Origin: a virus
Taxonomy: Duplodnaviria; Caudoviricetes
Length of the DNA stretch: 54,150 nt
Virus record (IMG/VR): IMGVR_UViG_3300027752_000024
Location: 1 to 54,150 of that record
Direction: 5' to 3' (one strand)
Part shown: in pieces, positions 1-54,150 of the stretch
How the letters are laid out: each line of letters opens with the position of its first letter
Numbering within the stretch: the stretch's first letter is position 1
Notes under the pieces: generated by a model
What the model saw: the letters and a program-made list of their open reading frames with translations, nothing else
What the model was told of the DNA's origin: nothing
Databases searched by the model: none
Program-made: the position numbers and the translations under genes

Positions 1-932
1 AAGAACTGGTATAGTTTTATATCATCTGCAGGTAAACCGTGCATATGTAATGTATGGAATACGTGTTCAATAACTTCTTGTGCGTCTATATCGCCATCGC
101 CATAACCGTCACCTGTTGAATTTAAGTACCAAACCATATCATTTTGTACGTGAGTATCAAACAAGGTTGTTAGGTTCCAATCAACAACACCTTGGTCAGT
201 TAAGAAGTTAGGAGTATAATCAGCACCGGCACCTCTTGCTACTCTTTGTATAGTTGGAAGTCCTGCGTGATAAGTTCCTGTGTCACCACTTAATGTTTTA
301 ATTAAATTTCGTTGGAATGATGTATTAATACCTGCACCGGTTGGATCAGTAAACAGCTCAAACATACGTGCTACTTTTTCTAGCCATGCATCCGGAACTG
401 CTGTTTGCCCACCTACTGTGCCAGCGCCCATAATTCTTACACCGTTGGTTGTAACTTCACGTTTGAAGAAATCACTGCCATTACCAGTAACATTGCTAAT
501 TGCTCCGTTGTTGTATTCTGGATCAGCTTCTGCTGCGCCTACAACTTTACTTTCGTAAATGCCCCACTCGGTATTCAATGTGTCGACCCAGTATTGATTT
601 CTAAAACTTCTTGTTAGACCTAGGTCGCCTTCGGGTGTTTCCCATACAGGCACATCTGCACCTTCTACGTTTATTGTAAATGTTCTGTCTGCTATGCCTT
701 CTAAGTTGCTGGCTCTTACAACAAATTCAAATGTTGTAGATTTACTTACTTCAACAGCAACTCCCTTTATTCTATAGTTTTCTATTCTTAATCCAGTAGG
801 TAAAGCACCAGAAATAATAGTTACTGTTATTCCGTCTGTGCTTTGTAAAGGTAGCTCGATGTTAACATCTGTTCTTTCATCAATATCCGCAAGTTGTGAC
901 CCTGATATTATGGTCCAGTTTGGTAATGCCAT
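1..932 (-). CDS. Virion structural protein, 3' end outside the window. N-terminal Ig-like (He_PIG-type) domain followed by a possible Zn-binding domain
   Basis: Missing from the ORF track because it runs off the window. Manual translation from ATG at 932 (GGAG RBS upstream) gives MALPNWTIISGSQLADIDERT...ISGALPTGLRI...FEFVVRASN...DRTFTINVEG...EVIEHVFHTLHMHG, open to position 1. Confidence 0.75.
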   Translation of the reverse strand, partial: MALPNWTIISGSQLADIDERTDVNIELPLQSTDGITVTIISGALPTGLRIENYRIKGVAVEVSKSTTFEFVVRASNLEGIADRTFTINVEGADVPVWETPEGDLGLTRSFRNQYWVDTLNTEWGIYESKVVGAAEADPEYNNGAISNVTGNGSDFFKREVTTNGVRIMGAGTVGGQTAVPDAWLEKVARMFELFTDPTGAGINTSFQRNLIKTLSGDTGTYHAGLPTIQRVARGAGADYTPNFLTDQGVVDWNLTTLFDTHVQNDMVWYLNSTGDGYGDGDIDAQEVIEHVFHTLHMHGLPADDIKLYQF

Positions 933-942
933 TAAACTCCCC

Positions 943-1647
943 TTACATGACTTCTACGAATGTATTTGCACTATTTCCAAACTCTGCACCACTAGCACTT
1001 TCTACAAAAGTTGCAGCAGCGGATCCAAAATCAACATCAGTTGTATTTAAAATGTAATCTATTATACTAGTTCTGTTACTAATAATATCTCCAAAATCCC
1101 ATGCAAATGCTTCTTCAAGTTCTTGTATAGTAATGTTATTGATTGCTGTAAGATTTGTAATAGCGTTATTATCTGCATCTAAGTTTGCACTCAATGCCGG
1201 AGCAGTTTCTCTTGATAGCTGACTGTCTATTACTATTTTATTTGGAGTTCCTGTAACAACTGTTGCCCTTGCAGCCTCTGTTCCTTCAACTGTGATATAT
1301 TGATCAACCGGAGTAGAAATGCTAGTAGTACCATCTGTAAATCTAGTGTATGCCTGTGTACTAGCTAGATAAATGTTGTTACCGTCATCACTGAGCCTAA
1401 TACTCATTGTATCTGGAACTAGTGGATCGACCAACAGTTTTCTAAACTGGAACACATTATTAGGTGCTTCGGTTGCAAATACTCCATAACCTGCATCGCC
1501 AATGTTTTCAGCAGTAATATCTGTAACACCTAATACTCTTAAATCCAAGTCATCAAAGTTTTGATTGACCTTAATAAATGCTTCTCTTAGGTCATCTCCT
1601 GTGCCGTCATTGGCAAGTAATCCTACGTTGATATCTTGAATAGCCAT
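943..1647 (-). CDS. Baseplate/fibre-associated structural protein with T4 gp9/gp10-like N-terminus
   Basis: N-terminus MAIQDINVGLLANDGTGDDLREAFIKVNQNF resembles the T4 gp10 start (INIG..DDGTGD.LR....KIN.NF). GGAG RBS and ATAAATA motif upstream. Confidence 0.75.
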   Translation of the reverse strand: MAIQDINVGLLANDGTGDDLREAFIKVNQNFDDLDLRVLGVTDITAENIGDAGYGVFATEAPNNVFQFRKLLVDPLVPDTMSIRLSDDGNNIYLASTQAYTRFTDGTTSISTPVDQYITVEGTEAARATVVTGTPNKIVIDSQLSRETAPALSANLDADNNAITNLTAINNITIQELEEAFAWDFGDIISNRTSIIDYILNTTDVDFGSAAATFVESASGAEFGNSANTFVEVM

Positions 1648-1665
1648 ATTAGTCTCCGTTTTTAA

Positions 1666-1672
1666 TATTTAT
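1666..1672 (-). promoter_or_regulatory. T4-like late promoter motif (ATAAATA)
   Basis: ATAAATA on the minus strand just upstream of structural gene 943..1647. The same motif recurs before many genes in the window. Confidence 0.6.
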
Positions 1673-1681
1673 GATAAAAAC

Positions 1682-3073
1682 TTACCATAAGGCACGCCAT
1701 TGTGAACTGTCCCAAACATAAGCTGTACTATCGCCCGCGTTTATATACATTTCGCCAAACGACGGGTTTGCAGGTTTATTTGCATCTTCAAAATATGGTA
1801 TGATCATGCCCGGTTGCCCTGCAGCGCCAGTTCCTGGCCCGCCGATGATATACGTTGTATCAGTACCGCCAGCGTTGCCAGCAAATCCATCATCGGTAGA
1901 TCTGAAATACATACCAAAGTCATTTGACCACAAATCTCCAGGATTTGGACTAGCAGGAATAATACCACTAAAGTTTATAACACCGTTTGTAATCTGTACG
2001 CCACTACCAACTGGTGAGTCTAATGCTAAGAATCCTGTAGCAGCTTGAACAAGCGGTGTAGATACTCTAGTTGTTGCGATTACTACTGCGCCTGATAAGT
2101 TTGCTCCAGCAGTTATATTTCCATTAGTAGCAGTAATAGCACCATTGGTTGTTGTAAAGTTACCATTAGTTGATGTAATAGCAGTTAGAATATCTATTGT
2201 TTCGCTATCTAACAACTTTAATGAGTTGGTTAATGCAGATCCAATGTTTTGTGTTATTCCTGCAACTTCAATGCTAACACTTGAAGTTGCTCCACGTGCA
2301 GTTACAGTTTCTAATGTATCTGTTTCTGCTGTTAATAATCCAGTATCGTCGAATGATAATGTAACTTGCCCGGTGGCGATGGACCCATCTATTCGTCCAG
2401 TAGTAATAATATCACCTTGTTGTAAAAAGTTGTTGGTATCCAAGTATGTTGCATTAACAAAGTTACTGTCATTGACTAAATCACTTACGTTTGCAGGAAT
2501 AACCGGCGGAGTATATGTAAATACACCTGTAGCATCATTATAACCTAAACTACCTGTACCGCTTGCTGGATTGGTTGTTGCAGATAATGATTGCCTAACT
2601 TGGGTTATGTTTAACCCACCTGCATTTGGAATTGAACGCCATTCTACGCCGTTCCAACTGAGGATATCGTTTTCATCTGGATCAGGCACGCCAACATCAC
2701 CAATGTCGTTAAGACTGGCAACAACATTACTAATAACCGGTTTGTTTTTAATAAATGCTAAACTTCCTGTATCTGCTATGTTCCAATCACTCTGTACTGG
2801 AGAAGCATACGCTGCACCATTAATCGACCCTGAAACAGTTAATGATGTTATAGTTGCACTACCTAGTGTTGTAACGCCAGTAACGTTTAATGTGCCACCT
2901 AGCGACACATTACCTGTAGTAGCTATTGTACTACTGCTCAATGACCCGCCTACACTTAAACTAGTTAGGTTAGCAATGCCAACACTTGAAAAATCCAATG
3001 AGTCACCACTGGGGATTTCTTTTAGTCTATTACCGTCTTCGGTGTCTACTATTAGTGGAAATCTATTTGCCAT
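1682..3073 (-). CDS. Tail fibre-like structural protein
   Basis: Gly/Thr/Ser-rich beta-repeat composition, with QSDWN..AFIKNKP and LNDIGDV motifs typical of phage fibre proteins. Lies among structural genes. Confidence 0.65.
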   Translation of the reverse strand: MANRFPLIVDTEDGNRLKEIPSGDSLDFSSVGIANLTSLSVGGSLSSSTIATTGNVSLGGTLNVTGVTTLGSATITSLTVSGSINGAAYASPVQSDWNIADTGSLAFIKNKPVISNVVASLNDIGDVGVPDPDENDILSWNGVEWRSIPNAGGLNITQVRQSLSATTNPASGTGSLGYNDATGVFTYTPPVIPANVSDLVNDSNFVNATYLDTNNFLQQGDIITTGRIDGSIATGQVTLSFDDTGLLTAETDTLETVTARGATSSVSIEVAGITQNIGSALTNSLKLLDSETIDILTAITSTNGNFTTTNGAITATNGNITAGANLSGAVVIATTRVSTPLVQAATGFLALDSPVGSGVQITNGVINFSGIIPASPNPGDLWSNDFGMYFRSTDDGFAGNAGGTDTTYIIGGPGTGAAGQPGMIIPYFEDANKPANPSFGEMYINAGDSTAYVWDSSQWRALW

Positions 3074-3108
3074 TCTTTTATCCTATTGTTTTGTATATTT
3101 ATCGTATT

Positions 3109-3408
3109 TTACAATGCTGCTATTCTTGCTTTAAATGCAGCGAAATCTGCACTTGCTGCTACTTCAGTTTGCAATGTTGCAATACTAATATATCCTGGTA
3201 TAATGCCGTTTACAGCGTCTACAAGTAATGTACTATCATCTGCAAACACACTGCCTTTGATATCAGTGTTGACTTGTCCATCTGCTAATCCTGCAATGTC
3301 TGCATAAACTTCTGTAAAGTTTTCATTGATTTTTATCATAGCTGTGCGGAGGGGATCACCCCCTCCACTGTTTACTGCTGTGCCTACGTTAATAGTTTGC
3401 TTTGCCAT
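3109..3408 (-). CDS. Small structural protein with gp9/gp10-like N-terminus
   Basis: MAKQTINVGTAVNSGGGDPLRTAMIKINENFTEVY. Start overlaps the stop of the upstream gene (TAATG). Confidence 0.7.
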   Translation of the reverse strand: MAKQTINVGTAVNSGGGDPLRTAMIKINENFTEVYADIAGLADGQVNTDIKGSVFADDSTLLVDAVNGIIPGYISIATLQTEVAASADFAAFKARIAAL

Positions 3409-6400
3409 TATACTCTTCCTACTACTACTTCGACAACACCACGATCGTCGTTGTCTTTTGTTCCAACTGCCTTACCAATAACTTGGCCAACACCTGGTGT
3501 GTTATTAACAATGGCATAACCAGCAACAGCACTTGTAACAAGCATATCACCTTTGCGTACTTTGCCAATCACTTTGCATGGAACTCGTCCTTGCAATGCT
3601 ACACCCACAACGTGTTCGCCTTGTAATGCACTGTTCATCAAGTGTGCTGGATTGGTTGTTACAACACCAGCTGCTCTAGTATCACCTTTTGTAGTACACG
3701 CAGTAACTTCTTCATCACCGCCAAACACTAGTACTGTTCCTGGTGCATATGCTGCATCGCCTAAATAGTTTTCTGCAAGGTCAGCATATAGTGCAGCAGT
3801 TGCTTCACCATTGAATGTTGTAGCCCAAACGGTGTTGTATCTGTTGCCGGTTGCACCAATGCTTACACCGTTGTTTGCGCCGCTGTTTACAGGACCTATA
3901 ATGTTACCAGTGTGTGTAATACTACCAGTTATGTTGATACCAACTGTACCGGAAATAGTTCCGCTTGCAAATGTTAAGCCAGTTAATCCTGCTAAACTTG
4001 TTGACGTTGCTCCAAGTGCAACAGTTGTTGTACCAACTGTAACACTACTGTTTGCTAGTTCAGTGTTTGAAACACCACCTGCTTTAATACCAACCCATCC
4101 ATCTGTAATTTCAAAGTTAGCACTATCAAAACTTGCTAATCCGCTCAATGCTTGCTTTGCGGCAGCAGTTCCAGTTGGCGCACTTGCTGTAGCAGTTGCT
4201 AAATTCATCAGCAACTTGCTTTGTGCAATCGCAGCACTAGCATTAACATCGCCGTCAACAATAACACCACTACTAATACTTGCTGTGATAGTGTTACCAG
4301 ATGTGTAAGTAAGTCCAATGTCTCCGTCTACTGCAACGTTTACAGTTTCTTGAGCTGTACCTGTGAATGCCAATAGTTGACTTAATACTGTGCCACCTGT
4401 ACCAGTAATAGTTACATCACCAATATCATTTAACTCATCTGTTTTTTGATCTACGTATTGTTTTGTTACAGCATCGCTTGAAGCAGTTGGAGTACCCAAG
4501 TTAGTAACACGGTTACTACCCAAGTTCATATCACTGTTCATTATAGTGTCACTAAAGCCCGGCCCACCTAGTGACATAACACCTGGACCAATAGTTACTC
4601 CGCCAACAGCGCCATCTCTATCAAAGCCTAAACGTGCATCGATATAGCCTTCTGTTGCTGTTTGTGTTGGTACTGCATCGCCTTTAGCATCAGTAAACGT
4701 ATCGTCGTTGCTAAACTCGTTAACACGCACACCACGCTTAAATCCAATACCATCAATGTTTGTAAGAACAAGTGCAGCATTAAATGTAACGCTACCAGTA
4801 CCTTGGTCAACTGTAAAGAATCTACCTACACGGAAGAAACCGTCTTGGTCTGTCATAACAGTAAACACTCGACCTTTGCTACGCTCTTGTACTTGTGCTG
4901 CACTTGCATTACCTGTGCTGTCAATAGCATCGTTTGTACTAACTGGATCAAATCCGTATGGTGAACCGTAAATACGCTCTGGATAGTTACTGGTGTTAAA
5001 TCCACCTGTACCAATGTCAAGCATATCGTGTCCTGTTGCACGACATGTACTGATGTTTACAGTAATCTCTGCTGCCTCGCCGCTGGAAAGACCTAGCTTT
5101 AATGTAATGCCTGCACCGTTTAACAATGTCTTACCAAGACCTCCGTATGCACTACCACTCAGTGCTGGCCAGTTAACATCTGTGCCGGCAACATCTGAAA
5201 TCTGTAATACAGCAACATCTTTTGAGCCTGCGCCACCTGTGTATGCATATTCTGCATATGCATCAACTTGATGTGTTTTGCCGCCCCATGTAAAGATCAT
5301 ATCAGCATTTGCAATACGTGCTTGTTCTTGATCATCTAACTTGTTGATTATAATAAATCTACTACCGTCTGCACTATTTGTTGCAGCAGTGTTACCCATT
5401 GTGATAGTTCCACTTGGAGTAACTGCACCAACAATGTCTGTGTAGTTTGGATCTACAGTACTGTTAAGATTAAAGAAGTTTTCAGTTGCAGTAATCACAC
5501 TTTGTTCAACAGTTAAGTCTGTGTATCTAAAGTTACTATCAAATGTAACCATACGCTGATCTGTGCCTGTAGTAACACCATCTGTGATTTGATTGTTAAA
5601 CGAAATAGTACGATATACATATTCTGTAGTATCTTGTGTGAAGATAAACGCAGTACTTGGACGTACAGGTATCTCTTCAGCTGGGAAGTTGTCTAGCAAG
5701 AAGTTTTGCTTGTGACGTACTACAAGTTTTGTATCGTGATTGGTATTTTCTTGCAATCCATTTGATGCAGTTCCTTCTAATCCTGTACCAAAGTTGAATC
5801 TCCAAACTTTACCACTTAGTACCGGAGTACTAGAATCGTATCTTGGAGTACCTGCTACAGTTGCAGTACCAATAGTTCCGCTGTTAACATCTGTAATAGT
5901 TACTGTACAATCGTTTGCAGTAGTTGCACCACCTAACAATGTACCAGGAATAATAATTGTTTCACCAATTGTTGCGCCTGTGCCGCCACTGGTAATATTA
6001 ATGCCGTATCCGTTTGTTCTATCTTTGGTTATTTGTAAAACTGCATCGTCAGCAGTGTATGTGCCTGTAAGGCCTGCTGCACTACTTGTATCAATCTCAT
6101 ATGCACCTAGTGTAAAAGATGCATTACTTGTGTTTGTCATTTCATACGGTTGATACAATCCTGTAGCGTGTAAGATTTCAACTTCCGACACGTTGTTTGG
6201 ATATTCTTTTAAATCATATGCATACATAAACAATGCATTTACTGGTGCATCTAGATCTTTTGCTGTGACTGTTGCCGGAATACCAACATTAGTACTTGTA
6301 CCTGTTGTAATTCTACCTGTTGTATTAAATGTACCTGTTGTAGTATGCACATATATTCTAGTAGGATTGGCTGAGCCATTTTCTTCACCAGTGAAACTTA

Positions 6401-9400
6401 ATATACCTGTAGCATTTGCTGCTCTTGTTGCAACGCCGCCACTTGTGTATGCAGTGTCGCCGCTGGAGTCATAAGCAGTTGCAAGTCCTACATCTGTATA
6501 CAATGTAAAGGTATTAACGTCCTGTACATCTACATAGAACTGCAAATCATTTAGTTCTGTCATTCCGACAATGCCGGATATCGTAACTAGATCTGCATTT
6601 GTTAGATTGTGTCCAGTTGCAGTAACTGATGCTGGACTTGCTTGTGTAACAGCAGTAATAGTTGCATTAATCAAGCCTTGTATAAGTGTCTGTCCTACAG
6701 TGATAGCACCACTAGTTGGAACAGCAGCGGCAAAGTCTAAGTATCCATCTGCTCTAAATGTCTTGGCAGGGAATACCATGTCGGCTCCGAGTGTAACATC
6801 TGTAGCAACTTCATCAGGGTCAGCGCCTTCTGCAACTAGACCATAGATACCGTAACTGTTGTTACCGCCTAAACTTCTAATCTGTGATCCGTCTAGTGCA
6901 AGATAACCAGTATGGCAATAATATGTAAACATACTAACAAGTTCTGCTAATCCGTTGTTTACTGCAATAGCACCAAACCCTAAATCGTTGACTTGTGTAA
7001 AGTCGTTTGCAAGCATACTTCTGTTGCCGCCGCTTTGTGCGAAGATATCAATACCTGTACCTGCAAGCCAACCTTGTCCTTCGACAAATGTACGTGTAAT
7101 GCCACCGCCGGTGTACGAACTAAATGCTGAAGTATTATATCCAGCAGTTAATGCACTATCAGTGTACAGTTCAACTTGTTTTGGATCTGCTGTTGTTTTA
7201 ACATATAATGTTGCACTGTTAATCTGCACCATTCCGTTGACATTACTAATAGTAACTCTATCGCTGTTGGAGTAGTTGTGATTTTCAATAGTGGTCATTA
7301 CAGCAGTTGTTGCTTGTGAAATATCGTCAATAGTACGTGATGTACTATCACTAGGATTGCTAGTTTCGTTTAAAACAAGTGTTGCTGTACCTGCCGCTTT
7401 ATTATAGTCTGTGATTGTATTAACTTGATATCTTGACCCCTGGTGGAAGAACGGGAATGGTGTAGGAGGTCTACGTACAAACAATCCTTCTCCTGCCGGT
7501 GAACTAACATCTATACTAAATGCACTATTTACAGTATCAACTGTCATTGGCATGTTACCTGCATAACCATCAATAAGCAATCCACCTGCAAAGTTTCTGT
7601 TTGTGCCTTTTGACTGTGAGAAACTTGAACCTGTTTGGCAGTATGGCGAACGTGTTAGTATTTGACCTTCAGGATCAAGTACCATCATAAATCCGCCCTG
7701 TCTTTGAACAGTGATGTTTCTTACGATTGTAGCATCGTTACATAGGAACACATCCATTTCGCTGTTGTTTAGTGGTGGTCTATATGTTACATTAAATGCA
7801 AATGCAATACAGTTAACCAATGCTTGACCATTTGTTAGTGCAGCAGCTTCCGCTGTGTAATCAATATCAAATACTTGATCAACTGCACCTAGTTTTGCAA
7901 AAGGTGATCCAGAGTCATTAGCTAGTACACTTGTCATAAGTGTGCTTATATTTGTAATAGCTGCGGCAGTTTCTGTTTCTTGTCCTGCAACTGCTCCTGT
8001 ATAATATGCGCCTTGATTAGTAAGAGACTGCTCTCTACCGCCCACACGCAAATCATTTACAATACCGTCAATGATTAATCCAGTGTCTCTACGACACTTT
8101 GTTTCACTGTATGTCAACGATGGATATGTTGCATCAACATACTGTATTGTTTCTTCAATAAGGAATGCTTTATTAAGTTCAATAAGTCTAGCAGCTTGTG
8201 TAAACTTACCAGGGTTACTAATAGCATCTGTACCGACTACAATCTCATCCTCTGGAACGGCTGCATAGTGATAACCGTATTTTCCTTGCTTGCTACTAAT
8301 AGGATGCGTAAATGTATGTCCGCCGCCTGTGGTAGTAATATTAAATGTTAGGTTAGCGCCACCTCCTGCACCAAGTTTACTATCATTGATTATAATAGTT
8401 TCGCCTACAATAAACCCATCGCCTCCTGTGGTAATAGATACTGTTGCAGTGCCGCCGGAAGTTATAATAACTTGGAAAGTTGCATCCTGTCCTGCTCCAG
8501 AAGTACTATAGTCATCTGTACCAATCTGGTATGTGCCTAGTGTACGTGCCGCATCTGCTGCTGACACACTGCCAAATCCAGTAGCTGGAGAATACGCTGA
8601 TATCAAACTGTCTGTGATAACGTCTCTATAGAACCACGTCGATGCCCACTTACTTTGTGATACACCTGGCTTTGGACGAACAACACAACGTCTAAACTCG
8701 TCACCTTTGATACTTACGTTTTCAGGCAACTTAATAGGAAGATGCTCGTAGTAAATACCTGATTCAAGTCTTACAGTGATTTGGTTGTTGCGTGTTTTAT
8801 TACCAAACTCAAGTTCTTCGCCTGCAATAAACTCAATAGGTTCAACCAAGTCAACTGTAACTGCATCAGTTGTAACACTATTAGTTCTAGTATAGTTTGT
8901 AATAATACCTTTGGCACCTGACAGTTTGCCAACAATAACCTTACCTTCGATAAGATCCGGATTGCCTTCAATGCCTTGGTCTACTGCATCGTTTGTACCG
9001 TTTGTAAATGTAAATGTATAACCAGTACCTGTTGCAGCTAGTGCAACATCAGTGTCTTGTAAAATATCAATGATTTCATTGAATCGATTTGTGTAAGCAG
9101 TAATAACGCCTGCAGAAACAGTACCTGGAGTTGCAGTGTTTGCTTCAGCAAACGCATTAAGAACTCGTGCTTTAACTACTGCAACAGCAGCTTGTGTTTC
9201 AGCACCTTGCTCAACCTTTGCTTTAATAGCACTAGGACTTGCATTATATCTCTGTCCTGCCCAACGTGTTAAGTAGTTAACAGTAGTACCTGCTTGTACA
9301 TCTAAACGCACAGCATCAATCATAAGTTTTACATCACGTTGACACAACGTTTGATTATAAGTTAGATCAGGATAGGTAACTGCAAGATAATCAACTACAA

Positions 9401-10523
9401 ACTCTTGTATAGCATTAACATTAGCTACTGCTATATTACTAGCAGCAACAGCAGTAGAAGGAGGACTTGAATATCCAGCAATACCGTCAATGATACTGTT
9501 TACTTCTCCGTCGTTGTATGTTACAGTTTGTACATACGGCCCTGGTTCAAATGGTGTAGCTTCGATGATTTGTTCTGCTTTACGCATTGCAGCATTAATA
9601 GTTCTATAAGCATACTGCTGACTTCTACCTTCTTGTCCTGCTGGTGAAACAGTTTGGTTATCATCGCCTGTTGTAGTAACATAAATGTTGGTCGAACTTG
9701 CATAACCTTGTGTATCAACGTACAGTTTTGTAACAGCTTGTAAATCGTCTTTGCCATTTGGCTGTCCAAAGCCTTCGAGTGGACTCGGATGGTCGGCTAG
9801 ATAAAGTGTGTCCAGCATTGTACGATTTGCTTCAGTGCCGGCTCTAGTAATAACTTCCTGTGTTTGAGGAACTTGTGTACCTGTTGCACCTGATGGAACT
9901 GACAATGCACCTGTTAAAGTATCACCTGATACGTTTACATATGTGTCGTCGGCAAAGCCTTTACTAATAACAACATTGTCAGTTGAGATAGCTGCTGCAC
10001 CAGGGTGTGTTGCTGCCCAGTTAGCCACAAGTGTATCAATGTCATCCCCTGCGCCAGTATTTCTTAGTTTTGTATTAATACCGTTACTGTATCCAATCAC
10101 AGCTTCCATATTTAATGGAGCAGTTAAGTTTGGATCTGGATCTCTACTAATATGAGGATCGTTAATAATGATTTTAAGTGTGCCGCTTTGATCTGGCGTA
10201 GATGGATCAACATCGTCAAACTCTACGATAACACTATTATTATTTGTGTTTACTAAATCTCCAGCTGCATTACTGTTTGCATCACTAATAAACTTATAAA
10301 AGTTTAACCCAGTTTCTGTAGAGTTAACTGCTGGAATTGCACCAGTATTACCTAAATACGAATCAGGAGTATCGTCAATATTTTTAAATGATATTGCGCC
10401 GCCGAGACCAAATACAGCATATAGTTCAGTAAAGTTTGTATTTACTTTTTTGAAACTTTCTCTAATACTATCGCCGGTGCCGTCATTGCCCTCGATACCA
10501 ATATCAACGTCTTGTCTTGCCAT
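3408..10523 (-). CDS. Giant (2371 aa) tail fibre/baseplate protein. gp10-like N-terminus, internal repeats, C-terminal chaperone/autocleavage-like domain
   Basis: Starts MARQDVDIGIEGNDGTGDSIRESFKKVNTNFTELY. Contains duplicated internal modules. C-terminal ALYADLAENY...GVVTTNPAHLMN...VALQGRVPCKV...KGDMLVTS is typical of phage fibre C-terminal chaperone domains. Confidence 0.8.
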   Translation of the reverse strand: MARQDVDIGIEGNDGTGDSIRESFKKVNTNFTELYAVFGLGGAISFKNIDDTPDSYLGNTGAIPAVNSTETGLNFYKFISDANSNAAGDLVNTNNNSVIVEFDDVDPSTPDQSGTLKIIINDPHISRDPDPNLTAPLNMEAVIGYSNGINTKLRNTGAGDDIDTLVANWAATHPGAAAISTDNVVISKGFADDTYVNVSGDTLTGALSVPSGATGTQVPQTQEVITRAGTEANRTMLDTLYLADHPSPLEGFGQPNGKDDLQAVTKLYVDTQGYASSTNIYVTTTGDDNQTVSPAGQEGRSQQYAYRTINAAMRKAEQIIEATPFEPGPYVQTVTYNDGEVNSIIDGIAGYSSPPSTAVAASNIAVANVNAIQEFVVDYLAVTYPDLTYNQTLCQRDVKLMIDAVRLDVQAGTTVNYLTRWAGQRYNASPSAIKAKVEQGAETQAAVAVVKARVLNAFAEANTATPGTVSAGVITAYTNRFNEIIDILQDTDVALAATGTGYTFTFTNGTNDAVDQGIEGNPDLIEGKVIVGKLSGAKGIITNYTRTNSVTTDAVTVDLVEPIEFIAGEELEFGNKTRNNQITVRLESGIYYEHLPIKLPENVSIKGDEFRRCVVRPKPGVSQSKWASTWFYRDVITDSLISAYSPATGFGSVSAADAARTLGTYQIGTDDYSTSGAGQDATFQVIITSGGTATVSITTGGDGFIVGETIIINDSKLGAGGGANLTFNITTTGGGHTFTHPISSKQGKYGYHYAAVPEDEIVVGTDAISNPGKFTQAARLIELNKAFLIEETIQYVDATYPSLTYSETKCRRDTGLIIDGIVNDLRVGGREQSLTNQGAYYTGAVAGQETETAAAITNISTLMTSVLANDSGSPFAKLGAVDQVFDIDYTAEAAALTNGQALVNCIAFAFNVTYRPPLNNSEMDVFLCNDATIVRNITVQRQGGFMMVLDPEGQILTRSPYCQTGSSFSQSKGTNRNFAGGLLIDGYAGNMPMTVDTVNSAFSIDVSSPAGEGLFVRRPPTPFPFFHQGSRYQVNTITDYNKAAGTATLVLNETSNPSDSTSRTIDDISQATTAVMTTIENHNYSNSDRVTISNVNGMVQINSATLYVKTTADPKQVELYTDSALTAGYNTSAFSSYTGGGITRTFVEGQGWLAGTGIDIFAQSGGNRSMLANDFTQVNDLGFGAIAVNNGLAELVSMFTYYCHTGYLALDGSQIRSLGGNNSYGIYGLVAEGADPDEVATDVTLGADMVFPAKTFRADGYLDFAAAVPTSGAITVGQTLIQGLINATITAVTQASPASVTATGHNLTNADLVTISGIVGMTELNDLQFYVDVQDVNTFTLYTDVGLATAYDSSGDTAYTSGGVATRAANATGILSFTGEENGSANPTRIYVHTTTGTFNTTGRITTGTSTNVGIPATVTAKDLDAPVNALFMYAYDLKEYPNNVSEVEILHATGLYQPYEMTNTSNASFTLGAYEIDTSSAAGLTGTYTADDAVLQITKDRTNGYGINITSGGTGATIGETIIIPGTLLGGATTANDCTVTITDVNSGTIGTATVAGTPRYDSSTPVLSGKVWRFNFGTGLEGTASNGLQENTNHDTKLVVRHKQNFLLDNFPAEEIPVRPSTAFIFTQDTTEYVYRTISFNNQITDGVTTGTDQRMVTFDSNFRYTDLTVEQSVITATENFFNLNSTVDPNYTDIVGAVTPSGTITMGNTAATNSADGSRFIIINKLDDQEQARIANADMIFTWGGKTHQVDAYAEYAYTGGAGSKDVAVLQISDVAGTDVNWPALSGSAYGGLGKTLLNGAGITLKLGLSSGEAAEITVNISTCRATGHDMLDIGTGGFNTSNYPERIYGSPYGFDPVSTNDAIDSTGNASAAQVQERSKGRVFTVMTDQDGFFRVGRFFTVDQGTGSVTFNAALVLTNIDGIGFKRGVRVNEFSNDDTFTDAKGDAVPTQTATEGYIDARLGFDRDGAVGGVTIGPGVMSLGGPGFSDTIMNSDMNLGSNRVTNLGTPTASSDAVTKQYVDQKTDELNDIGDVTITGTGGTVLSQLLAFTGTAQETVNVAVDGDIGLTYTSGNTITASISSGVIVDGDVNASAAIAQSKLLMNLATATASAPTGTAAAKQALSGLASFDSANFEITDGWVGIKAGGVSNTELANSSVTVGTTTVALGATSTSLAGLTGLTFASGTISGTVGINITGSITHTGNIIGPVNSGANNGVSIGATGNRYNTVWATTFNGEATAALYADLAENYLGDAAYAPGTVLVFGGDEEVTACTTKGDTRAAGVVTTNPAHLMNSALQGEHVVGVALQGRVPCKVIGKVRKGDMLVTSAVAGYAIVNNTPGVGQVIGKAVGTKDNDDRGVVEVVVGRV

Positions 10524-10539
10524 TCTTAAATCTCCATTA

Positions 10540-10893
10540 TCATTGTGGTATTAAACTGTCTATGTCAAAGTTTACACTAACTCCGCAACCGCAACTGCTT
10601 TTAGCATTTGGATTGTTAATTTCAAAGTTACTGCCAGTTAAACTACTTACATAGTCAACTTCTGTTCCTATTAGAAACATTACACTGTCTGCACTAATAA
10701 CAAAGCTACCTTGATCGCAAGTAACTACTTCGTCACCTGGCTTTAGATCTTCTACTTGTGCTGTTCCCCAGTCGTATTCAAATCCTGCGCAACCGCCGCC
10801 TTTGAGATTTAAACTGATTGCATAACAATCATTCTCTTTGCATAGTTTGCCGATCTGAACATTTGCTGCTGGAGTTATGGTACATATTGTCAT
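10540..10893 (-). CDS. iscA: A-type iron-sulfur cluster carrier (IscA/SufA/HesB family)
   Basis: GGGCAGFEY and NPNAKSSCGCG motifs with the three conserved cysteines. Confidence 0.9.
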   Translation of the reverse strand: MTICTITPAANVQIGKLCKENDCYAISLNLKGGGCAGFEYDWGTAQVEDLKPGDEVVTCDQGSFVISADSVMFLIGTEVDYVSSLTGSNFEINNPNAKSSCGCGVSVNFDIDSLIPQ

Positions 10894-10954
10894 ATTTCTG
10901 TTCCTCTTATATCTATTTATCGTTACTTTTTATAATCTTAATGTAAATATAGTT

Positions 10955-11242
10955 ATGTATATTAAACAATATTTAATTGATACTTGGCACATGCGTCAAA
11001 GCAAACTTGGGAAGCAACACACTTATAATCGCAAAAAAACAATGGTATTGTTGCGTTGCGATGCGTGTGATACAGAGTTTACTCGAGAGCGTGGTCAAAT
11101 GGATCCTAAAAGATTAAACAACAACTATTTTCATGTTTGTGAAAACTGCGATGCAAAACGCTTTGCACAAAAACGTGGCGTAACTGCAAAGAAAGTTTGG
11201 AGCATGAGTGCTAGTAGTTCTATTCGTATTAACAAGTTATAG
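10955..11242 (+). CDS. Hypothetical zinc-ribbon protein
   Basis: CDAC and CENC pairs. Start moved to ATG 10955, which follows a TAAATA motif at 10944-10949. Confidence 0.6.
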   Translation: MYIKQYLIDTWHMRQSKLGKQHTYNRKKTMVLLRCDACDTEFTRERGQMDPKRLNNNYFHVCENCDAKRFAQKRGVTAKKVWSMSASSSIRINKL

Positions 11243-11815
11243 TTCATAGTTGTAGTCGTTTGCATATTTGCCTGCGATAGTCTTTATCTTTTCTAGGTGT
11301 TGACCAGAGACAGCAATGTCTTCTTTCTCTGTGACATTTTCCGGCTCTAGTTTTGCTTCTATGCTATTATGAAAGTATCTAGTTAGCCATGATTTAAGTT
11401 TATATGTTTCTTCTAACTTAAAAACTTTAGGCTTAAAGTTGCCAATGTGTGTGTTTGGCAATATTGCACAATGCCAACGCCAATCTATATCGTTGTATGT
11501 ATTGTGTAGTATACGATCAAGATGTGTGTCAAAAGGACCTTCAACGCTGTATCGTTGCTTCATAAACTTGTATCCGCTTAGTATCCATGTGACCGGATGC
11601 CTTACAGTTGTAAACAACTGATAGTCTTTATAATCTATAAACGGTTCGGCAGCATATGCCTTTTCGTTAGGATCTAAACTTTCCCAGTGATTGCTTAGTC
11701 TGTGTAAATATCTTGTAATACTACAGCCGCCGCACTTTGGTATGTGTATAAATCCTAACTTCAATCGATGGTTAATTAAGTTACCGCCAATTACTCCTTG
11801 CGCCATATAGTCCAT
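11237..11815 (-). CDS. Sulfotransferase family (Sulfotransfer_2-like) protein
   Basis: FIHIPKCGGCSI (5'-PSB-like) and TVRHPVTWILSGY (3'-PB-like) motifs. Start codon uncertain. Confidence 0.75.
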   Translation of the reverse strand: MDYMAQGVIGGNLINHRLKLGFIHIPKCGGCSITRYLHRLSNHWESLDPNEKAYAAEPFIDYKDYQLFTTVRHPVTWILSGYKFMKQRYSVEGPFDTHLDRILHNTYNDIDWRWHCAILPNTHIGNFKPKVFKLEETYKLKSWLTRYFHNSIEAKLEPENVTEKEDIAVSGQHLEKIKTIAGKYANDYNYEL

Positions 11816-11955
11816 GCACCGTATGCGATTGCGCCGTATGCAATAAGTTTAGTTAATGGTGAAAAAATAATAATAGCTGCTCCTGCTGCTACCATTAGTA
11901 CTCCATCAACGGTTGACCGCTCCCGCAATCGTGTTTCTATCCAATTTTTGATCAT
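11791..11955 (-). CDS. Small membrane protein (54 aa)
   Basis: Manual translation MIKNWIETRLRERSTVDGVLMVAAGAAIIIFSPLTKLIAYGAIAYGAWTIWRKE. GGAG upstream and two hydrophobic segments. Below the ORF-track cutoff. Confidence 0.65.
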   Translation of the reverse strand: MIKNWIETRLRERSTVDGVLMVAAGAAIIIFSPLTKLIAYGAIAYGAWTIWRKE

Positions 11956-12196
11956 TACTTAATCTCCTAATACGTTTGTCTTGTTCATTTATTTGACGTT
12001 CCAGTCTACTTAATTTTTCTTCTAATGCAAAAACATATGCGTGTGTTGGTATTTGTTTTTCCGTACCCGCTTCGTCTAGCATTGTAAAAGTATTCACGCC
12101 TGCTCCTTTGAGACCACCTAACACACGGTTAGGATTTTTATCTCTAGTTGCTACTTGTGGAGAATTTACTCCGTACATTTTATTTAAATAACTCAT
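11906..12196 (-). CDS. Hypothetical coiled-coil protein
   Basis: 96-aa ORF with ATAAATA 4 nt upstream of the ATG. Confidence 0.6.
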   Translation of the reverse strand: MSYLNKMYGVNSPQVATRDKNPNRVLGGLKGAGVNTFTMLDEAGTEKQIPTHAYVFALEEKLSRLERQINEQDKRIRRLSNDQKLDRNTIAGAVNR

Positions 12197-12203
12197 AATG
12201 TAT

Positions 12204-13250
12204 TTATGCTGCCATTTCTGTAAACCCGCCAGTATTAATAATATGACGTTGTAATAGTTGTCTGCTTGCTAAGTTCTTACACTTTGCCTCTACCATAATA
12301 TCAGCCCACTGCCAGTGCGATAGTGCCCAGTCATTGACTGCGCCGTTCCACATATAGTCTGAGTGAGCTCTTAGTTTTTGTTTTTTGTATCCGTGCTCAA
12401 GAAGCTGTCCCATAGCTGGTCGAACTTCTGTGTTATAATCTTGGAGACAATCCTCCCTACTAACACTATAATGCATAGCAGGACGAACGCCACGCCAGCT
12501 ATCAATAACACGTTTGATTCTATCATCATTAGGTTCAATATATTCTCCTTCTCTGCACCAATGGTGATGTACATCTAGCACCAAAGCGAGATAGTCTGCA
12601 AGCTCGAGACTATCTCCAATTCCCCATTTGTTTTCGTCGTTTTCGATTGTAATAGTATTTCTTGCTTCTGGCGAGAGACGGGCAAGCGCACTCTTAATAC
12701 CGGCTGGACCTTGGCGCCCACTGATGTGGACATTACACTTGAAGTCTTGAAACTTGCGGCCGTAGCCCATCCACCTAATGAGGTTCGCATGATATTCAAA
12801 CTCCTCTATTGATCTTTCCACGATTTCCGGAGTGTCGGATGCGAGAACAACAAATTGTCCGGGATGCATCGAAAGTCGCACATCAAGGGCTCTTGCCGTG
12901 TCACCGACTGCACCATAGTGTTTTTCACAGTATGCCACAACGTCAGGACGGCTCCAAAAGTACCGCCAATCAGGATGGGTAGCACAAGGAAGCTGATTGC
13001 TACCCAGTCTGACCATCCGAAGTTCAGGAGTAAGACTTCCCACATATTCTACTAACCTCTTTGCTGCGGCAGCGTTATGTTCCATAATGTCCCAGAGCCG
13101 CTGTTCTGCTACATTACGTGTTTGTCTATTTAGCCACTGCACTGTTGTACTGCGTTCTGTAAGCGGCCGTTGTAGTTCTTCGAGTACTTTTTTCTTCTGT
13201 GTCTGATCTTCATGCAAATATTTACATGCAAATCCTATACGTTTGATCAT
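12204..13250 (-). CDS. uvsE: UV damage endonuclease (UvsE/UVDE)
   Basis: RIGFACKY, RLSMHPGQFVVLAS, IENDE, LDVHHHW, HYS, RAHSDY and DIMVEAKCK motifs. Confidence 0.92.
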   Translation of the reverse strand: MIKRIGFACKYLHEDQTQKKKVLEELQRPLTERSTTVQWLNRQTRNVAEQRLWDIMEHNAAAAKRLVEYVGSLTPELRMVRLGSNQLPCATHPDWRYFWSRPDVVAYCEKHYGAVGDTARALDVRLSMHPGQFVVLASDTPEIVERSIEEFEYHANLIRWMGYGRKFQDFKCNVHISGRQGPAGIKSALARLSPEARNTITIENDENKWGIGDSLELADYLALVLDVHHHWCREGEYIEPNDDRIKRVIDSWRGVRPAMHYSVSREDCLQDYNTEVRPAMGQLLEHGYKKQKLRAHSDYMWNGAVNDWALSHWQWADIMVEAKCKNLASRQLLQRHIINTGGFTEMAA

Positions 13251-13281
13251 TATTTGTGCCTATTCATTTGTTGTTCAAATA

Positions 13282-13310
13282 GTTATAACACGATTGTATG
13301 TGTATGTCAA
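13282..13310 (-). promoter_or_regulatory. Sigma70-like early promoter upstream of uvsE
   Basis: TTGACA-N17-TATAAC. Confidence 0.65.
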
Positions 13311-13313
13311 CAT

Positions 13314-13535
13314 TTAATGTTGAACACCATTGATGATATCGTCAAGTGCTTTAAGAGCTACTGTATAATGCAAGTTTTCACCCCACGTTTCACAATAGTC
13401 TTTGGCTGCTGCATCGGCAAGTTCTTTACTACTGTAAACGCCATGTAATCTACTGCGTTCTGGGTGACCTGTATTGTATGTGTGTACAATATAAATGTTA
13501 GTTGTTGTGTTCATCGCCAGTTCTCCTTTACCCAA
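13314..13535 (-). CDS. Hypothetical protein
   Basis: Short ORF packed between neighbours. The real start may be the second Met (MNTTT). Confidence 0.5.
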   Translation of the reverse strand: MGKGELAMNTTTNIYIVHTYNTGHPERSRLHGVYSSKELADAAAKDYCETWGENLHYTVALKALDDIINGVQH

Positions 13536-14329
13536 CTATCATTTGCATCTGCAGGATTTGGTTCGCCGTGAAACACTGCAATGCATGTATCTGGATGTAT
13601 TTTAGGTGGTGCATCTATTGTAAAGTTACGTTTACGTCTTTCATCAAGTTTGAGATCACGCCTATCACGCATTTCCCATTTGTAACTCATTATCCATTCG
13701 TCTGGCCAAAAAACATGATCGGTAATATGGTTAAACATCCAATCTTGGTCTCCACGTAACCGTTGTGTGTAAGTACGGGGATCTTTTTTAAACTGCTGCC
13801 ATAAGTTATCGTATTGTCCTATTTCTATACGAAACACACTGCTGTTCATTCTATTCCATGTATTGCGTTGACTTCTATTAAAATCTCTAATAATATTAAA
13901 CTTCTTAAGAGCACAACTAAACAGTTTGTCAATGTTTTTAAACACAATCACATCCAAGTCTAAAAATAATAATGTACCATTAATAGGCAAGTCTGCACCA
14001 ACAAACATTGGTTTATACCACCAACCGTCTGCTTGTACTTTTGGTAATGTATATGTTTTAATATTACTGTCTATACCTTTAGGATCTTCTGTAAAGCATA
14101 CAAACTCGTATGGTATAGTTATGTTGCGATTAACCATATTGTATAGTTTGTTTACATATTCAGCACTGTACTTGGTTCCCCATTTTAAACATACTACATA
14201 GTTTTTAGGAGATAATGGGGCTACATCTAGCAACCCCATTTCTTGGTCTAGTTGCGCTAGTTCAGTCAAGGCTTTCCCACGAGCCTTCCTTGCTTTGCGT
14301 TCTTCTTTGGGTTCAGTCCAGTTTTTCAT
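13511..14329 (-). CDS. GT-A fold glycosyltransferase-like protein
   Basis: VVCLKWGTKY..EYVNKL, GWWYKP, LFLDLDVIV (DxD), NSSV, GDQDW and VFHGEPNP motifs. Start moved to ATG 14329, overlapping the queD end. Confidence 0.75.
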   Translation of the reverse strand: MKNWTEPKEERKARKARGKALTELAQLDQEMGLLDVAPLSPKNYVVCLKWGTKYSAEYVNKLYNMVNRNITIPYEFVCFTEDPKGIDSNIKTYTLPKVQADGWWYKPMFVGADLPINGTLLFLDLDVIVFKNIDKLFSCALKKFNIIRDFNRSQRNTWNRMNSSVFRIEIGQYDNLWQQFKKDPRTYTQRLRGDQDWMFNHITDHVFWPDEWIMSYKWEMRDRRDLKLDERRKRNFTIDAPPKIHPDTCIAVFHGEPNPADANDSWVKENWR

Positions 14330-14798
14330 TAAATGACATTTTCTGTGTTGTGTAAGGTGTGTAGATTGCACTGTTAGCACCATGCTCTGCACACTCTGCA
14401 CTTTCACACCAGCAACGATTGTTAGTTGCTTCACGGATTAACTTATCAGCAAACTTCCAAGCATGATATGCAAACATTTCTGCACCAACGCCGTCCATTA
14501 CTCTAATCTCTGCAAGTCCCATTGCTTCAAGTTCTGAAAATTTATACAAGAACGGATCTTCTCTGTCAATAACAGTCTTGTGATCAAAACTATCTTCGAG
14601 CCATGCCTTCAAAGGTTTAAGTCCTCCAAAGTCTACTGCCCAGTTTTTGTTGTCTAGTTCACTGCATCCAAATGTAAATTTAAATGCCAAACTGTAGCCA
14701 TGTAGCAAATGACAATGTGAATGATCTGCATTAGGTTGACGGAACACTGCACTCAAGCCAATCTGGTGTCCGTATGTTTTAGTTGAATAAAAAGCCAT
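14313..14798 (-). CDS. queD: 6-carboxytetrahydropterin synthase (QueD/PTPS family)
   Basis: HSHCHLLHGYS (Cx3HG), VDFGGLK, FDHK, GAEMFA and EHGANSA motifs. Confidence 0.88.
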   Translation of the reverse strand: MAFYSTKTYGHQIGLSAVFRQPNADHSHCHLLHGYSLAFKFTFGCSELDNKNWAVDFGGLKPLKAWLEDSFDHKTVIDREDPFLYKFSELEAMGLAEIRVMDGVGAEMFAYHAWKFADKLIREATNNRCWCESAECAEHGANSAIYTPYTTQKMSFNEKLD

Positions 14799-14805
14799 TA
14801 GTTAT

Positions 14806-14863
14806 ACTCCTGTGTTAATGGAGTGTGCGGAATATTTAGAGTGGGTCGAACACTTAGTCCACT
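14806..14863 (-). promoter_or_regulatory. Candidate cis-regulatory RNA (pseudoknot plus SD-sequestering hairpin) in the queD 5' UTR
   Basis: P1 AGUGG/CCACU. Loop AGUGUUCG pairs with downstream CGCACACU (7 of 8 positions). An overlapping ACUCC can pair with the SD GGAGU. Confidence 0.5.
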
Positions 14864-14875
14864 GTATTACTACTT

Positions 14876-14903
14876 ATAATAATACAAGTTTTTATATTGT
14901 CAA
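14876..14903 (-). promoter_or_regulatory. Sigma70-like promoter for queD
   Basis: TTGACA-N16-TATTAT. Confidence 0.6.
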
Positions 14904-14908
14904 GTGGT

Positions 14909-15379
14909 TTATTTATTAAGAGGCAGTACTGTTAGTGGAATATTGTCGTAGGTTTGAGATTTTTCAGTTTGGAAGATTAAATAGTTACAAACAAAATCGC
15001 CTGTTATGCTAACACGATATTCACCACCTTCGCTCATAGCATCTGGACGAATCATTGTCCATTGATTAGGTATTTCTTTGCCCGGACGAGTATTACGCAC
15101 ATATTGTTTTTTAAATTTATCTAGCATATGCATATGTCCGTTATCTGAATATGCAACTCCGTATACTCGTGTGCTGTTGCATTCGTGCTTTTTAGACCCA
15201 ATCATTACAAAATCTATAGTATCGCCTTCTACTGGATTGTTTGATATTTCAATTTTAATATCCTGGAAGACAAACGCATTATCAAAACTCATATACGCAA
15301 TGCCTAACGATATAAGTGTTACTAAACTAATACCGCTAACAATGTTAGCCACTGCCTTTACTATCAAGGTCCTATTCAT
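14909..15379 (-). CDS. Hypothetical membrane-anchored protein
   Basis: N-terminal hydrophobic helix followed by a beta-rich domain with two Cys. Confidence 0.6.
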   Translation of the reverse strand: MNRTLIVKAVANIVSGISLVTLISLGIAYMSFDNAFVFQDIKIEISNNPVEGDTIDFVMIGSKKHECNSTRVYGVAYSDNGHMHMLDKFKKQYVRNTRPGKEIPNQWTMIRPDAMSEGGEYRVSITGDFVCNYLIFQTEKSQTYDNIPLTVLPLNK

Positions 15380-15695
15380 CCCGTAAATCCCTTACTTCCG
15401 TTGTTATTGATTTAAGTTCGTCTCTAACAGCACGTAATCCGTTTGTGGCGTTAGACATATTTTTAATAATATAACGAATAGTAAAAATGCTCCAAAACCA
15501 CCAAACTACACCTGTAAGTCCAAACATAATAAGACCTATATAAAATATGGCATCAAAATCAATAATATTAAAAACTATTAACAGAGTTGCCAGCGCCAAG
15601 AAGAACGGTGGAGTTATTTTTGCATATAAATCCCACCGTTCTGCTTGTTGTATAATTTTCTTAGTTTGTTCTAAGTTAAAAAAGTCATCTTCCAT
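15372..15695 (-). CDS. Hypothetical two-TM membrane protein
   Basis: Two hydrophobic segments and a C-terminal coiled coil. Start moved to MEDD (15695), 4 nt after TATAAATA at 15700-15707. Confidence 0.6.
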   Translation of the reverse strand: MEDDFFNLEQTKKIIQQAERWDLYAKITPPFFLALATLLIVFNIIDFDAIFYIGLIMFGLTGVVWWFWSIFTIRYIIKNMSNATNGLRAVRDELKSITTEVRDLRDE

Positions 15696-15728
15696 ACAGT
15701 ATTTATACAGATACAACTTGCATAAATT

Positions 15729-17057
15729 TTAGACATTAATACTATTAAGATCCTCTAGTAGAATATTTTCAAACGTTTTTTTGCTGTAGTCTGCGATTTC
15801 AACTTTAAGCCCTTTGGCTTTGGCTTTTAGTTTTGCAATCTCTTCTGTTGTTAAACTACGCATAGGAAGTCCTAAGAACCCTTTAACACGACCTTCTAAT
15901 ACAGCATCATATGCTTCTGCTTGTGCAATCACTGCGACCTCTTTAGCATTACGTAACTCAATATCGCCGTCTACAACACCTTGGATAAACTTTGCACGAG
16001 CATTAGTATAATCCATTTCTTCTTGCATACTAGCAAGTAAATGTTTTTTACGTAGATCATTATACTCAATACGTTTTACATACCAAGCTTCTAACAATTC
16101 ACTAAGACTGTTAAAGATAACAATCTTGTTGTTCTCATCAATGCAAGTAAAGTTTTCACTTACCTTCTTAATCAACTTTAGCTTTGTCATTATCCATTCA
16201 TCTGTACGCTCACCAAACGCACGATCAACTTGGATTTCAAACTCAAACACATCGTTGTCTGATAAGTCATCGTAATCTTTAATCACTTTGTCGTCAACGA
16301 GCTTCTCTAACACTGCTTGATATTGTTTGAGCGTATAGCCCACAGGCAACGCATTGATGGTTATACGGTGCTTAGTAGTGCGTACAAACGACCCTGTAAT
16401 CTCCCATTGTACTGAACTTTCGCCTTTGTTAACTGTACAGCTCATTCCTGTCCAGTGTGGTGTTAGGTTAGCAGTAGTACGTTTACCTTCTGCACGTTGC
16501 TGTACCCACTTAGCAATCTGTTTAGGATCACGTGGAAGGATCTTTTGTGCAAAGCCAATACTTACACCTTCACTGCCGTTGATAGCAAGCATAGGAAGTA
16601 CTGGCACATAATAGCGTGGCTCAATCTTAGCACCCTCAAAGTTCTGATGCTCAAGGTTTACAAAGTCATCCTTGACATACAGTTGCTTCAGGATAGGATT
16701 CATGCGGGCAAAGATATAACGTGTAGCAGCCGCATCGTTAATAAATGCTGATCCAAAGTTACCATCGCCTTCTAGCAGTGGAACATTATTGCCACTGCCT
16801 ACATAGTTTGCAGTCATGTTAACAATAGTGCCTTCCAGACTACCATGCAAATACTGTGCATAGTCTTGTACCTTAGGTCCTAAGTTGCTTACTTTAACAA
16901 ACTTGTCAATGTTCTGTTGTAAGACTGTGTGTACAATCTTACGACTTGCGTTCTTTTGTCCATCGATATAACTGCTTAGTTTACGCACGTTGTCGTAGAC
17001 CGAAAAGTCAATGTATTCATTCTTAAAGAAGTCTTCTAATGGTAGTTGCTTTGTCAT
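15729..17057 (-). CDS. Type II DNA topoisomerase, medium subunit (T4 gp52/GyrA-like)
   Basis: DGQKNASRK, YLHG, GNFGS..AAATRYIF (catalytic RY), EPRYYVP, NGSEGVSIGFA. Confidence 0.93.
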   Translation of the reverse strand: MTKQLPLEDFFKNEYIDFSVYDNVRKLSSYIDGQKNASRKIVHTVLQQNIDKFVKVSNLGPKVQDYAQYLHGSLEGTIVNMTANYVGSGNNVPLLEGDGNFGSAFINDAAATRYIFARMNPILKQLYVKDDFVNLEHQNFEGAKIEPRYYVPVLPMLAINGSEGVSIGFAQKILPRDPKQIAKWVQQRAEGKRTTANLTPHWTGMSCTVNKGESSVQWEITGSFVRTTKHRITINALPVGYTLKQYQAVLEKLVDDKVIKDYDDLSDNDVFEFEIQVDRAFGERTDEWIMTKLKLIKKVSENFTCIDENNKIVIFNSLSELLEAWYVKRIEYNDLRKKHLLASMQEEMDYTNARAKFIQGVVDGDIELRNAKEVAVIAQAEAYDAVLEGRVKGFLGLPMRSLTTEEIAKLKAKAKGLKVEIADYSKKTFENILLEDLNSINV

Positions 17058-17061
17058 TGTC

Positions 17062-18852
17062 TTACACCTTCATAATATCAAACGGAGCACTTTGTAGAAT
17101 CTGCTCTTTACGGTAATCAATAGTAGTACTACTAAACCAACTCTTAAACAAGTCAGTGTCAGCAATACTTACTGTTGGCAACATTTCATCCATTGTGTCT
17201 ACGTCGATAATATGCTTCAAGTCTTTCTCACTCCAACTACCCAAGCCTTTTACATAGCTTACGTCTAGCTTGTGATCAATTTTGTTTACATCTGCAAACG
17301 TATATGCCCATTCTTTAACAACGTTGTTCTTCTTGCCGATTGCAATAGGTGTACGCAGGATCTTCATCTTGCCATTATTCAAATGCTCCGGAAAATACTT
17401 GTACATAAACAACGATACCAACCCGCGGATACGACTTCCATCTGCATCAGCGTCAGTTGCTAAACAAATCTCTGCATCTGGAAACATTGTAATAATGCTG
17501 TACAGTTCGCTGAGTTCTTTGTTCGCCATAAACTTCTGATGCGACACTTCTAGTACATTAAGCGGAACACCTTTGAGTGCATAAAACGCATTACCTTTGC
17601 GTCCTAAACATTTAATCAAACCGCCGGAGGCACTGTCACCTTCTACAACAAAGATCCTGTTAGTACGATGTCCAATGGCTGCAAAGTACTTGTCACTTTT
17701 AACCTTCTTAGATTTTTCAAGTTTACCCAAGTCTTTCTTAGCATTAAGATCATCTTGTAGTCTAGTGTAAGCACAAATCTCATCAATAAGCTCTGCGTTC
17801 TTCATTAGCTTTGCAACAACTTTACTTACGTCAAACTCGCCGATGGCATCACGACATTCTGCATTTGAGTTTGTTACACGCTCTTTGGTCTGCGAGTCAA
17901 ACTTTAGTGCTGGAAAGCCGTTTACAATAGCGTGTACTCGTAAGTGTTGCTTCAAACGTGCTGCACTAATATCTACTTTGCGCCTACGCTTTAGTACGTC
18001 ACGCAAGTTACCAATCACTGCACTAATAAAGAAGTCAATGTGTGTGCCGCCTTTAACACTCAATCCGTTCACAAGACTGTGTGACTGGAAGCTACCATCT
18101 GACTTAGTAATACTAAAGATAGCTTTCTCTGTATTAAAAACATCTCCTGGACCAAAATAGTCTGCAAACTTTAGTTTAACTGCTTTGCGATTAAAACGGA
18201 ACTTGATGTTGTCAAATGCAAGTGCAAGCGAGCGTACACGTTCTTCAATAATGTCAGTGTGTGATTGATCAATATTATCCATACCAAAGAATTCATAGTC
18301 AGGACGGAACTTAACTGTTGTACCTTTGCGAGCAGTTTCTTTTGTACGCACTCGCTTGATCTTGCCATTTTCGCCAACAAGCTGTACTTCTGTTTTACCG
18401 TCTGCACTCTTAGCATCAAACATTGCCGATGTTACAAATGTAATCATACTACCAACACCGTTCATACCAATACTTTCACGATTCTCATCATCAAAGTTTG
18501 AGCCAGCTCGTGCTCTTGTAAACGCTGCTACCATTTGATATTCTTTACCATCTGGTGTACCTACTTCAATAGCAGGAATGCCGCGACCGTTGTCGCTTAC
18601 TACAATAGTGCCATCTGCTTCGACATCTACATCAATGCGTGTAGCAAACTCGCCTTTAGTTCGAACATACTCGTCTACACTGTTATCAATAATCTCGTTG
18701 ATAACTTTTAGCAGGCCGCCAACAATGTTTACTTTTTTAAATTCTGTGTTAATGAACGATACTTCTTCTTGTACAACTTGTGAGCCCCCGTACATAGAAA
18801 AGCGTTTGCGGATGTGTTCTGCATCCGATAATAGTTTAAAGTTGTCAGTCAT
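17062..18852 (-). CDS. Type II DNA topoisomerase, large subunit (fused gp39+gp60/GyrB-like)
   Basis: EIIDNSVDE, DNGRGIP, GMNGVG, VEGDSA, ATDADADG and KGLGS motifs. Confidence 0.95.
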   Translation of the reverse strand: MTDNFKLLSDAEHIRKRFSMYGGSQVVQEEVSFINTEFKKVNIVGGLLKVINEIIDNSVDEYVRTKGEFATRIDVDVEADGTIVVSDNGRGIPAIEVGTPDGKEYQMVAAFTRARAGSNFDDENRESIGMNGVGSMITFVTSAMFDAKSADGKTEVQLVGENGKIKRVRTKETARKGTTVKFRPDYEFFGMDNIDQSHTDIIEERVRSLALAFDNIKFRFNRKAVKLKFADYFGPGDVFNTEKAIFSITKSDGSFQSHSLVNGLSVKGGTHIDFFISAVIGNLRDVLKRRRKVDISAARLKQHLRVHAIVNGFPALKFDSQTKERVTNSNAECRDAIGEFDVSKVVAKLMKNAELIDEICAYTRLQDDLNAKKDLGKLEKSKKVKSDKYFAAIGHRTNRIFVVEGDSASGGLIKCLGRKGNAFYALKGVPLNVLEVSHQKFMANKELSELYSIITMFPDAEICLATDADADGSRIRGLVSLFMYKYFPEHLNNGKMKILRTPIAIGKKNNVVKEWAYTFADVNKIDHKLDVSYVKGLGSWSEKDLKHIIDVDTMDEMLPTVSIADTDLFKSWFSSTTIDYRKEQILQSAPFDIMKV

Positions 18853-18881
18853 TGTCTGCCCTTGTTATAATGTATGTTCTT

Positions 18882-18910
18882 ATTATATAGCCTTTTAATG
18901 AAAAAGTCAA
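18882..18910 (-). promoter_or_regulatory. Sigma70-like promoter for the topoisomerase genes
   Basis: TTGACT-N17-TATAAT. Confidence 0.7.
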
Positions 18911-19038
18911 CCAAAAAGCCACATAACGATTAGTATAACAATAAGCCAGCCCCATAATGTATTGGATCTTTCAGCAGCTTCTCGTTCGCAAGCATAGCAT
19001 TTCTTCTTGCCTTTATATCCGTGTTTCCTACATGCCAC
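18907..19038 (-). CDS. Small hypothetical protein (Cys/His cluster plus C-terminal TM)
   Basis: GTG start after GGAG. MACRKHGYKGKKKCYACE...WGWLIVILIVMWLFG. Confidence 0.5.
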   Translation of the reverse strand: MACRKHGYKGKKKCYACEREAAERSNTLWGWLIVILIVMWLFG

Positions 19039-19189
19039 GTTCTTGCTCCAATCTATATTGACAATAATAGTCCCAGCCGTATTCATACATTGCATATGCT
19101 GCAATAAATCCTATGTATGGAATAAAAGCTACATTTAGCAGTATCCACGAAAAGATAACTGCGATTACTATGTCATACGTTCTAATCAA
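19028..19189 (-). CDS. Small membrane protein (53 aa)
   Basis: TTG start overlaps the ligase stop (TTGA). MIRTYDIVIAVIFSWILLNVAFIPYIGFIAAYAMYEYGWDYYCQYRLEQERGM. Confidence 0.5.
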   Translation of the reverse strand: MIRTYDIVIAVIFSWILLNVAFIPYIGFIAAYAMYEYGWDYYCQYRLEQERGM

Positions 19190-20505
19190 ATCTTTTCTCC
19201 GGGCTCAAAGCCTCGGAATGTTTTAAAGCGTGGAAAACGTAGACTGTATGTACCGTCTTGATTCTGTGTTACAGCATCTGCCCTAACTTCAACAAGATGA
19301 CCAATAAGAGCAGCCCGAGTGTGCCAAAAAGTGGATCGCTGCTCATCCGTAAAACCACTGCCAACGTTGACACGTATATCCTTGCCATCGTCCTTCCCAC
19401 TGCATACCACAGCCCCAAGTCTTCCTTCATTGCGTCCAGTTCCTTCTTCTACATCTATAATATTTAATGTTACTTCAATAAATGGTTTTGCTTTAAGCCA
19501 AGCGTGGCTACGTTTGCACTCGTATGGCGCAGTTACGTCCTTGATCATTACGCCTTCGTATCCACCGGCTACAGCAGCAGCGTTGATGTCTTTAAAGCGT
19601 TGTTCGCCTTCGGGTGTATCCAAGTCAACATCCTCCCACTCACACGCTACAACGTGCTCTAAGAGGTCTGTGTTCTCCTTTACCCAGTACTTGACATAGT
19701 TACTGCGAGTTGTTTGATCTTTGTCCCAGCTGCCAGCTAGGAAGTTTTCTAATGGAATAAAGTCAAACAAGTGCAGTACTGCGTCAGTTGCTTTCTTGCC
19801 ATCCTTGCGTTGCAGTTGCTTCATAAGATCTTGGAAGTCTGCACTCATTACTTCGCCGTCTAGTACACAGTCATATGGCGCAGGCTTTGCTGCTAGTACT
19901 GCTTCGATCTCTGCAACAATGTGCGGAAAGTTATGAAACTGTTTTCCGTTACGACTAAACAGGTCTACCTTACCTGCACGACATACTGCTAGTACACGTA
20001 CTCCGTCTAGCTTAACTTCAATCTGCTTTACACCTGTCATCTTCTTTTCGTGATTGGCACTATCGTGTGCAAGCTGGCAAGTAAATACTGGAACTGCATA
20101 TTGCGGAAACTGTTTAGCTACTTTATTAACAGTAGTTTCGCTCATTCCGCAGCGCAAGTCTTTGATTAAGATGCGGCGATAAAAGCCATTCCACTGCTCA
20201 GTAGTAGCAACACTCATTGCTAGTTCAATAGCATCACGAGCAGCATGTCCTGTAAGCTCACGGTTAATCAGTTGATCGGCTAGTACTTTAAAATTGTCCC
20301 AGCTAAGTCCTTGTCCGGTAAGTACGTCTGATCGCTCTGGAACTTTCTTAACACCGAATGTTACAAGTGCATCGAGTGCCATACGCACGCCTTCAAAAAA
20401 CTCGTCTAGTCCTTCTTGCATTGCTTCTAGTAGAATTGCTTCTTTGGCAAGACGACTGTTGTCTGCCTCTAAACGTTCGATAATATCTTGTGGCTGTGTT
20501 CGCAT
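19186..20505 (-). CDS. ATP-dependent DNA ligase
   Basis: EVKLDGVR (KxDG), LDGE, LFD, EGVMIK, WLKAK, VGSGF and SLRFPRF motifs. Confidence 0.95.
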   Translation of the reverse strand: MRTQPQDIIERLEADNSRLAKEAILLEAMQEGLDEFFEGVRMALDALVTFGVKKVPERSDVLTGQGLSWDNFKVLADQLINRELTGHAARDAIELAMSVATTEQWNGFYRRILIKDLRCGMSETTVNKVAKQFPQYAVPVFTCQLAHDSANHEKKMTGVKQIEVKLDGVRVLAVCRAGKVDLFSRNGKQFHNFPHIVAEIEAVLAAKPAPYDCVLDGEVMSADFQDLMKQLQRKDGKKATDAVLHLFDFIPLENFLAGSWDKDQTTRSNYVKYWVKENTDLLEHVVACEWEDVDLDTPEGEQRFKDINAAAVAGGYEGVMIKDVTAPYECKRSHAWLKAKPFIEVTLNIIDVEEGTGRNEGRLGAVVCSGKDDGKDIRVNVGSGFTDEQRSTFWHTRAALIGHLVEVRADAVTQNQDGTYSLRFPRFKTFRGFEPGEKI

Positions 20506-20666
20506 AACTGCTCCGGTTCCATTCCTAGTGATTCATGAAAGTCAAATACTTTGTACCCTTTTAACATATACATTGTAGCACACTTAGGCGTACAGAGCAA
20601 GATCTTATTGTACGTTTGCTCGCCTTGTACCCATTTTTCTATACTATATAATCTGTGTTCTACCAT
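20469..20666 (-). CDS. Hypothetical protein
   Basis: 65-aa ORF filling the gap, overlapping both neighbours. Confidence 0.4.
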   Translation of the reverse strand: MVEHRLYSIEKWVQGEQTYNKILLCTPKCATMYMLKGYKVFDFHESLGMEPEQLCEHSHKILSNV

Positions 20667-21424
20667 TTGCCTTCAAAACTTTCCTTGGATAACTTAACTC
20701 GATCAAACTTGTCATCAAGCAAGTATACTGTACTTGTTTGTTGTTTGTTGTACAATAGTTGTAACTTTAAAAATATTTGGTTATGTTGACTTGTACTTAA
20801 ATGGCCGCTCCGCACATCGTTTTCTAATGTAATACTACTTTCCGGATCATTGAAACTAAAATAAGACAGCGTAGGATACATTGTTGTTCCACTTTTAAAA
20901 ATATGTCCAATGTATTGATCTTCCTTACTGCTAAGATTTGCATATTTGTTGTTGTATAGCCCTGGAAAACAATAAAAGTGCCAAAACAGTCTGTCTGGGA
21001 AGTTGTCTGCAAGATACTCATCAAACCATTGTAATACTCCGGTTAACTGTATATTAGAAAGGTCTTCTCTATAAAAATGAGAATAATATTCTTTGGCTGC
21101 GTGTCTAACTTTTTCAACTAACGGATATGTTGTAAACTTTCTAAACGCTCGACCATCGTTGATTATAGTTGTGTTAATAACAGGAACTTTGTGATGATAT
21201 ATTCTACTAGCTTCGCTCCAACATGTTATCATCATGTCAAACTTGCCACCATTGTTTAAATATTCAAAAAACTGTTCAACAACATATATAGGCCCTGCGC
21301 CGTCTTTTGCTAACATAACTACTTCTAAGTTAAACTTATCTGCAAGTTGTCCTATCCATGTTGTTTTATGAGTGTGGGCATAACTGTCCCCTAACACTAG
21401 TAATATTTTTTTATCTAGTCCCAT
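20660..21424 (-). CDS. Hypothetical protein, SGNH/GDSL hydrolase-like
   Basis: N-terminal LVLGDSYA and C-terminal GHLS..QH. Confidence 0.55.
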   Translation of the reverse strand: MGLDKKILLVLGDSYAHTHKTTWIGQLADKFNLEVVMLAKDGAGPIYVVEQFFEYLNNGGKFDMMITCWSEASRIYHHKVPVINTTIINDGRAFRKFTTYPLVEKVRHAAKEYYSHFYREDLSNIQLTGVLQWFDEYLADNFPDRLFWHFYCFPGLYNNKYANLSSKEDQYIGHIFKSGTTMYPTLSYFSFNDPESSITLENDVRSGHLSTSQHNQIFLKLQLLYNKQQTSTVYLLDDKFDRVKLSKESFEGKW

Positions 21425-22041
21425 AGGTTTTCAAAATATTTTCCAAACAGTTTAAATCCGTTTGTCATTCGTTCCTGATGTGCGTTCATGCCATCACGGT
21501 CAATCCATTCAAAACTACCAGCCATCGGCCCATTCTTTTGATCTTCAACATAGTCGCCATAATAATCATCTTGCCAATCATCACGACACTTTTGTTCAAA
21601 CGCCCAGATCATTTCATCCATGACCCAGTCCCAACGTTCGAAGTGCTTAGGATCTACATCGCCGGCGTTTGCATACTTGTTCTGTTGTGCTTTGGTAGCA
21701 CGTAATTCTTTTGGTGCATCTTCCATGTCAACCCAGGGAGCACCGTGTTTAGTAGCTTTTAGTTGTACAAGCATAGGCAAGATAATAGGAGCAAGAGTAG
21801 AGTCCATACTCCAAGTATCCCAACGATCAATCTTTACCTTAACTTTTTGTGTACGTCTGTCAAACCAAATCCAGTTGAATACATCATACACCCTTTGTAC
21901 ACCGTCTTCAATAACTTCTATCACATGATCTTCATAATCTTGATTGTCTGGCCAATCAACAATGCCGTACTTTTTATTCATATGGTTACTGTGTATATTG
22001 CAAATTAATCTATTAGGATATCCGCCAATCTTGACTTTCAT
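21415..22041 (-). CDS. Hypothetical phage protein
   Basis: Trp/Asp-rich ORF. ATGA coupling with the upstream gene supports a start at 22041. Confidence 0.65.
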   Translation of the reverse strand: MKVKIGGYPNRLICNIHSNHMNKKYGIVDWPDNQDYEDHVIEVIEDGVQRVYDVFNWIWFDRRTQKVKVKIDRWDTWSMDSTLAPIILPMLVQLKATKHGAPWVDMEDAPKELRATKAQQNKYANAGDVDPKHFERWDWVMDEMIWAFEQKCRDDWQDDYYGDYVEDQKNGPMAGSFEWIDRDGMNAHQERMTNGFKLFGKYFENLWD

Positions 22042-22364
22042 GTGATAATCCAATCCATATTCATCCAGTCTGTATCTTCTGGCATCATCTCAACTTTGTC
22101 GCCGTGCAGTTCTTGCATTCGTGCCCAGATATGGGCATTGTTCATTCTCAGCGTGTAAGAGCCTTTACCACAACGATATGTGCTACCACTAGAACCAGAG
22201 AAATAATAAGCCCCTTCGCTCTCTTCCACCTTTGTAATGCCACTGTTCATACGCCAACTGTCGCCATCTAAGTAACCGCCAGATGTTCCAACAAGAAGAC
22301 GATAGTGAGGATCATCGCCTTTCATCTTGATAACTACCCAGTTGTCGCAAGTATATTCAAACAT
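22038..22364 (-). CDS. Hypothetical phage protein
   Basis: DNWVVIK..GGYLDGDSWRMNSGI..GSSGSTY.C, a motif I recognise from large myophage hypotheticals. Confidence 0.7.
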   Translation of the reverse strand: MFEYTCDNWVVIKMKGDDPHYRLLVGTSGGYLDGDSWRMNSGITKVEESEGAYYFSGSSGSTYRCGKGSYTLRMNNAHIWARMQELHGDKVEMMPEDTDWMNMDWIIT

Positions 22365-22521
22365 TTTGTTTATCCTTTAAGAATAACTTTAGTGTTTGGC
22401 CGTCATCTTGGATACTAATTTGCACACCTGTTACATCGTGCTTAACAAGTTCTCGACCGTGGGTGCCAATTACTTCTACTCGGGTAATTCGGCTATACGG
22501 AATTAAATCAGTTTCATTCAT
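22357..22521 (-). CDS. Small hypothetical protein (54 aa)
   Basis: Manual translation MNETDLIPYSRITRVEVIGTHGRELVKHDVTGVQISIQDDGQTLKLFLKDKQNV. Fills the gap and overlaps both neighbours. Confidence 0.6.
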   Translation of the reverse strand: MNETDLIPYSRITRVEVIGTHGRELVKHDVTGVQISIQDDGQTLKLFLKDKQNV

Positions 22522-22714
22522 AGTCTTTCACCCCATGTTTCTCAATGTCTTTCAACATAGTTTCTAGCATCCACTTGATGTCTTCTTTGTCCTCACTCTT
22601 GATATTTACGGGTTCTACAGTGTAGGTACCTGACCTGTAGTAGTTCTTATGCACTCCATACCAGACTTTGTCATTAGGCTCCGTGTGCCGTATTAGTTGA
22701 TAGTGCCAACTCAT
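22514..22714 (-). CDS. Hypothetical protein
   Basis: ORF with ATGA coupling. Confidence 0.55.
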   Translation of the reverse strand: MSWHYQLIRHTEPNDKVWYGVHKNYYRSGTYTVEPVNIKSEDKEDIKWMLETMLKDIEKHGVKDYE

Positions 22715-22893
22715 TCTAAGTCTTCCTCAATCCATTTTATTTTTGCAATAGTGTATTCGTCGACGCCCCATTTTTCAGGAGCACCGTATTTTACAATAGT
22801 TTTAGCAAGTGCTTCACTTTCTTCTTTAGCATATTCATAGCCTAGGAAGTTTGTATCTGCGCTTACCATCCATGTGCGTTCATATGCAAACAT
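22711..22893 (-). CDS. Hypothetical protein
   Basis: ORF coupled to the upstream gene (TAATG), with GAGG RBS. Confidence 0.55.
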   Translation of the reverse strand: MFAYERTWMVSADTNFLGYEYAKEESEALAKTIVKYGAPEKWGVDEYTIAKIKWIEEDLE

Positions 22894-23417
22894 TAGTTAG
22901 TCCTCAATTCTTCGATGTTAACAGGTGTGTAGTTTGTTTGCTCGACGCACACACAACGATACGGTCCTTCTGGACTTGGGTTCTGGTGTATGTGACCGTG
23001 AACGTTCACCATACTACCTTCACCAAACCTGTGACTCTCCTTTAGTGTACTCTGGTGTACAGGAACGTGTGTTAGTAGTAACCCAAACTCACTAAAGTCT
23101 CTCCACATACTTACCTTTTGGAAGTGTGGAGCAAGTACTTTGATGTTGTCGTGGTTGCCAACAACCAAACGCTTCTTGCCATTGAGTCTCTTGAAGTTAT
23201 CGTTTAGCCACTTGTCTTTATCAAGTCCAAACAGTACGTCACCCAAGTGGTAGACTTTGTCTTGAGGTTTAACAACACTGTTCCAGTTTGCAATCATGGT
23301 TTCATCCATGTCTTCAACATCAGCAAAGTCTCTACAAGGCTTACCCACTTTATCCTCAAACTTCAAGATATTATCGTGGTTAAAGTGTGTGTCGCTTATT
23401 ACCCAGATATCTGCCAT
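22893..23417 (-). CDS. Calcineurin-like metallophosphoesterase
   Basis: SDTHFNH, HLGD, GNHD, THVP and HGHIH motifs. Confidence 0.9.
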   Translation of the reverse strand: MADIWVISDTHFNHDNILKFEDKVGKPCRDFADVEDMDETMIANWNSVVKPQDKVYHLGDVLFGLDKDKWLNDNFKRLNGKKRLVVGNHDNIKVLAPHFQKVSMWRDFSEFGLLLTHVPVHQSTLKESHRFGEGSMVNVHGHIHQNPSPEGPYRCVCVEQTNYTPVNIEELRTN

Positions 23418-23444
23418 GATGCACCTCTATATGTGTTATAACTC

Positions 23445-23472
23445 AGTATAACATACTAGCTGTTGTTGTCAA
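23445..23472 (-). promoter_or_regulatory. Sigma70-like promoter
   Basis: TTGACA-N16-TATACT. Confidence 0.6.
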
Positions 23473-23473
23473 C

Positions 23474-24811
23474 CTAGAAGTAGTCTTTGATCCACGGTAT
23501 ATAATCGTGAATATCAATCTTTCTAAACTTGTCACTGGCATTAGTATTGTCTATAAAGTGTTGCCAGTGTGTTTCGTTTTGTGGTTGATTGAGAACATTT
23601 TTTAAGTTAATAATATTATCAACTGCCCATTGTTCCCAGTCTCGTAAATCTGCATTTTTAAACTTCAAGTGTTGTTCTTCAAGCATTGTATTCATTAATG
23701 CTTTACGGTCGTCTGGTAGATTACATATGTGCAAGTGTTGTGGATGATCTACAATATTAAAATGTGGCAAACAATTCTGATATCCGTGTACACCCCAATC
23801 CCATTCGTAGTTCCAACTAGTATACTGGTCTTGACACCATTGTAAAATATTAGGTAAATCGTGTAGATTCATCAAACTAAGTGTAACATGCGTGTGTACT
23901 TTAACACCAGTACGAGTTTTACTAAACTCAGCGAGCTTAAACATATTTTTTTCAATAACACGCCATTTGGTAGGAAATCTAACATAATGTGCAAGGTCGC
24001 CAATTGCGTCAATACTTAAACTAAGTACAACACCTTTAAACTTATCCCAAATCTTTAACAGCCTGTCTGGTATAGTAGTAGCATTTGTGTTGTAGTGCAG
24101 TTCTATATGTTTGCTCCAACCCTGATCAATGATGTGTTCTAACCAAGCGTAGTGTTCTTCAACAACCAGCGGCTCTCCACCAATAAAGTTAATAACTCTT
24201 ACATTTGGCAATACTTCATCAAAGAACCCTTCTTCAAATGCTTTAATAAACCAAGGCTTATCACTGCTCATTTTAGCAATCATATATGCTGTTTCGTCCC
24301 AATCAGTATGAGGTACTGTTGGGCCTTCTTCAATCCATCTATGACTTGCCCATGGGTTACAACTGCGGCATTTTAAGTTACAAATATTTCCTAAGCTGAT
24401 ATCTAAATATGTAACAGCTTGTGGATCTAAGCGTCCGTCATCATCAACATGCTTTAAAGTTGTATCAGTGTGATCTTCGTATATCTCATTCCATGTTTGT
24501 CTGAAACTACGGATGCCTTGATCCTCTAATTCAAAACAACCTTTACAACCTTTGGGTATTTCATTGTTGAGTAGTTTTTTACGTATTTCCATAGCTGTTG
24601 GATCATTTATAAAATCACCAATGTCAGGACTATTCCAGTTGTTGTGTTCTTTCCAATAAGGAACAGAATCTACATCAACTCCTGGCATGTAACTGTTAGT
24701 TTCAATACGACTAAAACAACAAGGACGAGTGCGTCCATGTGAATGTGTGCTGTAACCTTGCATACTAAGGTAACAAAAGTTTTTTGGCAGGTTATCTGAT
24801 TTTGTTTGCAT
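23474..24811 (-). CDS. Radical SAM protein with N-terminal twitch/SPASM-like domain
   Basis: N-terminal C..PCC..CKGC, then CNLKCRSC (CxxxCxxC), GGEP, YNTN and SIDA. Start moved to MQTK. Confidence 0.9.
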   Translation of the reverse strand: MQTKSDNLPKNFCYLSMQGYSTHSHGRTRPCCFSRIETNSYMPGVDVDSVPYWKEHNNWNSPDIGDFINDPTAMEIRKKLLNNEIPKGCKGCFELEDQGIRSFRQTWNEIYEDHTDTTLKHVDDDGRLDPQAVTYLDISLGNICNLKCRSCNPWASHRWIEEGPTVPHTDWDETAYMIAKMSSDKPWFIKAFEEGFFDEVLPNVRVINFIGGEPLVVEEHYAWLEHIIDQGWSKHIELHYNTNATTIPDRLLKIWDKFKGVVLSLSIDAIGDLAHYVRFPTKWRVIEKNMFKLAEFSKTRTGVKVHTHVTLSLMNLHDLPNILQWCQDQYTSWNYEWDWGVHGYQNCLPHFNIVDHPQHLHICNLPDDRKALMNTMLEEQHLKFKNADLRDWEQWAVDNIINLKNVLNQPQNETHWQHFIDNTNASDKFRKIDIHDYIPWIKDYF

Positions 24812-25784
24812 ATTCTGGCCTTGCTTTGCTGATATTAAAGTCTGCTGCACAATGACAATGTGTCTTAGGACACCAAACACCTTCGCTCATTGTAGTATTA
24901 AACTCGCCTTGTACAATATTGCCCAACAGTGGGCCAACGCCACAACTGGCTTGTTGAATACGTCCATTAGGATGAATGTGTAAACTTTCGTGTATATTGC
25001 ACAACCAGCCCTTAAAGAAGTTCTTACCGTTTGTAATGATACCGTTTGTATCAATAGCTTCTATGGTGTCATCTTCATACTGTACTTTTGCCCAAGCATA
25101 ACTTGGATCTTTTTTAATAGGAATACTCTGTTGCTGCACTGTACTATTTGTTTTAAAGAAATCCATTTTCCATTGTTCTTCATAATGATACGGATCTGTG
25201 CTAGGACGTAGCTCGTCATAAACCGGTGCATACTCAATCATATAGTTGTCGCACTCATTTTTTATTCTGTCGCCAAATGCCATGCACTGTTCAAAATGAT
25301 CGTGATGCATCATAATACGACTACACAAATAGTTTTTCTTATCTTGCAAGAACTTGTAAACATCCATGTACTTGTCGTCTTTGCTCCATTCTGCGTGATA
25401 GCTGGCAACAACATCTTCAAACAAGTGATGATGATCCTTCCACCAGCTTAGTGGCTTACTAAAGTTGGTGTTGATACCTACACAACTGCCAGGCCATTCT
25501 GCATGTTCTCTAAACTTTTCTACAACAGGAATAAGTCCTTTCCAAAATGTAGGTTCGCCGCCGCTGAGGTACAGTTTAAAATATTTGTAGCCTTTGGCCT
25601 TGTAATGAAGCATGATACGTTCTAATGTGTTAACAATAGTATCTATGTCAGTGTCGTTTTTGTTACGGCCTGCCCAGTTCCATTCACTACAATATGTACA
25701 GCGAAAGTTACACCAATCATTTACTTGCCACACAATACTGACCCATTTGTCCTTTGCTGGCAGGATTGCTTTTATATCTTGCAT
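24792..25784 (-). CDS. Radical SAM protein with C-terminal Cys-rich (SPASM-like) domain
   Basis: CNFRCTYC, SGGEP, INTN. C-terminal GWLC..SC..CPKTHCHCAAD. Confidence 0.9.
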   Translation of the reverse strand: MQDIKAILPAKDKWVSIVWQVNDWCNFRCTYCSEWNWAGRNKNDTDIDTIVNTLERIMLHYKAKGYKYFKLYLSGGEPTFWKGLIPVVEKFREHAEWPGSCVGINTNFSKPLSWWKDHHHLFEDVVASYHAEWSKDDKYMDVYKFLQDKKNYLCSRIMMHHDHFEQCMAFGDRIKNECDNYMIEYAPVYDELRPSTDPYHYEEQWKMDFFKTNSTVQQQSIPIKKDPSYAWAKVQYEDDTIEAIDTNGIITNGKNFFKGWLCNIHESLHIHPNGRIQQASCGVGPLLGNIVQGEFNTTMSEGVWCPKTHCHCAADFNISKARPEYANKIR

Positions 25785-26980
25785 TCGTTTTCCAATATGT
25801 AATCTAATGTTGGGAATATATCACCAAACTTGTATTTGCGATATCTATCGTTAATACTAATAAACTGCTTCATCCGTGTTATGTTCTCTTCAGAATATTT
25901 ATTAGTATTCTGTGTGTAGTTAATGATTCGCGAAACTGCATCGTTGTGTAGTTTGCTGTTTATTATTTTTAAGTTGTCTATTACTTTGTGTCGTATTTCT
26001 TTGGGCCATACACAACTATGAATTTGGTCAGGGTGTTCTAAGAATATAGGTACAAAGTCTATACGCCGTGTTTGTGTGTCTTCTAGCCAACGTATCAGTG
26101 GAGCAACATCAAATACATTCCATGCCTGGTATACAAAGTAAATCTTTAGTTGTACTTTTTCAGGTAGACGCTGTGCTTTTGCAAAGTTTTCTTCTACTTT
26201 TTTCCAATCAGTTGGATAACGTATGTATTGGTTGTGTTCGCCAAATCCGTCAATGCTCATCTGTATTTCACTTGCATCAAAGAAGTCTAGTTTATCGTAA
26301 AACCCTTCTGGCCATGTTGTCATATTAGTGGTCCATGCAACATAGCATTTGTTGTTGCCAGCGGAAACAAGGGCGTCAAGCACGTACTGATTGGCTTGTA
26401 TTAAGGTTGGTTCACCCCCAGTTAGGTAAAGACGCTCTAACGTAGGTGCTACGCAGTCTACGAAGTCTTTAAACTCTTGAGTCTCGTACCATGCCCAATC
26501 GTGTTCCTCTACACTTTTAATCTCGTGTTGCCACTGATCATTTAGCCATTTAGGAACAGTTTCATTTGCAAGGATTTTCTTACGTTCTTTGTAGATATTA
26601 TCACTGCTCACACTCCAGCAACTATTGCATTTTAAGTTACAATGATTGCCCAATCGTAGTTCTAAGTGTGTAGGGTTGCCGTGAGTTACAGATGCATGAT
26701 AGGTTTTGTTGGCCCACTGCCTGCTGCTTTCTAAACCTTTTTCTTCGTGTTCGTAGCAGCGATTACATTCTTTAACTTTGCCACCACCCAGCATCTTTGC
26801 ACGAACATCCAGCATGTATTGCCCGTTCCAAATGTTCCACCAGTCAGTTTTACCTAGTACAGCATCTTTGCCATCTACTTGAATATAGTCTTCACTGTAT
26901 ACATGACAGCATAGTTTACATCTACCATCGGTGTTGGTGTGTACGTTTATAAACGGGTATACGCAATACGAATCACTCAT
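25772..26980 (-). CDS. Radical SAM protein with N-terminal twitch/SPASM-like domain
   Basis: CVYPF..LCC..CNRC, CNLKCNSC, TGGEP, TTN, SIDG. Start moved to MSDSY. Confidence 0.9.
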   Translation of the reverse strand: MSDSYCVYPFINVHTNTDGRCKLCCHVYSEDYIQVDGKDAVLGKTDWWNIWNGQYMLDVRAKMLGGGKVKECNRCYEHEEKGLESSRQWANKTYHASVTHGNPTHLELRLGNHCNLKCNSCWSVSSDNIYKERKKILANETVPKWLNDQWQHEIKSVEEHDWAWYETQEFKDFVDCVAPTLERLYLTGGEPTLIQANQYVLDALVSAGNNKCYVAWTTNMTTWPEGFYDKLDFFDASEIQMSIDGFGEHNQYIRYPTDWKKVEENFAKAQRLPEKVQLKIYFVYQAWNVFDVAPLIRWLEDTQTRRIDFVPIFLEHPDQIHSCVWPKEIRHKVIDNLKIINSKLHNDAVSRIINYTQNTNKYSEENITRMKQFISINDRYRKYKFGDIFPTLDYILENECKI

Positions 26981-29132
26981 TCCATTCTCCATTTCCTTGC
27001 CATGCATATTTAAAGCTAAAGTCTGTATTACGTGTATACAAAAACTCTTGTTCGTGTTCGCGGAACACATCTGGATCGTGAGCATTTGTAGGATCTCTAG
27101 ATGCTTTTTCAGTGCCTTTCCACGCTAACTTACGAGCTCTAATAGCTGCATTACTGTTGTCTCTTGTAAAGTCCATGATACTCCAAACTGGGCTATTACC
27201 GTCTGGACTTACATGTGTAACTCCGTTGTGTTCCCAGTATGTATCATTCCAATCGTTGTATGGATCTTGTTGATAATCCCATTTAAAATCCGCAGTCCAC
27301 ACACCATCATCTGTTATTTCAAATATATAGTCTGCATCCAACGGTGCAGCATTGCGGCCACCCCATTCTTGATATTCCCATTCTTTACGGAACTTTAAAT
27401 GCAACTTATACCCGCCTTTGGTGCGCCATAAAATACGCAAGAATGGCCAAATCTCATTTACTAAACTGTCAGCAAAGTTACTAATGTACGGCTTGATAAT
27501 ATTATAGTTAAAATCATCATAGTCGTACTCAATGTCTAGTTCTTTGTCTGGATTATCAAATGTAACCTCGTAATGAAACTTTGCTAAGTTTGGTCTAGTA
27601 GGTTTAGAACATGCTTTTTCTGTATTCAGCAAATCTGTAAAAATACTAAAGGACTTCATACGAATAAGTTTGTGTACAATACTCATTTTAAAGTCTTTTG
27701 TAATCCAGTGATCGTAATAGTAAAATGGACTTAGGTTAAATTTGTCTAAGTTTTGTCCTACAATAGTATCAACACCAACACTAAATCCTGTACCCTGACT
27801 AATAGCAATAAGTCCTTGATTGCGCACACGATACATAAATGTAAGAGTGTCTTCTAGTTCTTTAGGACCTTCATTGGGATAGCCAACAATCCAGTTGGTC
27901 ATTGCATCAATACCAGCAGCATAGCCATCACGGAAGTTTGCTTCCATTTCTGCCACAGTAACTTTTTTGTCCATTGCATCTAATACAACTTGACTTCCGC
28001 TTTCAATACCGTAGTTGAGTACTTCACAGCCTCCTGCTTTTAAATCCTTGTAATACTCTGCATCCATTCTGCCATCACAACGGCAGTAGCCAGTCCAATG
28101 TATATCCAGTTCTTTTTCTGCAACACCTTTTACAAACCCACGTAGCTCGTTGAGATTGCCATTGACTAAACTGTCAATAAACCAAAACACATTAGTACCA
28201 TGTTCGTAATACATGTGTTCAATCTCATCAAGTGTACTAAGTGCATTACGTTGTCTGTATTTCCAAAAGTGTGTTTCTTCGCAGAACGTACACTTTGCAA
28301 TACAGCCTCTTGATATCTCACACAATGCACCGTTTGGAAACTTGTACTTACTAAAGTCAAAATCACTGTAATCAGGCAACGGTAGTGTACTCAAGTTATA
28401 ACGCTGATTTTCAGGTTGTCTAATAATCTTACTTACAGCATTTTCTGTGTACTCGATGGATTTGTTATTTTCAATGTTTTCTAGTGCAAGCAACAACGGC
28501 TGTTCGCCTTCGCCGTTTACTACATAATCAAATAGGTCGCAGCCTTTGTAAAAACTAGCATGAGTACTCGGTCCTCCAACAATAATAGTCACAGTTGGCA
28601 AACGTTTTTTTAACTCTGCTGCCATATACTTTGTTGGTACTTCGTTGCAGTAGTACAATGTAAATCCAATCACATCAGGATTAAATGCAACAATCTCATC
28701 TAGCTTTTCATCCAGTAATGGTCTTAGATGAGGATGGATATCATCATAGTAGTTGTCTTCTAACCAATGCCAGTCACGTAGACTATCCCATGGATTAAAC
28801 TCTATAGGCCACTGCTCATCGTTGAATCGGCTGTATGCATCCACATTAATGTCAAAACTCTTACATGCATATCCTGCACGTTTTACAGCACTAGCAAGTT
28901 TTGCTGTGTTGTAAGGTGGAAAGTTAGGATCCCACTCTGGTAGTAATCCTAAACATACACGAGTCTTACGATTAACACTGTATTCAATCTCAAGATTGTC
29001 TAGTCCTTTTTGTACTGGTTTGCTATACTTTGCAATAACAGCTAATGTAGCTGTGTGCTTGTCTTCAGCAAGTGTGCCTGTAGGACGTTCCGGTGCTTGT
29101 CTATCTGGATCTGTATTTTCATAAAATCCCAT
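26973..29132 (-). CDS. Cobalamin-binding radical SAM protein (class B methyltransferase-like)
   Basis: N-terminal B12-binding features (PDVIGFT, IIVGGP, GEGE), then SRGCIAKCTFC, GIESGSQVVL..M.K and IVGYPNE. Confidence 0.9.
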   Translation of the reverse strand: MGFYENTDPDRQAPERPTGTLAEDKHTATLAVIAKYSKPVQKGLDNLEIEYSVNRKTRVCLGLLPEWDPNFPPYNTAKLASAVKRAGYACKSFDINVDAYSRFNDEQWPIEFNPWDSLRDWHWLEDNYYDDIHPHLRPLLDEKLDEIVAFNPDVIGFTLYYCNEVPTKYMAAELKKRLPTVTIIVGGPSTHASFYKGCDLFDYVVNGEGEQPLLLALENIENNKSIEYTENAVSKIIRQPENQRYNLSTLPLPDYSDFDFSKYKFPNGALCEISRGCIAKCTFCEETHFWKYRQRNALSTLDEIEHMYYEHGTNVFWFIDSLVNGNLNELRGFVKGVAEKELDIHWTGYCRCDGRMDAEYYKDLKAGGCEVLNYGIESGSQVVLDAMDKKVTVAEMEANFRDGYAAGIDAMTNWIVGYPNEGPKELEDTLTFMYRVRNQGLIAISQGTGFSVGVDTIVGQNLDKFNLSPFYYYDHWITKDFKMSIVHKLIRMKSFSIFTDLLNTEKACSKPTRPNLAKFHYEVTFDNPDKELDIEYDYDDFNYNIIKPYISNFADSLVNEIWPFLRILWRTKGGYKLHLKFRKEWEYQEWGGRNAAPLDADYIFEITDDGVWTADFKWDYQQDPYNDWNDTYWEHNGVTHVSPDGNSPVWSIMDFTRDNSNAAIRARKLAWKGTEKASRDPTNAHDPDVFREHEQEFLYTRNTDFSFKYAWQGNGEWNE

Positions 29133-30340
29133 TACCAGATTCCGTCTAGTTCAGGAAACACATCCAGTAAACTTTCTTGCCGCAATCTATCGATACGCTG
29201 TGTTTTAAACTTAAACATTTTTATTTCATCTGTGCGATCTTTTTCCATAAAGTTTAAAATACTCTCGTAATCGCTAATAACTGATTTAATATTGTCAAAC
29301 TGTTTTAAGTAAGAAATGTGTTCTGCATATCTTTTTGCTACTTGAGATTTAATCCACGGCGGCAATATACTCAATCTCATGTAAGAAGGATCCAATAAAA
29401 TGTTGATGCGAATGTTCTGCGGTTCTAGTAATCCTTCTTCTATCCATTCTTTGTGGAAATCAGGTAGGTTAAGCACGTTGTACACGCTTACAGTAGGCGT
29501 TAGCTCAAAATATACGTGTGGACACTGCTCAATCATATCTCTACGGTTTTGCACCACCTGTGACCATACCATGTTCTTACGCAAGTATTCACCGCGAGCA
29601 TGATTTGCATCCAAGCTACCGGCCACTCTTACGTGTTCAAACTTGTTCCAGTATTCAAATGCTGTTTTGTTTTTGTAATACATTTGTGTAAAGTTAGTGG
29701 TGTAATCCATTTTAACATCGTGCTTGCCCATGGCAATCCACTTGTCAAGTATACGATAGTGCTCTTGTGTAATCAACGGTTCGCCACCTGCCCAGTATAC
29801 TCTTTCAACACTGTCCAGCAATGGCTCAAGTTCGTCCATAAAGTTTAACATATCGTCACGCACTTTTAGTATCTTGCCATGCGGCAGTTCACCGTATATT
29901 GCTTTATGATCTTCAAACCAGCTACTACTAAACTGTGGCCCGCAACTACGACACTTTAAGTTACAAAGGTTACTAAAGCGTATGTCCATGTATGCCATGT
30001 TTACATCACCAGCACTGCCGTCGTCGCTTGTGCTTTCAACTTTGTCCCAATGATGCATATAGTTTTCTATACTGCTGTTACGCAGTGTACTCATACCGTT
30101 GTCTTCTAGTTCATAGCAACGTCTACATTCTTTGCTGGGCGTGTCTTCCAACATGTTAAGACGCAACTGCCGCATTTCTGGGCCGTTCCAAATGTCTTGC
30201 AATGTTTGATCTTGTGTATTTCCTACAGGATGATCTGGATCACTCATGCAGCAAGGATATGTAGTTCCAGCAGGCCACAAATGCATGTGCGTCCACGGCA
30301 TCATGCAAAAATGCTTGCTTTGTTTTAAATCGTTAGACAT
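29132..30340 (-). CDS. Radical SAM protein with N-terminal twitch/SPASM-like domain
   Basis: CMMPW..PCC..CRRC, CNLKCRSC, AGGEP, YTTN. Confidence 0.9.
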   Translation of the reverse strand: MSNDLKQSKHFCMMPWTHMHLWPAGTTYPCCMSDPDHPVGNTQDQTLQDIWNGPEMRQLRLNMLEDTPSKECRRCYELEDNGMSTLRNSSIENYMHHWDKVESTSDDGSAGDVNMAYMDIRFSNLCNLKCRSCGPQFSSSWFEDHKAIYGELPHGKILKVRDDMLNFMDELEPLLDSVERVYWAGGEPLITQEHYRILDKWIAMGKHDVKMDYTTNFTQMYYKNKTAFEYWNKFEHVRVAGSLDANHARGEYLRKNMVWSQVVQNRRDMIEQCPHVYFELTPTVSVYNVLNLPDFHKEWIEEGLLEPQNIRINILLDPSYMRLSILPPWIKSQVAKRYAEHISYLKQFDNIKSVISDYESILNFMEKDRTDEIKMFKFKTQRIDRLRQESLLDVFPELDGIW

Positions 30341-31544
30341 ATAAATCCTTTAGCTCTGGAAACACGTTGAGAAAGTTTTCTCCACGTTTCAGATCCATTT
30401 TCTGCATCTCCATCCTAAAAGCTGGAATCAAGTTGCTGTCATCACTATTGTACATGAAGTTTATAATATTGTCAATACCTTCATGTAGAAACTGTTTGCG
30501 CTGTGGATACATGTCTATTGCATCAATGTCCTGTTTTAACAACACCAAATTTTCTTTTGCAATGTCTTTTAAGTGTGCAGGTAATATTGTTATACTCAGC
30601 CAGTCTGGCCCGACTAATAGGTTGCTGAGATTGATATCGTAGTCGGTGGGTATGTTGTGTTCAAACAAGAAGTTAATAATCTTACGCAAGTCTAATATGT
30701 TTAATACACTGATAGTAGGATTAGGTTGTATGATTACACCTTTGTCATAACTGTGTTCAAAGTTATCACGTATCCAGCACAAGTTATCAAATACTGTACT
30801 CCACTTTTGTCCATTGCGTGTGTACTCGGCTTTGGCACCAATTTGGTCACAGCTTACACAGAAGAATATCTTATCAAAATGCTGCCAATACTTTTGTATG
30901 TGCTTGCCTTTTAAACTTAATCTACTGGCGTTACTGTTGTATGTTAATCTCGGTTTGAGTCCACGCTCTATAAGCATATCTAGCAGTCTGTAATGCTGCT
31001 CCATAAACAGGCTTTCGCCGCCAGTAAAATAAACTTCTTCAATAGTGGGCAACATTTCTTCAATCTCAGCCCACATTGCTGGATGATTGATTTCAACAAC
31101 TTCAGGCTTGCCAACAGTGTCTTCTGCCCACTTGCTGCTGAAATGAGGCCCACAACTACGACACTTCATGTTGCATAGATTACTAAACCTTACATCAAAG
31201 TATGCAAGATTCATTTGTTCTACACTACCATCATCGGCTGTTGTTTCTACTATGTCGTAATGATGGTCGTATTCGGTGTTGAACTTGTGTCTGTAACTGA
31301 TAATACCCTGGTCGTCATAGTTGGTACACTTTTTACATCCTTCGCTTGGTTCGTTGTTTAACATACGCATACGCAAGTCACGCATCTTTTCACTGTTCCA
31401 AGCACCTTTGAACCCAGCTTCGTTGATGTTACCAGTGGGCATATCCCAGTGATATATACAACAAGGATACGCATCGCCGTTTTGCCATACGCTCATGTGT
31501 GTCCATGGAGCCATACAAAAATGTTTTTTAAATTCTCTACTCAA
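30333..31544 (-). CDS. Radical SAM protein with N-terminal twitch/SPASM-like domain
   Basis: CMAPW..PCC..CKKC, CNMKCRSC, TGGES, YNSN. Confidence 0.9.
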   Translation of the reverse strand: MSREFKKHFCMAPWTHMSVWQNGDAYPCCIYHWDMPTGNINEAGFKGAWNSEKMRDLRMRMLNNEPSEGCKKCTNYDDQGIISYRHKFNTEYDHHYDIVETTADDGSVEQMNLAYFDVRFSNLCNMKCRSCGPHFSSKWAEDTVGKPEVVEINHPAMWAEIEEMLPTIEEVYFTGGESLFMEQHYRLLDMLIERGLKPRLTYNSNASRLSLKGKHIQKYWQHFDKIFFCVSCDQIGAKAEYTRNGQKWSTVFDNLCWIRDNFEHSYDKGVIIQPNPTISVLNILDLRKIINFLFEHNIPTDYDINLSNLLVGPDWLSITILPAHLKDIAKENLVLLKQDIDAIDMYPQRKQFLHEGIDNIINFMYNSDDSNLIPAFRMEMQKMDLKRGENFLNVFPELKDLYV

Positions 31545-32721
31545 TGTTGACTACTGCTTCTATAAGATTGTCTGTTATGTCATTCCAACTAATCTTACGT
31601 GAAAGGAACAACTGTTGGTTATGTAATAATTTATCATAATATTTTCGTCTGACGGTCCGTTTTAATACATCAATGTCATAGTTTTTAATATGTTTCCACA
31701 TTGCTTGTGCTTCAACAAAATTTGTAACTTTGTTAACACCGAACAAGTCTTCAAACGTATGATACCCACGTTCTCGTAATAGTTCGTGCTGCTGCGGATT
31801 ACCTATAATAAAGAATGGATGTAGATTCATAATAGCTTTATAAGTTTTTTCTGTTATAAAGTTTTTATGAGTGTCGCTTTCTGTAACTACACTTAATATA
31901 CTATCTTCGTAATATGGTTTAATGCTGTCGCCATAGTTGATAACAAACTGCGTGTGCAATGTATCTAACTTTCTTGGACGCATTTCTCTAAGAAGTGCTA
32001 ACTTATAATCTTTATGCAACTCTTCAGGAATACGATCTATTACAGAATGTCTACGAGCAACATCTTCAAACTCACGGCGACCCACAGCAGGCAAGTTAAA
32101 GCTAACATGTCCTTCGTCTAATACATCACTTCTTAACAAACTATACATCAACCATATACGATGTGGTTTGATATTTCTATTCAAACACAGAAACTTTTTA
32201 GTTGCTGCTCTAACAGTAGGTTTACTAGTAAATGAGATATCAGGAAGTACTTGGTGGTGTAGTCTAGTAATACTTTCCCAAAAGTTAACACTAACATACT
32301 TTACACCATGTATTATCCTATTGTGAGCATCTCTGTCGCTGCACATTACAACAACTTTGTGTAATGGTATGTTTTTACTTCTAAGCTCTTGTTCTAGTTT
32401 GTCCGGTGACATTCTACATTCCAGCACACTTGACAAACATAGATATACACTAGGATCGTTGTTTAATAAATCAATACTGGCTTGTGAAATATGTATGTCT
32501 GTGTTTCCAGGCATGTGAATATGATCAAAAATAAACTTAGGGACGTTTGCTGGCAATAGACTTAGTTGGTTTATATGGAAGAAGTTTCGGAATGAGAAGT
32601 CGTCCCAGTGTCCAAGAAGGTAACTTAGCTGGATAGATCCGTTGTTATGTCCAAAAGTCAGTGTAACATCACCGTGTGGTGATGGAAACACATTATCTAA
32701 TAAAAAATAGCATTTATACAT
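31537..32721 (-). CDS. Hypothetical protein, possibly a GT-B fold glycosyltransferase (GT10-like C-terminus)
   Basis: KKFLCLNR..KPHR and VVTES..FITEKTYKAI..HPFFIIG, which resembles the fucosyltransferase-type ITEK motif. Confidence 0.55.
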   Translation of the reverse strand: MYKCYFLLDNVFPSPHGDVTLTFGHNNGSIQLSYLLGHWDDFSFRNFFHINQLSLLPANVPKFIFDHIHMPGNTDIHISQASIDLLNNDPSVYLCLSSVLECRMSPDKLEQELRSKNIPLHKVVVMCSDRDAHNRIIHGVKYVSVNFWESITRLHHQVLPDISFTSKPTVRAATKKFLCLNRNIKPHRIWLMYSLLRSDVLDEGHVSFNLPAVGRREFEDVARRHSVIDRIPEELHKDYKLALLREMRPRKLDTLHTQFVINYGDSIKPYYEDSILSVVTESDTHKNFITEKTYKAIMNLHPFFIIGNPQQHELLRERGYHTFEDLFGVNKVTNFVEAQAMWKHIKNYDIDVLKRTVRRKYYDKLLHNQQLFLSRKISWNDITDNLIEAVVNIE

Positions 32722-32727
32722 TCTTAT

Positions 32728-32756
32728 ATAATACTACAGATTTTATTTTTTAGCAA
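32728..32756 (-). promoter_or_regulatory. Sigma70-like promoter for the radical SAM operon, probably giving leaderless mRNA
   Basis: TTGCTA-N17-TATTAT. The ATG lies only 6 nt downstream of the -10 element, with no SD. Confidence 0.5.
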
Positions 32757-33330
32757 GAAGTTTTTCGCGGTGTGGATCTAAATACTTTTTAACTAGATCA
32801 AAGAATGTTACATTCTCGCCTGGAATATCAACTACAGTATCAGCAGGAACGCCTGCTGCTTTGCCAAATGCTTCTGGATTGTCATCTAACACTGCTTGAC
32901 GGAGATCAGTAGCACTTGCAAGTCTTGGGGGCTTTACCCATTCTATGTCTTTGAAGTTGTAACTACCGTGCGGGCCTTCTGCACCATTATACTGTTGTAT
33001 AGTTTTAGGAACCCATGCTTCGTCTGTGTAAAGTTTTAATGTAGCATCAGGATGCTTTGCATATAGCTCACTAGCAAGTGTTAGCCAACTTTGGCTGAAT
33101 ACAATATGTCCTTTTACTTCAGGCCAAATAGTTTCCATTGCAACAACTTTTGCTTGCGCTGGCAATGGATCTTTAGGACCAACTGTGCTTTGATTAGTAC
33201 CTACATACCAGTGTGTTTCTCGGCTAGCCATTTCCCACGCATTTTTGTGACCTTTGTGTGGAGGATTAAATCTTCCAAATATAAGTCCTACACTTTCGCC
33301 TGGTGCTTCAAATAGTTGTCTTAGTCTCAT
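32743..33330 (-). CDS. HIGH-motif nucleotidyltransferase (cytidyltransferase/NMNAT-like)
   Basis: FGRFNPPHKGH, KDPLP and SATDLR motifs. Start moved to MRLRQLFE (ATGA coupling). Confidence 0.8.
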   Translation of the reverse strand: MRLRQLFEAPGESVGLIFGRFNPPHKGHKNAWEMASRETHWYVGTNQSTVGPKDPLPAQAKVVAMETIWPEVKGHIVFSQSWLTLASELYAKHPDATLKLYTDEAWVPKTIQQYNGAEGPHGSYNFKDIEWVKPPRLASATDLRQAVLDDNPEAFGKAAGVPADTVVDIPGENVTFFDLVKKYLDPHREKLLAKK

Positions 33331-34454
33331 GCCGGTGTCCACCTTTTTCTTGGAACAAGTTTTACGTTGCCAAACTTTTTATTAGGGTCTGCATAACGTA
33401 CCCGGCCTTCACCGTTGGTATCCCAAATGTCACCTTGTTCACCTTCTACTTGATCAATAACTTCGTCTTTCATACGCTGAATCATTTTAACTAGTTCAAA
33501 TATTGCACTTGTTGCACCTTTGTACTGTAAATCTATCTCTGCAATCTTTGCTTGTTTTCCTACACTAACTTTACTATTTTGTAGCCAAGCAGAAAAGTCT
33601 TTTGCACTCAAACTATCCAAACGTTTTGCTTTTGCAGTTTGGTTAACATATGTGTAAATAATATTCTTTAAATCAGCAAGTCCAGGAACGCCTGCTAAAA
33701 ATCCATCAATGGCTGCTTTATTCTGTGATACAAAGTTTTCCACAGCATCAATCGCCCCTGTATTAACAGCGACCGGTTTACTGTTATAAACTGGACCTAA
33801 TACAACAATACTAGGATCATTATCAAACATACTAAAGTCTTGCATAGGCTGTTGACTACTATCTGGCATACCGAACTGTGGGAAGAAAGCGTGTCCGACT
33901 ATCATAATAGTAGCACGGTCTATACGCTTGCCTAGATCACTGTTTGCTTTAACATGGTAGCATGTTTGTGAGTTAGGATTTGGACAGAATGTATATACTC
34001 CATCTTTTTGTTCAGGCGGATCTAAAAATAATCCATCTGCATAAACAAACCCTACAAAGTCTCTCGGAGTTGCTCTATCAAAATAATCATACATACTTGC
34101 AAACTTTTGCGCAAACTGGTCTCTTGCTGTTTTTTCTTCTGGTGTCTTAGGATTGCCACTTTTGTTAGAAATAAAGTCCGCCACTTCTTCTTGACTGGTA
34201 GCCGCTACACCCTTACTCCATGCGTTGTGTCCTGCAAGTATAAGCGGTCCACCTTTGCGCTCACGGCCCCAATATATTTGAGGATTGCCATCCCACTTCA
34301 TACGTATACTTTGGCTTCCGCTATCTGTAGCAATGTCTTTGAGATGTTCTAATGCTTCAATAGTACCGTCACTACCGTAAAAAAATACCAAGTCTTCTAA
34401 ATGGTTAAATGCGCGGCCAAGTTGTTTGGTTTCGAGTAGTTCTTGGTATCTCAT
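33327..34454 (-). CDS. Phage protein with KxDG motif (DUF6267-like; possibly ligase/capping-type nucleotidyltransferase fold)
   Basis: NHLEDL, MKWDGNPQIYWG, EGRV and KLVPR resemble motifs I, IV and V of covalent nucleotidyltransferases. Confidence 0.65.
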   Translation of the reverse strand: MRYQELLETKQLGRAFNHLEDLVFFYGSDGTIEALEHLKDIATDSGSQSIRMKWDGNPQIYWGRERKGGPLILAGHNAWSKGVAATSQEEVADFISNKSGNPKTPEEKTARDQFAQKFASMYDYFDRATPRDFVGFVYADGLFLDPPEQKDGVYTFCPNPNSQTCYHVKANSDLGKRIDRATIMIVGHAFFPQFGMPDSSQQPMQDFSMFDNDPSIVVLGPVYNSKPVAVNTGAIDAVENFVSQNKAAIDGFLAGVPGLADLKNIIYTYVNQTAKAKRLDSLSAKDFSAWLQNSKVSVGKQAKIAEIDLQYKGATSAIFELVKMIQRMKDEVIDQVEGEQGDIWDTNGEGRVRYADPNKKFGNVKLVPRKRWTPA

Positions 34455-35185
34455 CTAGTCATTGCCCTCATTAGTTCAACTAATCTATTGTGATTTTTAT
34501 CAGCTAGTGATTCGGCTACTTTGGTCCAGTTAGGATCTTGCTCTGCACGTTGGAGTGCTTGCTCAGGATTAGGAACTTTCTTTAATATAGTTTCTACACT
34601 TTCTAAGTCACTAGCACTGGCGCTGCTGCTGAGTATAAGTTGTGCAACTTTGTTAACATCGTTTGTAAGAAGTTGTGCTTTTTTACCATTTTCGTCCTTG
34701 GCAAATAATCCTTGGAACGCACTCCAAAACATATTCTTATCTTTGGCAAGCATATACAATAGTAACTGTTTGTGTTTGCCTTTGTAAGGACTACCTGTTG
34801 GAATGTTGTGTGTATGAAACTGTGCTACACTGCTTGCACCCGGCACAACCATAATATCAACTTGATGGCTGTTGTTGCCGGCTTTGGCTCTTACGTGTAC
34901 GTTAACACCTTTTTGTGCTGTTTCAAAGCCTTTTTGTGCAATGTAGTCATTGAGCATTCTACGTGCATCTTTTGGAGTACGCACATCAAAATAATCCATT
35001 ACTGCTGCTTCGTCAACAATAACATCTAAGTCGCCACTTGTTTTACCTGGAGTTGGAGTTGCTGCACTACCTACAGGAATAGCTTCAATGCCTGTTCCTT
35101 CTAGACTGCTGTTAACTGTTTTAAGAATCTCTTCGATTGCACTGTGATCAAAATCACTGGTGCCCTGAAACACATTACCACCCAT
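34451..35185 (-). CDS. Pol-beta superfamily nucleotidyltransferase-like protein
   Basis: MGGNVF start, VGS..SGDLDVIVD (GS...DxD) and QVDIM (third Asp). Confidence 0.65.
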   Translation of the reverse strand: MGGNVFQGTSDFDHSAIEEILKTVNSSLEGTGIEAIPVGSAATPTPGKTSGDLDVIVDEAAVMDYFDVRTPKDARRMLNDYIAQKGFETAQKGVNVHVRAKAGNNSHQVDIMVVPGASSVAQFHTHNIPTGSPYKGKHKQLLLYMLAKDKNMFWSAFQGLFAKDENGKKAQLLTNDVNKVAQLILSSSASASDLESVETILKKVPNPEQALQRAEQDPNWTKVAESLADKNHNRLVELMRAMTR

Positions 35186-35189
35186 AGTA

Positions 35190-35669
35190 TTAACTCCTTG
35201 ATAATGTATTTAGTATCTTTTGCTTAACATCATCGTAAGACTCGTCTTTGATACTTAGCTTAAACAGTATACGATCTTCTGTGCTGTTGTCAACCGAATG
35301 TTTGATACTGGTGTTTAATAATGCTGTGGTATAGTAGTATTCATTCTTGCCAAAGTTTACAGGTGCAGGGTTGCCACTTAACAAGAAGTTGATGCTGCAA
35401 GTTGTATCTTGATCTATGTGAGGAAGTAGAGTTGTATTAGCATGTAATATATAAAACTTTGATACTGCATTGATATTAAAATGTCTTGCTAACGTATCTG
35501 CATATGCTAACTCAATATCGGTTACTATACGCCAGTTGTTCATAGCATACTTGCCAAAGCGTTTGTCGGTGTACGGCATGGAATGTTGTTTGTGTTCGTT
35601 CCAATAGTCTAACAAACATTGTTTGTCAAAATCAAAATTAAAAACTAATATGTCATTGTTGTTTATCAC
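35190..35669 (-). CDS. 2OG-Fe(II)/cupin-like oxygenase
   Basis: LLPHIDQD (HxD), SINF, KHSVDN and R motifs. Confidence 0.55.
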   Translation of the reverse strand: MINNNDILVFNFDFDKQCLLDYWNEHKQHSMPYTDKRFGKYAMNNWRIVTDIELAYADTLARHFNINAVSKFYILHANTTLLPHIDQDTTCSINFLLSGNPAPVNFGKNEYYYTTALLNTSIKHSVDNSTEDRILFKLSIKDESYDDVKQKILNTLSRS

Positions 35670-35896
35670 GACTTTTTGATTGTCCTATGCATACCTTCTG
35701 GCGAATGAATAGCATTGATAAGATCGTTAAACATATCTGTTGATATTTCAAGTATACTGTGTATTTCAAGTTCGTTGTCGTACTGACGTATATAAACAAC
35801 ATCATCAAACGCATCAATAATTAAATCGTCGTATAGACCAGTTTCGTCCATTACAGTAATAGTTGTTAAGTCGTGATCAAACTCATTTGTAAACAT
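35666..35896 (-). CDS. Hypothetical acidic protein
   Basis: 76-aa ORF overlapping both neighbours. Confidence 0.55.
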   Translation of the reverse strand: MFTNEFDHDLTTITVMDETGLYDDLIIDAFDDVVYIRQYDNELEIHSILEISTDMFNDLINAIHSPEGMHRTIKKS

Positions 35897-36881
35897 TTGT
35901 ATCGTTATCCTTATATTTTGTAATCATTACTTCATCTATAGTATGGCATTCTTGTTGGTTGCATACCGTAAACTCATCTTTAAAAAGTTTCAAGTTAGGA
36001 TTAAAAATATTTCCTATACTTCCTGTATTGTTACATATGCCATACTGGACATTTCCATTAGCTTGTATTACTATCTTTTTATTTGTAACAGAACATTTCC
36101 ATCCTTTAAATCTATTTTGATTATTTCTAACAATAGTCGAAGCGTTTGACTCAATGCCGTCTACAGTTACATTTAAATATTCAGGAGTACTATGATTGTT
36201 GTCTTTGACTTGTTTAAGTTCTGTAGTTGAAAAGTATCCTAAACTACCATCATCAATAGTTTGCAAATAATGTTCTAAATTTCTACTAGATGCAAAAGTA
36301 GGATTTACTGTATTGGTAGAAGCATCATATAATGGAAAAACAGGAAGTCTAACTACAGGTATACTGTACTCTTTTAACGCAATCTCTAACGCATCAACGC
36401 GATCAAACAGTTTGTTTACCAACATTGCACGTATTTCTACACTGCCGCCGTGTTCTACAATAGTTGATGCTAATTCTACAACATGGGCAATATCAGCACT
36501 TTCTGGATGAAAACTAATCTCCATGTTAATATTCTTAAAACTATTTTTGCATTTCATGTACTGGCTAATAGGCAAACTGCCGTTAGTAAAAACTCCTACT
36601 TTAAAGTCGTTATCGGACATAAAGTTGAACCATTGATGCACTTTGGGAATTAAAAACGGTTCGCCACCTGTAACATACACAAGTACTGTTTTATCTGCAG
36701 GTATGTTATTTCGTATATTTGATGCAGCAGCGATTAAGTCATCTACAATAACAATATTTTTCTTAATAATAGAACGATGATTGCTAGGACTACAATAACT
36801 ACAATCATAGTTACACATATCTAAAGGGCGCCAATGAACAATATAATCTGCATACCAATCGATCTTTTTTATAATATTCAT
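35883..36881 (-). CDS. Radical SAM protein with C-terminal Cys-rich domain
   Basis: CNYDCSYC, TGGEP, FTNG, SFHPE. C-terminal GWKC..C..CNQQEC. Same architecture as 24792..25784. Confidence 0.88.
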   Translation of the reverse strand: MNIIKKIDWYADYIVHWRPLDMCNYDCSYCSPSNHRSIIKKNIVIVDDLIAAASNIRNNIPADKTVLVYVTGGEPFLIPKVHQWFNFMSDNDFKVGVFTNGSLPISQYMKCKNSFKNINMEISFHPESADIAHVVELASTIVEHGGSVEIRAMLVNKLFDRVDALEIALKEYSIPVVRLPVFPLYDASTNTVNPTFASSRNLEHYLQTIDDGSLGYFSTTELKQVKDNNHSTPEYLNVTVDGIESNASTIVRNNQNRFKGWKCSVTNKKIVIQANGNVQYGICNNTGSIGNIFNPNLKLFKDEFTVCNQQECHTIDEVMITKYKDNDTNVYK

Positions 36882-36903
36882 AAAAATACTTATCAACTTG
36901 ATT

Positions 36904-36991
36904 TGGCGGAAGCGGTGGGATTCGAACCCACGGTACCTTGCGGTACTCTAGTTTTCAAGACTAGCGCCTTAAGCCTCTCGGCCACGCTTCC
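36904..36991 (-). tRNA. tRNA-Ser(TGA)
   Basis: Cloverleaf with long variable arm, loop CT-TGA-AA, GTTCGAATC, encoded CCA. Confidence 0.95.
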
Positions 36992-36996
36992 TAGTT

Positions 36997-37070
36997 TGGC
37001 AAGGGTGCTAGGAGTCGAACCCAGGCTTAAGGATTTGGAATCCCACGTGCTACCATAACACTTCACCCCT
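36997..37070 (-). tRNA. tRNA-Trp(CCA)
   Basis: Loop TT-CCA-AA, GTTCGACTC, encoded CCA. Confidence 0.9.
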
Positions 37071-37072
37071 AC

Positions 37073-37277
37073 TGGTGTTACTGTTTGACAACTTAGATAG
37101 AATATTTTATTAATAGTGGTCCGTTAGCCTACACAGAGTGGAAACTGTGCCTTGACCCCTATAACGTTTATCAACGGGCTAAGGGCCATTGTCTCAGGCT
37201 TCCACTGAAGATTTTGTTATAGGATTTATAGTTTCAAGTAGAAGACCGCCACGGACCAACAGCGACACTCTTCTACT
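37073..37277 (-). ncRNA. Candidate structured ncRNA (about 200 nt) inside the tRNA array
   Basis: Nested complementary segments GTGTCGCTGTT/AACAGTAACAC, TGGTCCGT/ACGGACCA, AGTGGAAGC/GTTTCCACT, TGGCCCTTA/TAGGGGTCA. Ends in ACCA. No ORF. Confidence 0.55.
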
Positions 37278-37281
37278 ATTC

Positions 37282-37357
37282 TGGCGGTCTGCACGGGAAT
37301 CGAACCCGTCTCTCTGGCGTGACAGGCCAGTATACTAAACCGATATACTAGCAGACC
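37282..37357 (-). tRNA. tRNA-Asp(GTC)
   Basis: Loop CT-GTC-AC, encoded CCA. Confidence 0.95.
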
Positions 37358-37432
37358 TGGTAGTCCCTAGGGGAGTTGAACCCCTCTTTCAAGGTTGAAA
37401 ACCTCGTGTCCTAACCGATAGACGAAGGGACC
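37358..37432 (-). tRNA. tRNA-Glu(TTC)
   Basis: Loop TT-TTC-AA, encoded CCA. Abuts tRNA-Asp with no spacer. Confidence 0.93.
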
Positions 37433-37437
37433 ATATA

Positions 37438-37522
37438 TGGTATCAATCAAGGAATCGAACCTTACCGCAGTAGTTGACATGACGCCTGTAGTGTCGGTTA
37501 CTGTAGGCAAACCTGCATTGAC
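37438..37522 (-). ncRNA. Atypical tRNA-like RNA
   Basis: Acceptor stem GTCAAT/ATTGAT plus ACCA, canonical T-arm AAGG-TTCGATT-CCTT. The D-arm is minimal and a long interrupted arm replaces the anticodon arm. Confidence 0.65.
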
Positions 37523-37528
37523 ATAGTA

Positions 37529-37679
37529 TAGGCAGGATAAAGTGGCTATACACCAAAGGAGAGCCGGTTAAGGTTGTCCTAAGTCCCTATTCCCTTGGCA
37601 GCGATCAACCTGCCTCACAGTGTAAACATTCACTGTTCCTGTTATGCTCCCTAGCACGAAGCTGTATATGGGTAACAGT
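37529..37679 (-). ncRNA. Candidate structured ncRNA(s) between tRNA-Pro and the tRNA-like RNA
   Basis: Stems CTGTTA/TAACAG, ACAGTG/CACTGT, AGGCAGG/CCTGCCT and GCCAAGGGA/TCCTTTGGT. Confidence 0.45.
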
Positions 37680-37689
37680 GGACTACTTA

Positions 37690-37766
37690 TGGTCGGAGTA
37701 CAAGGATTCGAACCTTGGACCCTCTGCTCCCAAAGCAGATGCGCTACCAGACTGCGCCATACTCCG
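37690..37766 (-). tRNA. tRNA-Pro(TGG)
   Basis: CGGAGTA..loop TT-TGG-GA, encoded CCA. Confidence 0.95.
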
Positions 37767-37862
37767 TAAATTAAGAAGCAGTTTTGCGTCTTACTAAGGA
37801 CGGCCAATCTCCTGGACACCATTTGCTCAATTATTTTACAAGGGGAACAAAACCCTTTAACT

Positions 37863-37946
37863 TGGTAGGGATAAAAGGACTCGAACCTTCACGCATTGCT
37901 GCACTAGAACCTAAATCTAGCGTGTCTACCATTCCACCATATCCCC
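37863..37946 (-). tRNA. tRNA-Leu(TAG)
   Basis: Loop TT-TAG-GT, long variable arm, encoded CCA. Confidence 0.95.
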
Positions 37947-37959
37947 ACAGTGTTTGTTT

Positions 37960-38035
37960 TGGTGCCCCCACACGGACTCGAACCGCGGACCTATGGTTTA
38001 CAAAACCATTGCTCTACCAGCTGAGCTATAGGGGC
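37960..38035 (-). tRNA. tRNA-Thr(TGT)
   Basis: Loop TT-TGT-AA, encoded CCA. Confidence 0.95.
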
Positions 38036-38048
38036 AAAAACTTAATAG

Positions 38049-38411
38049 TTAGCCTGCACTGCGTGTTAAGAAATTAACACGAACTTTGCTTGGCTTAAAA
38101 AACTTTTCAATTACATCTTGTGCTATACCAATATCAACTGGCTTACACGAAAAAATATCAATATAAGCGTCACCATTGCTATCTACAAGGTGTCCACTGA
38201 TGTTGCTTGTTTCAATCATTTGGCAAAAGCTAATACCTGCCTTATCAGGGGCGTGTGTAGCAAAATGCTCAATCATTGGTTCCCCAAATGCAACCATTTC
38301 AATTGCTGGAACCAATTCTTTAATAAAGTTATAAACATTCTCTTTGCTCATAACAAGTTCTTTGTCACAAGCAGCGCAATCAAACATTGCATGATAACCC
38401 CAGTACGCCAT
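38049..38411 (-). CDS. speD: S-adenosylmethionine decarboxylase proenzyme (short prokaryotic/phage type)
   Basis: GYHAMFD..C, GISFCQMIETSNISGH (pyruvoyl cleavage region) and YIDIFSCK. Confidence 0.8.
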   Translation of the reverse strand: MAYWGYHAMFDCAACDKELVMSKENVYNFIKELVPAIEMVAFGEPMIEHFATHAPDKAGISFCQMIETSNISGHLVDSNGDAYIDIFSCKPVDIGIAQDVIEKFFKPSKVRVNFLTRSAG

Positions 38412-38441
38412 CTAATCTTTTTCCTTCTTTTCTAAATGTTA

Positions 38442-38516
38442 TGGAGCGGGTGATCAGGATCGAACTGACGACAATCTGCTTGGAAGGCAGGAGCTCTACC
38501 ACTGAGCTACACCCGC
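38442..38516 (-). tRNA. tRNA-Gly(TCC)
   Basis: GCGGGTG..loop CT-TCC-AA, TCCA end. Confidence 0.95.
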
Positions 38517-38524
38517 ATGTTATT

Positions 38525-38535
38525 TGGTGGGTCCT
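38525..38535 (-). repeat. 11-bp direct repeat of the tRNA-Ile2 3' end (AGGACCCACCA)
   Basis: tggtgggtcct occurs at 38525-38535 and 39022-39032, bracketing the HNH gene. Confidence 0.8.
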
Positions 38536-38971
38536 AAGAAATTCTACATCCTTTAGACCTGTTTTCTTTTATTGTTAGATATTGTAAGTTGCTTTCGTGG
38601 TGTAGTCCGCCTTTTGCTAAAGGTATGATATGGTCTACTTCGTGTCCTTCTGGGCAATTTTCATATATCGTTTGTATTAAGTCTTTATTAGCATTAGGTG
38701 CATACGCTCGATTGTATCCGTGTTTTGCTCTGTATCGTGCTTGCCTTGCAGCATTGGATGCTGCAACTATACTAGCATCTTTTTTTCTAACACTACTAGA
38801 GCATTTATTACTACAATACTTTTTGTTTCTTGTAACTGTGCCGCATACACTACACTCTATAGGATCTTTACCATGACGCCTAACACCTTTATTATTATGT
38901 TTTGCAGCACAAGATTTGCTACAAAACTTTGGATTTTTTGTTTCTACTTTGCAATGTTTACAGTTGTTCAT
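38534..38971 (-). CDS. HNH homing endonuclease
   Basis: Two Cys-rich zinc-finger repeats (CKHC..FCSKSC; CSVC..YCSNKC) and C-terminal HEVDHIIPLAKGGLHHESNLQYL..EN. Confidence 0.9.
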   Translation of the reverse strand: MNNCKHCKVETKNPKFCSKSCAAKHNNKGVRRHGKDPIECSVCGTVTRNKKYCSNKCSSSVRKKDASIVAASNAARQARYRAKHGYNRAYAPNANKDLIQTIYENCPEGHEVDHIIPLAKGGLHHESNLQYLTIKENRSKGCRIS

Positions 38972-39021
38972 ATAGTTATTTATCTATTTGAACTGCAAGT
39001 CACTCCGTAACAAAAACAACA

Positions 39022-39098
39022 TGGTGGGTCCTCCGAGACTCGAACTCGGAACCGTCCGGTTATGAGCCGGAAGCTCTAACCAATTGAGCTAAGGACCC
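39022..39098 (-). tRNA. tRNA with CAT anticodon, most likely tRNA-Ile2 (lysidine-modified)
   Basis: GGGTCCT acceptor stem with paired 1-72, loop CT-CAT-AA, A73. Lacks the initiator C1:A72 mismatch. tilS is present in the window. Confidence 0.8.
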
Positions 39099-39106
39099 GT
39101 ATTGGT

Positions 39107-39196
39107 TGGCAGACAGGGTGGGATTCGAACCCACGGAACGCTTGCACGTTCGCCGGATTAGTAATCCGGAGCTTTCGGCCACTCAGCCACCTGTCC
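39107..39196 (-). tRNA. tRNA-Ser with ACT anticodon
   Basis: Ser-type body (GGA start, long variable arm, G73). Anticodon arm CCGGA-TT-ACT-AA-TCCGG. Confidence 0.88.
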
Positions 39197-39200
39197 ACTT

Positions 39201-39275
39201 TGGCTCCACCTCCTGGGATCGAACCAGGGACCCACAGATTAACAGTCTGTTGCACTACCGCTGTGCTAAGGTGGA
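39201..39275 (-). tRNA. tRNA-Asn(GTT)
   Basis: TCC start, loop CT-GTT-AA, GCCA end. Confidence 0.95.
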
Positions 39276-39280
39276 ACATT

Positions 39281-39381
39281 AACTCTACTTACAACTGTGC
39301 CTCGGAGTTTACTCCGCTATCTTAAGAGGGCAAGATTCAAGTCCGGTTCTCTCACTTGCAGGCACAGTTGTAAGTAGAGTT
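39281..39381. repeat. 22-bp perfect inverted repeat enclosing two internal hairpins (structured leader/ncRNA)
   Basis: aactctacttacaactgtgcct (39281-39302) is the reverse complement of 39360-39381. Inner stems are CGGAGT/ACTCCG and GCAAG/CTTGC. Confidence 0.85.
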
Positions 39382-39464
39382 TTAACAATGTATGTTAGTG
39401 CATACATCGCTCTACTTACAGCTTATCATCGGCTTACGCCTAAAGCTAAAATATTCTGTCTAAA

Positions 39465-39496
39465 TTGTCAAAGAACGTGTAAACATTGCTGCTTAC
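39465..39496 (-). promoter_or_regulatory. rrn-like antitermination signal: boxB hairpin followed by boxA
   Basis: GTAAGCA-GCAA-TGTTTAC GNRA hairpin followed by GTTCTTTGACAA (bacterial boxA consensus GYTCTTTAACA). Confidence 0.7.
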
Positions 39497-39502
39497 TTAG
39501 TT

Positions 39503-39531
39503 AATGTAACATATTTTATAGTGTGTGTCAA
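39503..39531 (-). promoter_or_regulatory. tRNA operon promoter P2
   Basis: TTGACA-N17-TACATT. Confidence 0.7.
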
Positions 39532-39597
39532 TCACTTAGTTTAACTTTTTTGTAAGTGCATCAATCTATGTTACTAGTTTCTGCTGCTTACTTGTTT

Positions 39598-39626
39598 AAT
39601 ATAACGTATTATATATGGGTTGTCAA
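39598..39626 (-). promoter_or_regulatory. tRNA operon promoter P1
   Basis: TTGACA-N17-TATATT. Confidence 0.7.
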
Positions 39627-39698
39627 TGAGTTTCTTGCCTAATGTGGGAATATTTATCACTTTAATAAAAACTGCGCATAGAATGGTGTAAATACAGT

Positions 39699-40697
39699 AT
39701 GATTTATACAGAATGGGATCCTTTAAAGGAAATAATAGTTGGCAAGGTTTATGATCCTGCTGATATTGCACACATAGAAGACGTAGAGTTTCGCAATGGA
39801 CTACAACGAATATTTGAAGAAAGTGAAGAAGACTTTTGTGCTTTAACAGAAATGCTGGAAAGCTACGATGTTGTAGTACATAGGCCAAACTGTGAATACA
39901 AAGGTGACTTTCGATATCCTGCGGTATGTCCAAGAGACATGCACATTGTATATGGTGATCAAGTAATAAACACCATGGGCGGAGATCCTAATCGTTATTA
40001 CGAAAGTGATCACTTTGCAGATATTATGCTGGGATTAGATAGAGATTATTATGCAATGCCAAGGCCGACGTTGCCAAACTACTATGCTCCATATCAGTTC
40101 AATGAAGGTAAAATACTATACCATGCTGCCAACATACTAAAGTGTGGCGATGCACTATTACACACAAAGCCGTACAACAACAACACGTATACTCCAACTA
40201 GGCAGTTTGGCAGAGGAACTGATACAGGGTTAGATTGGTGCAAGAAGAACATAGATGCACGTTGGATTGAACTGCACGAAAGCGGACATGCCGATGGTAA
40301 GATTGCACTTATCAAACCCGGATTGCTGATGTGTTGGTTAGAAGATATGATTCCTCCCGAACTACAAAGTTGGGATAGAGTAGTTGTACCCAAGCAAGAT
40401 GTACCTGAACAGTTTTGGCAAAGTAAGAAACAACCTCTTATGCAAAAAAATGTAAATCAATGGCTGGGCAGCTGGATTGGTCACGTAGACGAAACTATTT
40501 TTGATGTTAATGTTGTTAGTGTATCACCAGAGTTGGTTATTACAAATGGATACGATGCAGGTGTAGCAGCACAACTTAAAAAGCATGGTGTGGAAATGGT
40601 TCCATTTAACTTTAGACACAAGTTCTTTTGGGATGGCGGATTGCACTGTGTAACATTAGATTTAACAAGAGAAGGCAAGTGTGAAACATATGTATAA
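39699..40697 (+). CDS. Amidinotransferase (glycine / inosamine-phosphate amidinotransferase family)
   Basis: EWDPLKEIIVG, CPRD, HADG and terminal GGLHCVTLDL.R with catalytic Cys. Confidence 0.88.
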   Translation: MIYTEWDPLKEIIVGKVYDPADIAHIEDVEFRNGLQRIFEESEEDFCALTEMLESYDVVVHRPNCEYKGDFRYPAVCPRDMHIVYGDQVINTMGGDPNRYYESDHFADIMLGLDRDYYAMPRPTLPNYYAPYQFNEGKILYHAANILKCGDALLHTKPYNNNTYTPTRQFGRGTDTGLDWCKKNIDARWIELHESGHADGKIALIKPGLLMCWLEDMIPPELQSWDRVVVPKQDVPEQFWQSKKQPLMQKNVNQWLGSWIGHVDETIFDVNVVSVSPELVITNGYDAGVAAQLKKHGVEMVPFNFRHKFFWDGGLHCVTLDLTREGKCETYV

Positions 40698-41406
40698 GAT
40701 AGCAATGCACATACCTACCGAACTGTTGGTGGTAGATGATTTTTTATCACAGGATGATTGGGATAAAGTACACAATCAAGTGCAGTGTGATGAATGGACA
40801 CAAAGCCAAGCAGACGACAAGTATTGGCACATAACAGACGGTGCCAACTACAAAGCCAGCAAACGCTTTATAAAAGATGCACCGTTCAATGACAACTACG
40901 ATCCGTGGGTAGACGCAATAAAGAAGTTTGCAGACACTTGCGAACAAGCACAAGAGTTTGTAAGTGGATATACAGACATTGCAATGCGATGCCACGGATA
41001 TCCAGTTGGTAGTAAGAATCCTTGGCACACCGACATGGGCGGAGTTACTTACAGTTATTATCTACACAAACAATGGCAAATAAACTGGGATAGTACGCTA
41101 CTGGTATTACCTCGTGGCAGTGTAGAATACAAACAGATAATGCGTAAGCTACCTGGTACTAAACAACACGACACTTACAAAACAGTAGGCACACTCGAAA
41201 TGTTTGAGCAAGCAGAAAAACAAAAGCACTTGATTGAATATGGTTTGGGCACATTTGTATCACCCAAGCCCAACAGGCTGGTGTTGATTGGTAAGAACGT
41301 TGTACACGGTATAAACAGAGTAGACTCGGATGCTGGTGAAAACATACGATTAACACTTACAGGATTCTTTAACTTTTTTAATACTCAGGTAGTAAAAAAT
41401 GTTTAG
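40681..41406 (+). CDS. 2OG-Fe(II) oxygenase (prolyl hydroxylase-like)
   Basis: WHTD (HxD), YYL..W..NW, PKPNRLV, HG and R.TL.GF motifs. Confidence 0.8.
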   Translation: MKHMYKIAMHIPTELLVVDDFLSQDDWDKVHNQVQCDEWTQSQADDKYWHITDGANYKASKRFIKDAPFNDNYDPWVDAIKKFADTCEQAQEFVSGYTDIAMRCHGYPVGSKNPWHTDMGGVTYSYYLHKQWQINWDSTLLVLPRGSVEYKQIMRKLPGTKQHDTYKTVGTLEMFEQAEKQKHLIEYGLGTFVSPKPNRLVLIGKNVVHGINRVDSDAGENIRLTLTGFFNFFNTQVVKNV

Positions 41407-42199
41407 CTCAAAAGCAATAGCAATTCGTGATCCAGAAGTAGCAGACTTTATCAAAACTATAAAGGTACCGTTTGATGCATTTGCATCTCCTATACATTTT
41501 ATTAAACACCACAGAGAATGGTTAGTAAATAATACATTTTATATTAACGGGCTAGACGAGTTTGAAAATGCATATGTGACTGCTGGTGTTACAGAAGCTT
41601 TCAATGAAGTTTACAAGGATGAATGTTTTGTACTAGAAGGCGAATACAGCTATCATAAAGATCTTGGAATACCAATAGTTGATTATAAAAATATTCCAAA
41701 CGGATCGAGACTTATTATAAGTTATCCATTTGCATCTACAGGCAATCCGCACAATCAGTGGAAAGACATTCTCGACCACTGCGAGAAAAACAATATAAAA
41801 ATATTTGTCGATGCTTGTTTAGCAGGTGTTAGCTTGGGTAAGATTGATTTGCGATATCCTTGTATTACGCACATTGCATTTAGTTTTAGCAAAGCATTTA
41901 ATACAGGACATCTACGTAGTGGAGTTGTATACACTAAAAGTAATGATGCTAGTCCTGCAAGTATTACAAACAAGCATTTTTATTTAAATCATTTAAGTAT
42001 GGTACTGCACACTAAACTAATGAATCAGTTTAGCAGTGACTTTATTTTTCACAAGCATAGATTAAAACAAATTGAGTTGTGTAAAGAACACAGCCTAATA
42101 CAAAGCGACTGTGTTCTTTTTGGGTTAGACAACAATCAACGAAAGTGTCTTAGTCCCGTGTTGGGAAATCAACTACCGTTTGATCAGTTTTCACAATAA
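41399..42199 (+). CDS. PLP-dependent enzyme (fold type I, aminotransferase-like, short)
   Basis: GVTEAF, ISYPF.STG, FVDAC and SFSKAF..LRSG (Schiff-base Lys). Confidence 0.7.
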   Translation: MFSSKAIAIRDPEVADFIKTIKVPFDAFASPIHFIKHHREWLVNNTFYINGLDEFENAYVTAGVTEAFNEVYKDECFVLEGEYSYHKDLGIPIVDYKNIPNGSRLIISYPFASTGNPHNQWKDILDHCEKNNIKIFVDACLAGVSLGKIDLRYPCITHIAFSFSKAFNTGHLRSGVVYTKSNDASPASITNKHFYLNHLSMVLHTKLMNQFSSDFIFHKHRLKQIELCKEHSLIQSDCVLFGLDNNQRKCLSPVLGNQLPFDQFSQ

Positions 42200-42365
42200 C
42201 CAGTCCTGGTTTAGAGTTTTTCTTGTCGTGTTCTTCTTGTATAAGCTCTTCGATGATATTTGAAACTTCTTCATCTTCAAAGTGAAGATATTTTTCAATA
42301 ATATCTAAACGACTGTCAATCTTGTACAACAGTTCAAGCATTTCGTCCATTTTAAAATCACTCAT
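42150..42365 (-). CDS. Hypothetical acidic protein
   Basis: ORF coupled to the upstream gene (TAATG). Confidence 0.55.
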   Translation of the reverse strand: MSDFKMDEMLELLYKIDSRLDIIEKYLHFEDEEVSNIIEELIQEEHDKKNSKPGLVIVKTDQTVVDFPTRD

Positions 42366-42865
42366 TAGTTTGCATTAAGATTAGCATTTGCATCAATGCC
42401 ATCACCTACACGATAGTTATTGTAAGTATACGCAGTACCAGATAACCCGTTCCATTCAAAGCGAATAAAATAGTTTTTAAGTTGTTGTGTTTGACTACGT
42501 GAGTTTACTTGCTTGCATTGGCGCTCTATACGGTACCCTGTAATAACTTGACGACTGGAGTTATTATCAGCTGCAATAACTCCGCCCATTACTGCGCCAG
42601 CGGCTGCGCCGTTGTCTTTACCAGTAATACCTTTGCCAATTAACGCACCGAGGATCATACCGCTGAGTACATCTCCGCCATTGGCTCCGCCACCTGTATT
42701 GCCATAGACAGGAACTTCTACATCATAGCATTGTGTAGTTGGATTGTTCTGATATACAGTTTCATACCTTGGTTCAACATATGTAATACGTGCTCGTACT
42801 ACTTCAGCGTTTACAGCAGACGCTGCAACAACAGCTACGATCGTACTAAAAAATAAAGTTTTCAT
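42365..42865 (-). CDS. Exported glycine-zipper protein (YcfJ-like)
   Basis: Signal peptide, GMILGALIGKG..GAAAGAVMGGVIA glycine zipper, paired Cys. Confidence 0.75.
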   Translation of the reverse strand: MKTLFFSTIVAVVAASAVNAEVVRARITYVEPRYETVYQNNPTTQCYDVEVPVYGNTGGGANGGDVLSGMILGALIGKGITGKDNGAAAGAVMGGVIAADNNSSRQVITGYRIERQCKQVNSRSQTQQLKNYFIRFEWNGLSGTAYTYNNYRVGDGIDANANLNAN

Positions 42866-43104
42866 TATAAAGTTTCCATTTCTAGTTGTGTTTCAGCGTC
42901 TGCTTCTTCACGGCGTTCAGCTTTGATTGAATCTGCAATTTCGTCAAATGCTTCGTAAAACATTTCGCTGTTCTTCCAAGTGCCAGCACATTCAGCATAT
43001 GCATCGGCGTCTACAAAGTTCCAGTTGATGCTGTAGTCTTCATTGATATTCTCAGCTTTTTCAACTGCATTACGCATTGTGGACTCTAGTGCAGAATAAA
43101 TCAT
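42865..43104 (-). CDS. Hypothetical acidic early protein
   Basis: GGAG RBS before ATG 43104. Preceded by TTGACG-N17-TATATT (43138-43166). Confidence 0.6.
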   Translation of the reverse strand: MIYSALESTMRNAVEKAENINEDYSINWNFVDADAYAECAGTWKNSEMFYEAFDEIADSIKAERREEADAETQLEMETL

Positions 43105-43170
43105 TTTGTATCTCCGTTTGTGTGTGTCTATACATATAATATAACACACCTACTCAAGGCCGTCAACCTT

Positions 43171-43707
43171 TTATTTTAAAAATCCTGAGATTTGTAGAGT
43201 GTATTTGTCTGCCATTCCAGCGTTGGCACTTAGATGCAAATGGTTGTGATCCCAAATGTATCCATCGCCTGCACTCCAATGTGTGCTGTTGTGCCACGTC
43301 TTGTCGTGCTCTTGATACTGAATAAGATGTCCAACTTTCCAATCTTGCAAGTACATATTAGCACGAACTTTTAAACGTTTGTCATCTGGGTAACGTTTGT
43401 TGATTTGGAAGAATGTATCTCTGTGAATAGGAATAACGTTGCCTGGTGGCTGTAATACTGTGCTAACAGTTACCACTTCAATGCCCAACTGGCGTTCGAA
43501 CTCTTTGTAGTCTACCTGTGTTTCGTCAAACCACAACTGTCTAATCAATGTGTTGCTGCGTTCGTAGCTGTCTGGAAATCCACCGTGTTCTTCGTGAACA
43601 TCCTGTAGCTCATGTACTTGGTGTGCAATACAGCTACCTTCGTGTACACTGTAGTCGGCATTTAGAAATACATCAAAATCATAATCTAGTTTAGTTTGTA
43701 CTAACAT
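43171..43707 (-). CDS. 2OG-Fe(II)/cupin-like oxygenase
   Basis: PGNVIPIHRD (HxD) and HLSANAG..KYTLQISG. Start moved to MLVQ. Confidence 0.6.
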   Translation of the reverse strand: MLVQTKLDYDFDVFLNADYSVHEGSCIAHQVHELQDVHEEHGGFPDSYERSNTLIRQLWFDETQVDYKEFERQLGIEVVTVSTVLQPPGNVIPIHRDTFFQINKRYPDDKRLKVRANMYLQDWKVGHLIQYQEHDKTWHNSTHWSAGDGYIWDHNHLHLSANAGMADKYTLQISGFLK

Positions 43708-44065
43708 CAGTTTGATCCTTTTTCCAAAACTCGCCGAGACGTACCTTGTAATCATCTTTGGCAATAACTTCTACATTACTTACACGATCGTAACGAAAGC
43801 TACGGAAGCCTTTTGATTCAACTGCCCATGCTGCACAAACTTTGTCAGATACTTCACGCACTTTCTTTTGTGTGATTGCATCATCTTTGGTTGCAGGCGG
43901 TAAAAAACTTTCAATAAGTGTGCATGGCATTTTACGTTCTTCGCCATTGAGTTTTAAAAAAGTTACTTCAACTACTTCTTTGCGTAATAAACTCATTAGT
44001 TCAACACGGGTAGGAATACCTTTTAAATCAGCTATTGTCTTCTGCACGTCTTCTGTTGTAGACAT
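43691..44065 (-). CDS. SH3-fold phage protein (WYL_2/DUF2693-like)
   Basis: VEVTFLKLNGEERKMPCTL...W.VESKGFRSFR. Confidence 0.7.
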   Translation of the reverse strand: MSTTEDVQKTIADLKGIPTRVELMSLLRKEVVEVTFLKLNGEERKMPCTLIESFLPPATKDDAITQKKVREVSDKVCAAWAVESKGFRSFRYDRVSNVEVIAKDDYKVRLGEFWKKDQTDVSTN

Positions 44066-44651
44066 TTACTTTCTCCAATATATCTGCCCAAGTTACATTG
44101 GGCTTTCCTCTTAAACTTAAAACAACTCTACGGTTATCATTGCCTGTGTTGTTGCTTCTGTGAAATACATCTGTTTTGATCAGTTGTATGCTATTTAACA
44201 CTATTGACTCACTCACAATATAGTTGTTGTCAAAGTATTCAGGCATCATAGCACTGCCGCCTGGTGCAAACTGCTCTGTACCAAAGTCGTTGTTGTGATC
44301 TTCAAACCATTCGTTTATACCCAAGTCGCAATTTGCAATAGGAATATTAATAGCCCATGGTCGAAGTTCTTTTGATTGTCCTAAACAATCTTTATGTATC
44401 TGTAACTTACGGTGTGGATTGGTTACAAATAGTCTAGCAGTTTGTAGCTCAATATCAAGAGCATCCAGCAACGATTGTACCGGCCATTTAATGTCTTTGC
44501 CAGTGATTAAAAAACCTGTAACCACTGGCAATATTCTATTGTCGTCTTTGTAAAGTGTTCTGCTATCGAGCTTGTGTCCAAACTCATTCCAATAGATATC
44601 ATACAACTCTTGTGTTGGTAAATGAAAATCTACTGGACAGCTAAACTTCAT
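44028..44651 (-). CDS. 2OG-Fe(II)/cupin-like oxygenase
   Basis: IHKD (HxD), AINIPI and FHRSNN..RVVLSLR motifs. Confidence 0.55.
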
Positions 44652-45265
44652 CTTTGTGATATTACGTCATCTGCAAGTCCGTATTCAACTGCTTCTGCTG
44701 CTGTAAGGAATGTGTCAAACTTCATAGTTTCAAACAGTTCAGCATACTCTTTGCCTTTGCTGTTATGACGAACATACAGCTCTGTAAGGCGCTTGTTAAC
44801 CTTCTTACTTTCTTCCATGCTGCGAACTGCATCTTCGAACTGTAGTTCTTGTACGTGTACACTGCCGCTAGTGCCGCGTGTGCCTGAGCTTACACGGTGG
44901 ATCATTGTACGGCTCTCCGGTAGTACTACCCGCTTGCCTGCTGTGCCTGCTTGTGCAAGGAACGATCCCATGCTACATGCTTGACCCATTACAATTGTAC
45001 GCACATCGCATTTGATAAACTGCATAGTATCGTAAATAGCAAGACCTGCTGTGACAGCACCGCCTGGACTGTTGATGTACAAGTTAATATCTTTGTCAGG
45101 ATTTTCTGACTCAAGAAACAACATTTGAGCCACAATCAAGTTGGCCATGTTATCTTCTACTGGTCCGTTGAGCATAACAATACGGTCCTTCATTAAACGA
45201 CTGTAAATATCGTATGAACGCTCGCCTTTAGATGTTTGTTCAACTACCATTGGTACTAGTGGCAT
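44648..45265 (-). CDS. clpP: ATP-dependent Clp protease proteolytic subunit
   Basis: [22 protein letters not shown] (Ser), MIH (His), EAVEYGLAD. Confidence 0.95.
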
Positions 45266-45293
45266 ATTTTTATCCTTCTATGTTTATTTGTTT

Positions 45294-45322
45294 AGTTTAC
45301 TACAGTTTTGCCAGACTGTCAA
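45294..45322 (-). promoter_or_regulatory. Sigma70-like promoter for clpP
   Basis: TTGACA-N17-TAAACT. Confidence 0.6.
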
Positions 45323-45333
45323 GATAATCTACT

Positions 45334-45639
45334 TTAAAACTGTTTGGCTTTAATAACAGCCGTTGCTCGTTCTTCAGCTAGTTTAGTTGATAATACAAAG
45401 TTTTCTACAAGTAACTTTGTCATGGTTGCCATTGCTACTGTATTTCTATGATCCTCGGGGATACTAAACAGTTGGTCAATAACATTTGCTGCCATAACTT
45501 CAAACACTTGTTCTTCTGTTACTTTCATTTTAGCCCAGTCAATAGGATCTTTGATCTCGACTTCTTTAGCCAAGCTGATCAGTCTGCCAACTGCTTCTGT
45601 TTTTGTTAAGTTTTCTTCCAATTTGTATACTCCGGCCAT
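45334..45639 (-). CDS. Hypothetical protein
   Basis: ORF. The start may be TTG at 45621, after GGAG. Confidence 0.6.
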   Translation of the reverse strand: MAGVYKLEENLTKTEAVGRLISLAKEVEIKDPIDWAKMKVTEEQVFEVMAANVIDQLFSIPEDHRNTVAMATMTKLLVENFVLSTKLAEERATAVIKAKQF

Positions 45640-45854
45640 TGTTGTTCAAATTTAGTTGCGTGTTCTTCTAGTTCAAAGTAGAATGTATGTTCGTAGTTAT
45701 CAGTCCACGTTGTCATACTCCATTGACAACGTTCAAGTTGTCTACGACACCAAGTTTTACCTTCTGTGTCGAGATCACTGTGGAGTCGTACGGGGTTGTT
45801 ATTCCCCGTACTCATCCAACGCTGTTTGTATTCAGCTATTTCTTGTGGTGTCAT
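45606..45854 (-). CDS. Hypothetical protein
   Basis: 82-aa ORF with GAGG RBS. Confidence 0.6.
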   Translation of the reverse strand: MTPQEIAEYKQRWMSTGNNNPVRLHSDLDTEGKTWCRRQLERCQWSMTTWTDNYEHTFYFELEEHATKFEQQWPEYTNWKKT

Positions 45855-45863
45855 ATCTTCCTC

Positions 45864-46073
45864 TTAATGAAGTGATGCTAGATTTGCATTATCGTTTGGA
45901 TCAACACCAAAGTATGTTTCACACAAACTTGCAAGATTAAATGGAAGTTCATCTAAGTCTTCCATTGATTCTGGAACCCATATTCCTTTTATAGTTCCGT
46001 CCTTGCTTACAATTAGTCCATAGTCGTCTTCTTCGAGCGTTTCAGAAAAGCCCATATAGTCATGTTTCGCCAT
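45864..46073 (-). CDS. Hypothetical acidic protein
   Basis: GGAG RBS and TAAATA motif upstream. Confidence 0.6.
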   Translation of the reverse strand: MAKHDYMGFSETLEEDDYGLIVSKDGTIKGIWVPESMEDLDELPFNLASLCETYFGVDPNDNANLASLH

Positions 46074-46104
46074 ATTTTCGTACTCCCTATGTTATGTATA
46101 GTAT

Positions 46105-46248
46105 TTACTCTTTTGGCTTCATACCTTTTCTTGAAAACTCTTTAGCACGTTTGATCTGCTGTTGCTCAGTAAGCCTACTGTTTTGTAAATGCTGCTTCCA
46201 TTCGCGCACAAGTTTTTTACTTTCGTCTTTAGAAATCTTGCTTTTCAT
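46105..46248 (-). CDS. Small basic hypothetical protein (47 aa)
   Basis: Manual translation MKSKISKDESKKLVREWKQHLQNSRLTEQQQIKRAKEFSRKGMKPKE. Fills the gap. Confidence 0.45.
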   Translation of the reverse strand: MKSKISKDESKKLVREWKQHLQNSRLTEQQQIKRAKEFSRKGMKPKE

Positions 46249-46663
46249 CTACAAACTCACCATCAACGATTTTCATAAACTTACAGGGAACACTCAAGTC
46301 TCCAACACGTTTGAAGTATGATCGACCACCATCTACTGCGCAATCACCAACTGTACGATAATCATGTCGATGCTGTGAATACTCCCAACCCGTTGATCCT
46401 TCAATCATACCAAACTCAAGTGTTTCAATCATATCAGCGTCTGTAATGTAAACATTGCCGTTAGCATGAGGATTGCGATACAGACCAAAGTAGCGATTGC
46501 CAAACTCAGGATGCGGTGTAGCACGATAATAGATATCAGCAGCATAATTGGCATGTTCGTTAGTAGCTGAGGTGCAAACATACTTTACTGGTACGCCGTC
46601 TTTTTCACTGTAGAGCTTTTCTACTTCTGCTGTGTCAAACAGTGGGCTGTGGCTGATGTTCAT
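46229..46663 (-). CDS. Hypothetical phage protein
   Basis: YSQHRHDY..VDGGRSY motif of the kind seen in large-phage hypotheticals. Confidence 0.65.
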   Translation of the reverse strand: MNISHSPLFDTAEVEKLYSEKDGVPVKYVCTSATNEHANYAADIYYRATPHPEFGNRYFGLYRNPHANGNVYITDADMIETLEFGMIEGSTGWEYSQHRHDYRTVGDCAVDGGRSYFKRVGDLSVPCKFMKIVDGEFVDEKQDF

Positions 46664-47252
46664 CTTCTTTAACCTTTTTTGCGATAGTTTTATGAATGCC
46701 TGGGTTAACTTTTAGTACGTGCGGCATCATTTCATGTCTAATATAGTTACGAGTATAGCATATATCTGCGTTGCTGTCATCCTCAATCCACGGCACGTTG
46801 TTAAGATTTGCCCAAAGTTCAAAGTCACGTTTGCGATTTAAACGGAACGGACGAACAACATTCTTACGGCGAAACGGGATCCATTTGCCTGTGCCGTTCA
46901 GGCTGCTCATTACCCATGTTTCTACACAATCGTCTAAATGGTGGCAAGTAACAATAGGCGCACAATCTACAAGGTCAAAATATTTATAACGCTGTTCACG
47001 CCACCAAGCTTCTCTGCTAAGACCCGGCGGCACAGTGCCTCTGCATTCTCCAAACTCGTACGGAATACGATTATCAGCACAGTAGCGTTCTACAAATGCT
47101 CTTGCTTGTTCACTGTGTGCAGTTTTATGATCAAAGTGTAGTACATTTACATCATGATTGCGGCGTAGAAAGTCTAATGCTGCCATACTGTCAACTCCAC
47201 CACTACATGCTAGATAAATTCTACGAGGTAGTTTGCCTTGTAGTTTAATCAT
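46635..47252 (-). CDS. tilS: tRNA(Ile)-lysidine synthetase (N-terminal ATPase domain only)
   Basis: ACSGGVDS (PP-loop), R..RY, HHLDD.VET, RP and EDDSN..YTRNYIRH motifs. Start moved to MIKLQ. Confidence 0.9.
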   Translation of the reverse strand: MIKLQGKLPRRIYLACSGGVDSMAALDFLRRNHDVNVLHFDHKTAHSEQARAFVERYCADNRIPYEFGECRGTVPPGLSREAWWREQRYKYFDLVDCAPIVTCHHLDDCVETWVMSSLNGTGKWIPFRRKNVVRPFRLNRKRDFELWANLNNVPWIEDDSNADICYTRNYIRHEMMPHVLKVNPGIHKTIAKKVKEDEHQPQPTV

Positions 47253-47461
47253 TGATTTGCACACCACTCGCGCCAAGTAAGGATTTCCATTGATGCTCCA
47301 TCCCCACGAGTCTTTAAATAGCCGTCTTCAATCAAACTATCAATAGCACTTGCTACAACTCCTTCAACATGGGCTCGTTTACCCATGTACCAACCTACTA
47401 GTGTAAATACCAATGCTACAACAAACACCATCAGTGTCTGCATATTTAAAAACATTTCCAT
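47249..47461 (-). CDS. Small membrane protein
   Basis: N-terminal TM helix. Coupled to both neighbours. Confidence 0.55.
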   Translation of the reverse strand: MEMFLNMQTLMVFVVALVFTLVGWYMGKRAHVEGVVASAIDSLIEDGYLKTRGDGASMEILTWREWCANQ

Positions 47462-47724
47462 TAGTTGTCACCTTTGATATTACGCATCATTTCTCTATTT
47501 TCCTGCTCTACTTGCCATTTAGAATCTTGGTATTCGTCGCGTACCATCATTACAACAATAGGAGCAACTATAGCTACAAAAACACTGATTACCATTGCAA
47601 TTTCTCCGTTATATCCTACATATGTTGCAATAATACCAACGCCAAGTGTTACTGTAAGTAAATAAGCAACAACCGCAATAGCTTTGCCTATTTTCATTAG
47701 AAACTTTTTCCATACTCTGTTCAT
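47461..47724 (-). CDS. Two-TM membrane protein
   Basis: Two hydrophobic segments. Coupled ORF. Confidence 0.6.
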   Translation of the reverse strand: MNRVWKKFLMKIGKAIAVVAYLLTVTLGVGIIATYVGYNGEIAMVISVFVAIVAPIVVMMVRDEYQDSKWQVEQENREMMRNIKGDN

Positions 47725-47930
47725 GCTATTTCTCCTACAAAGTTATCTTCAATTTGTTTAATGTGTTTGCATTTCTTATATGCAGGGCAATCACAAGTAA
47801 ACCCTTTAGCTACCATTTCAATTTTGTAGTCGCCTTTGCTGCCTGCGACTGTCCATTGTGTTCCAACTGCCCAATGCCCTTTGGTGTTTATTGAGTCTGA
47901 TGCATATGTTTTAGGACCGTAGCTTCTCAT
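47721..47930 (-). CDS. SWIM zinc finger protein
   Basis: FTCDCPAYKKCKHI (CxC..CxH). Confidence 0.75.
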   Translation of the reverse strand: MRSYGPKTYASDSINTKGHWAVGTQWTVAGSKGDYKIEMVAKGFTCDCPAYKKCKHIKQIEDNFVGEIA

Positions 47931-48646
47931 TAGTCCATCCTCACAAGTTTAACATAGTTGATTTTGTTTACTATAAGTCCAGTGTCGCGATCTGTTTGTT
48001 GTCCCTTAACATTGGCACGAAATCCAAATACTTCGCCTGTTTTGTATTGAAACTTATTTGAAAACATAACCAAGTTGCCATTAAATCCAGCAGTGTAAAA
48101 GAATGTTTCATAGTTAACACTGTACACCCGCTTTAGGATTTCTAGCTCGCCAATAATCTTAGGCTCTGTGATTTTACTACTGTTGGCAAAGTCTGATTTA
48201 AGACGCTGCTTGTACATCTTGTCTTCTAACTCACGTTCTACAAATGCCGGAAGATATGCAATAAGTCCAACTTTGTTTGCTGGAATGTTATCTTGACAAT
48301 ATGCTTCAAATATATCTGCTTGGAAGTCGTTTAAGTCACCTAGCCCTAGCAGTGTATAACGGCGCATGTGTTTTTCCGCTGTAGCTAATGCAGCACGATC
48401 TTCGTCAATGATCTTTGGCATAATAAAGTCACTTGGAACATATGCAGTGTTATCTTGATTATATGTAAGAGCAAATTTTACAAGTTCTTTGTTGCTGAAC
48501 TTTGTAGGTTTGTTTTCACTATAACGCTGTGTTTCTTTAGCATATCCGTTGTTGATACGGTATGCTGCAAATGCAAGCAGTTTTACAAAAGATGCATCAA
48601 ACGTTTTTTCAAAAACGTCATTTAAGTTTAAAGGATTTACAGTCAT
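47930..48646 (-). CDS. Hypothetical protein (possible C-terminal OB fold)
   Basis: ORF. Start moved to MTVNP (ATGA coupling). Confidence 0.6.
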   Translation of the reverse strand: MTVNPLNLNDVFEKTFDASFVKLLAFAAYRINNGYAKETQRYSENKPTKFSNKELVKFALTYNQDNTAYVPSDFIMPKIIDEDRAALATAEKHMRRYTLLGLGDLNDFQADIFEAYCQDNIPANKVGLIAYLPAFVERELEDKMYKQRLKSDFANSSKITEPKIIGELEILKRVYSVNYETFFYTAGFNGNLVMFSNKFQYKTGEVFGFRANVKGQQTDRDTGLIVNKINYVKLVRMD

Positions 48647-49038
48647 TGTACTGCACTCCGGAATGTTTTTTTGATTTTGCGAATAGCGTCCCAGCCAATG
48701 CCAGTACCCCAAAGAAAATGCTCGAGGTCGTAATCAACACTTGCGTCAAGATCTTCTGCATCAGCAAGAATACGGATTGCTTCAGCCCAGTTAACACTGC
48801 AAAGGTTCATAGTTTTACGAAGTGTGTGGCGGAACTCAACTAGCATTTCCTCTTCATGCTTGCGTTCAGCGTTTTCGTTGACTTCTAGTTGAGCGCACAG
48901 GTAATCCCACTGCTGTTGCTTTTGCTGAGGGGTCCAGCTATTCCACTCAGCAAGCATGCCGCCTGCACGTGGGCGCATGCCGTAAACATCTTTGTGAAGA
49001 TCAGAAAAGATATCGTCGCAGTAAGTATAAGTAGTCAT
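48643..49038 (-). CDS. Hypothetical early phage protein
   Basis: FSDLHKDVYGMRPR motif and GAGG RBS. Preceded by TTGACA-N17-TATATT (49074-49102). Confidence 0.7.
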   Translation of the reverse strand: MTTYTYCDDIFSDLHKDVYGMRPRAGGMLAEWNSWTPQQKQQQWDYLCAQLEVNENAERKHEEEMLVEFRHTLRKTMNLCSVNWAEAIRILADAEDLDASVDYDLEHFLWGTGIGWDAIRKIKKTFRSAVQ

Positions 49039-49098
49039 TTTGTGCCTCGTGTGTGTGTTTGTGCCTATACACTAATATAACATACGGGCACACACTTG

Positions 49099-50061
49099 TC
49101 AACCTATAACTTCACACAATCCATGAGCAAATACATCAACAGATTTTTGAATAGTTGTGTGCAGCAATATTTCTTTTGCTGCTTTTGCTGTACGTGTATT
49201 GTTACCATCTTCGTCTAGAATAGGATTGCCATCTTTATCTTTTTCAGTAGCTCTACGCCCAGCAGTATACTTAATATCAAAATAACTATCATTTAGATGT
49301 GCTTTGTGTGCATCAAAAAACCCATCCTGTGCATCATCTCTATTACAGTAAAATACAATATCACCTTGCAAATCTTTTTGTACACAATACTCTATTAGAG
49401 TTTGATGATCTGCATCTGTAAAGCCTTCGCCATAACTTGTAAAGCTATCTCTGTAAGGAGGGTCATAAAAGAAAAATGTACGCTCATTGTTTGCAGCATC
49501 ACTAGCTACTTGCCAATCGCCGCAGTAAACATCTGCCTTTTGTAAAAAAGTATGCCACTCTAACACATTGTCTTTCTCGTATACCGATGTCTTTTGATTA
49601 CCTAGTCCAAACGGTGTATCAAATCTACCATTTGCACGTTTAGTAGTTTGCCAAATGCCATTAAATGCTGTTTTCATTAAGAAGTAAAGTGTAGCACTTT
49701 CTTCTGTAGCAGTCCATGTGTGTATATTGGTTGCATATGGTGTGCGTAGATTGTAAAACCATTCTTTACGAGCTGCTTTGTCTAATGGCAAATACTGTGC
49801 TTCTAATGCATCCATACGTTTAATAAAGTTATCAAGATCGTTCTTGATAGCATTATAGATACCAACAAGTTCTTCTTTAACATCATTAATAATAAAACGT
49901 TTTACGTCTGGACAGTTTTTATACACCCAAATAGTCATTGCGCCGCCACCAAAAAATGGCTCGACAAATGTGTCGTAGCCACTAGTTGGGATACCCGGAC
50001 CTTCTAAGTACTTGGGTATCATTTTGTTTTTGCCACCTGCCCACATATATAACGGTTTCAT
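49099..50061 (-). CDS. DNA adenine methyltransferase (D12/Dam class)
   Basis: WAGGK, FVEPFFGGG, IND, FNG and YDPPY motifs. Confidence 0.9.
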   Translation of the reverse strand: MKPLYMWAGGKNKMIPKYLEGPGIPTSGYDTFVEPFFGGGAMTIWVYKNCPDVKRFIINDVKEELVGIYNAIKNDLDNFIKRMDALEAQYLPLDKAARKEWFYNLRTPYATNIHTWTATEESATLYFLMKTAFNGIWQTTKRANGRFDTPFGLGNQKTSVYEKDNVLEWHTFLQKADVYCGDWQVASDAANNERTFFFYDPPYRDSFTSYGEGFTDADHQTLIEYCVQKDLQGDIVFYCNRDDAQDGFFDAHKAHLNDSYFDIKYTAGRRATEKDKDGNPILDEDGNNTRTAKAAKEILLHTTIQKSVDVFAHGLCEVIG

Positions 50062-50564
50062 AATGTTCCTTCCAATGTTTCTTGCATTATAGCACTAACT
50101 TGATCAAATGTAAAGCCTTCAGGTGACATATAGAACTTGAAGTTTTCGCCTAACATGATGTTTGCTTTGCGCCGAAGATTATCTAAACATTGCCCTTGTG
50201 CAGAACCTGGTCCGGAACAAAACGTTACATATATTACATCTGGATTAACATGTTTTGCTGTACAAGCATTATCCCACCAACGTTCGTATGCATTGCCGCC
50301 AAGCCCTTGTTTCTTAGCTTCAAATACTGCTACTAGTTTGTCGCCTTTAAACCATGCGCCGCCATCTGGGGCAAATCCAAAACAGTTGTCGCCAACATAT
50401 TTTATTTTATCTTCATATGAAAATTGTTTAATCATCTTAAGATCGGGTACACGTATGTTATCTCGAGATTCTTTGAGCTGTCTATCAAGTTTAGAACTGT
50501 CAACATCTAGTGCAGTTGTACCTGATTGAATGCCGCCCTTGAAGTTGTTTACACGCTGTGACAT
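50058..50564 (-). CDS. EcoRI-like type II restriction endonuclease (short)
   Basis: PDGG..FEAKKQG..GNAYER..YVTF, matching the EcoRI catalytic and recognition motifs (PDGG, EAKHQG, GNAIER). Confidence 0.7.
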   Translation of the reverse strand: MSQRVNNFKGGIQSGTTALDVDSSKLDRQLKESRDNIRVPDLKMIKQFSYEDKIKYVGDNCFGFAPDGGAWFKGDKLVAVFEAKKQGLGGNAYERWWDNACTAKHVNPDVIYVTFCSGPGSAQGQCLDNLRRKANIMLGENFKFYMSPEGFTFDQVSAIMQETLEGTL

Positions 50565-50617
50565 TTTTCGCCTTTCTGTTTTACCTTAATATTAATATAG
50601 TGGGGTTTAAATAGATG

Positions 50618-51052
50618 TCAACTGGTTTGTGTCCATTTTAAGTGGGCAAGACGTTCTTTTTCTGCCCAGCGTACAAACAATCCTGTTTCGCGGCCGTGTG
50701 CTTCAATCTCCCAAGGAAGATCCCAGTAGCTGGTTTTTTTAGGATTGTATGTTTTGCCGCACCAAGTGTGCTTGGAAGGATGCAATTCACGTCTTGCATA
50801 CTGCTTAACGTGTACCATTTCGTGTGCTACAGTTTCCAGCATTTTGCGATAAGATAATGTGCGATCAACTTCGATCTCAAACTCTCTATTGGTGTCAAGT
50901 TCTAGACAATAACCCATGGCACCTTTTGGTGAGCATAGCTTCACTTCTATTTCAAGTGTACGCATACGTGGCATTAGAGTATTGATACAAAACTGTACCA
51001 TACTCTCTACATATCTACGTTGCTTGGGTTTGCCGCCTGTTACTGTTATCAT
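50618..51052 (-). CDS. Zincin-like metallopeptidase
   Basis: VAHEMVHVKQY (HExxH) and PWEIEA. Preceded by TTGACA-N17-TATATT (51084-51112). Confidence 0.75.
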   Translation of the reverse strand: MITVTGGKPKQRRYVESMVQFCINTLMPRMRTLEIEVKLCSPKGAMGYCLELDTNREFEIEVDRTLSYRKMLETVAHEMVHVKQYARRELHPSKHTWCGKTYNPKKTSYWDLPWEIEAHGRETGLFVRWAEKERLAHLKWTQTS

Positions 51053-51113
51053 AATATTGCCCCAAGTTTGTTAACTTATATATAATATAACACACCACAA
51101 ACCGGTTGTCAAC

Positions 51114-51332
51114 CTACAATCTAAAAGTAATGCGGCCTTTATCAAGATCATAAGGTGTCATTTCAATTTTAACCTTATCGCCCATTACTAGTCTAATTCT
51201 AAAACGGCGCATCTTGCCGCCTGTGTAACAAATTACTTGATGTCCATTTTCAAGTTCTACTTTAAACGTCTGGTTAGGTAAAACATCAGTTATTTTACCT
51301 TCTAGCTCTATTGTTTCGTCACTTTTTGCCAT
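51114..51332 (-). CDS. infA: Translation initiation factor IF-1
   Basis: [47 protein letters not shown]. Confidence 0.95.
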
Positions 51333-51507
51333 TATCAACCTTGGTTATACTCATGACGCCGTTTTCAACTGTTATCTTCAATACATCTCCCGGGATCCAG
51401 CCCATTTTTTCTGCTATCTCAGGCGGGATATTCATGTTTACATTTTCTGGATCACCATCGATGTCTTCAAATATATCGTCTGCACTGTATAGTAATCTAT
51501 TTACCAT
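51319..51507 (-). CDS. AbrB/MazE-like DNA-binding protein
   Basis: [19 protein letters not shown] swapped-hairpin signature. Confidence 0.6.
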
Positions 51508-51712
51508 TTGTATTTACTCCTATAGAATTTAACATTTCAATTGCAGTCGGAAACTCGGACATTTGAGTGATAGCCTCTTCAAGATTGTCTTGCGTTTCAA
51601 TAGCCGTCATTGCATCACAATGTTGCCATAGTAGCGTATTTGTACGATATGGCTGGGAAATACTAGCGTGTAAACTCCAGTCAATCTTTGCAGATTTTTC
51701 AAATTCATTCAT
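51497..51712 (-). CDS. Hypothetical protein
   Basis: Coupled ORF. Confidence 0.5.
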   Translation of the reverse strand: MNEFEKSAKIDWSLHASISQPYRTNTLLWQHCDAMTAIETQDNLEEAITQMSEFPTAIEMLNSIGVNTNGK

Positions 51713-51906
51713 TGTTCTGTTCTTACTCCTGCGTGTGTTTGTGATTTCATAACCATTGCATCATAAAATACATCATATGCTGCATCTATTTCGTCGGCTG
51801 TTAATAACATATAATGATCCTGGTCGAGTGCCGTTTGAATACGCTCCCAATCTTTTGCATTAAGATTCTCACGTAACGGATGTTTCATCATACGTTTTTT
51901 ACTCAA
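51709..51906 (-). CDS. Hypothetical protein
   Basis: Coupled ORF (TTG start overlapping the upstream stop). Confidence 0.5.
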   Translation of the reverse strand: MSKKRMMKHPLRENLNAKDWERIQTALDQDHYMLLTADEIDAAYDVFYDAMVMKSQTHAGVRTEQ

Positions 51907-52634
51907 TCTATGTTACTCCACACATGTGCAGAGTACCCCTTTCCGTTAGTTTCGGCGCCGTCGTTTTCAATATCAACTCCGTTGTATTCTAAACTAGTAA
52001 TAATGTCTTCGCCATTAGGATATTCGTTGATTATAAACTTTAGTTTCTTAGAGTCAAACTCACCAGTTGTTTCAAGTCTGCCTTCAAAGAATGTACCTTT
52101 TTCACTTGAGTACATCTGTGCTACATATTCGCCTTGTGGTTCGTACTCATCAGCTTCACCAAAGTCTCCTGGTTCTATTTCGTAGTCACTTTCTTCTTGA
52201 ATTTTATCAACAAGTTTAACTACGTTTTCGCCGTCTATTACGTCTGCAATAATATCAGAATTATAGTCATCACTACTAACTTCTTCTACAGTCATGTATG
52301 CACTACCGTACTCTACACCGTTTTGATGACAAAACTCGCCTTCTGCTTCATACCACTGGTATTTGTATTCTTCTTCTACATTTCGCAAGAAGTCTGCCTC
52401 AGGGGGTATATCTGTAAGATTTTCAAACTCGTAGTGTTCAGGATCATCATTGATCATATAGTTTACAAAGTCGCCGTCGCCGTGTTCTTCAGTGTGCTTA
52501 TGCCAAAACTTGTATGCTTCTTTGTCAATGTTAATGTATGCAGCTTCGCCGCCATACCCATACAATCTAATACGGTAGAAACGAGGTCCTTTGAGGGTTT
52601 CTACTAGTTCGGTTTTTTCTTCGGTGGTTGCCAT
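51903..52634 (-). CDS. Hypothetical highly acidic protein
   Basis: 243 aa, Glu/Asp-rich, with a strong AGGAGG RBS. Confidence 0.7.
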   Translation of the reverse strand: MATTEEKTELVETLKGPRFYRIRLYGYGGEAAYINIDKEAYKFWHKHTEEHGDGDFVNYMINDDPEHYEFENLTDIPPEADFLRNVEEEYKYQWYEAEGEFCHQNGVEYGSAYMTVEEVSSDDYNSDIIADVIDGENVVKLVDKIQEESDYEIEPGDFGEADEYEPQGEYVAQMYSSEKGTFFEGRLETTGEFDSKKLKFIINEYPNGEDIITSLEYNGVDIENDGAETNGKGYSAHVWSNID

Positions 52635-52686
52635 TCTTTGATTCCTCCTGGTTGCCTTTAGTTAAATATACTACAAGTTAGAAAGA

Positions 52687-53628
52687 ATGTCAACCATGGA
52701 TCGCACTTTATTAGTAGTTACCTGTGAACGTGATAAATGGAAGTTTGAAATGTTATGCCGCAGCATAAAGTTTTATTTAGAACCGTGTAAGTTAATGATT
52801 GTGTACAACGGTCCGGATACAGAATATACACGCTGGAGTAGGTGGCTTAACAAACTCAAAAGAAAACTACTATACAGGTTTGATGTAATAGAACATCCAG
52901 CTAGTAAGTTTTGGCCTACTAGATTTGTAAAAGACTTTGATATAGAAGATCTCAATCATGGGTGGATATCACAACAAATGTTAAAAATACTTGTTGCCAA
53001 CTACATTGAAACAACAGACTACTTGATATTAGATAGTAAAAACTTTTTCTTTAAACCTTGTAATATTGCAGATATTAAAAGTTCAAAGCCGCACGGTAAC
53101 TGGACAACACCTGTTCAGGATGTATGGACAGAAAAATGTTGCAAAACACTTGACTTGATTTATCCTGGGCGTAGTTTAAAACTTCGTGCTAATGTTACAC
53201 CTTATATTTTTAAAACAGATGTAGCAAAACAGTTGATAGATTACATAGGTGGGCCGTTGGCATTTCATACTTGGTTTTTAGAAACTGGGCCAATGACTGA
53301 AGGTTGTGAACCAGCCGAGTTTATTCTTTACGAACTGTTTGAAGTGAAAGTCAATCAACGAGATGCTGAGTATGTAGGAAGCAATGGAGCCACAGTATGG
53401 CGGCATATGCTTGTAAACGATACACAATACAAAGACAAATGGGTGTTATCTTCACCAACTAACGTAGGCAACTATATACTAGAAGAACACAAAACGCAAA
53501 ATATTACAGTATCTGGGTTTCATAAAGGAGCTATTATGGCGCTATCATATGACGATATTATAACTATTTTAAAGGTTTTGGACGCTGAACGTATATTACC
53601 CGTGTATACACCAGTGCCTTTTTTATAA
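52687..53628 (+). CDS. GT-A fold glycosyltransferase-like protein (DUF6492-like)
   Basis: LLVVTCERD, GWISQQMLK, YLILDSKNFF, TPYIF and EFILY motifs. Confidence 0.6.
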   Translation: MSTMDRTLLVVTCERDKWKFEMLCRSIKFYLEPCKLMIVYNGPDTEYTRWSRWLNKLKRKLLYRFDVIEHPASKFWPTRFVKDFDIEDLNHGWISQQMLKILVANYIETTDYLILDSKNFFFKPCNIADIKSSKPHGNWTTPVQDVWTEKCCKTLDLIYPGRSLKLRANVTPYIFKTDVAKQLIDYIGGPLAFHTWFLETGPMTEGCEPAEFILYELFEVKVNQRDAEYVGSNGATVWRHMLVNDTQYKDKWVLSSPTNVGNYILEEHKTQNITVSGFHKGAIMALSYDDIITILKVLDAERILPVYTPVPFL

Positions 53629-53659
53629 ATACATATGTAGCAAAGCGTGAGGGCGTTTT

Positions 53660-53938
53660 ATGGATTTTCTAACACTAGCAAGCGAAGTGGGCTTTCCTAT
53701 TGCAGGAGCACTAGCTGCTGGCTACTTTGTATTCTTAACACTTAGTTTTATTCTAGCAGGAGTTACTGATAGTGTGAAAACACTAAACGGTATCATTGGC
53801 TCACTAGATAATCGTGTACAAACTATGAACAACGACCTAGTTAAGATTGATGCACTGCTAAGTTATGCACTTAATGTAAGACCCAACATTGACAGAATTG
53901 CTGCCAATGAAGGCAAAAATGATGCGAGAAAAGATTAA
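53660..53938 (+). CDS. Small membrane protein (one TM plus coiled coil)
   Basis: EVGFPIAGALAAGYFVF. TATAAATA at 53624-53631 and GAGG RBS upstream. Confidence 0.65.
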   Translation: MDFLTLASEVGFPIAGALAAGYFVFLTLSFILAGVTDSVKTLNGIIGSLDNRVQTMNNDLVKIDALLSYALNVRPNIDRIAANEGKNDARKD

Positions 53939-54150
53939 TGGAAATTGATATAGCAAGTGCGATTAAAGATTTTGGGTTTCCAGTTATTGCTGCGTTTGGA
54001 ATGGGTTACTTTATATTCTTTATATGGAAATGGGTAACAGAAACTATTGATCCTGTTATTGGCGAAAGCATGGGTACACTAATACGTCTTGTTGATCGTG
54101 TGCGTATGTTAGACAATGATATGATACGATTGAACAGTAAACTAAGCATG
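53938..54150 (+). CDS. Small membrane protein, paralog of 53660..53938 (runs off the window end)
   Basis: Manual translation MEIDIASAIKDFGFPVIAAFGMGYFIFFIWKWV...LVDRVRMLDNDMIRL. Coupled by TAATG. Confidence 0.65.
   Translation, partial: MEIDIASAIKDFGFPVIAAFGMGYFIFFIWKWVTETIDPVIGESMGTLIRLVDRVRMLDNDMIRLNSKLSM

What the first reader, a model, noticed from the sequence alone, without database searches (positions are those of the whole stretch)
14799..14870. Riboswitch-like pseudoknot in the phage queD leader
Seen: between a TTGACA/TATTAT promoter and the queD ATG the transcript reads AGUGG-ACUA-AGUGUUCG-AC-CCACU-CUAAAUAUUC-CGCACACUCC-AUUAACACA-GGAGU-AUAACUA-AUG. P1 (AGUGG/CCACU) and loop-tail pairing (AGUGUUCG/CGCACACU, 7 of 8) form an H-type pseudoknot. 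Its 3' strand overlaps an anti-SD (ACUCC) that can otherwise pair with the SD GGAGU. Known: preQ1-I riboswitches are small H-type pseudoknots with a 5-bp P1 upstream of que genes, but they usually switch expression off. Inference: here pseudoknot formation would free the SD, giving an ON switch, possibly a variant or new class sensing a guanine or pterin derivative.
Basis: partly seen in the sequence, partly recalled or inferred. Interest (0 to 1): 0.75.

Follow-up and report, generated by a model that had tools for sequence, protein, structure and literature searches.

The report
Conserved pseudoknot before phage QueD-like gene
The leader of a QueD-like pterin-enzyme gene in a widespread group of uncultured marine giant phages folds into a small, evolutionarily conserved RNA pseudoknot that looks like a new kind of riboswitch whose ligand is still unknown.

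Summary
It lies on the minus strand, 14863-14822, between a sigma-70-like promoter and the SD/ATG of a PTPS-family (QueD-like) gene.

Both helices of the H-type pseudoknot are real. On 82 distinct homologous leaders from IMG/VR contigs, 87.7% of cells pair (69.9% when shuffled, 0 of 500 shuffles reach it). The covariation score is 0.433, against 0.207 or less for slid registers. Four pairs switch between two to four pair types with no unpaired cell. G-U pairs place the RNA on the gene's strand.

Loop nucleotides are invariant, including a C directly 5' of the P1 3' strand. P2 always carries an irregularity, and some variants have a hairpin inserted there.

The motif sits only in front of this gene: 115 of 119 pattern hits, the other 4 being chance. 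66 of 80 protein-fetched loci have it. It was not found in bacterial genomes or in cultured-phage QueD loci. No Rfam 15 family matches, preQ1-I included, and no paper found describes it.

Best reading: a new riboswitch-like class (about 0.55). The ON-switch logic (anti-SD overlapping P2) fits the window's variant but not every variant. The ligand is untested.

The parts
14876..14903 (-). sigma-70-like promoter: -35 TTGACA 14903-14898, 16-nt spacer, -10 TATTAT 14881-14876; predicted start about 14870-14867
   Evidence: 11 of 12. In 83 of 104 homologous leaders a -10 (at least 5/6) ends 2-15 nt before P1, and 81 of these have a -35.
14859..14863 (-). P1 5' strand AGUGG
   Evidence: Pair 5-28 is AU 57/UA 21/GU 4 with none unpaired; pair 4-29 is GC 70/AU 5/UA 1.
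14855..14858 (-). L1 ACUA. ACU is at least 90% conserved; a variable-length stretch follows in relatives.
14847..14854 (-). P2 5' strand: P2b AGUGU (14854-50), invariant internal-loop U (14849), P2a CG (14848-47)
   Evidence: Pairs 17-46 (AU31/UA26/GU13/GC12), 18-45 (CG50/GC32) and 22-41 (GC72/AU10) have none unpaired.
14845..14846 (-). L2 AC. The C directly 5' of the P1 3' strand is invariant.
   Evidence: invariant column C21. Still C in the L2 variants UC, CC and UUC.
14840..14844 (-). P1 3' strand CCACU
14830..14839 (-). L3 CUAAAUAUUC, an A-rich loop with invariant A, U and C
   Evidence: A29, T35, C36 invariant; A30, A31, A33 at least 90%
14822..14829 (-). P2 3' strand: P2a CG (14829-28), internal-loop C (14827), P2b ACACU (14826-22)
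14820..14824 (-). Anti-SD ACUCC, sharing 3 nt with the P2b 3' strand
   Evidence: the MFE pairs it with GGAGU; control
14806..14810 (-). Shine-Dalgarno GGAGU, 7 nt before the ATG
14313..14798 (-). QueD-like PTPS-family gene, 161 aa: the regulated gene
13511..14329 (-). Glycosyltransferase-like gene. Its start is uncertain; the candidate ATG at 14329 overlaps the end of the QueD-like gene, so it may be co-expressed.
   Evidence: phrog_1962, 1.7e-24. Hit by tblastn in 148 of the 199 loci then held; downstream in the eight whose coordinates I looked at.

Best explanation
An RNA of about 42-49 nt at the very 5' end of the QueD-like early mRNA folds into an H-type pseudoknot. It has a P1 of 4-5 bp, an L1 beginning ACU, and a P2 of 5-8 bp. 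P2 is always interrupted by a mismatch or bulge at an invariant U. L2 is 2-3 nt and ends in an invariant C next to P1. L3 is A-rich.

Most likely this is the aptamer of a riboswitch class that has not been described. It would bind a small molecule at the P1/P2 junction. A ligand with a guanine-like face, pairing with the invariant L2 cytosine, is the best guess: a pterin or 7-deazapurine pathway intermediate, or a guanine nucleotide.

In the window's variant, docking of the 3' tail into P2 uses ACU of the anti-SD ACUCC. Ligand-stabilised pseudoknot formation would then free GGAGU and switch translation of the QueD-like gene ON, and perhaps that of the overlapping glycosyltransferase-like gene.

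Shown: the structure, its conservation, its position and its exclusive gene association. Inferred: ligand binding, the identity of the ligand, and the direction of the switch.
For: Covariation:
- Both helices covary, measured against shuffled and slid controls.
- RNAalifold independently finds P2.
- Further variants swap whole strands. P2b is GUGU/ACAC in the window and ACAC/GUGU in L290. Others are ACG/CGU, UCG/CGA, GGCG/CGCC, AGG/CCU and GGG/CCC.
- G-U pairs (for example 13 at pair 17-46) work only on this strand.

Conserved unpaired nucleotides:
- Loop nucleotides are invariant while stems vary.
- P2 always has an irregularity. In L082, L125, L142 and L170 a small hairpin is inserted exactly there.

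Position and association:
- The motif lies directly after predicted promoters and 13-24 nt before the ATG.
- 115 of 119 pattern hits in viral contigs precede this gene; the other 4 are GC-rich chance hits.
- The covariance model finds one hit per locus and nothing else in 728 kb.
- The gene context differs between lineages, yet the motif stays with the gene.

Switch:
- SD accessibility rises from 0.19 to 0.77 when the pseudoknot nucleotides are locked away.
- In variants A, F and the hairpin-insert type the SD is sequestered far more than with shuffled aptamers (0.02 vs 0.31-0.40).

Resemblance:
- Topology, the 5-bp P1 and the A-rich 3' tail resemble preQ1-I as described in PMC10639078 (passages read).
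- That preQ1-I reads its ligand with a cytosine at the equivalent L2 position is recalled, not taken from a call.
Against: - No ligand-binding or expression data exist.
- Anti-SD sequestration is only modestly above a dinucleotide-shuffle control overall (0.19 vs 0.29). It is absent in variant C (0.76 vs 0.41) and in part of variant B (0.33 vs 0.26, 0.67 vs 0.26).
- With a single gene association the ligand cannot be narrowed by context.
- The enzyme's product is unknown. It scores below the QueD equivalog cut-off. The stretch that is HGH in the solved CPH4 synthase 7v0f reads HGY here.
- T4-type phages are known to use a leader pseudoknot as a protein operator (gene 32; PMC3014915, passages read).
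- 14 of 80 relatives do without the element.
Confidence: 0.55

Rival explanations
1. The element is a protein-binding translational operator. The pseudoknot would be recognised by a phage protein, or by the QueD-like enzyme itself, which represses or activates translation. Gene 32 protein does this at the pseudoknot in its own leader in T4-type phages.
For: - This is a T4-like phage. It has split type II topoisomerase genes next door, with the best cultured match a Vibrio myophage at 40.7%, and sigma-70-type early promoters.
- The gene 32 leader pseudoknot is an established precedent (PMC3014915).
- Conserved loops and covarying stems fit a protein site as well as a ligand pocket.
- Strict one-gene association is typical of autoregulation.
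Against: - No RNA-binding role is known for PTPS/T-fold enzymes (recalled knowledge).
- The gene is a metabolic enzyme, not a nucleic-acid-binding protein.
- The compact junction with an invariant unpaired C beside P1 and an A-rich L3 mirrors small-molecule pseudoknot aptamers (the role of the C is partly recall).
- A RegB homologue was looked for and not found, but without a positive control.
Confidence: 0.2
2. The element is a ligand-independent structure. A stable 5'-terminal pseudoknot would protect the early mRNA from 5'-end-dependent decay, or tune ribosome loading constitutively.
For: - The motif begins within a few nucleotides of the predicted transcription start.
- Variant C has a strong GC-rich P2 and no anti-SD. 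That looks constitutive.
- 14 of 80 relatives simply lack it.
Against: - A plain hairpin would suffice for 5' protection.
- Invariant unpaired nucleotides, a conserved helix irregularity and a tolerated insertion at one defined site point to a specific binding pocket.
- Anti-SD overlap with the P2 3' strand recurs at different positions in variants A, B (part), D, E, F and the insert type.
Confidence: 0.15
3. The element is a very divergent member of the preQ1-I family. It would bind preQ1 or preQ0 and repress the gene, as other preQ1 riboswitches do.
For: - It has the same order of elements: a 5-bp P1, an A-rich L3, and an invariant C 5' of the P1 3' strand.
- The downstream gene belongs to the QueD-like phage family. 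In cultured phages that family sits in 7-deazaguanine clusters with QueC, QueE, FolE and TGT.
Against: - The Rfam PreQ1 model gives no match at the leader at E up to 10. Its only two weak window hits lie elsewhere, and the one I checked (10058-10097) is inside an ORF. cmscan of 301 nt and 57 nt around the leader also finds nothing.
- P2 is 5-8 bp with an internal loop, not about 4 bp.
- The SD is not part of P2.
- Related large contigs lack QueC and TGT by Pfam.
- The platform of the window's variant reads as ON, not OFF.
Confidence: 0.1

Closest known systems
preQ1-I riboswitch (Rfam RF00522)
   Same: Small H-type pseudoknot with a P1 of 5 bp and an A-rich 3' tail that docks to form P2. It lies in the 5' leader of a gene of the GTP-to-7-deazaguanine pathway family (PMC10639078, passages read). 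A C sits immediately 5' of the P1 3' strand; that this is the ligand-pairing base in preQ1-I is recalled.
   Different: There is no covariance-model match. P2 is 5-8 bp with an obligatory mismatch or bulge, against about 4 bp. L1 begins ACU and varies in length. The SD lies downstream of P2 instead of inside it. The predicted logic in the window is ON rather than OFF. The element is found only in uncultured marine phages.
SAM-II / SAM-V riboswitches (Rfam RF00521, RF01826)
   Same: H-type pseudoknots with a second helix divided by an irregularity. SAM-V is known from marine bacteria and metagenomes. These features are recalled knowledge.
   Different: No Rfam match. The gene association is different. 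In those classes the SD lies in the pseudoknot and the switch is OFF (recalled).
Gene 32 leader pseudoknot of T4-type phages
   Same: A pseudoknot at the 5' end of a leader in a T4-like phage that controls translation initiation downstream (PMC3014915, passages read).
   Different: That element is a nucleation site for the single-strand-binding protein on its own mRNA. Here the gene is a metabolic enzyme, and the loops carry invariant nucleotides typical of a binding pocket.
Glutamine riboswitches carried by marine myophages
   Same: A precedent that marine T4-like phages carry riboswitches (PMC9004378, passages read).
   Different: Those are copies of a bacterial class (glnA motif). The present motif was not found in 185,579 species-representative bacterial and archaeal genomes with the pattern used.

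Membership tests
preQ1-I riboswitch (RF00522) | Match to the Rfam covariance model at or near the gathering score (39 bits) | tested here: not met
   the only window matches at E up to 10 are 10058-10097(-) at 16.8 bits, which lies inside a 2371-aa ORF, and 12365-12388(-) at 9.1 bits, which lies within the coordinates of ORF 12204-13250(-). None is at 14799-14870. Searches also find nothing.
preQ1-I riboswitch (RF00522) | H-type pseudoknot with a 5-bp P1 and an A-rich L3 | tested here: met
   Features as given in PMC10639078.
preQ1-I riboswitch (RF00522) | Short P2 (about 4 bp) whose 3' strand overlaps the SD or competes with an antiterminator | tested here: not met
   P2 is 5-8 bp with an internal loop. 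The P2 3' end lies 13-24 nt before the ATG, and the SD is outside P2.
preQ1-I riboswitch (RF00522) | Binds preQ1 | not testable with these tools
   Needs in-line probing or ITC.
Any Rfam 15 family (4227 models, including preQ1-II/III, SAM-II/V, THF, THF-II, guanidine-III, fluoride, NAD-II) | Covariance-model match | tested here: not met
   (gathering threshold: only 11 tRNAs elsewhere). (E up to 10: only a 16-bit snoRNA and an 11-bit miRNA chance match).
Riboswitch (generic) | Conserved structured aptamer with covariation, in cis in a 5' UTR | tested here: met
Riboswitch (generic) | Expression platform with a structure mutually exclusive with the aptamer | tested here: inconclusive
   Clear in the window's variant A (0.02 vs 0.31), in F and in the insert type. 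Absent in variant C. Overall 0.19 vs 0.29 for shuffled aptamers.
Riboswitch (generic) | Direct, selective binding of a small molecule | not testable with these tools
T4 gene 32-type autoregulatory pseudoknot | Lies in the leader of the ssDNA-binding protein gene and is bound by that protein | tested here: not met
   The downstream gene is PTPS/QueD-like. Protein binding is not testable.
QueD (6-carboxytetrahydropterin synthase) for the regulated gene | NCBIfam equivalog score; pathway partners QueE, QueC and TGT/DpdA | tested here: not met
   TIGR03367 scores 33.7 bits against a cut-off of 89.25. QueC is found in 0 of 5 and TGT in 0 of 5 records, including one judged 86% complete. No radical SAM ORF reaches a QueE cut-off (best 40.4 vs 260.1). 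The PHROG 'QueD-like' family is met, and cultured-phage homologues at 45-53% identity sit in 7-deazaguanine clusters.

The most novel reading that the evidence does not exclude
This is the first riboswitch class known only from viruses. It is a pseudoknot aptamer carried by an abundant group of marine jumbo T4-like phages. It would sense a metabolite with a guanine-like face, namely a pterin or 7-deazapurine intermediate or a guanine nucleotide, through its invariant junction cytosine. It would switch ON translation of a divergent QueD-like enzyme early in infection. That would tie a phage auxiliary pathway to the host's metabolic state without any protein regulator.
Probability: 0.35. Interest if true: 0.88.

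Novelty: new variant of a known kind. Interest (0 to 1): 0.78.

Why it matters
New riboswitch classes are rare, and each has pointed to an unrecognised piece of metabolism or signalling. This candidate is unusually well supported by covariation for so small an RNA.

It is common in the ocean. The regulated protein family has 5317 clusters at 90% identity, and near-identical DNA occurs in marine runs from several studies.

With the searches made here it appears to be phage-only. The phage riboswitches I read about in the papers fetched are copies of a bacterial class.

Its ligand would show what the FolE plus QueD-like module does in these phages, which seem to lack the rest of the 7-deazaguanine pathway. 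The short pseudoknot would also be a convenient model and a possible sensor part.

Tried and rejected
- **Known Rfam family.** Rejected. The weak PreQ1-model hit at 10058-10097 lies inside a giant ORF.
- **Second copy or other gene association.** None in the window plus 99 loci. None before FolE, which is held in L012 and L015. The model was not run on L101-L200 or L215-L294.
- **Cellular homologues.** The genome contigs pattern scan gave 11 hits, none with both a fully paired P1 and P2b complementarity. All but one lie in DNA of 0.46-0.75 G+C, or on partly masked sequence. They score 24 bits or less as partial matches, against 27.7-66.7 for true members. The pattern covers only variants A, B, F and the insert type.
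- **Cultured phages with QueD-like genes** (Synechococcus phage BUCT-ZZ01, Achromobacter phage Motura, Pseudanabaena phage Pan1). There is no leader room or no model hit. Only 3 of 124 records were examined.
- **RegB-type cleavage control of the GGAG SD.** No RegB homologue in 5 records, but the search had no positive control.
- **Transcript ends from public RNA libraries.** Only assembled contigs were available. They cover the coding region in 4 runs of 2 studies, and one contig spans 14766-14887. This gives no information on start, strand or level, and DNA carry-over is not excluded.
- **Nested MFE of the single sequence.** Not significant, as expected for a pseudoknot.
- **Literature.** Searches found no description of the motif. 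Supplements could not be seen, and subscription journals are not covered.

Full report
**What is there.** The finding lies on the minus strand. An ORF at 14313-14798(-) encodes a 161-aa protein of the PTPS family (Pfam PF01242, 1.2e-12; PHROG 'QueD-like 6-pyruvoyl-tetrahydropterin synthase', 1.3e-39).

The 110-nt intergenic space upstream holds a near-consensus sigma-70-type promoter: TTGACA 14903-14898, a 16-nt spacer, TATTAT 14881-14876 (11 of 12).

| Element | Sequence | Coordinates |
|---|---|---|
| P1 | AGUGG / CCACU | 14863-59 / 14844-40 |
| Loop-tail helix | AGUGUUCG / CGCACACU | 14854-47 / 14829-22 |
| Anti-SD | ACUCC | 14824-20 |
| SD | GGAGU | 14810-06 |
| Start codon | ATG | 14798 |

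On its own the sequence does not fold better than shuffles (z = -0.31). The case therefore rests on comparison with relatives.

**Relatives.**
- The protein has 484 confirmed relatives in IMG/VR contigs, of which the best 80 were fetched.
- It has 5317 clusters at 90% identity in the large protein collection. These come mostly from marine sources, on contigs up to 351 kb.
- The phage is an uncultured marine T4-like virus. Its medium topoisomerase subunit is at most 40.7% identical to any cultured phage. Related contigs reach 228-300 kb at 65-86% estimated completeness.
- The upstream regions of the 80 loci showed at once that the element is conserved with compensating changes.
115 of them have the QueD-like ORF directly downstream. 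The other 4 are chance matches in GC-rich DNA.
- Of the 80 loci fetched by protein, and so unbiased with respect to the motif, 66 carry the element. The other 14 have the promoter directly before the SD.

**Structure.** I parsed 104 distinct leaders by sequence anchors only, without using complementarity. I aligned 83 aptamers (82 distinct). Exact duplicates were dropped, as were four insertion-bearing sequences (L082, L125, L142, L170).

For the pseudoknot written on that alignment:

| Measure | Observed | Shuffled | Slid by 1-3 columns |
|---|---|---|---|
| Cells paired | 87.7% | 69.9% (0/500 reach it) | not quoted |
| Covariation score | 0.433 | 0.146 (0/500 reach it) | 0.207 or less |

Individual pairs are striking, and none of these has an unpaired cell:

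| Pair | Pair types |
|---|---|
| 17-46 | AU 31 / UA 26 / GU 13 / GC 12 |
| 18-45 | CG 50 / GC 32 |
| 22-41 | GC 72 / AU 10 |
| 5-28 (P1) | AU 57 / UA 21 / GU 4 |

The outermost pairs (3-30 and 15-48) are often unpaired, so P1 is 4-5 bp and P2b 3-5 bp. Four type D/E sequences are out of register by one column in the MAFFT alignment and count as broken, which makes the figures conservative. RNAalifold on its own returns the P2 core. G-U pairs fit only the gene's strand.

A second protein-based sampling added more variants. One has P2b ACAC/GUGU, the strand-swapped form of the window's GUGU/ACAC. It also added further P1 versions.

Outside the helices the following are invariant or nearly so:
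- ACU at the start of L1;
- the U that interrupts P2;
- the C that ends L2, directly 5' of the P1 3' strand;
- A, U and C positions of the A-rich L3.

P2 always carries an irregularity at the invariant U: a U.C mismatch, a one-nucleotide bulge, or a 2x1 or 2x2 loop. In four leaders a small hairpin is inserted exactly opposite it.

**Position and exclusivity.**
- In 83 of 104 leaders a -10 hexamer (at least 5/6) ends 2-15 nt before P1, and 81 of these have a -35. The motif is therefore the 5' end of the mRNA.
- A covariance model built from the alignment finds one hit per locus, always before the QueD-like gene. Scores are 27.7-66.7 bits, and there is nothing else up to E = 5 in 728 kb. The window's hit is 62.4 bits at 14820-14865(-).
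- The motif is not before the phage FolE gene. FolE lies about 2 kb upstream in some lineages.
- A pattern scan of 185,579 species-representative bacterial and archaeal genomes gave 11 hits. None combines a fully paired P1 with P2b complementarity, and all are weak partial model matches.
- Three cultured phages with homologous QueD-like genes have no such leader.

**What it is not.** No Rfam 15 family reaches its gathering score here. Permissive scans of 301 nt and 57 nt return only two chance hits. The PreQ1 model run over the whole window scores nothing at the leader. Six literature searches and two papers on riboswitches in marine myophages gave no description of it.

**How it probably works.** The architecture is that of a small-molecule pseudoknot aptamer. 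It matches preQ1-I in the order of elements, the P1 length and the A-rich docking tail. By my recollection of preQ1-I structures, it also matches in having a junction cytosine at the place where the ligand pairs. I therefore favour a riboswitch whose ligand presents a guanine-like face.

For the direction of switching I computed SD accessibility in 104 leaders. It is 0.19 in the free ensemble and 0.77 when the pseudoknot nucleotides are withheld. A dinucleotide-shuffle control of the aptamer gives 0.29, so the overall effect is modest.

By variant it is uneven:

| Variant | SD unpaired | With shuffled aptamer |
|---|---|---|
| A (the window's) | 0.02 | 0.31 |
| F | 0.02 | 0.33 |
| Hairpin-insert type | 0.02 | 0.40 |
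| Largest B subgroup (P2b ..UACG, 17 leaders) | 0.33 | 0.26 |
| C | 0.76 | 0.41 |

The B subgroups range from 0.07 vs 0.25 to 0.67 vs 0.26.

The anti-SD sits 3' of P2 in variants A, D, E, F and the insert type. It sits at the L3/P2a border in B. A movable platform of this kind fits riboswitches but is not proof. For the window, then: pseudoknot formed means anti-SD occupied, SD free, translation ON. This is inferred, not shown.

**The regulated gene.**
- It is QueD-like, yet it scores well below the QueD equivalog cut-off.
- The stretch that is HGH in the solved CPH4 synthase 7v0f reads HGY here. HGY is conserved across the 120 closest family members.
- Four large related contigs encode FolE but no QueC, TGT, HPPK or DHPS by Pfam.
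- None of the many radical SAM ORFs reaches a QueE cut-off.
- Homologues at 45-53% identity in cultured phages do sit in 7-deazaguanine clusters.
- The pathway in this phage group is therefore open, and with it the ligand.
- A glycosyltransferase-like gene follows and may overlap the QueD-like stop. tblastn finds it in 148 of the 199 loci then held, and it lies downstream in the eight whose coordinates I looked at.

**Rivals.** Three remain open: a protein operator of the gene 32 type, a constitutive 5' structure, and a very divergent preQ1-I. None explains the invariant junction nucleotides, the conserved helix defect and the recurrent anti-SD overlap as economically. Only experiments can decide.

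**Verdict.** The element is best filed as a new riboswitch-like class found only in marine phages, with ligand and polarity unknown.

Noticed in passing
window 23474-31544(-) and 35883-36896(-): There is a dense run of radical SAM genes. It holds four paralogues of the N-terminal twitch-domain radical SAM family (NF033640, 295-404 bits), a 719-aa B12-binding radical SAM protein, and two shorter ones with only weak likeness to QueE, viperin or NrdG. Related contigs carry 6-9 radical SAM matches each. This is unusual for a phage, and its function is unknown.
   Followed up: partly
window 36907-39275(-): An array of 11 tRNA genes.
   Followed up: no
window 3408-10523(-): A single ORF of 2371 aa. 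A weak Rfam PreQ1 match (16.8 bits) at 10058-10097 lies inside it and is a chance hit.
   Followed up: partly
window 14313-14798(-): The QueD-like family reads HGY where the solved CPH4 synthase 7v0f has HGH. This and 'GLSAVFRQ' are conserved in the 120 closest relatives, which suggests altered metal binding or chemistry.
   Followed up: partly
window 13511-14329(-): A glycosyltransferase-like gene (phrog_1962) has a candidate ATG that overlaps the last codons of the QueD-like gene. tblastn finds it in 148 of the 199 loci then held, and UvdE in 128.
   Followed up: partly
L082, L125, L142, L170 (aptamer region): These motif variants carry a small extra hairpin inserted in the P2 3' strand at the internal-loop position, plus a longer L1. 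This turns the pseudoknot into a three-way arrangement.
   Followed up: partly
L012 1-6474: In another lineage the same motif and gene sit in a different neighbourhood: FolE, unknown, HIT-domain protein, unknown, [motif] QueD-like, ClpP protease, unknown, methyltransferase, phosphoribosyltransferase.
   Followed up: no
window 13500-15400: Near-identical DNA occurs in marine, brine and ice metagenome runs from several studies. Contigs from four RNA libraries (two studies) cover the QueD-like coding region.
   Followed up: partly

Follow-up and report, generated by a model that had tools for sequence, protein, structure and literature searches.

Why should a phage carry six radical SAM genes in a row behind a gene for a glycosyltransferase-like protein, and on what might the enzymes act? 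The question arises from a 54,150-nt stretch of DNA, here called the window, which amounts to ~14% of the phage genome and in which seven back-to-back genes (g1–g7), all on the minus strand, span positions 23474–32721. The best explanation, to which we give a little less than an even chance, is that the array forms the heart of a conserved tailoring pathway, run by many enzymes, in an uncultured marine T4-like giant phage. A nucleotide search with the 9.3-kb operon region matched no isolate, and the topoisomerase II of this phage is only 35–38% identical to those of isolates.

Layout of the gene block

The array, its promoter-like motif and the neighboring genes on the same strand are as follows.

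g1, 31537..32721, minus strand: 394 aa, GT-B-fold glycosyltransferase-like protein
g2, 30333..31544, minus strand: 403 aa, N-terminal-twitch radical SAM enzyme (NF033640, 362.8 bits)
g3, 29132..30340, minus strand: 402 aa, N-terminal-twitch radical SAM enzyme (NF033640, 404 bits)
g4, 26973..29132, minus strand: 719 aa, B12-binding radical SAM enzyme, class B type
g5, 25772..26992, minus strand: ~406 aa, N-terminal-twitch radical SAM enzyme (NF033640, 295 bits)
g6, 24792..25784, minus strand: 330 aa, small radical SAM enzyme with a C-terminal Cys cluster
g7, 23474..24811, minus strand: ~445 aa, N-terminal-twitch radical SAM enzyme (NF033640, 325.1 bits)
Promoter-like motif, 32728..32756, minus strand: TTGCTA-17-TATTAT, 9/12 matches, ending 6 nt before the ATG
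u1–u4, 32743..35669, minus strand: four genes immediately upstream of g1, all gaps ≤21 bp
g8, 35883..36896, minus strand: 337 aa, radical SAM paralogue of g6 (PF04055, 36.1 bits)

As the sequence-only reading of this locus had noted, the seven genes are consecutive and every one of the six junctions overlaps (by 8, 8, 1, 113, 13 and 89 nt from g1 to g7). With likelier start codons the g4/g5 overlap becomes 8–20 nt and the g6/g7 overlap 20 nt. The longest g5 ORF spans 25772–27085, and because its NF033640 match begins only at residue 37, translation probably starts at 26992 or 26980; for g7 the longest ORF is 23474–24880 and 24811 is the probable start. The cluster-binding cysteines are intact, as claimed, with a single CX3CX2C motif in six of the seven genes (at C124 in g2, C126 in g3, C277 in g4, C149 in g5, C25 in g6 and C167 in g7, the g5 and g7 positions being numbered on the long ORFs).

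The same reading placed all seven genes under one upstream TTGCTA/TATTAT promoter. The motif is present, but such motifs are no commoner in the window than chance predicts (44 found versus 48.8 ± 7.7 expected from shuffles), and there is no intergenic gap >21 bp from 35669 down to 23474, the packed block reaching upstream of g1. Given this packing, and a motif that ends 6 nt from the ATG, a single promoter for a seven-gene operon is therefore not shown, and the seven-gene boundary is arbitrary. Among the additional genes of the block, the 199-aa u1 protein shows a nucleotidyltransferase fold (its PF01467-like match of 19.7 bits is below the cut-off; TIGR00125 scores 25.9 bits), u2 (375 aa) is a DUF6267 protein (PF19782, 59.7 bits), and u3 (244 aa) and u4 (159 aa) had no match in family searches. 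Besides g8, four functionally linked genes lie outside the interval first drawn.

Amidinotransferase, 39699..40697, plus strand: StrB1/AGAT type, searched as a profile built from it and 13 viral relatives
2OG-Fe(II)-oxygenase-like protein, 40681..41406, plus strand: 241 aa (PF13640, 20.5 bits, E 2.8e-5)
Aminotransferase-like protein, 41399..42199, plus strand: class I/II, short at 266 aa (PF00155, 24.9 bits)
DUF6071-like protein, 20660..21424, minus strand: 254 aa, from a recurrent partner family of N-twitch arrays

The amidinotransferase profile matches StrB1 (1bwd) over its full length (E 1.4e-56) as well as AGAT (~1e-40), HsvA and SxtG, and residues H197, D199 and C317 are invariant. The PF13640 match of the oxygenase-like protein is below the cut-off of 27 but spans the whole profile, whereas the PF00155 match of the aminotransferase-like protein covers profile positions 138–250 and exceeds its cut-off of 19.7; neither protein has a sequence match in the PDB, and the latter does not match the DegT family (PF01041). 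The DUF6071-like protein matches custom HMMs of the partner clusters c8 (E 1.5e-9) and c11 (E 3.5e-9), members of which match PF19547 (DUF6071).

The enzymes of the array

Four of the radical SAM proteins (g2, g3, g5 and g7) carry an auxiliary domain in front of the CxxxCxxC motif, an architecture anticipated from the sequence and borne out by five cysteines (C12, C30, C31, C72 and C75 in g3 numbering) that are invariant and precede the radical SAM triad in all four, and by Pfam SPASM matches to g3 residues 12–76 and g2 residues 10–74. All four match the full 398-position NCBIfam model NF033640 ('twitch domain-containing radical SAM protein', N_Twi_rSAM) at 295–404 bits, against a cut-off of 170 bits. 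The idea of a previously unseen enzyme family thus falls away: the N-twitch family is catalogued and functionally uncharacterised, and our literature search found no paper on its substrate or on the N-terminal twitch arrangement. What distinguishes the locus from the catalogued subfamily is the fixed array of four paralogues in a phage. These are indeed diverged (25–38% identical to g3). The members of one array represent separate old subfamilies, not a set of recent duplicates, and their orthologues occupy the corresponding places in other phages, a pattern that indicates non-redundant steps.

The AF2 model of g3 (pLDDT 94.5) has a tied set of structural neighbors comprising BlsE (Z 12.6), anSME (12.6), SuiB (12.3), CteB (12.2), DesII (11.9) and MoaA, and SkfB and the tetraether lipid synthase GDGT-MAS are also found among neighbors of the N-twitch enzyme. 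Its N-terminal domain (query 10–82) aligns with the twitch domain of BtrN (chain 169–240, E 0.02) and its core with viperin (E 3e-7). Like the N-twitch enzymes, BtrN, anSME, BlsE and DesII combine a partial TIM barrel as core with an auxiliary domain whose cysteines ligate a cluster, but in those enzymes the auxiliary domain follows the core, whereas in g2, g3, g5 and g7 it precedes it, and sequence identity is only 10–19%.

The 719-aa protein g4 was correctly credited with a B12-binding domain (PF02310, 36.8 bits, cut-off 32.1), which is accompanied by PF04055 (51.4 bits). An N-terminal B12-binding domain followed by a radical SAM domain is also the arrangement of the class B radical SAM methylases (TIGR03975, ApyD, PhpK, BchE, CysS), from which g4 differs in its family scores (84–97 bits against cut-offs of 281–750) and in a C-terminal extension of ~280 aa that has no family assignment. 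Its highest NCBIfam scores fall well short of the cut-offs: RiPP C-methyltransferase TIGR03975 (97 bits, cut-off 282), ApyD (95 bits, cut-off 750) and PhpK (94 bits, cut-off 600); in the PDB, g4 matches 9ccb (E 7.7e-5) and CysS (E 0.004). The C-terminal Cys-rich domain described earlier is that of g6, with cysteines at 262, 281, 305, 310 and 312. This protein matches phrog_13987 (E 4e-12), and its look-alikes in the Atlas are viral radical SAM clusters, one of which has SPASM in 15% of its members. The extra radical SAM gene reported at 35883 also exists: g8 is paralogous to g6 over its full length (23% identity across 319 aa, E 2.5e-20) and lies directly downstream of an 11-tRNA array at 36904–39275.

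The head gene g1, called glycosyltransferase-like from its sequence, keeps that description on structural grounds. It has no match in Pfam, NCBIfam or PHROG, at E ≤ 5 none of 39 g1-family members matches a glycosyltransferase Pfam model, and a comparison with PF00852 was negative. In a Foldseek search of the PDB with the AF2 model (pLDDT 92.9), however, every match is a GT-B enzyme; in VIA comparisons the top match is α1,3-fucosyltransferase 2nzx (Z 12.4), with the T4 β- and α-glucosyltransferases BGT (1j39) and AGT at Z 11.6 and 10.9. The best BFVD matches are uncharacterised phage proteins; a cyanophage 'DNA alpha-GT' is listed, and one structural relative is fused to a UDP-glucose/GDP-mannose dehydrogenase domain. 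As modeled, g1 has a GT-B glycosyltransferase fold and comes from a virus-dominated family that lacks a Pfam model.

Conservation and genomic company

Of 22 related IMG/VR contigs, 17 have g1–g7 in exactly the same order; three more are colinear until the contig ends and two have a variant order. The gene-order check thus came out on the side of conservation, supporting g1–g7 as one conserved functional unit, and u2 stays adjacent to the array in related contigs. Among relatives, g1 is 38–65% identical and the radical SAM genes 68–95%; faster divergence of g1 is expected of a transferase whose acceptor varies but whose donor is made by conserved chemistry. In two distant relatives, whose B12 enzyme is 56% identical, four N-twitch genes, the B12 enzyme, a g6-like gene and another N-twitch gene are followed by a homologue of g1 (hhalign 98.2%, E 2.7e-14); further downstream are genes for a sugar epimerase/dehydratase of the NAD-dependent kind (PF01370, E 1e-31) and for an O-methyltransferase of TylF type (E 3e-29).

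A wider survey took the best 80 of at least 586 viral loci, which were chosen by similarity to g3 and not dereplicated, so that the following counts are not independent. At least two N-twitch genes occur in 80/80 of these loci and at least three in 77/80, the latter being arrays of 3–8 paralogues. In the same 80, g1-family genes are present in 57, g6-like genes in 22 and B12 radical SAM genes in 14, and the recurrent partners include a GT8/glycogenin-like protein (55/80; PDB E 2.3e-7), a NodU/CmcH-type carbamoyltransferase (33/80) and, within 10 kb of the array and often in an operon with g1-family genes, an amidinotransferase (22/80). Many phages have the array directly after tail-fibre-like genes. 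Bacterial chromosomes, especially of Bdellovibrionota, also contain N-twitch genes in one to nine copies, with at least two in 57 of 79 loci and a single copy in 21. Genes of the UDP-sugar dehydrogenase, carbamoyltransferase, epimerase and asparagine-synthase types are present at the multi-copy loci, and the commonest neighbors of single-copy loci are PhyH dioxygenases (7/128 ORFs), ABC transporters and GT2. The one family member in Paenibacillus sits in a lipid-type cluster of ACP, ketosynthase, ketoreductase, AMP-ligase and GT2 genes.

Substrate and alternative explanations

The sequence-only reading saw a multi-step line modifying one substrate class: glycan, virion protein or nucleic acid. 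A conserved unit built of old, position-fixed paralogues fits such a line, and gene context favors glycan or sugar among the three classes. Our proposal, a line of several steps that tailors a sugar or glycan by an aminoglycoside-like logic, is tentative and falls just short of an even chance, and since no NF033640-family enzyme has a known substrate, we infer every function here from context. The recurrent viral partners, which are sugar or small-molecule enzymes (GT8-like, carbamoyltransferase, amidinotransferase), support it, as do the grouping of the window amidinotransferase with 2OG-oxygenase-like and aminotransferase-like genes, the dehydrogenase-fused relative of g1 and the UDP-sugar genes of multi-copy bacterial loci. 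Against it, the modeled g3 neighbors are tied between sugar-acting (BlsE, DesII) and peptide-acting (anSME, SuiB, CteB) enzymes, g1 has no match among glycosyltransferase sequence families, neither an NDP-sugar epimerase/dehydratase nor a sugar-1-phosphate nucleotidyltransferase is present in the window (which covers only ~14% of the genome), single-copy bacterial loci show the PhyH, ABC-transporter, GT2 and, in Paenibacillus, lipid-type contexts, and arrays that follow tail-fibre-like genes fit protein modification equally.

In the proposed pathway the substrate would most likely be a carbohydrate-type small molecule, either a cyclitol, a nucleotide-activated sugar or a glycan still being built. 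Each N-twitch and small radical SAM enzyme would start one distinct step by 5′-deoxyadenosyl-radical hydrogen abstraction, leading to oxidation to a ketone, epimerisation, dehydration or C–C chemistry, and the twitch [4Fe-4S] cluster may take up an electron as in BtrN and anSME. The cobalamin enzyme g4 would add a methyl group to an unactivated carbon, the aminotransferase-like and StrB1-like proteins would turn keto groups into amino and guanidino groups, the 2OG-oxygenase-like protein would hydroxylate, and g1 could pass the finished unit to a lineage-variable acceptor, perhaps an envelope glycan of the host or a constituent of the virion or tail fibre. The presumed order of dehydrogenase, aminotransferase and amidinotransferase, with C-methylation, carbamoylation and glycosyl transfer, would resemble aminoglycoside or amino-sugar biosynthesis. 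With aminoglycoside/aminocyclitol pathways (streptomycin, StrB1; butirosin, BtrN) it shares the joint presence of twitch radical SAM, aminotransferase-like, StrB1-like amidinotransferase, B12 radical SAM and glycosyltransferase enzymes and, in relatives of this locus, a carbamoyltransferase. This likeness is one of enzyme classes only, and no cyclitol synthase or other scaffold-forming enzyme was found here; by analogy, the locus may work like such a pathway.

Modification of a protein or peptide, in which the array cross-links, epimerises or oxidises a tail fibre, another virion protein or a small precursor and g1 glycosylates the same protein, is unlikely. Besides anSME, SuiB and CteB, the tied neighbors include SkfB, and RiPP C-methyltransferases are among the nearest NCBIfam models of g4. 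At many viral loci the gene right before the array is tail-fibre-like (c7) and has a C-terminal domain (phrog_22593) that also occurs in the 2371-aa tail fibre of the window, and a Gly/Thr/Ser-rich fibre-like protein and conserved 105-aa and 116-aa proteins follow c7 as well; Aeromonas phage 332-Vera has eight radical SAM genes inside its structural/tail-fibre cluster, described as 'highly unusual' in the part of the report consulted (PMC12390700). The 105-aa and 116-aa families are, however, absent from the window, where the operon lies ~13 kb from the tail fibre amid DNA-metabolism genes and its overlapping genes leave no room inside for a precursor; a PqqD/RRE-type domain was found in none of the proteins, and the recurrent partners are small-molecule or sugar enzymes. 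That DNA-metabolism setting, between topoisomerase II, DNA ligase and DNA methyltransferase genes, and the tRNA array abutting g8 would suit nucleic-acid hypermodification, in which a group built or tailored by the cluster is attached to tRNA or to phage DNA, perhaps as a modified sugar carried by hydroxymethylated bases, and would help the phage evade host nucleases. Phage thymidine hypermodification pathways include radical SAM and PLP enzymes, the N-twitch core resembles the nucleotide-acting viperin and MoaA, and g1 fits the T4 DNA glucosyltransferases as well as other GT-B enzymes, besides its cyanophage 'DNA alpha-GT' match. We nevertheless regard this as decidedly unlikely: the same arrays occur in bacterial chromosomes, other phages place them in a glycan-like context of tail-fibre, GT8-like, carbamoyltransferase and O-methyltransferase genes, and, within the 54 kb of sequence covered, the block showed no hydroxymethylase, kinase or base-exchange enzyme.

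A different question is whether the similar-sized paralogues form one machine for a single reaction, a hetero-oligomer compatible with any substrate class. Arrays in which several old subfamilies are each represented once, in a constant order, and translational coupling through overlaps of 1–20 nt, which favors equal stoichiometry, agree with this idea; copy number varying from 2 to 8 in viral and 1 to 9 in bacterial loci, together with single-copy genomes, argues for autonomous enzymes and leaves it slightly less probable still. Tailoring of an acyl chain or glycolipid we consider very improbable. The Paenibacillus homologue is flanked by genes for an ACP-like protein, an SDR/ketoreductase, two ketosynthases, an AMP-ligase and a GT2, ketosynthase domains occur in 4/128 neighbors of single-copy bacterial loci and GDGT-MAS is a structural neighbor, but neither the window nor the recurrent viral partner families include an ACP, ketosynthase or acyl-activating gene.

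The claim of an undescribed system holds in part, as phage multi-radical-SAM clusters have been remarked on before, without explanation in the portions of the reports consulted. By annotation, genes gp080–gp089 of Campylobacter phage CP220, a T4-like isolate, include five radical SAM genes, a possible amidinotransferase and two nucleotide-diphospho-sugar-transferase-like genes and adjoin baseplate genes; a sixth radical SAM gene (gp099) lies 6 kb further on. CP220 gp086 aligns with the window amidinotransferase (24% identity, E 1e-15), but the CP220 radical SAM proteins are short (250–340 aa) with weak core similarity to those of the window (best E 2e-8, to g8), and no N-terminal twitch array, B12 enzyme or g1-family gene was detected; by sequence comparison we take the cluster as an analogue of the array, not an orthologue. 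In their host-recognition cluster, pelagimyophages carry radical SAM gene cassettes, GT8 and LPS-type genes amid tail-fibre genes (PMC7029224, in part). In the portions consulted, none of the reports on pelagimyophages, 332-Vera or cyanophage S-SCSM2R identifies a product, the structure of the array or either of the N-twitch and g1 families. The 'antibiotic synthesis genes' of S-SCSM2R comprise an amidinotransferase followed by a 2OG oxygenase, in the order seen in the window, and this pair lies beside KdsA/KdsB and a glycosyltransferase.

Layout of the operon and its radical SAM enzymes

The sequence-only reading described an operon of six radical SAM genes, headed by a glycosyltransferase-like gene, under one promoter. 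Its observation of seven consecutive overlapping genes is correct: g1–g7 lie on the minus strand from 32721 down to 23474, and their ORFs overlap by 1–20 nt (1–113 nt if the longest possible starts are used). The TTGCTA/TATTAT promoter motif is also present, but it does not establish a boundary of seven genes under one promoter. Such motifs occur at chance density, and the gene block extends without gaps upstream of g1 across four further genes (u1–u4) to position 35669. Within the region, the promoter-like sequence that scores best (TTGACA-16-TATACT with an upstream TG, 11/12) is at 23445–23472 (−), between g7 and a phosphoesterase gene at 22893–23417, a position that would be consistent with the radical SAM transcription unit ending there. 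For the upstream genes, a search of u1 (nucleotidyltransferase fold) against PDB sequences found nothing, so that an NMN adenylyltransferase and a sugar-phosphate nucleotidyltransferase are not told apart; u3 has no match to pol-beta nucleotidyltransferases and u4 none to Asp/Asn hydroxylases or PhyH. Upstream of the operon, some relatives have an inserted peptidoglycan-binding SLT lytic transglycosylase, flanked by the DUF6267 gene and the nucleotidyltransferase-fold gene; in contig L023 it lies at 4853–5611.

Short contigs from metatranscriptome libraries X1–X3, 90–100% identical to the window, cover parts of g1–g3 and g5–g7 at a depth of ~1–7, and some cross gene junctions of the operon. 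Most of g4 is without cover, and such empty bins prove nothing. Because DNA may have been carried over and contigs cannot show a transcript, we do not count these contigs as evidence of expression. Contig depth reaches 65–144 in three marine metatranscriptome libraries at 22000–22516, chiefly ~22288–22364, compared with ~1–7 over the operon. This stretch overlaps an ORF of 108 aa (22038–22364, −), with joints and loose ends at 22288 and 22364. A small gene or RNA expressed at a very high level may account for this depth, as may a sequence common to another abundant organism.

A single CX3CX2C motif is found in each of six of the seven ORFs. Full-model matches to the N-terminal-twitch (N-twitch) family NF033640, with a cut-off of 170 bits, are obtained for g3 (404.0), g2 (362.8), g7 (325.1) and g5 (295.0), and the cut-off is not reached by g6 (24.4) or by the separate radical SAM gene g8 (30.9). 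Ahead of the radical SAM triad, the four N-twitch proteins carry the cysteine set C-x17-CC-x40-C-x2-C. Residues C12, C30, C31, C72 and C75, together with C126/130/133, are invariant across these paralogues, which are 25–38% identical to g3; the same cysteines are invariant among 35 viral and bacterial family members, save for C31, which is nearly invariant. The g4 protein (719 aa) matches PF02310 at residues 141–213 (36.8 bits versus 32.1) and then PF04055 at 272–432 (51.4 bits), with CX3CX2C at 277. This is the layout of class B cobalamin radical SAM enzymes, where a B12-binding domain is N-terminal to the radical SAM domain. Membership of a characterised class B subfamily (TIGR03975, ApyD, PhpK, BchE, HpnR and others) was rejected, the best score being 97.1 bits against a cut-off of 281.85, and g4 is under the cut-off in all 22 specific NCBIfam models listed. 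Five C-terminal cysteines are present in g6 (330 aa), whose full-length paralogue is g8 (35883–36896). On the basis of motifs and folds, the six enzymes are predicted to cleave SAM reductively on a [4Fe–4S] cluster. Radical SAM enzymes catalyze some of the hardest reactions in biology, and to our knowledge no member of the N-twitch family has an established substrate.

Directly upstream of g8 are 11 tRNA genes at 36904–39275 (−): Ser, Trp, Asp, Glu, Pro, Leu, Thr, Gly, Met, Ser-ACU and Asn. The loose ends of RNA-library contigs over this array resemble tRNA sequences of other organisms.

Conservation and distribution of the arrays

The IMG/VR record of the window (54,150 bases) is estimated to be ~14% complete, so that the full genome should measure several hundred kilobases. 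Its PHROG matches are those of a T4-like myovirus and include tail-fibre proteins, both topoisomerase II subunits, an endonuclease, a DNA methyltransferase and an ATP-dependent DNA ligase. Among 50,697 phage records, no isolate has a topoisomerase more than 35–38% identical to that of the window. In the same records, a nucleotide search with the 9.3-kb operon region gave 0 matches, a protein search with g6 found no match, and the sole match to g4 is a partial one in Streptomyces phage SF3.

Conserved gene order had been named by the sequence-only reading as a test, and it is borne out: 17 of the 22 viral contigs found with the B12 enzyme have the same g1–g7 order (one of these contigs ends within g7), and three more are colinear up to the contig end. 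The other two are distant (56% identity) and carry four N-twitch genes, a B12 gene, a g6-like gene and a fifth N-twitch gene. The next gene in these contigs encodes a 389-aa protein that profile comparison identifies as a g1 homologue (98.2%), and downstream of it are a sugar-type NAD epimerase/dehydratase and a TylF-type O-methyltransferase. In close relatives, a further 2–5 kb of overlapping genes separates g7 from the phosphoesterase gene, and one or two DUF6071 proteins are encoded there (L013, 15642–18781; L023, 15623–21191; L027, 16273–17331). At this position the window is without such genes, indicating that the tail of the operon is variable.

The N-twitch family is abundant. One scan of IMG/VR with the 35-member family alignment returned at least 586 viral stretches, and one scan of prokaryotes, with one genome per species, returned 167 bacterial relatives. 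In the 80 viral loci, which are the best of the at least 586, most similar to g3 and not dereplicated, at least two N-twitch genes are present in 80/80 and at least three in 77/80 (mode 5–6); g1-family genes, often several and interleaved, are found in 57/80, g6-like genes in 22/80 and B12 radical SAM genes in 14/80. The best 80 of the 167 prokaryotic matches give 79 distinct loci, mostly from Bdellovibrionota, with at least two copies in 57 and at least three in 34; 20 of the 79 have g6-like genes and three have B12 genes. Isolates with several N-twitch-like genes are limited to Vibrio phages K566/K567, which have four, and Ralstonia phage RsoM2USA, and the array neighbourhoods in RsoM2USA and K566 consist almost entirely of hypothetical proteins.

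A quick maximum-likelihood tree was built from 101 N-twitch proteins, taken from 14 of the 80 viral loci (leaving out ORFs outside 330–520 aa), the window, L013, L026 and five bacterial loci. Paralogues from one array fall in different deep subfamilies, and orthologues hold the same array position in other phages (support of 100 for the g5 clade, 100 for g2 with L118 and L013, 99 for g3 with L118 and L013, and 100 for g7 with L013). The arrays thus appear to be old, fixed sets and not recent expansions. Two loci from Haliscomenobacter MAGs (L036 and L037) were considered as a bacterial g1 and N-twitch cluster, and this was rejected: they form short branches nested in viral clades and are probably viral or prophage DNA. 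A Halobacteriovorax MAG contig (L033) has, at 5502–13486, an N-twitch gene, a g6-like gene, two N-twitch genes and, after them, a B12 radical SAM gene with 48% identity to g4. This cassette was either transferred or is viral DNA binned with the predatory bacterium.

The head gene and recurrent partner families

Searches of g1 against Pfam, NCBIfam, PHROGs and PDB sequences gave nothing meaningful, and its relatives are almost all viral. The structure predicted from an alignment with 38 relatives (pLDDT 92.9) has the GT-B glycosyltransferase fold, with two Rossmann-like domains. Foldseek matches at a probability of 1.0 include SdgB, OtsA, GT4 enzymes, a fucosyltransferase and T4 beta-glucosyltransferase (BGT). 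With VIA-align, Z is 9.6–12.4 over 256–307 residues for 50 listed GT-B and related entries, the top ones being tied (H. pylori alpha1,3-fucosyltransferase, 12.4; T4 BGT, 11.6; T4 AGT, 10.9). The E291-K292 pair within 'ITEK' is invariant in the g1 family, and this element may resemble the alpha1,3-FucT motif. Assignment of g1 as a GT10 fucosyltransferase was rejected: PF00852 matches none of the 39 family members at E ≤ 5 and nothing in the window at E ≤ 10. In BFVD, the nearest folds belong to uncharacterised proteins of phages, and one of these proteins is a fusion with a UDP-glucose/GDP-mannose dehydrogenase domain. This fusion in a structural relative is suggestive, but only that, of nucleotide-sugar donor binding and glycosyl transfer by g1. 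In close relatives g1 falls to 38–65% identity, whereas the radical SAM genes hold 68–95%.

Clustering of the remaining ORFs in the 80 viral loci (best of at least 586) yielded the following partner families.

Recurrent partner families, with the number of the 80 viral loci in which each occurs
c1: 62, the commonest; ~310 aa; no Pfam, PHROG or PDB match
c2: 55; N-terminal half of glycogenin (GT8), E 2.3e-7
c3: 43; Gly/Thr/Ser-rich, no family assignment
c4: 43; ~105 aa, no family assignment
c5: 34; no family assignment
c6: 33; NodU/CmcH-type carbamoyltransferase
c7: 30; tail-fibre-like
c8 and c11: 28 and 15; DUF6071-like
c9: 25; ~116 aa, no family assignment
c10: 22; amidinotransferase (StrB1, E 1.4e-56; AGAT, ~1e-40)

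A DxD motif was noted in c1 by inspection only. The typical viral order is c7 c3 c4 c2 c2 c9 c1, the N-twitch/g1 array, then c5 c6 ... c10 g1 g1. Related genes in the window are as follows.

3408–10523 (−): tail-fibre protein, 2371 aa (phrog_9851, phrog_19602), with a C-terminal domain at residues 2215–2364 (phrog_22593) in common with c7
20660–21424: DUF6071-like gene
39699–40697 (+): c10 amidinotransferase, followed by a 2OG-oxygenase-like gene and then an aminotransferase-like gene

The amidinotransferase is missed by PF02274 and found by a PDB profile search, where its profile matches 1bwd over positions 2–335 of 336 (E 1.4e-56). H197, D199 and C317 are invariant and form a candidate Cys/His/Asp catalytic set. 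The two genes that follow (P0233 and P0234) gave nothing against PDB sequences. An aminoglycoside-type pathway would call for a scaffold-forming enzyme in the cluster, such as a cyclitol synthase or an NDP-sugar 4,6-dehydratase. The 54-kb window (about a seventh of the genome) has no match to PF01370 or PF00483, and canonical NDP-sugar enzymes were not found there; an epimerase/dehydratase is found in the distant relative L026.

Possible functions of the operon

The gene system is real, conserved, widespread and functionally unexplained, and is made of known enzyme superfamilies. We rate the operon as belonging with phage-borne biosynthetic or surface-modification clusters. Tailoring of a sugar or glycan is our tentative reading, which we put at a little below an even chance. 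Each N-twitch paralogue would perform one radical-initiated step and the B12 enzyme g4 would methylate, while amino, guanidino and hydroxyl groups would be added by the aminotransferase-like, amidinotransferase and oxygenase-like enzymes. The fast-evolving GT-B enzyme g1 would then hand the product to a variable acceptor.

The predicted structure of g3 (pLDDT 94.5) has a standard radical SAM core at ~residues 113–371, and among its structural neighbours enzymes that act on sugars or nucleosides (BlsE, DesII, MoaA and viperin) tie with peptide-acting ones (anSME, SuiB, CteB and SkfB). By sequence, the N-terminal domain aligns with the twitch region of BtrN and the core with viperin. Modification of a protein, such as a tail fibre, would be in keeping with the peptide-acting side of this tie, and a c7 gene precedes N-twitch arrays in other phages. 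No PqqD/RRE-type domain was found among the Pfam or NCBIfam matches of window proteins, and the overlapping operon genes leave no intergenic room for a RiPP precursor gene. Some RiPP maturases are without an RRE, so the missing domain lowers the RiPP reading but does not exclude it. Overall, we consider protein or tail-fibre modification unlikely. Modification of nucleic acid, to which the nucleoside-acting neighbours might point, seems to us quite unlikely. We strongly doubt that the paralogues form a single hetero-oligomeric machine, an arrangement that would be compatible with the other readings. Tailoring of lipids we consider very improbable. The gene neighbourhoods in bacteria are mixed: single-copy loci contain PhyH, GT2, ABC-transporter and ketosynthase genes, a Paenibacillus N-twitch gene is inside an ACP/ketosynthase/AMP-ligase/GT2 cluster, and the multi-copy loci have carbamoyltransferase, Asp/Asn hydroxylase, UDP-sugar dehydrogenase and epimerase genes.

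The sugar-tailoring reading can be taken further, to a form that we regard as rather unlikely in all its particulars. Large phages of many habitats would possess their own line of four to six position-conserved N-twitch enzymes, a virus-specific GT-B enzyme and amidino-, carbamoyl- and methyltransferases. The product would be an aminoglycoside-like, hypermodified amino-/guanidino-sugar or pseudo-oligosaccharide, with which the phage would decorate its tail fibres or the surface of the host and so control adsorption or keep out rivals. If true, this would be carbohydrate chemistry of a new radical-SAM class, and its product a natural product of a new kind, made by a virus. More generally, the block probably has to do with glycans of the surface or the virion, and hence with host range and superinfection exclusion. 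It points to a biosynthetic commitment that is costly and widespread among large phages: the block occupies 9–20 kb and requires iron–sulfur clusters and cobalamin. Its fixed composition and co-inheritance, together with a virus-specific transferase and partners of amino-sugar type, also provide a concrete, testable handle on N-twitch chemistry.

Our search of the literature on the N-terminal-twitch arrangement and on such phage clusters found no description of the system. The array would account for the 'unusually many radical SAM genes' that have been reported here and there for phage genomes. Related features are mentioned in passing elsewhere: in cyanophage S-SCSM2R a radical SAM gene occurs with an amidinotransferase and an aminotransferase, termed 'antibiotic synthesis genes' (PMC12801897), and Aeromonas phage 332-Vera is described as having eight radical SAM genes within its structural cluster (PMC12390700). 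The record of Campylobacter phage CP220 has five radical SAM genes, a possible amidinotransferase and two sugar-transferase-like genes adjoining baseplate genes; a sixth gene of the radical SAM type lies 6 kb beyond them.

What the first reader, a model, noticed from the sequence alone, without database searches (positions are those of the whole stretch)
32743..35212. Late operon of three unrelated nucleotidyltransferase folds, two with capsid-targeting-like N-termini
Seen: three ATGA-coupled genes downstream of a TAAATA motif and an AAGGAG RBS. They encode a Pol-beta-type protein (GS..DLD..D), a KxDG protein with ligase-like EG and KL motifs, and a HIGH-type protein (RFNPPHKGH). The last two start MRYQELLE and MRLRQLFE. 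Known: T4 internal proteins start with a short capsid-targeting peptide (MKTYQEFIAE) cleaved after Glu by the prohead protease. Inference: this is a packaged and injected nucleotide-transfer module. Possible roles are tRNA/RNA end repair (the tRNA array is about 1.7 kb away), NAD or signal-nucleotide synthesis to counter defence, or nucleotidylation of host proteins.
Basis: partly seen in the sequence, partly recalled or inferred. Interest (0 to 1): 0.8.

Follow-up and report, generated by a model that had tools for sequence, protein, structure and literature searches.

The report
Phage polymerase-ligase-adenylyltransferase trio with capsid-targeting leaders
A marine T4-like giant phage carries three coupled genes for a small repair-type DNA polymerase, a previously unrecognised ligase-like enzyme and an NAD-synthesis-like enzyme, two of them tagged with a short leader resembling the signal phage T4 uses to load proteins into its head.

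Summary
Three genes overlapping by ATGA lie on the minus strand: A 35185-34451, B 34454-33327, C 33330-32743. They are real and conserved. A folds as a minimal family-X DNA polymerase (palm plus thumb, like ASFV PolX), not as a CCA-adding, CD-NTase or MenT enzyme. B (Pfam DUF6267) is a divergent ligase/capping-superfamily enzyme with invariant KxDG, EG and K. C is a HIGH-motif, NMNAT-like nucleotidylyltransferase. Relatives fuse these domains as A-B, B-C, A-B-C and B-A, so the three probably serve one pathway. I read that pathway as gap filling and nick sealing, with C supplying the adenylate donor; this is inferred.

The leader (MRYQELLE on B, MRLRQLFE on C) is disordered and portable. It ends in the L/I-x-E motif cut by the T4 prohead protease, and 2 of 5 related records encode that protease. 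It heads at least 10 protein families clustered around the trio. In cyanophage S-CREM2, published virion proteomics lists the leader-bearing C relative but not the leaderless DUF6267 protein.

Packaging is plausible but unproven for this phage. The three complete marine T4-like genomes I checked have DUF6267 and no recognisable classical ligase domain.

The parts
35266..35293 (-). Sigma-70-like promoter candidate, TTGACA-16-TATACT (11 of 12), inside the 3' end of the upstream ORF
   Evidence: The total of such sites in the region is not above shuffles (12 against 11.1). The TTGACA is kept in close relatives, but there it lies in coding sequence.
35207..35212 (-). TAAATA motif (context ACTAAATAC), 27 nt before the ATG of A; candidate T4-type late promoter
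   Evidence: (C/G)ATAAATA sits at -24 to -28 of three tail/baseplate-region genes in the window. GATAAATAC stands before A in relatives with different upstream genes.
35194..35199 (-). AAGGAG ribosome-binding site, 8 nt before the ATG of A
34451..35185 (-). Gene A, 244 aa: minimal family-X (Pol beta-like) polymerase, palm plus thumb, with no leader
   Evidence: AF2 pLDDT 91.9. Foldseek finds Pol lambda at E 1e-8. VIA-align gives Pol beta Z 11.8 and ASFV PolX Z 10.5. D52, D54 and D110 are invariant.
34431..34454 (-). Leader of B, MRYQELLE, ending in L-L-E
   Evidence: Residues 1-10 have pLDDT below 50. The leader is on 45 of 50 distinct N-termini of B relatives.
33327..34454 (-). Gene B, 375 aa: DUF6267, a ligase/capping-superfamily nucleotidyltransferase with a helical insertion at residues 232-336
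   Evidence: PF19782 at E 4.4e-16. H18, K53, D55, G56, G63, K329, G350 and K365 are invariant. AF2 pLDDT 94.8. The top 19 VIA-align matches are all ligases, Z 5.3-7.2.
33307..33330 (-). Leader of C, MRLRQLFE, ending in L-F-E
   Evidence: On 40 of 44 distinct N-termini of C relatives. A near-identical DNA copy heads B in related records.
32743..33330 (-). Gene C, 195 aa: HIGH-motif (FGRFNPPHKGH) nucleotidylyltransferase with an SSATxLR second motif; NMNAT/NadD-like
   Evidence: phrog_3041 at 4e-13. TIGR00125 at 7.8e-6, below its cut-off. Invariant columns.

Best explanation
**Proposal.** The three genes form one unit that is probably transcribed late and translationally coupled. It encodes a nucleic-acid break-repair kit.
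- A is a minimal PolX-type polymerase that fills short gaps or extends 3' ends.
- B (DUF6267) is a lysine-nucleotidylating ligase that seals the nick.
- C is an NMNAT-like adenylyltransferase that supplies or regenerates the ligase's adenylate donor, most simply NAD+ from NMN and ATP.
- B and C carry a short disordered N-terminal leader ending in L/I-x-E. Like the T4 capsid-targeting sequence, it would bring them into the prohead, where the gp21-type protease removes it. The enzymes would then enter the cell with the DNA.

**Shown here.** The folds and catalytic motifs, the gene coupling, the domain fusions, the portability and clustering of the leader, and the protease gene in relatives.

**Inferred.** The substrates (DNA or RNA), the nucleotide donor, late timing, packaging and cleavage.
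For: **Folds and motifs.**
- A: the top 8 VIA-align matches are all family-X polymerases, Z 10.2-11.8 with 161-175 residues aligned. TUTases, CD-NTases, MenT and CCA enzymes mostly align over only about 100 palm residues, with Z at most 9.1. Foldseek finds Pol lambda at E 1e-8. Among viral models, giant-virus PolX proteins match.
- B: K53xD55G56, E349-G350 and K365 are invariant or nearly so in 64 diverse sequences. The top 19 structure matches are all RNA or DNA ligases.
- C: the HIGH motif and SSATxLR are invariant.

**One pathway.**
- Of 150 representatives holding a B domain, 27 are A-B, 6 B-C, 5 A-B-C, 4 B-A and 1 A-A-B.
- One fusion adds a HAD phosphatase-like module.
- The genes are adjacent in viral contigs.

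**Precedent.** A giant-virus PolX fused to an NAD+-dependent ligase performs base excision repair (PMC5537341; abstract and discussion read).

**Repair context.** A UvdE UV-endonuclease gene is in the window and in relative G001.

**Leader.**
- It is disordered in the model.
- It is present on 45 of 50 B and 40 of 44 C distinct N-termini, and on 0 of 28 for A.
- It heads 185 of 916 plus-strand ORFs in the 80 loci against 0 of 457 on the other strand. These fall into 11 sequence clusters; B and C merged into one cluster.
- 6 of 7 pattern hits in the 167-kb record G001 lie within 9 kb.
- T4 ipII and ipIII start MKTYQEFIAEA.
- gp21 cuts after L/I-x-E, and the first 10 residues of IPIII suffice for targeting (PMC9026906, passages).
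- PF03420 protease is found in 2 of 5 related records, next to portal, scaffold-like and capsid genes.

**Virion proteomics in S-CREM2.** The leader-bearing C relative gp154 is listed. The leaderless DUF6267 gp87 is not among the 52 proteins.
Against: **Packaging.**
- There is no proteomic or biochemical data for this phage or its close relatives.
- A, the polymerase, has no leader in the window. Cyanophage S-CAM9's B has none either. Packaging is therefore not intrinsic to the enzymes.
- The window holds no head genes (14% complete), and 3 of 5 related records show no protease.
- The authors of PMC10665884 caution that virion detection may be carry-over of abundant proteins.

**Fold and family assignments.**
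- B's structural matches are modest (Z at most 7.2; Foldseek E at least 0.058).
- B has no sequence link to T4 Rnl2 (hhalign probability 0.1) or to any solved structure.
- C scores below the Pfam and NCBIfam cut-offs, and its NMNAT assignment rests on two motifs.

**Promoter.**
- The window's own motif is ACTAAATA, not NATAAATA.
- TATAAATA is not enriched (3 against 5.5 expected).
- A sigma-70-like site also precedes the operon.

**Other.** The phage already has a gp30-type ATP-dependent DNA ligase.
Confidence: 0.5

Rival explanations
1. The enzymes and the repair or replication role are the same, but they are not packaged. The shared leader is some other N-terminal signal, such as a docking peptide for a clamp or a common hub, a degron for the phage-encoded ClpP, or a translation-initiation module spread by recombination.
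For: - A has no leader.
- The cyanophage and S-CREM2 B proteins have none.
- [LI]xE also stands before the B core inside fusion proteins: 29 of 41 junctions against 16% of background windows. That could mean it belongs to B's function.
- The window encodes a true ClpP.
- There is no virion evidence for this lineage.
Against: - The leader heads at least 10 unrelated protein families.
- It is disordered.
- It resembles the T4 CTS in sequence and in its terminal L/I-x-E.
- In S-CREM2 the leader-bearing protein is the one listed in virions.
Confidence: 0.3
2. This is an RNA (tRNA) repair module against anticodon nucleases. B would be an RNA ligase, A would restore 3' ends, and the unit would act on the phage or host tRNA pool.
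For: - B's nearest structures are RNA ligases: Naegleria Rnl Z 7.2, REL1 6.9, T4 Rnl2 6.7, Trl1 6.4.
- The Atlas gives PF09414 RNA_ligase as a lead at score 0.75.
- A tRNA array lies 1.7 kb away, and a tRNA directly precedes A in locus L016.
Against: - A matches PolX over palm and thumb, while CCA-adding enzymes align over the palm only (Z 6.8-7.7).
- The unit has no kinase, cyclic phosphodiesterase or RtcB-type healing enzyme.
- RNA and DNA ligases differ by less than 2 Z units, so fold does not decide the substrate.
- The B-C pair occurs in phages without an adjacent tRNA array, for example S-CAM9.
Confidence: 0.12
3. C is the key player. It would be an injected NMNAT that rebuilds NAD+ against NAD-depleting defences or to tune host metabolism. 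A and B would be merely neighbouring genes.
For: - C-family proteins annotated NMNAT or cytidylyltransferase are reported in virion proteomes of several cyanophages, and the authors propose NAD regulation (PMC9602691 and PMC10665884, sections read).
- C's weak best matches are NadR and NadD.
Against: - B-C and A-B-C fusions (11 of 150 representatives) and ATGA coupling tie C to the ligase-like enzyme.
- No Nampt or other NAD-pathway partner was seen among the window genes I annotated.
- C fails every NMNAT equivalog cut-off.
Confidence: 0.1

Closest known systems
ASFV Pol X with the ASFV ligase, and the Phaeocystis globosa virus PolX-NAD+-ligase fusion (viral base excision repair)
   Same: A small family-X polymerase is paired or fused with a nick-sealing ligase in a large DNA virus. 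ASFV PolX also lacks the 8-kDa and DNA-binding subdomains (5hr9 aligns 161 of 176 residues, Z 10.5). The PgV enzyme uses NAD+ (PMC5537341).
   Different: - The ligase here is DUF6267, not a LigA or classical ATP-ligase family member.
- A third, HIGH-motif enzyme is coupled or fused.
- The host is a bacteriophage.
- B and C carry a capsid-targeting-like leader.
T4 internal proteins IPI/IPII/IPIII and Alt, with their capsid-targeting sequence and gp21 processing
   Same: - A 8-10 residue N-terminal leader is shared by unrelated proteins in a variable gene cluster.
- It ends in L/I-x-E.
- The sequences resemble each other: T4 MKTYQEFIAE against MRYQELLE and MRLRQLFE here, and MKTFKELFEN in relatives.
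- A gp21-type protease is encoded in relatives.
   Different: - The cargo here is enzymes of nucleotide transfer, not small restriction inhibitors or an ADP-ribosyltransferase.
- The leader is shorter, and arginine is common at position 2.
- No cleavage or packaging has been shown.
Virion-associated NMNAT-like 'cytidylyltransferases' of T4-like cyanophages (S-CREM2 ORF154, S-SCSM1 ORF91, S-CBWM1)
   Same: They belong to the same HIGH-motif family (HMM E 2.3e-9 to S-CREM2 gp154). They were detected in CsCl-purified virions (PMC10665884 Table 3; PMC9602691). S-CREM2 gp154 starts MKNFSSFLTEA.
   Different: - Those papers treat the protein alone, as an NAD regulator.
- Neither paper, in the sections and passages I read, mentions a leader or a link to DUF6267 or a PolX-like gene. 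A full-text search for DUF6267 found 0 papers. One for 'capsid targeting' plus 'cyanophage' found only the T4 review.
- Supplementary tables were not open to me.
Bacterial LigD (polymerase, ligase and phosphoesterase) of non-homologous end joining
   Same: It is a multi-domain or operon-linked polymerase-plus-ligase end-repair machine. An end-healing phosphatase-like module is sometimes attached here too (the HAD-A-B fusion).
   Different: LigD's polymerase is an archaeo-eukaryotic primase fold, and its ligase is a classical ATP ligase with an OB domain. No Ku was seen here.
Nick-sealing RNA ligases: T4 Rnl2, Naegleria Rnl, trypanosome REL1
   Same: They are the best structural neighbours of B (Z 6.7-7.2). 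They share the KxDG lysine motif and the lack of an OB domain.
   Different: There is no detectable sequence relation. B has about 100 residues of helical insertion between the nucleotide-binding core and its EG and K motifs. The substrate is unknown.

Membership tests
Family X DNA polymerase (Pol beta-like nucleotidyltransferase superfamily) | hG[GS] loop, then DxD, plus a third catalytic Asp | tested here: met
   G39-S40 and SGD52LD54VIVD. D110, D52 and D54 are invariant in 25 sequences down to 29% identity.
Family X DNA polymerase (Pol beta-like nucleotidyltransferase superfamily) | Palm plus thumb (nucleotide-selection) subdomains arranged as in Pol beta/lambda | tested here: met
   Foldseek finds Pol lambda at E 1.1e-8 over about 205 columns. 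VIA-align gives Pol beta Z 11.8 (175 aligned), ASFV PolX Z 10.5, and TdT, Pol mu and Thermus PolX Z 9.1-10.4.
Family X DNA polymerase (Pol beta-like nucleotidyltransferase superfamily) | 8-kDa dRP-lyase domain and helix-hairpin-helix DNA-binding subdomain | tested here: not met
   The 244-aa protein starts at the palm (model range 3-200 aligns to Pol beta 104-338). The same lack is known for ASFV PolX.
Family X DNA polymerase (Pol beta-like nucleotidyltransferase superfamily) | Match to a curated sequence model of the family | tested here: not met
   The only hit is PF01909 NTP_transf_2 at E 0.037, 14.9 bits against a cut-off of 21. There is no PHROG, NCBIfam or PDB sequence hit.
Family X DNA polymerase (Pol beta-like nucleotidyltransferase superfamily) | Template-directed gap-filling synthesis | not testable with these tools
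   This needs an enzyme assay.
Covalent nucleotidyltransferases (ATP/NAD+ ligases, RNA ligases, capping enzymes) | Motif I KxDG with the nucleophilic lysine | tested here: met
   K53, D55 and G56 are invariant, and W54 nearly so, in 64 sequences down to 25% identity.
Covalent nucleotidyltransferases (ATP/NAD+ ligases, RNA ligases, capping enzymes) | Motifs III, IIIa, IV (EG) and V (K..K) in order | tested here: inconclusive
   E349-G350 and K365 (GGEGYV...KLVPR) are conserved at the C-terminal end, and D140 and Y166 are nearly invariant. I assigned them to motifs by position only. No residue-level structural alignment was available.
Covalent nucleotidyltransferases (ATP/NAD+ ligases, RNA ligases, capping enzymes) | Nucleotidyltransferase-domain fold | tested here: met
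   The top 19 of 48,161 chains by VIA-align are all ligases, Z 5.3-7.2 with 146-198 residues aligned. Foldseek ranks ligases first, but only at E 0.058 or worse. The support is modest in score but consistent.
Covalent nucleotidyltransferases (ATP/NAD+ ligases, RNA ligases, capping enzymes) | OB-fold or other known nick-recognition domain | tested here: inconclusive
   Residues 232-336 are predicted as five helices. No row reports an OB domain. That part was not folded and searched alone.
Covalent nucleotidyltransferases (ATP/NAD+ ligases, RNA ligases, capping enzymes) | Sequence relation to a characterised member | tested here: not met
   hhalign of the B profile against T4 Rnl2 gives probability 0.1. 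PDB searches with the sequence and with the profile found nothing.
HIGH-signature nucleotidylyltransferases (PF01467; NMNAT/NadD/PPAT/cytidylyltransferases) | (H/T)xGH motif after the first strand | tested here: met
   FGRFNPPH25-K-G27-H28 is invariant in 25 sequences.
HIGH-signature nucleotidylyltransferases (PF01467; NMNAT/NadD/PPAT/cytidylyltransferases) | Second signature of ISxTxxR type | tested here: met
   R136-x-S-S-A140-T141-x-L-R144 is invariant or nearly so. That this matches the NMNAT/NadD/PPAT motif is my recollection and comes from no call.
HIGH-signature nucleotidylyltransferases (PF01467; NMNAT/NadD/PPAT/cytidylyltransferases) | Curated family score | tested here: inconclusive
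   The window protein scores 19.8 bits against the PF01467 cut-off of 21, and 26 against 27.7 for TIGR00125. The relative S-CAM9 gp097 passes at 27.6 bits. phrog_3041 matches at 4e-13.
NMN/NaMN adenylyltransferase (equivalog level) | Score above the NCBIfam equivalog cut-offs | tested here: not met
   The scores are 12-21 bits against cut-offs of 112-341. The PDB profile hits to NadR and NadD cover only the HIGH motif, at E 0.25-1.4.
T4-type capsid-targeted (CTS) internal proteins | N-terminal propeptide of about 10 residues ending in L/I-x-E, not part of the fold | tested here: met
   The leaders are MRYQELLE|T and MRLRQLFE|A. Residues 1-10 of B have pLDDT below 50. 42 of 50 B and 40 of 44 C distinct N-termini have the leader plus [LIF]xE.
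T4-type capsid-targeted (CTS) internal proteins | The same leader on unrelated proteins of a variable cluster | tested here: met
   Leader-bearing ORFs fall into 11 sequence clusters within 5 kb of B (B and C merged in one). They also cluster in G001 and G002.
T4-type capsid-targeted (CTS) internal proteins | gp21-type prohead protease in the genome | tested here: inconclusive
   The window is a 14% fragment without head genes. PF03420 is present in 2 of 5 related records, themselves fragments.
T4-type capsid-targeted (CTS) internal proteins | Presence in virions in processed form | not testable with these tools
   Only a distant C relative is reported in virions (PMC10665884, 3 peptides). No N-terminal mapping was seen.

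The most novel reading that the evidence does not exclude
Marine T4-like phages load a complete PolX-ligase-adenylyltransferase repair kit into the capsid through a T4-type targeting leader. They inject it with the DNA to mend sunlight-damaged or nicked genomes at the moment of entry, before any phage gene is expressed. The NMNAT-like enzyme would regenerate the ligase's NAD+ on the spot. DUF6267 would then also be the 'missing' DNA ligase of cyanomyoviruses, pelagiphages and methylophages, which have no recognisable classical ligase.
Probability: 0.2. Interest if true: 0.85.

Novelty: new variant of a known kind. Interest (0 to 1): 0.68.

Why it matters
- **A widespread unknown gets a testable function.** DUF6267 matches 465 cultured phage records, of which 365 are named Synechococcus phages, and also pelagiphage HTVC008M and methylophage Melnitz. 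No paper in the searched library mentions it. Reading it as a ligase-superfamily enzyme gives a concrete, assayable function to a near-core gene of ocean myoviruses.
- **It may be the only ligase in some of these phages.** The three complete genomes I checked have no PF01068 and no PF01653 domain but do have DUF6267.
- **The fusions define a new repair architecture.** PolX, ligase and a HIGH-motif nucleotidylyltransferase are linked in single proteins.
- **The leader offers a way to predict virion cargo.** It extends the T4 capsid-targeting idea to uncultured marine giant phages. It also explains why NMNAT-like proteins keep turning up in cyanophage virion proteomes.

Tried and rejected
**Searches that found nothing.**
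- DNA similarity of the trio to cultured phages: no match.
- Sequence and profile searches of A, B and C against solved structures: nothing for A and B, and only weak HIGH-motif hits for C.
- Search for longer, named fusion proteins: none scored.

**Tests without a verdict.**
- Complex prediction of A with B: no verdict. It says nothing either way.
- hhalign of the B profile against T4 Rnl2: no relation.

**Ideas rejected.**
- The strict T4 late promoter TATAAATA is neither near the trio nor enriched.
- A as a CCA-adding enzyme, CD-NTase or MenT: these enzymes align over the palm only.
- S-CAM9 gp099, the gene upstream of B there, as a homologue of A: rejected at HMM E 0.09.
- The PHROG label 'DNA endonuclease V' for 40681-41406: Pfam instead gives weak 2OG-Fe(II) oxygenase hits.
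- The 'head maturation protease' PHROG hit at 44648-45265: it is a true ClpP, not a prohead protease.

Full report
**1. What is there**

The window is a 54,150-base virus record that CheckV rates 14% complete, so the genome is probably very large. It is T4-like. It holds topoisomerase II subunits, a gp30-type ATP-dependent DNA ligase, baseplate and tail-fibre genes, several radical-SAM genes and 11 tRNA genes.

Three ORFs lie on the minus strand:
- A: 35185..34451, 244 aa.
- B: 34454..33327, 375 aa.
- C: 33330..32743, 195 aa.

Each overlaps the next by ATGA. AAGGAG stands 8 nt before the ATG of A, and TAAATA stands 27 nt before it.

**2. The genes are real and linked**

- B has relatives in 313 of 323 candidate stretches of viral contigs. 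It matches 1,203 proteins in the 90% clusters and 428 representatives of the 50% clusters.
- Among the 80 best loci, 68 of the 74 with room downstream hold C, 52 of them within 60 nt.
- 44 of the 74 loci with room upstream hold A.
- 37 of the 68 loci with room on both sides hold the trio.
- Profile searches with my own A, B and C models over the 150 listed representatives give 107 B alone, 27 A-B, 6 B-C, 5 A-B-C, 4 B-A and 1 A-A-B.
- Pfam independently sees PF01467 behind DUF6267 in two long proteins, and a HAD-clan domain in front of A-B in one.

Such fusions are the classical sign that separate proteins act in one pathway or complex. In cultured cyanophage S-CAM9 and methylophage Melnitz only the B-C pair is present. 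The gene upstream of B there is not A.

**3. The three enzymes**

*A.*
- It has no curated family hit beyond a sub-threshold PF01909.
- Its model is confident (pLDDT 91.9).
- Foldseek finds human Pol lambda at E 1e-8 over about 205 columns and 20% identity.
- In the independent VIA-align search the first eight matches are all family-X polymerases: Pol beta palm-thumb Z 11.8, Leishmania Pol beta, ASFV PolX Z 10.5 (161 of 176 residues), Pol lambda, TdT and Thermus PolX.
- Terminal uridylyltransferases, CD-NTases, MenT and CCA-adding enzymes mostly align over only the roughly 100-residue palm.
- Among viral models the nearest named ones are giant-virus PolX proteins and the entomopoxvirus AP-endonuclease-PolX fusion. 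The closest phage models are all 'uncharacterized'.
- The GS loop and the three carboxylates (D52, D54, D110) are invariant.
- A is therefore a minimal PolX-like enzyme without the 8-kDa and helix-hairpin-helix parts.

*B.*
- It is Pfam DUF6267 (E 4.4e-16).
- In 64 sequences down to 25% identity, H18, K53, D55, G56, G63, K329, G350 and K365 are invariant, and E349 is nearly so. That is KxDG near the start and GGEGYV...KLVPR at the end.
- The model is very confident (pLDDT 94.8) except for residues 1-10.
- Foldseek gives no significant match, but ligases lead its list.
- VIA-align puts 19 ligases in the first 19 places, RNA ligases first: Naegleria Rnl Z 7.2, REL1 6.9, T4 Rnl2 6.7, Trl1 6.4. 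DNA ligases follow, and capping enzymes come lower.
- These Z-scores are in the range the tool warns can be a common arrangement. The call rests on the combination with the invariant motifs.
- No sequence link to T4 Rnl2 exists.
- B is best described as a new, divergent clade of the ligase/capping superfamily with a helical insertion at 232-336.

*C.*
- It has FGRFNPPHKGH and an invariant SSATxLR.
- It matches phage 'cytidyltransferase' PHROGs at 4e-13.
- It falls just below the Pfam and TIGR00125 cut-offs and far below the NMNAT equivalog cut-offs.
- Its only structure-database similarities are NadR and NadD at the HIGH motif.
- NMNAT-like is therefore a reasoned guess, not a membership.

**4. 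The leader**

*Distribution.*
- B starts MRYQELLE and C starts MRLRQLFE.
- Among relatives, 45 of 50 distinct B N-termini and 40 of 44 distinct C N-termini carry M-[RK]-x(1-3)-[EDQN]-[LFIMV]. Of these, 42 and 40 are followed by [LIF]-x-E within 14 residues. Most exceptions are start-codon calls.
- None of 28 A N-termini has it.

*Portability.*
- The leader is not part of B's fold.
- It is absent from B of S-CAM9 and S-CREM2.
- It is exchangeable: in G001 and G002, B carries a near-identical DNA copy of C's leader.
- In the 167-kb record G001, 6 of 7 pattern hits lie in 9 kb around the trio. A further leader protein lies near the head genes.
- In the 80 loci, 185 of 916 plus-strand ORFs have the leader against 0 of 457 on the other strand. 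They fall into 11 sequence clusters. The largest cluster merged B and C, and the plus-strand count includes B and C by construction.
- New leader-bearing ORFs are inserted between A, B and C in some loci.
- One leader protein is HAD-phosphatase-like and resembles the module fused to A-B in a long protein.

*Comparison with T4.*
- T4 ipII and ipIII begin MKTYQEFIAEA.
- From the passages I read in PMC9026906: the first ten residues of IPIII suffice for head targeting, and gp21 cuts after L/I-x-E.
- A gp21-type protease (PF03420) is encoded in 2 of 5 related records, between portal and scaffold-like/major-capsid genes.
- [LI]xE also precedes the B core in 83 of 104 representatives, including 29 of 41 where B is internal to a fusion. 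The background is 409 of 2,527 windows. This fits polyprotein processing. It could equally mean that the tripeptide belongs to B.

**5. Evidence from cultured phages**

- PMC10665884 (sections 18 and 19 read) lists the 'cytidylyltransferase' ORF154 of S-CREM2 among 52 virion proteins, with 3 peptides. It states that such proteins are frequently detected in cyanophage virions, and warns of possible carry-over.
- PMC9602691 (passages read) reports an NMNAT in S-SCSM1 virions and cites S-CBWM1.
- S-CREM2 gp154 is a relative of C (HMM E 2.3e-9) and begins MKNFSSFLTEA.
- S-CREM2's DUF6267 protein gp87 begins MNKATKPLTHIEH, without a leader. It is not in that table.
- This is one case on each side, but it runs in the direction the targeting hypothesis predicts.
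They may hold more.

**6. Timing**

- The strict T4 late consensus is absent and not enriched.
- However, (C/G)ATAAATA stands 24-28 nt before three tail/baseplate-region genes of the window, the same distance as the trio's ACTAAATA.
- Relatives with unrelated upstream genes, or a tRNA, have GATAAATAC before A.
- A good sigma-70-like site (11 of 12) lies 80 nt upstream.
- Late expression is plausible, possibly alongside earlier expression.

**7. Mechanism**

The best-supported reading is gap filling by A and nick sealing by B.

- The precedents are ASFV PolX with its ligase, and the PgV PolX-NAD+-ligase fusion, which was shown to complete base excision repair (PMC5537341).
- A UvdE endonuclease gene in the window and in G001 would create the nicks that such a pair completes.
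- C's fusion to B argues that it serves the ligase. The simplest chemistry is NMN + ATP -> NAD+, which would make an NAD+-using ligase run on ATP.
- Neither the donor nor the substrate is established. RNA ligases are B's nearest folds, so RNA or ribonucleotide-ended nicks remain possible.
- Packaging would put the enzymes at the incoming DNA before transcription starts. A lacks the leader in this window. Whether A binds B could not be judged (see 'tried and rejected').

**8. A wider point**

- DUF6267 matches 465 cultured phage records, of which 365 are named Synechococcus phages, and also HTVC008M and Melnitz.
- The complete genomes of S-CAM9, Melnitz and S-CREM2 have DUF6267 but no PF01068 and no PF01653.
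- Synechococcus phages are not among the ten commonest names for gp30-type ligase matches.
- DUF6267 may therefore be the only ligase of these phages.
- The window's lineage has both DUF6267 and a gp30-type ligase (G001).

**9. Verdict**

The finding combines known kinds in a new way: viral PolX-ligase repair with T4-type capsid targeting. It also gives the first functional reading of a very common phage gene family.

Noticed in passing
window 23474-31544 and 35883-36896 (minus strand): This is an unusual run of radical-SAM genes: six ORFs with radical-SAM PHROG or Pfam hits. One has a B12-binding domain (26973-29132) and one has an N-terminal SPASM domain (30333-31544). They flank the trio. 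The 403-aa one and the unknown 394-aa ORF (31537-32721) are conserved next to C only in the closer relatives.
   Followed up: partly
window 12204-13250 (minus strand): This is a UV-damage endonuclease UvdE (PF03851, E 8.5e-38). A 58%-identical copy is in related record G001.
   Followed up: partly
window 44648-45265 (minus strand): This is a true ClpP protease subunit (NF001368, 264 bits, above its cut-off), not a prohead protease, despite the PHROG label 'head maturation protease'.
   Followed up: partly
S-CAM9 NC_031922, Melnitz MZ577097, S-CREM2 OR473000 (whole records): These three complete marine T4-like genomes have DUF6267 but neither an ATP-dependent (PF01068) nor an NAD-dependent (PF01653) ligase domain. 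DUF6267 may be their only ligase.
   Followed up: partly
L074, L076, L050, L055, L057 (C-terminal ends of long C homologues): Long forms of C (up to 558 aa) carry lysine-rich variable tails. Several end in a conserved motif of the type DAAGVGIITKQN.T.DVNK.T.RKNLKAF. I found no family for it.
   Followed up: no
G001 89939-90661; L035 6880-7668; several B homologues (L058-L075): A small Cys-containing module (WSxKYKxSINCxxPKGFSQxAHC) follows the leader. It occurs either as its own protein with DUF6321 (E 6e-9) or fused in front of B.
   Followed up: partly
L101 (S-CAM9) 9453-9632 and 9864-10208: Two small ORFs a few genes downstream of the B-C pair start MKTFKQFQDLIE and MKTFRQFVNDITE. These are very close to the T4 capsid-targeting sequence.
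   Followed up: no
window 943-1647, 3109-3408, 3408-10523 (minus strand): Three adjacent ORFs, one of 2,371 aa, share an N-terminal motif of the type MA.QD.(N/D)(V/I)G...NDGTGD..R..F. The first matches baseplate-wedge/tail-fibre-connector PHROGs.
   Followed up: no
window 39107-39196 (minus strand): ARAGORN calls a tRNA-Ser with anticodon ACT, an unusual unmodified A34 anticodon, within the 11-tRNA array.
   Followed up: no
A homologues in L046-L081 and others: Many A homologues start MILLEGGNVF (also MILNE and MILVE), that is, with an L-x-E in front of the invariant GGNVF. The window's A starts directly with MGGNVF.
   Followed up: no

Follow-up and report, generated by a model that had tools for sequence, protein, structure and literature searches.

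A predicted three-gene enzyme cassette of a viral contig, with a non-canonical amidinotransferase-fold protein and a candidate radical SAM island as its wider context

In streptidine biosynthesis an aminotransferase acts first and an amidinotransferase follows. The tailoring sets of other aminoglycosides include the twitch radical SAM dehydrogenase BtrN, B12 radical SAM methylases and a TobZ-type carbamoyltransferase. Marine T4-like phages hold many radical SAM and oxygenase genes of unexplained purpose, which are merely catalogued in the portions of two reports consulted here (PMC5332604, PMC7029224). We describe a cassette of three genes in a viral stretch of 54,150 nucleotides, called the window, whose products look small and soluble, have recognisable chemistry and would offer an experimental entry point to such genes. 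With a probability of roughly 0.4, we read it as a co-transcribed tailoring cassette of an uncultured marine T4-like phage and as a module of a larger radical SAM island, its enzymes presumably acting on one scaffold.

The cassette lies on the plus strand. Gene 1 (39699..40697, ATG start, 332 aa) is predicted to encode a non-canonical amidinotransferase-fold (pentein) enzyme, gene 2 (40690..41406) a prolyl-4-hydroxylase/PHD-like Fe(II)/2-oxoglutarate (2OG) dioxygenase, and gene 3 (41399..42199, ATG start, 266 aa) a compact class-I aminotransferase-fold PLP enzyme. For gene 2, homologue alignment and the sequence itself favour the ATG at 40690 over an alternative GTG at 40681 (241 aa). The stop codon of gene 1 (40695-40697) and the gene 2 start overlap by 8 nt, and so do the stop of gene 2 (41404-41406) and the start of gene 3. 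In a greedy ORF call, 63 of the 76 ORFs of the window are on the minus strand, and the GC skew changes its sign only at 40-42 kb. The first-pass annotation, which had described three overlapping plus-strand genes in an operon-like arrangement within a minus-strand region, is borne out in coordinates and anatomy. At its 3' end, gene 3 overlaps a convergent minus-strand ORF (42150-42365), and no terminator-like site was found downstream of it. Since database homologues are numerous (290, 77 and 58 for genes 1, 2 and 3, respectively) and intact orthologues of all three occur in related viral contigs at 58-82% identity, we regard them as real genes. A blastn search of 39500-42300 against isolated phages gave no match, and tRNAs were the sole Rfam matches at gathering score. 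Downstream, the ORFs 43171-43764 and 44028-44651 show HxD...H-like strings by eye and have no Pfam or PDB match.

Gene 1 is preceded by the motif GTAAATA (39688..39694, plus strand). TAAATA (39689-39694) is followed by CAGT and then by the ATG, so that the 4-nt distance reported earlier is correct. GTAAATA stands before the gene 1 ATG in seven out of seven sequences, 4 nt away in the window and 5 nt away in six related loci. Within the window, 10 of 55 TAAATA sites fall 0-40 nt from a start on the same strand, compared to about 1.6 expected from the share of such positions. The motif matches seven of the eight positions of TATAAATA, the consensus of T4-type late promoters, which usually leave room for a leader before the start. 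An enrichment of the exact TATAAATA was considered and rejected, as its three occurrences in the window are fewer than the shuffle mean of 5.5. GTAAATA may be a late-promoter-like or a translation-start element; the earlier designation of the cassette as late is unsupported, since the motif is GTAAATA rather than TATAAATA and lies just 4-5 nt from the ATG. On the minus strand, a predicted divergent sigma-70-like promoter, TTGACA-17-TATATT (39598..39626; 11 of 12 consensus matches), faces the tRNA array. Its hexamers and their spacing are kept in the six related loci; this putative promoter bounds the upstream region of the cassette and appears to account for most of the conserved intergenic sequence. 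RNA-library data from four runs of two studies consist of contigs only and give no reading of transcription, strand or timing. Two exact low-depth pieces map to gene 1 (40124-40285 and 40462-40672) and none to gene 2 or gene 3; contigs are strong on the tRNAs, the 39283-39590 leader and the minus-strand genes beyond 42121.

Profile comparison and structure prediction indicate that gene 1 is a true relative of the solved amidinotransferases, with a pentein fold. Its profile matched SxtG (E 2.9e-42), StrB1 (3.2e-41), HsvA (1.2e-40) and AGAT (1.7e-38) in the PDB, and its AF2 model (pLDDT 87.8) retrieved StrB1, HsvA, SxtG and AGAT as the best Foldseek matches (E 2e-23 to 2e-21), followed by DDAH at 4e-13. 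Pfam, by comparison, listed no family at E<=1, and NCBIfam returned the arginine deiminase C-terminus alone (E 0.18). Four residues, C317, H197, D199 and D80, are invariant in 26 of 26 gene 1 family sequences, and each is kept in 143-146 of the best 150 clade representatives (C317 in 145). C317 aligns with the Cys of GGxFHC in all four solved enzymes (the C-terminal GG-x-HC motif), H197 and D199 with the H-x-D motif, and D80 with the PRD motif. We take H197, D199 and D80 to be the counterparts of AGAT H303, D305 and D170, i.e., the catalytic His and two guanidinium-binding Asp. The triad-Asp motif, FDAAD or FDAAN in SxtG, StrB1, HsvA and AGAT, aligns to His142 of gene 1. This column holds His in 20 and Asn in 6 of the 26 sequences, Asp in none, and is variable across the best 150 clade representatives; the catalytic-triad Asp replaced by His142 is presumably AGAT D254. 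Because this Asp is absent, the Cys/His/Asp motifs which the first-pass annotation had reported for gene 1 are present with respect to the Cys, the His and the guanidinium-binding Asp residues only, while the HxD..H..R of gene 2 and the PLP Lys of gene 3 were recovered as described. With the triad Asp missing, hydrolysis or some other chemistry is conceivable for gene 1, and in some sources its homologues are automatically named dimethylarginine dimethylaminohydrolase.

The relatives of gene 1 form a large, mostly viral clade with conserved residues of its own. It comprises 335 representatives at E<=1e-30 and occurs in at least 490 viral stretches. Its signature consists of E265, D269, R306, H307 and D312, the first two being carried by an 8-residue insert and the last three being conserved in this clade only, when compared with the solved amidinotransferases. 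We found no paper on the function of the clade. ORF266 of the isolated cyanophage S-SCSM2R belongs to it (A1 profile, E 5.6e-53) and, according to the part of PMC12801897 consulted, was detected in the proteome of a virion preparation; at least one clade member is thus made as a protein.

In gene 2, the residues H116, D118, H209 and R223 are invariant in 20 sequences and correspond to the HxD...H iron triad and the 2OG-binding basic residue. The match to Pfam 2OG-FeII_Oxy_3 (E 3.3e-4, 22 bits) is under the 27-bit cut-off; many homologues have a precomputed PF13640 match. The best solved match is PHD2/EGLN1 (E 0.004), and further solved relatives are JmjC proteins. Among isolated-phage proteins, tblastn found cyanophage 2OG oxygenases with at most 25% identity over 54% of the length. 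We therefore predict a prolyl-hydroxylase/PHD2-like Fe/2OG oxygenase. The analogy to VioC drawn by the first-pass annotation finds no support in these matches, among which no TauD/clavaminate-synthase (CAS)-type family is listed at E<=1.

Gene 3 exceeds the cut-off of Pfam Aminotran_1_2 (PF00155) with 26.2 versus 19.7 bits, the match covering profile positions 138-250 of 361 only. Full-length family members measure 256-306 aa. D138, K165 (in SFSK), R173 and R248 are invariant in 23 sequences, and hhalign against E. coli HisC (E 3.7e-4) and AspC (E 0.016) maps D138, K165 and R173 onto the PLP Asp, the Schiff-base Lys and the phosphate Arg. The AF2 model (pLDDT 93.2) aligns with class-I enzymes at VIA Z scores of about 18-18.7 over some 250 of 266 residues, both domains being covered. 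These data argue for a class-I aminotransferase-fold PLP enzyme of fold type I, in which R248 would be placed like the Arg that binds the alpha-carboxylate in class-I aminotransferases. In AspAT, N194 and Y225 contact the PLP O3'; their equivalents are absent from gene 3, where hhalign with single-sequence templates places F111/A112 and L141 at low confidence. Arginine-acting PLP enzymes do occur among the structural matches (OrfR 4m2m, GntC 8fft, RohP 6c3c and Plu4 7rgb). OrfR ranks 10th and GntC 33rd in Foldseek with E-values like all others, and the arginine-acting enzymes share their VIA Z range of 17.8-18.7 with numerous ordinary aminotransferases, lyases and ACC synthases. Since dozens of common class-I aminotransferases match equally well, the proposed VioD analogy gains no support. 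The nearest gene 3 clusters are 91-100% viral, Bdellovibrionia copies excepted, and tblastn of gene 3 against phages gave no match. All in all, the three enzyme-family calls made earlier, amidinotransferase, 2OG-Fe(II) oxygenase and PLP enzyme, are supported.

How far the three genes belong together was surveyed on 72 distinct gene-1 alleles in viral contigs, counting partners within about 5 kb. Gene 2 accompanies 19 and gene 3 accompanies 24 of these alleles, and 37 have neither partner. Genes 2 and 3 were found together only where gene 1 is present, namely in 8 of the 72, and gene 3 pairs with gene 1 in the absence of gene 2 far more often than in its presence. Seen from the partners, all 18 close gene-2 orthologue alleles adjoin gene 1, and gene 1 lies no more than 8 kb from 16 of the 23 gene-3 alleles and directly adjoins 11 of these. 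Some relatives lack gene 3, and on one 342-kb contig a gene-3 homologue lies more than 100 kb away from genes 1 and 2. A 0.7-kb insert separates genes 1 and 2 at locus L007, and an extra gene separates genes 2 and 3 at loci L022-L024 and L031. Of the compact pathway assumed in the first-pass annotation, the pairwise links of gene 1 with gene 2 and with gene 3 remain, and the trio as a unit is confined to the closest clade. The trio is not a fixed unit, and its genes need not share a substrate.

A wider context emerges from radical SAM genes. The window has a minus-strand array of them (23474..32721), assigned by Pfam, NCBIfam and family HMMs, whose link to the cassette is presumed. It contains four N-terminal-twitch radical SAM genes (23474-24880, 25772-27085, 29132-30340 and 30333-31544), of which 29132-30340 matches NCBIfam N_Twi_rSAM NF033640 at E 7e-121, a further radical SAM gene (24792-25784, Pfam), a B12-binding radical SAM gene (26973-29132, Pfam) and a member of the viral family f5 (31537-32721, family HMM). 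For f5, no Pfam match of a member and no PDB match was obtained, and an Atlas lead to glycosyltransferase-10 is at chance level (0.80-0.81). Nearest to the cassette is a minus-strand radical SAM gene at 35883..36896 (Pfam Radical_SAM E 9.6e-9, PHROG radical SAM families, f30 HMM), separated from it by the tRNA array, speD and an HNH gene. The radical SAM array of the window is on the strand opposite to the cassette, at least 2.8 kb off and beyond the tRNA array. In viral contigs and in Bdellovibrionia, relatives of these families flank gene-1 homologues; in the survey, 37 of the 72 gene-1 alleles are accompanied by one or more radical SAM genes at a distance of up to about 5 kb.

The same association occurs outside phages. 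In 8 of 10 Bdellovibrionia loci, genes 1 and 3 lie together among N_Twi_rSAM genes, and one 30-kb stretch of a 916-kb contig combines 13 N_Twi_rSAM genes with genes 1 and 3. None of 14 control genomes reached the family cut-off of N_Twi_rSAM. The pair of gene 1 and gene 3 thus recurs amid N-terminal-twitch radical SAM arrays of phages and Bdellovibrionia, and a radical-SAM-rich island, to which the first-pass annotation had not connected the cassette, is its likely deeper conserved context. A GT2 glycosyltransferase was found neither in this Bdellovibrionia island nor in three phage records, which include a complete 328-kb genome; this weakens the option of a glycan as the modified target. On contigs C105 and C49 of genome G003, a few kb separate GT2 genes from N_Twi_rSAM genes.

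Gene structure, folds, catalytic residues and linkage are the observations on which the preferred reading, a co-transcribed tailoring cassette, is built. Genes 1 to 3 would be co-transcribed, with translational coupling being probable. By analogy to known amidinotransferases, Cys317 of gene 1 would form a thiouronium intermediate from a guanidino donor, for which arginine is our assumption, and then transfer the amidino group onto an amine. Its active site is rebuilt, the triad Asp being lost and E265, R306, H307 and D312 being conserved in the clade instead. Gene 3 most likely converts a carbonyl into an amine, or the reverse, on a carboxylate-bearing substrate; the amine would be the acceptor of gene 1, an order of reactions that we infer. 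Gene 2 would hydroxylate the same presumed scaffold in the manner of P4H-type enzymes; a sugar acid or glycan, a peptide or protein, and a small metabolite are candidates for it. In this general form, the guanidino or hydroxyl tailoring proposed earlier is supported, with the virion, DNA, a glycan or an effector as candidate targets. The cassette would not be self-contained; it would represent a shuffled module of a larger island in which N-terminal-twitch radical SAM enzymes predominate and various hydroxylases occur, an accessory island common to marine phages and Bdellovibrionia chromosomes.

It is also conceivable, if rather unlikely, that a peptide or protein is modified, either in a RiPP-like way or as a component of the virion or the host envelope. 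The substrate of gene 1 would then be peptidyl arginine, ornithine or lysine, that of gene 2 a prolyl or other residue of a protein, and the radical SAM array would comprise peptide maturases. In NCBIfam, SPASM/twitch radical SAM relatives are indeed mostly peptide maturases, at scores far under the cut-offs, and the protein hydroxylase PHD2 is the best solved match of gene 2. Neighbouring genes include Asp/Asn beta-hydroxylase-family proteins, an ATP-grasp gene between two gene-1 paralogues and, directly upstream of distant gene-1 homologues, an ATE_C-like protein (E 1.8e-4, under the cut-off). S-SCSM2R ORF266 shared its virion preparation with a prolyl-dihydroxylase-like protein, according to the same part of PMC12801897. 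A precursor-peptide gene was not identified, however, and the invariant C-terminal R248 of gene 3 would suit a free acid. The solved amidinotransferases, to our knowledge, act on small molecules, and 13 tandem radical SAM paralogues would be unusual in a RiPP cluster. That three unrelated accessory genes were packed by chance into a hypervariable region, with no common substrate, appears improbable. The 8-nt stop/start overlaps, the position of gene 2 next to gene 1 in all 18 close alleles and the adjoining of genes 1 and 3 in 11 alleles, linked again in Bdellovibrionia, all speak against it; the reshuffling among relatives (gene 3 losses, inserts in L007, L022-L024 and L031) and the 37 of 72 gene-1 alleles without either partner would be expected from it. 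Hypervariable islands with radical SAM cassettes, described for marine T4-like phages in the consulted part of PMC7029224, point in the same direction.

The route favoured by the first-pass annotation, a free-arginine-derived effector made by a hydroxylase, a PLP cyclase (capreomycidine- or enduracididine-like) and the amidinotransferase, is in our view a little less probable still. OrfR, GntC, RohP and Plu4 are among the structural matches of gene 3, and genes 2 and 3 adjoin in the window; yet many ordinary aminotransferases, lyases and ACC synthases match gene 3 equally well (Z 17.8-18.7). Gene 2 resembles the P4H/PHD type, no TauD/CAS-type match being listed at E<=1, and genes 2 and 3 co-occur only beside gene 1 (8 of 72 alleles), whereas gene 3 is far more often paired with gene 1 in the absence of gene 2. 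Least credible of all is a DNA or nucleotide hypermodification, in which a base of the phage DNA, or a group linked to a base, would be decorated. Genes for a transglycosylase, hydroxymethylase or base kinase were not found among the scanned part of the ORFs of the 54-kb contig, the set of gene 1, gene 3 and radical SAM genes is also found in Bdellovibrionia chromosomes, and the literature found gives no link of the cassette to DNA modification. On the other hand, Campylobacter phages with replaced guanine have a distant gene-1 relative (24% identity), and genes for a DNA methyltransferase and a PP-loop ATPase occur in the window, as does a radical SAM gene whose PHROG match is weak and QueE-like.

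Under the preferred tailoring-cassette reading, the locus would define a large clade whose amidinotransferase-fold proteins have an altered active site. The linkage of gene 1, gene 3 and N-twitch radical SAM genes hints at a pathway, as yet without a name, that two kinds of bacterial predators, phages and Bdellovibrionia, would have in common. A more speculative extension, which we hold to be unlikely, would see the cassette as the phage edge of an undescribed system of twitch radical SAM arrays, triad-less amidinotransferase, mini PLP enzyme and hydroxylases, shared by marine T4-like phages and predatory Bdellovibrionia, which makes or edits a heavily tailored guanidino molecule at the predator-prey envelope interface.

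Among described proteins, the amidinotransferases StrB1, AGAT, SxtG and HsvA share with gene 1 the fold, the sequence-profile kinship, the Cys nucleophile, the H-x-D motif and the PRD Asp. Gene 1 differs from them in His142 in place of the triad Asp, the 8-residue insert, the clade-only R306, H307 and D312, and the lack of a Pfam match at E<=1; the position that we take for AGAT Arg322 is not Arg. Gene 2 has the facial triad HxD...H and the C-terminal Arg in common with the prolyl-4-hydroxylase/PHD2 (EGLN1) type of PF13640, although its score is under the Pfam cut-off. The two-domain fold, the PLP Lys, the Asp and the phosphate-binding Arg relate gene 3 to the HisC/AspAT class-I enzymes, compared to which it is about 100 residues shorter and does not conserve the PLP-contacting Asn and Tyr of AspAT.

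At the level of gene sets, the logic of the cassette may be likened to the streptidine order of aminotransferase and amidinotransferase. As in streptidine and aminoglycoside sets, a PLP enzyme, an amidinotransferase fold, twitch and B12 radical SAM enzymes and a carbamoyltransferase are found around gene-1 homologues. The likeness is in logic only: the PLP enzyme of the cassette is class-I-like and not DegT-like, no cyclitol or sugar-nucleotide genes were identified, and no GT2 in the islands checked. An isolated phage for comparison is the Synechococcus phage S-SCSM2R, in which the clade member ORF266 is followed by a 2OG oxygenase. The neighbours of ORF266 were considered as gene 2 or gene 3 homologues and rejected, as they are not homologous. 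A second region of that phage, ORF301-310, combines an amidinotransferase, 2OG oxygenases, a radical SAM gene and a PLP enzyme; its amidinotransferase, ORF309, is of the canonical type with the Asp kept and is set among glycosyltransferases.

The window that holds the cassette is an entire viral contig of 54,150 bp. Its source is a marine T4-like phage distant from every isolate, since the large subunit of its topoisomerase II shares 36-38% identity with Vibrio and Enterobacter phage proteins and a blastn search of the cassette region against isolated phages gave no match. In a greedy ORF call, 63 of the 76 ORFs in the window are located on the minus strand, and a plus-strand run of three consecutive ORFs spans 39699-42199. 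Gene 1, encoding an amidinotransferase-fold enzyme, extends from 39699 to its stop at 40697. Gene 2, an Fe/2OG oxygenase, starts at ATG 40690, which homologues prefer over the alternative GTG 40681, and overlaps gene 1 by 8 nt; gene 3, a short class-I PLP enzyme, starts at ATG 41399 with an 8-nt overlap with the stop of gene 2. A TAAATA motif at 39689-39694 leaves a gap of 4 nt to the ATG of gene 1. The layout described in the first-pass annotation, three plus-strand ORFs with TAAATA 4 nt ahead, is confirmed in its coordinates, overlaps and motif position, and its enzyme-family calls proved largely right. The cassette is a real, well-conserved enzyme set.

Among the eight close viral loci, all three genes are found in L003, L004, L005 and L007; in L007, 0.7 kb of inserted sequence separates genes 1 and 2. 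L006 and L009 carry genes 1 and 2 without gene 3, L008 carries gene 1 alone, and the L002 contig breaks off after gene 1 and the first part of gene 2, so that it gives no information on gene 3. A profile scan found gene-1 relatives encoded in at least 490 viral stretches; together with the close loci, it supplied the neighbourhood survey of 86 loci, which represent 72 distinct gene-1 alleles. Gene 2 accompanies 19 of these alleles and gene 3 accompanies 24 (both in 8, neither in 37), and at least one radical SAM gene lies within ~5 kb of 37. If only alleles flanked by at least 3 kb on each side are considered (53), the counts are 12 for gene 2, 20 for gene 3, 5 for both, 26 for neither and 32 for radical SAM. 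When gene 2 served as seed (48 alleles), gene 1 adjoined 18/18 close orthologues and 0/30 more distant ones. With gene 3 as seed (23 alleles), gene 1 was present within 8 kb in 16 cases (abutting in 11), and the others had radical SAM nearby only (4) or neither (3). Gene-1 paralogues occur in tandem, two or three at a time, in some viral contigs (L024 1664-6023; L031 2783-6023; L059, L066); two of them are separated by an ATP-grasp gene in both L024 and L031.

The cassette appears to be a member of a radical-SAM-rich island common to phages and Bdellovibrionia, which we consider the more interesting finding. Gene-1 homologues have radical SAM proteins beside them, both N_Twi_rSAM (N-terminal SPASM/twitch; NCBIfam E as low as 1e-121) and others. 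They are also flanked by a KdoO-like hydroxylase (Pfam E 2e-8), members of the Asp/Asn beta-hydroxylase family, an ATP-grasp protein, a carbamoyltransferase, a 2OG-FeII_Oxy_5 protein and several unknown families. The window itself holds a minus-strand array of seven radical SAM genes at 23474-36896, consisting of four N_Twi_rSAM, one B12-binding (719 aa) and two others. Unknown viral families (f5 at 31537-32721, DUF6267 and others) are interspersed in this array. In cellular genomes, the gene-1 clade occurs at 14 loci, 10 of which belong to Bdellovibrionia MAGs (36-41% identity) and show N_Twi_rSAM in 10/10 and a gene-3 homologue in 8/10 cases, one of the two loci without gene 3 being merely 2 kb long. 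The remaining four, whose phage-like neighbours are 50-83% identical to viral contigs, may come from phage DNA binned in error. One Bdellovibrionia genome (G001) has 19 N_Twi_rSAM genes above cut-off, with 13 in tandem in ~30 kb of a 916-kb contig (G001:C1:745468-774898; loci L211, L212, L091), a stretch that also contains homologues of genes 1 and 3, a KdoO-like hydroxylase and Asp/Asn beta-hydroxylase-family genes. Two further Bdellovibrionia genomes have 11 and 14 N_Twi_rSAM genes, and 0/14 control genomes have any above cut-off. Marine T4-like phages are described as rich in radical SAM genes (PMC5332604), and cassettes of such genes are reported from their hypervariable regions (PMC7029224); our literature searches turned up no work on the function of the phage genes considered here.

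For gene 1, Pfam returned no family at E<=1. A profile of 26 homologues matches the solved structures of SxtG (2.9e-42), StrB1 (3.2e-41), HsvA (1.2e-40) and AGAT (1.7e-38), with arginine deiminase reaching merely ~0.9. Foldseek with the AlphaFold model (pLDDT 87.8) ranked the same four enzymes best (E 2e-23 to 2e-21), followed by DDAH (4e-13). C317 (GGLHC), H197, D199 and D80 (PRD) are invariant in the family, as are R306, H307 and D312, and an 8-residue insert bears the invariant E265 and D269. His142 occupies the column of the catalytic-triad Asp, which each of the four solved enzymes supplies as the D of its FDAAD/FDAAN motif; in AGAT this Asp is index 217 of chain 1jdx, which the 37-residue offset in the alignment makes D254. 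This column contains His in 20/26 and Asn in 6/26 homologues. Among 1.84 billion representatives, gene 1 has 1,856 relatives with E<=1e-3, and 335 of them reach E<=1e-30. In the best 150 representatives, of which the distant members are less certainly aligned, C317, H197, D199, D80, E265, R306, H307 and D312 are each retained in 123-146, and the triad-Asp column reads N 27, D 24, S 19, H 15, E 10 and others. Gene 1 thus belongs to an extensive clade of the amidinotransferase fold in which the active site has been rebuilt.

Gene 2 gave weak Pfam matches under cut-off to 2OG-FeII_Oxy_3 and Oxy_4; many of its homologues are assigned to PF13640, and some are labelled Tpa1-like prolyl hydroxylase by JGI. 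Its invariant residues are H116, D118, H209 and R223, its closest solved relative is PHD2 (E 0.004), and it is predicted not to be of the VioC type. Gene 3 matches Pfam Aminotran_1_2 above cut-off, with the PLP core alone covered. Full-length family members are always short (256-306 aa), and the nearest Atlas clusters are 91-100% viral. D138, K165 (SFSK), R173 and R248 are invariant, and hhalign against E. coli HisC (E 3.7e-4) and AspC (E 0.016) puts the first three on the PLP Asp, Lys and phosphate Arg. The model (pLDDT 93.2) matches both domains of class-I enzymes with Z 18-18.7 over ~250/266 residues. Since transaminases, C-S lyases, ACC synthase, a decarboxylase and arginine-oxidising PLP enzymes are tied, these matches do not single out one reaction type. 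With this tie and a gene 2 predicted to fall outside the VioC type, the analogy to arginine cyclisation is unsupported.

GTAAATA is kept 4-5 nt ahead of the gene 1 ATG in 7/7 close loci, and TAAATA is enriched directly upstream of starts in the window. The motif differs from the T4 consensus and leaves no space for a leader, so the suggested late timing finds no support. Apart from this motif, the conserved part of the intergenic sequence corresponds to a near-consensus promoter of sigma-70 type on the minus strand (TTGACA-17-TATATT, 39598-39626), which is kept in six related viral contigs and faces the tRNA array. RNA-library contigs cover the minus-strand leader, cover gene 1 thinly and leave genes 2 and 3 uncovered. 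A cloverleaf-like RNA fold of 100 nt (minus strand, 39283-39382) sits in this leader, between the promoter and tRNA-Asn. It has a 21-bp closing stem and three hairpins (MFE -53.6 kcal/mol, z -9.6 vs shuffles) and received no ARAGORN or Rfam call; one RNA-library contig consists of exactly these 100 bases. The array of 11 tRNA genes (minus strand, 36904-39275; Ser, Trp, Asp, Glu, Pro, Leu, Thr, Gly, Met, Ser, Asn) is interrupted by minus-strand genes for an S-adenosylmethionine decarboxylase (38049-38411) and an HNH endonuclease (38534-38971), the latter with ATAAATA 5 nt ahead of its start. The sole protein-level datum for the gene-1 clade comes from the isolated cyanophage S-SCSM2R, whose ORF266 was detected in a virion-preparation proteome, in the authors' opinion as carry-over (PMC12801897).

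Beyond the cassette, a minus-strand ORF of 166 aa (42365-42865) has no Pfam match and is kept beside the cassette in related contigs; by eye, its N-terminus resembles a signal peptide and its middle is rich in glycine. Further downstream, likewise on the minus strand, are a ClpP protease (44648-45265), a PP-loop ATPase (ATP_bind_3; 46635-47276) and a DNA methyltransferase (49099-50061). A giant baseplate protein has been described in pelagimyophages, and the minus-strand ORF of 2,371 aa at 3408-10523 may be such a protein; it adjoins tail-fibre-like genes, e.g., at 1682-3073 (PHROG tail fibre family match). In S-SCSM2R (L213, 228-236 kb), a ten-gene run contains five glycosyltransferases, two 2OG oxygenases, a PLP enzyme, a radical SAM gene and a canonical-type amidinotransferase.

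We read the cassette as a coupled three-step tailoring module, with a chemistry that we infer from folds, residues and the streptidine precedent. One step would be a PLP-dependent interconversion of amine and carbonyl, another the transfer of an amidino group to an amine via Cys317 of gene 1, and the third a hydroxylation, all presumably on a scaffold processed by the radical SAM island. There are hints at two kinds of scaffold. The KdoO-like and LpxO-family neighbours, as well as KdsA/KdsB adjoining S-SCSM2R ORF266, point to LPS or a sugar acid, whereas the islands checked yielded no GT2 genes, which argues against a glycan. The twitch/SPASM relatives, the protein-hydroxylase families and the ATP-grasp protein hint at a scaffold of peptide type. 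With its triad Asp missing, gene 1 itself may catalyse a hydrolytic or otherwise altered reaction.

In streptidine synthesis, an aminotransferase acts first and an amidinotransferase follows. In the alignments with HisC and AspC, gene 3 does not retain the Asn and Tyr contacts. Gene 1 resembles SxtG, StrB1, HsvA and AGAT in its fold, Cys, His and two Asp, but differs from all of them in carrying His142 in place of the triad Asp.
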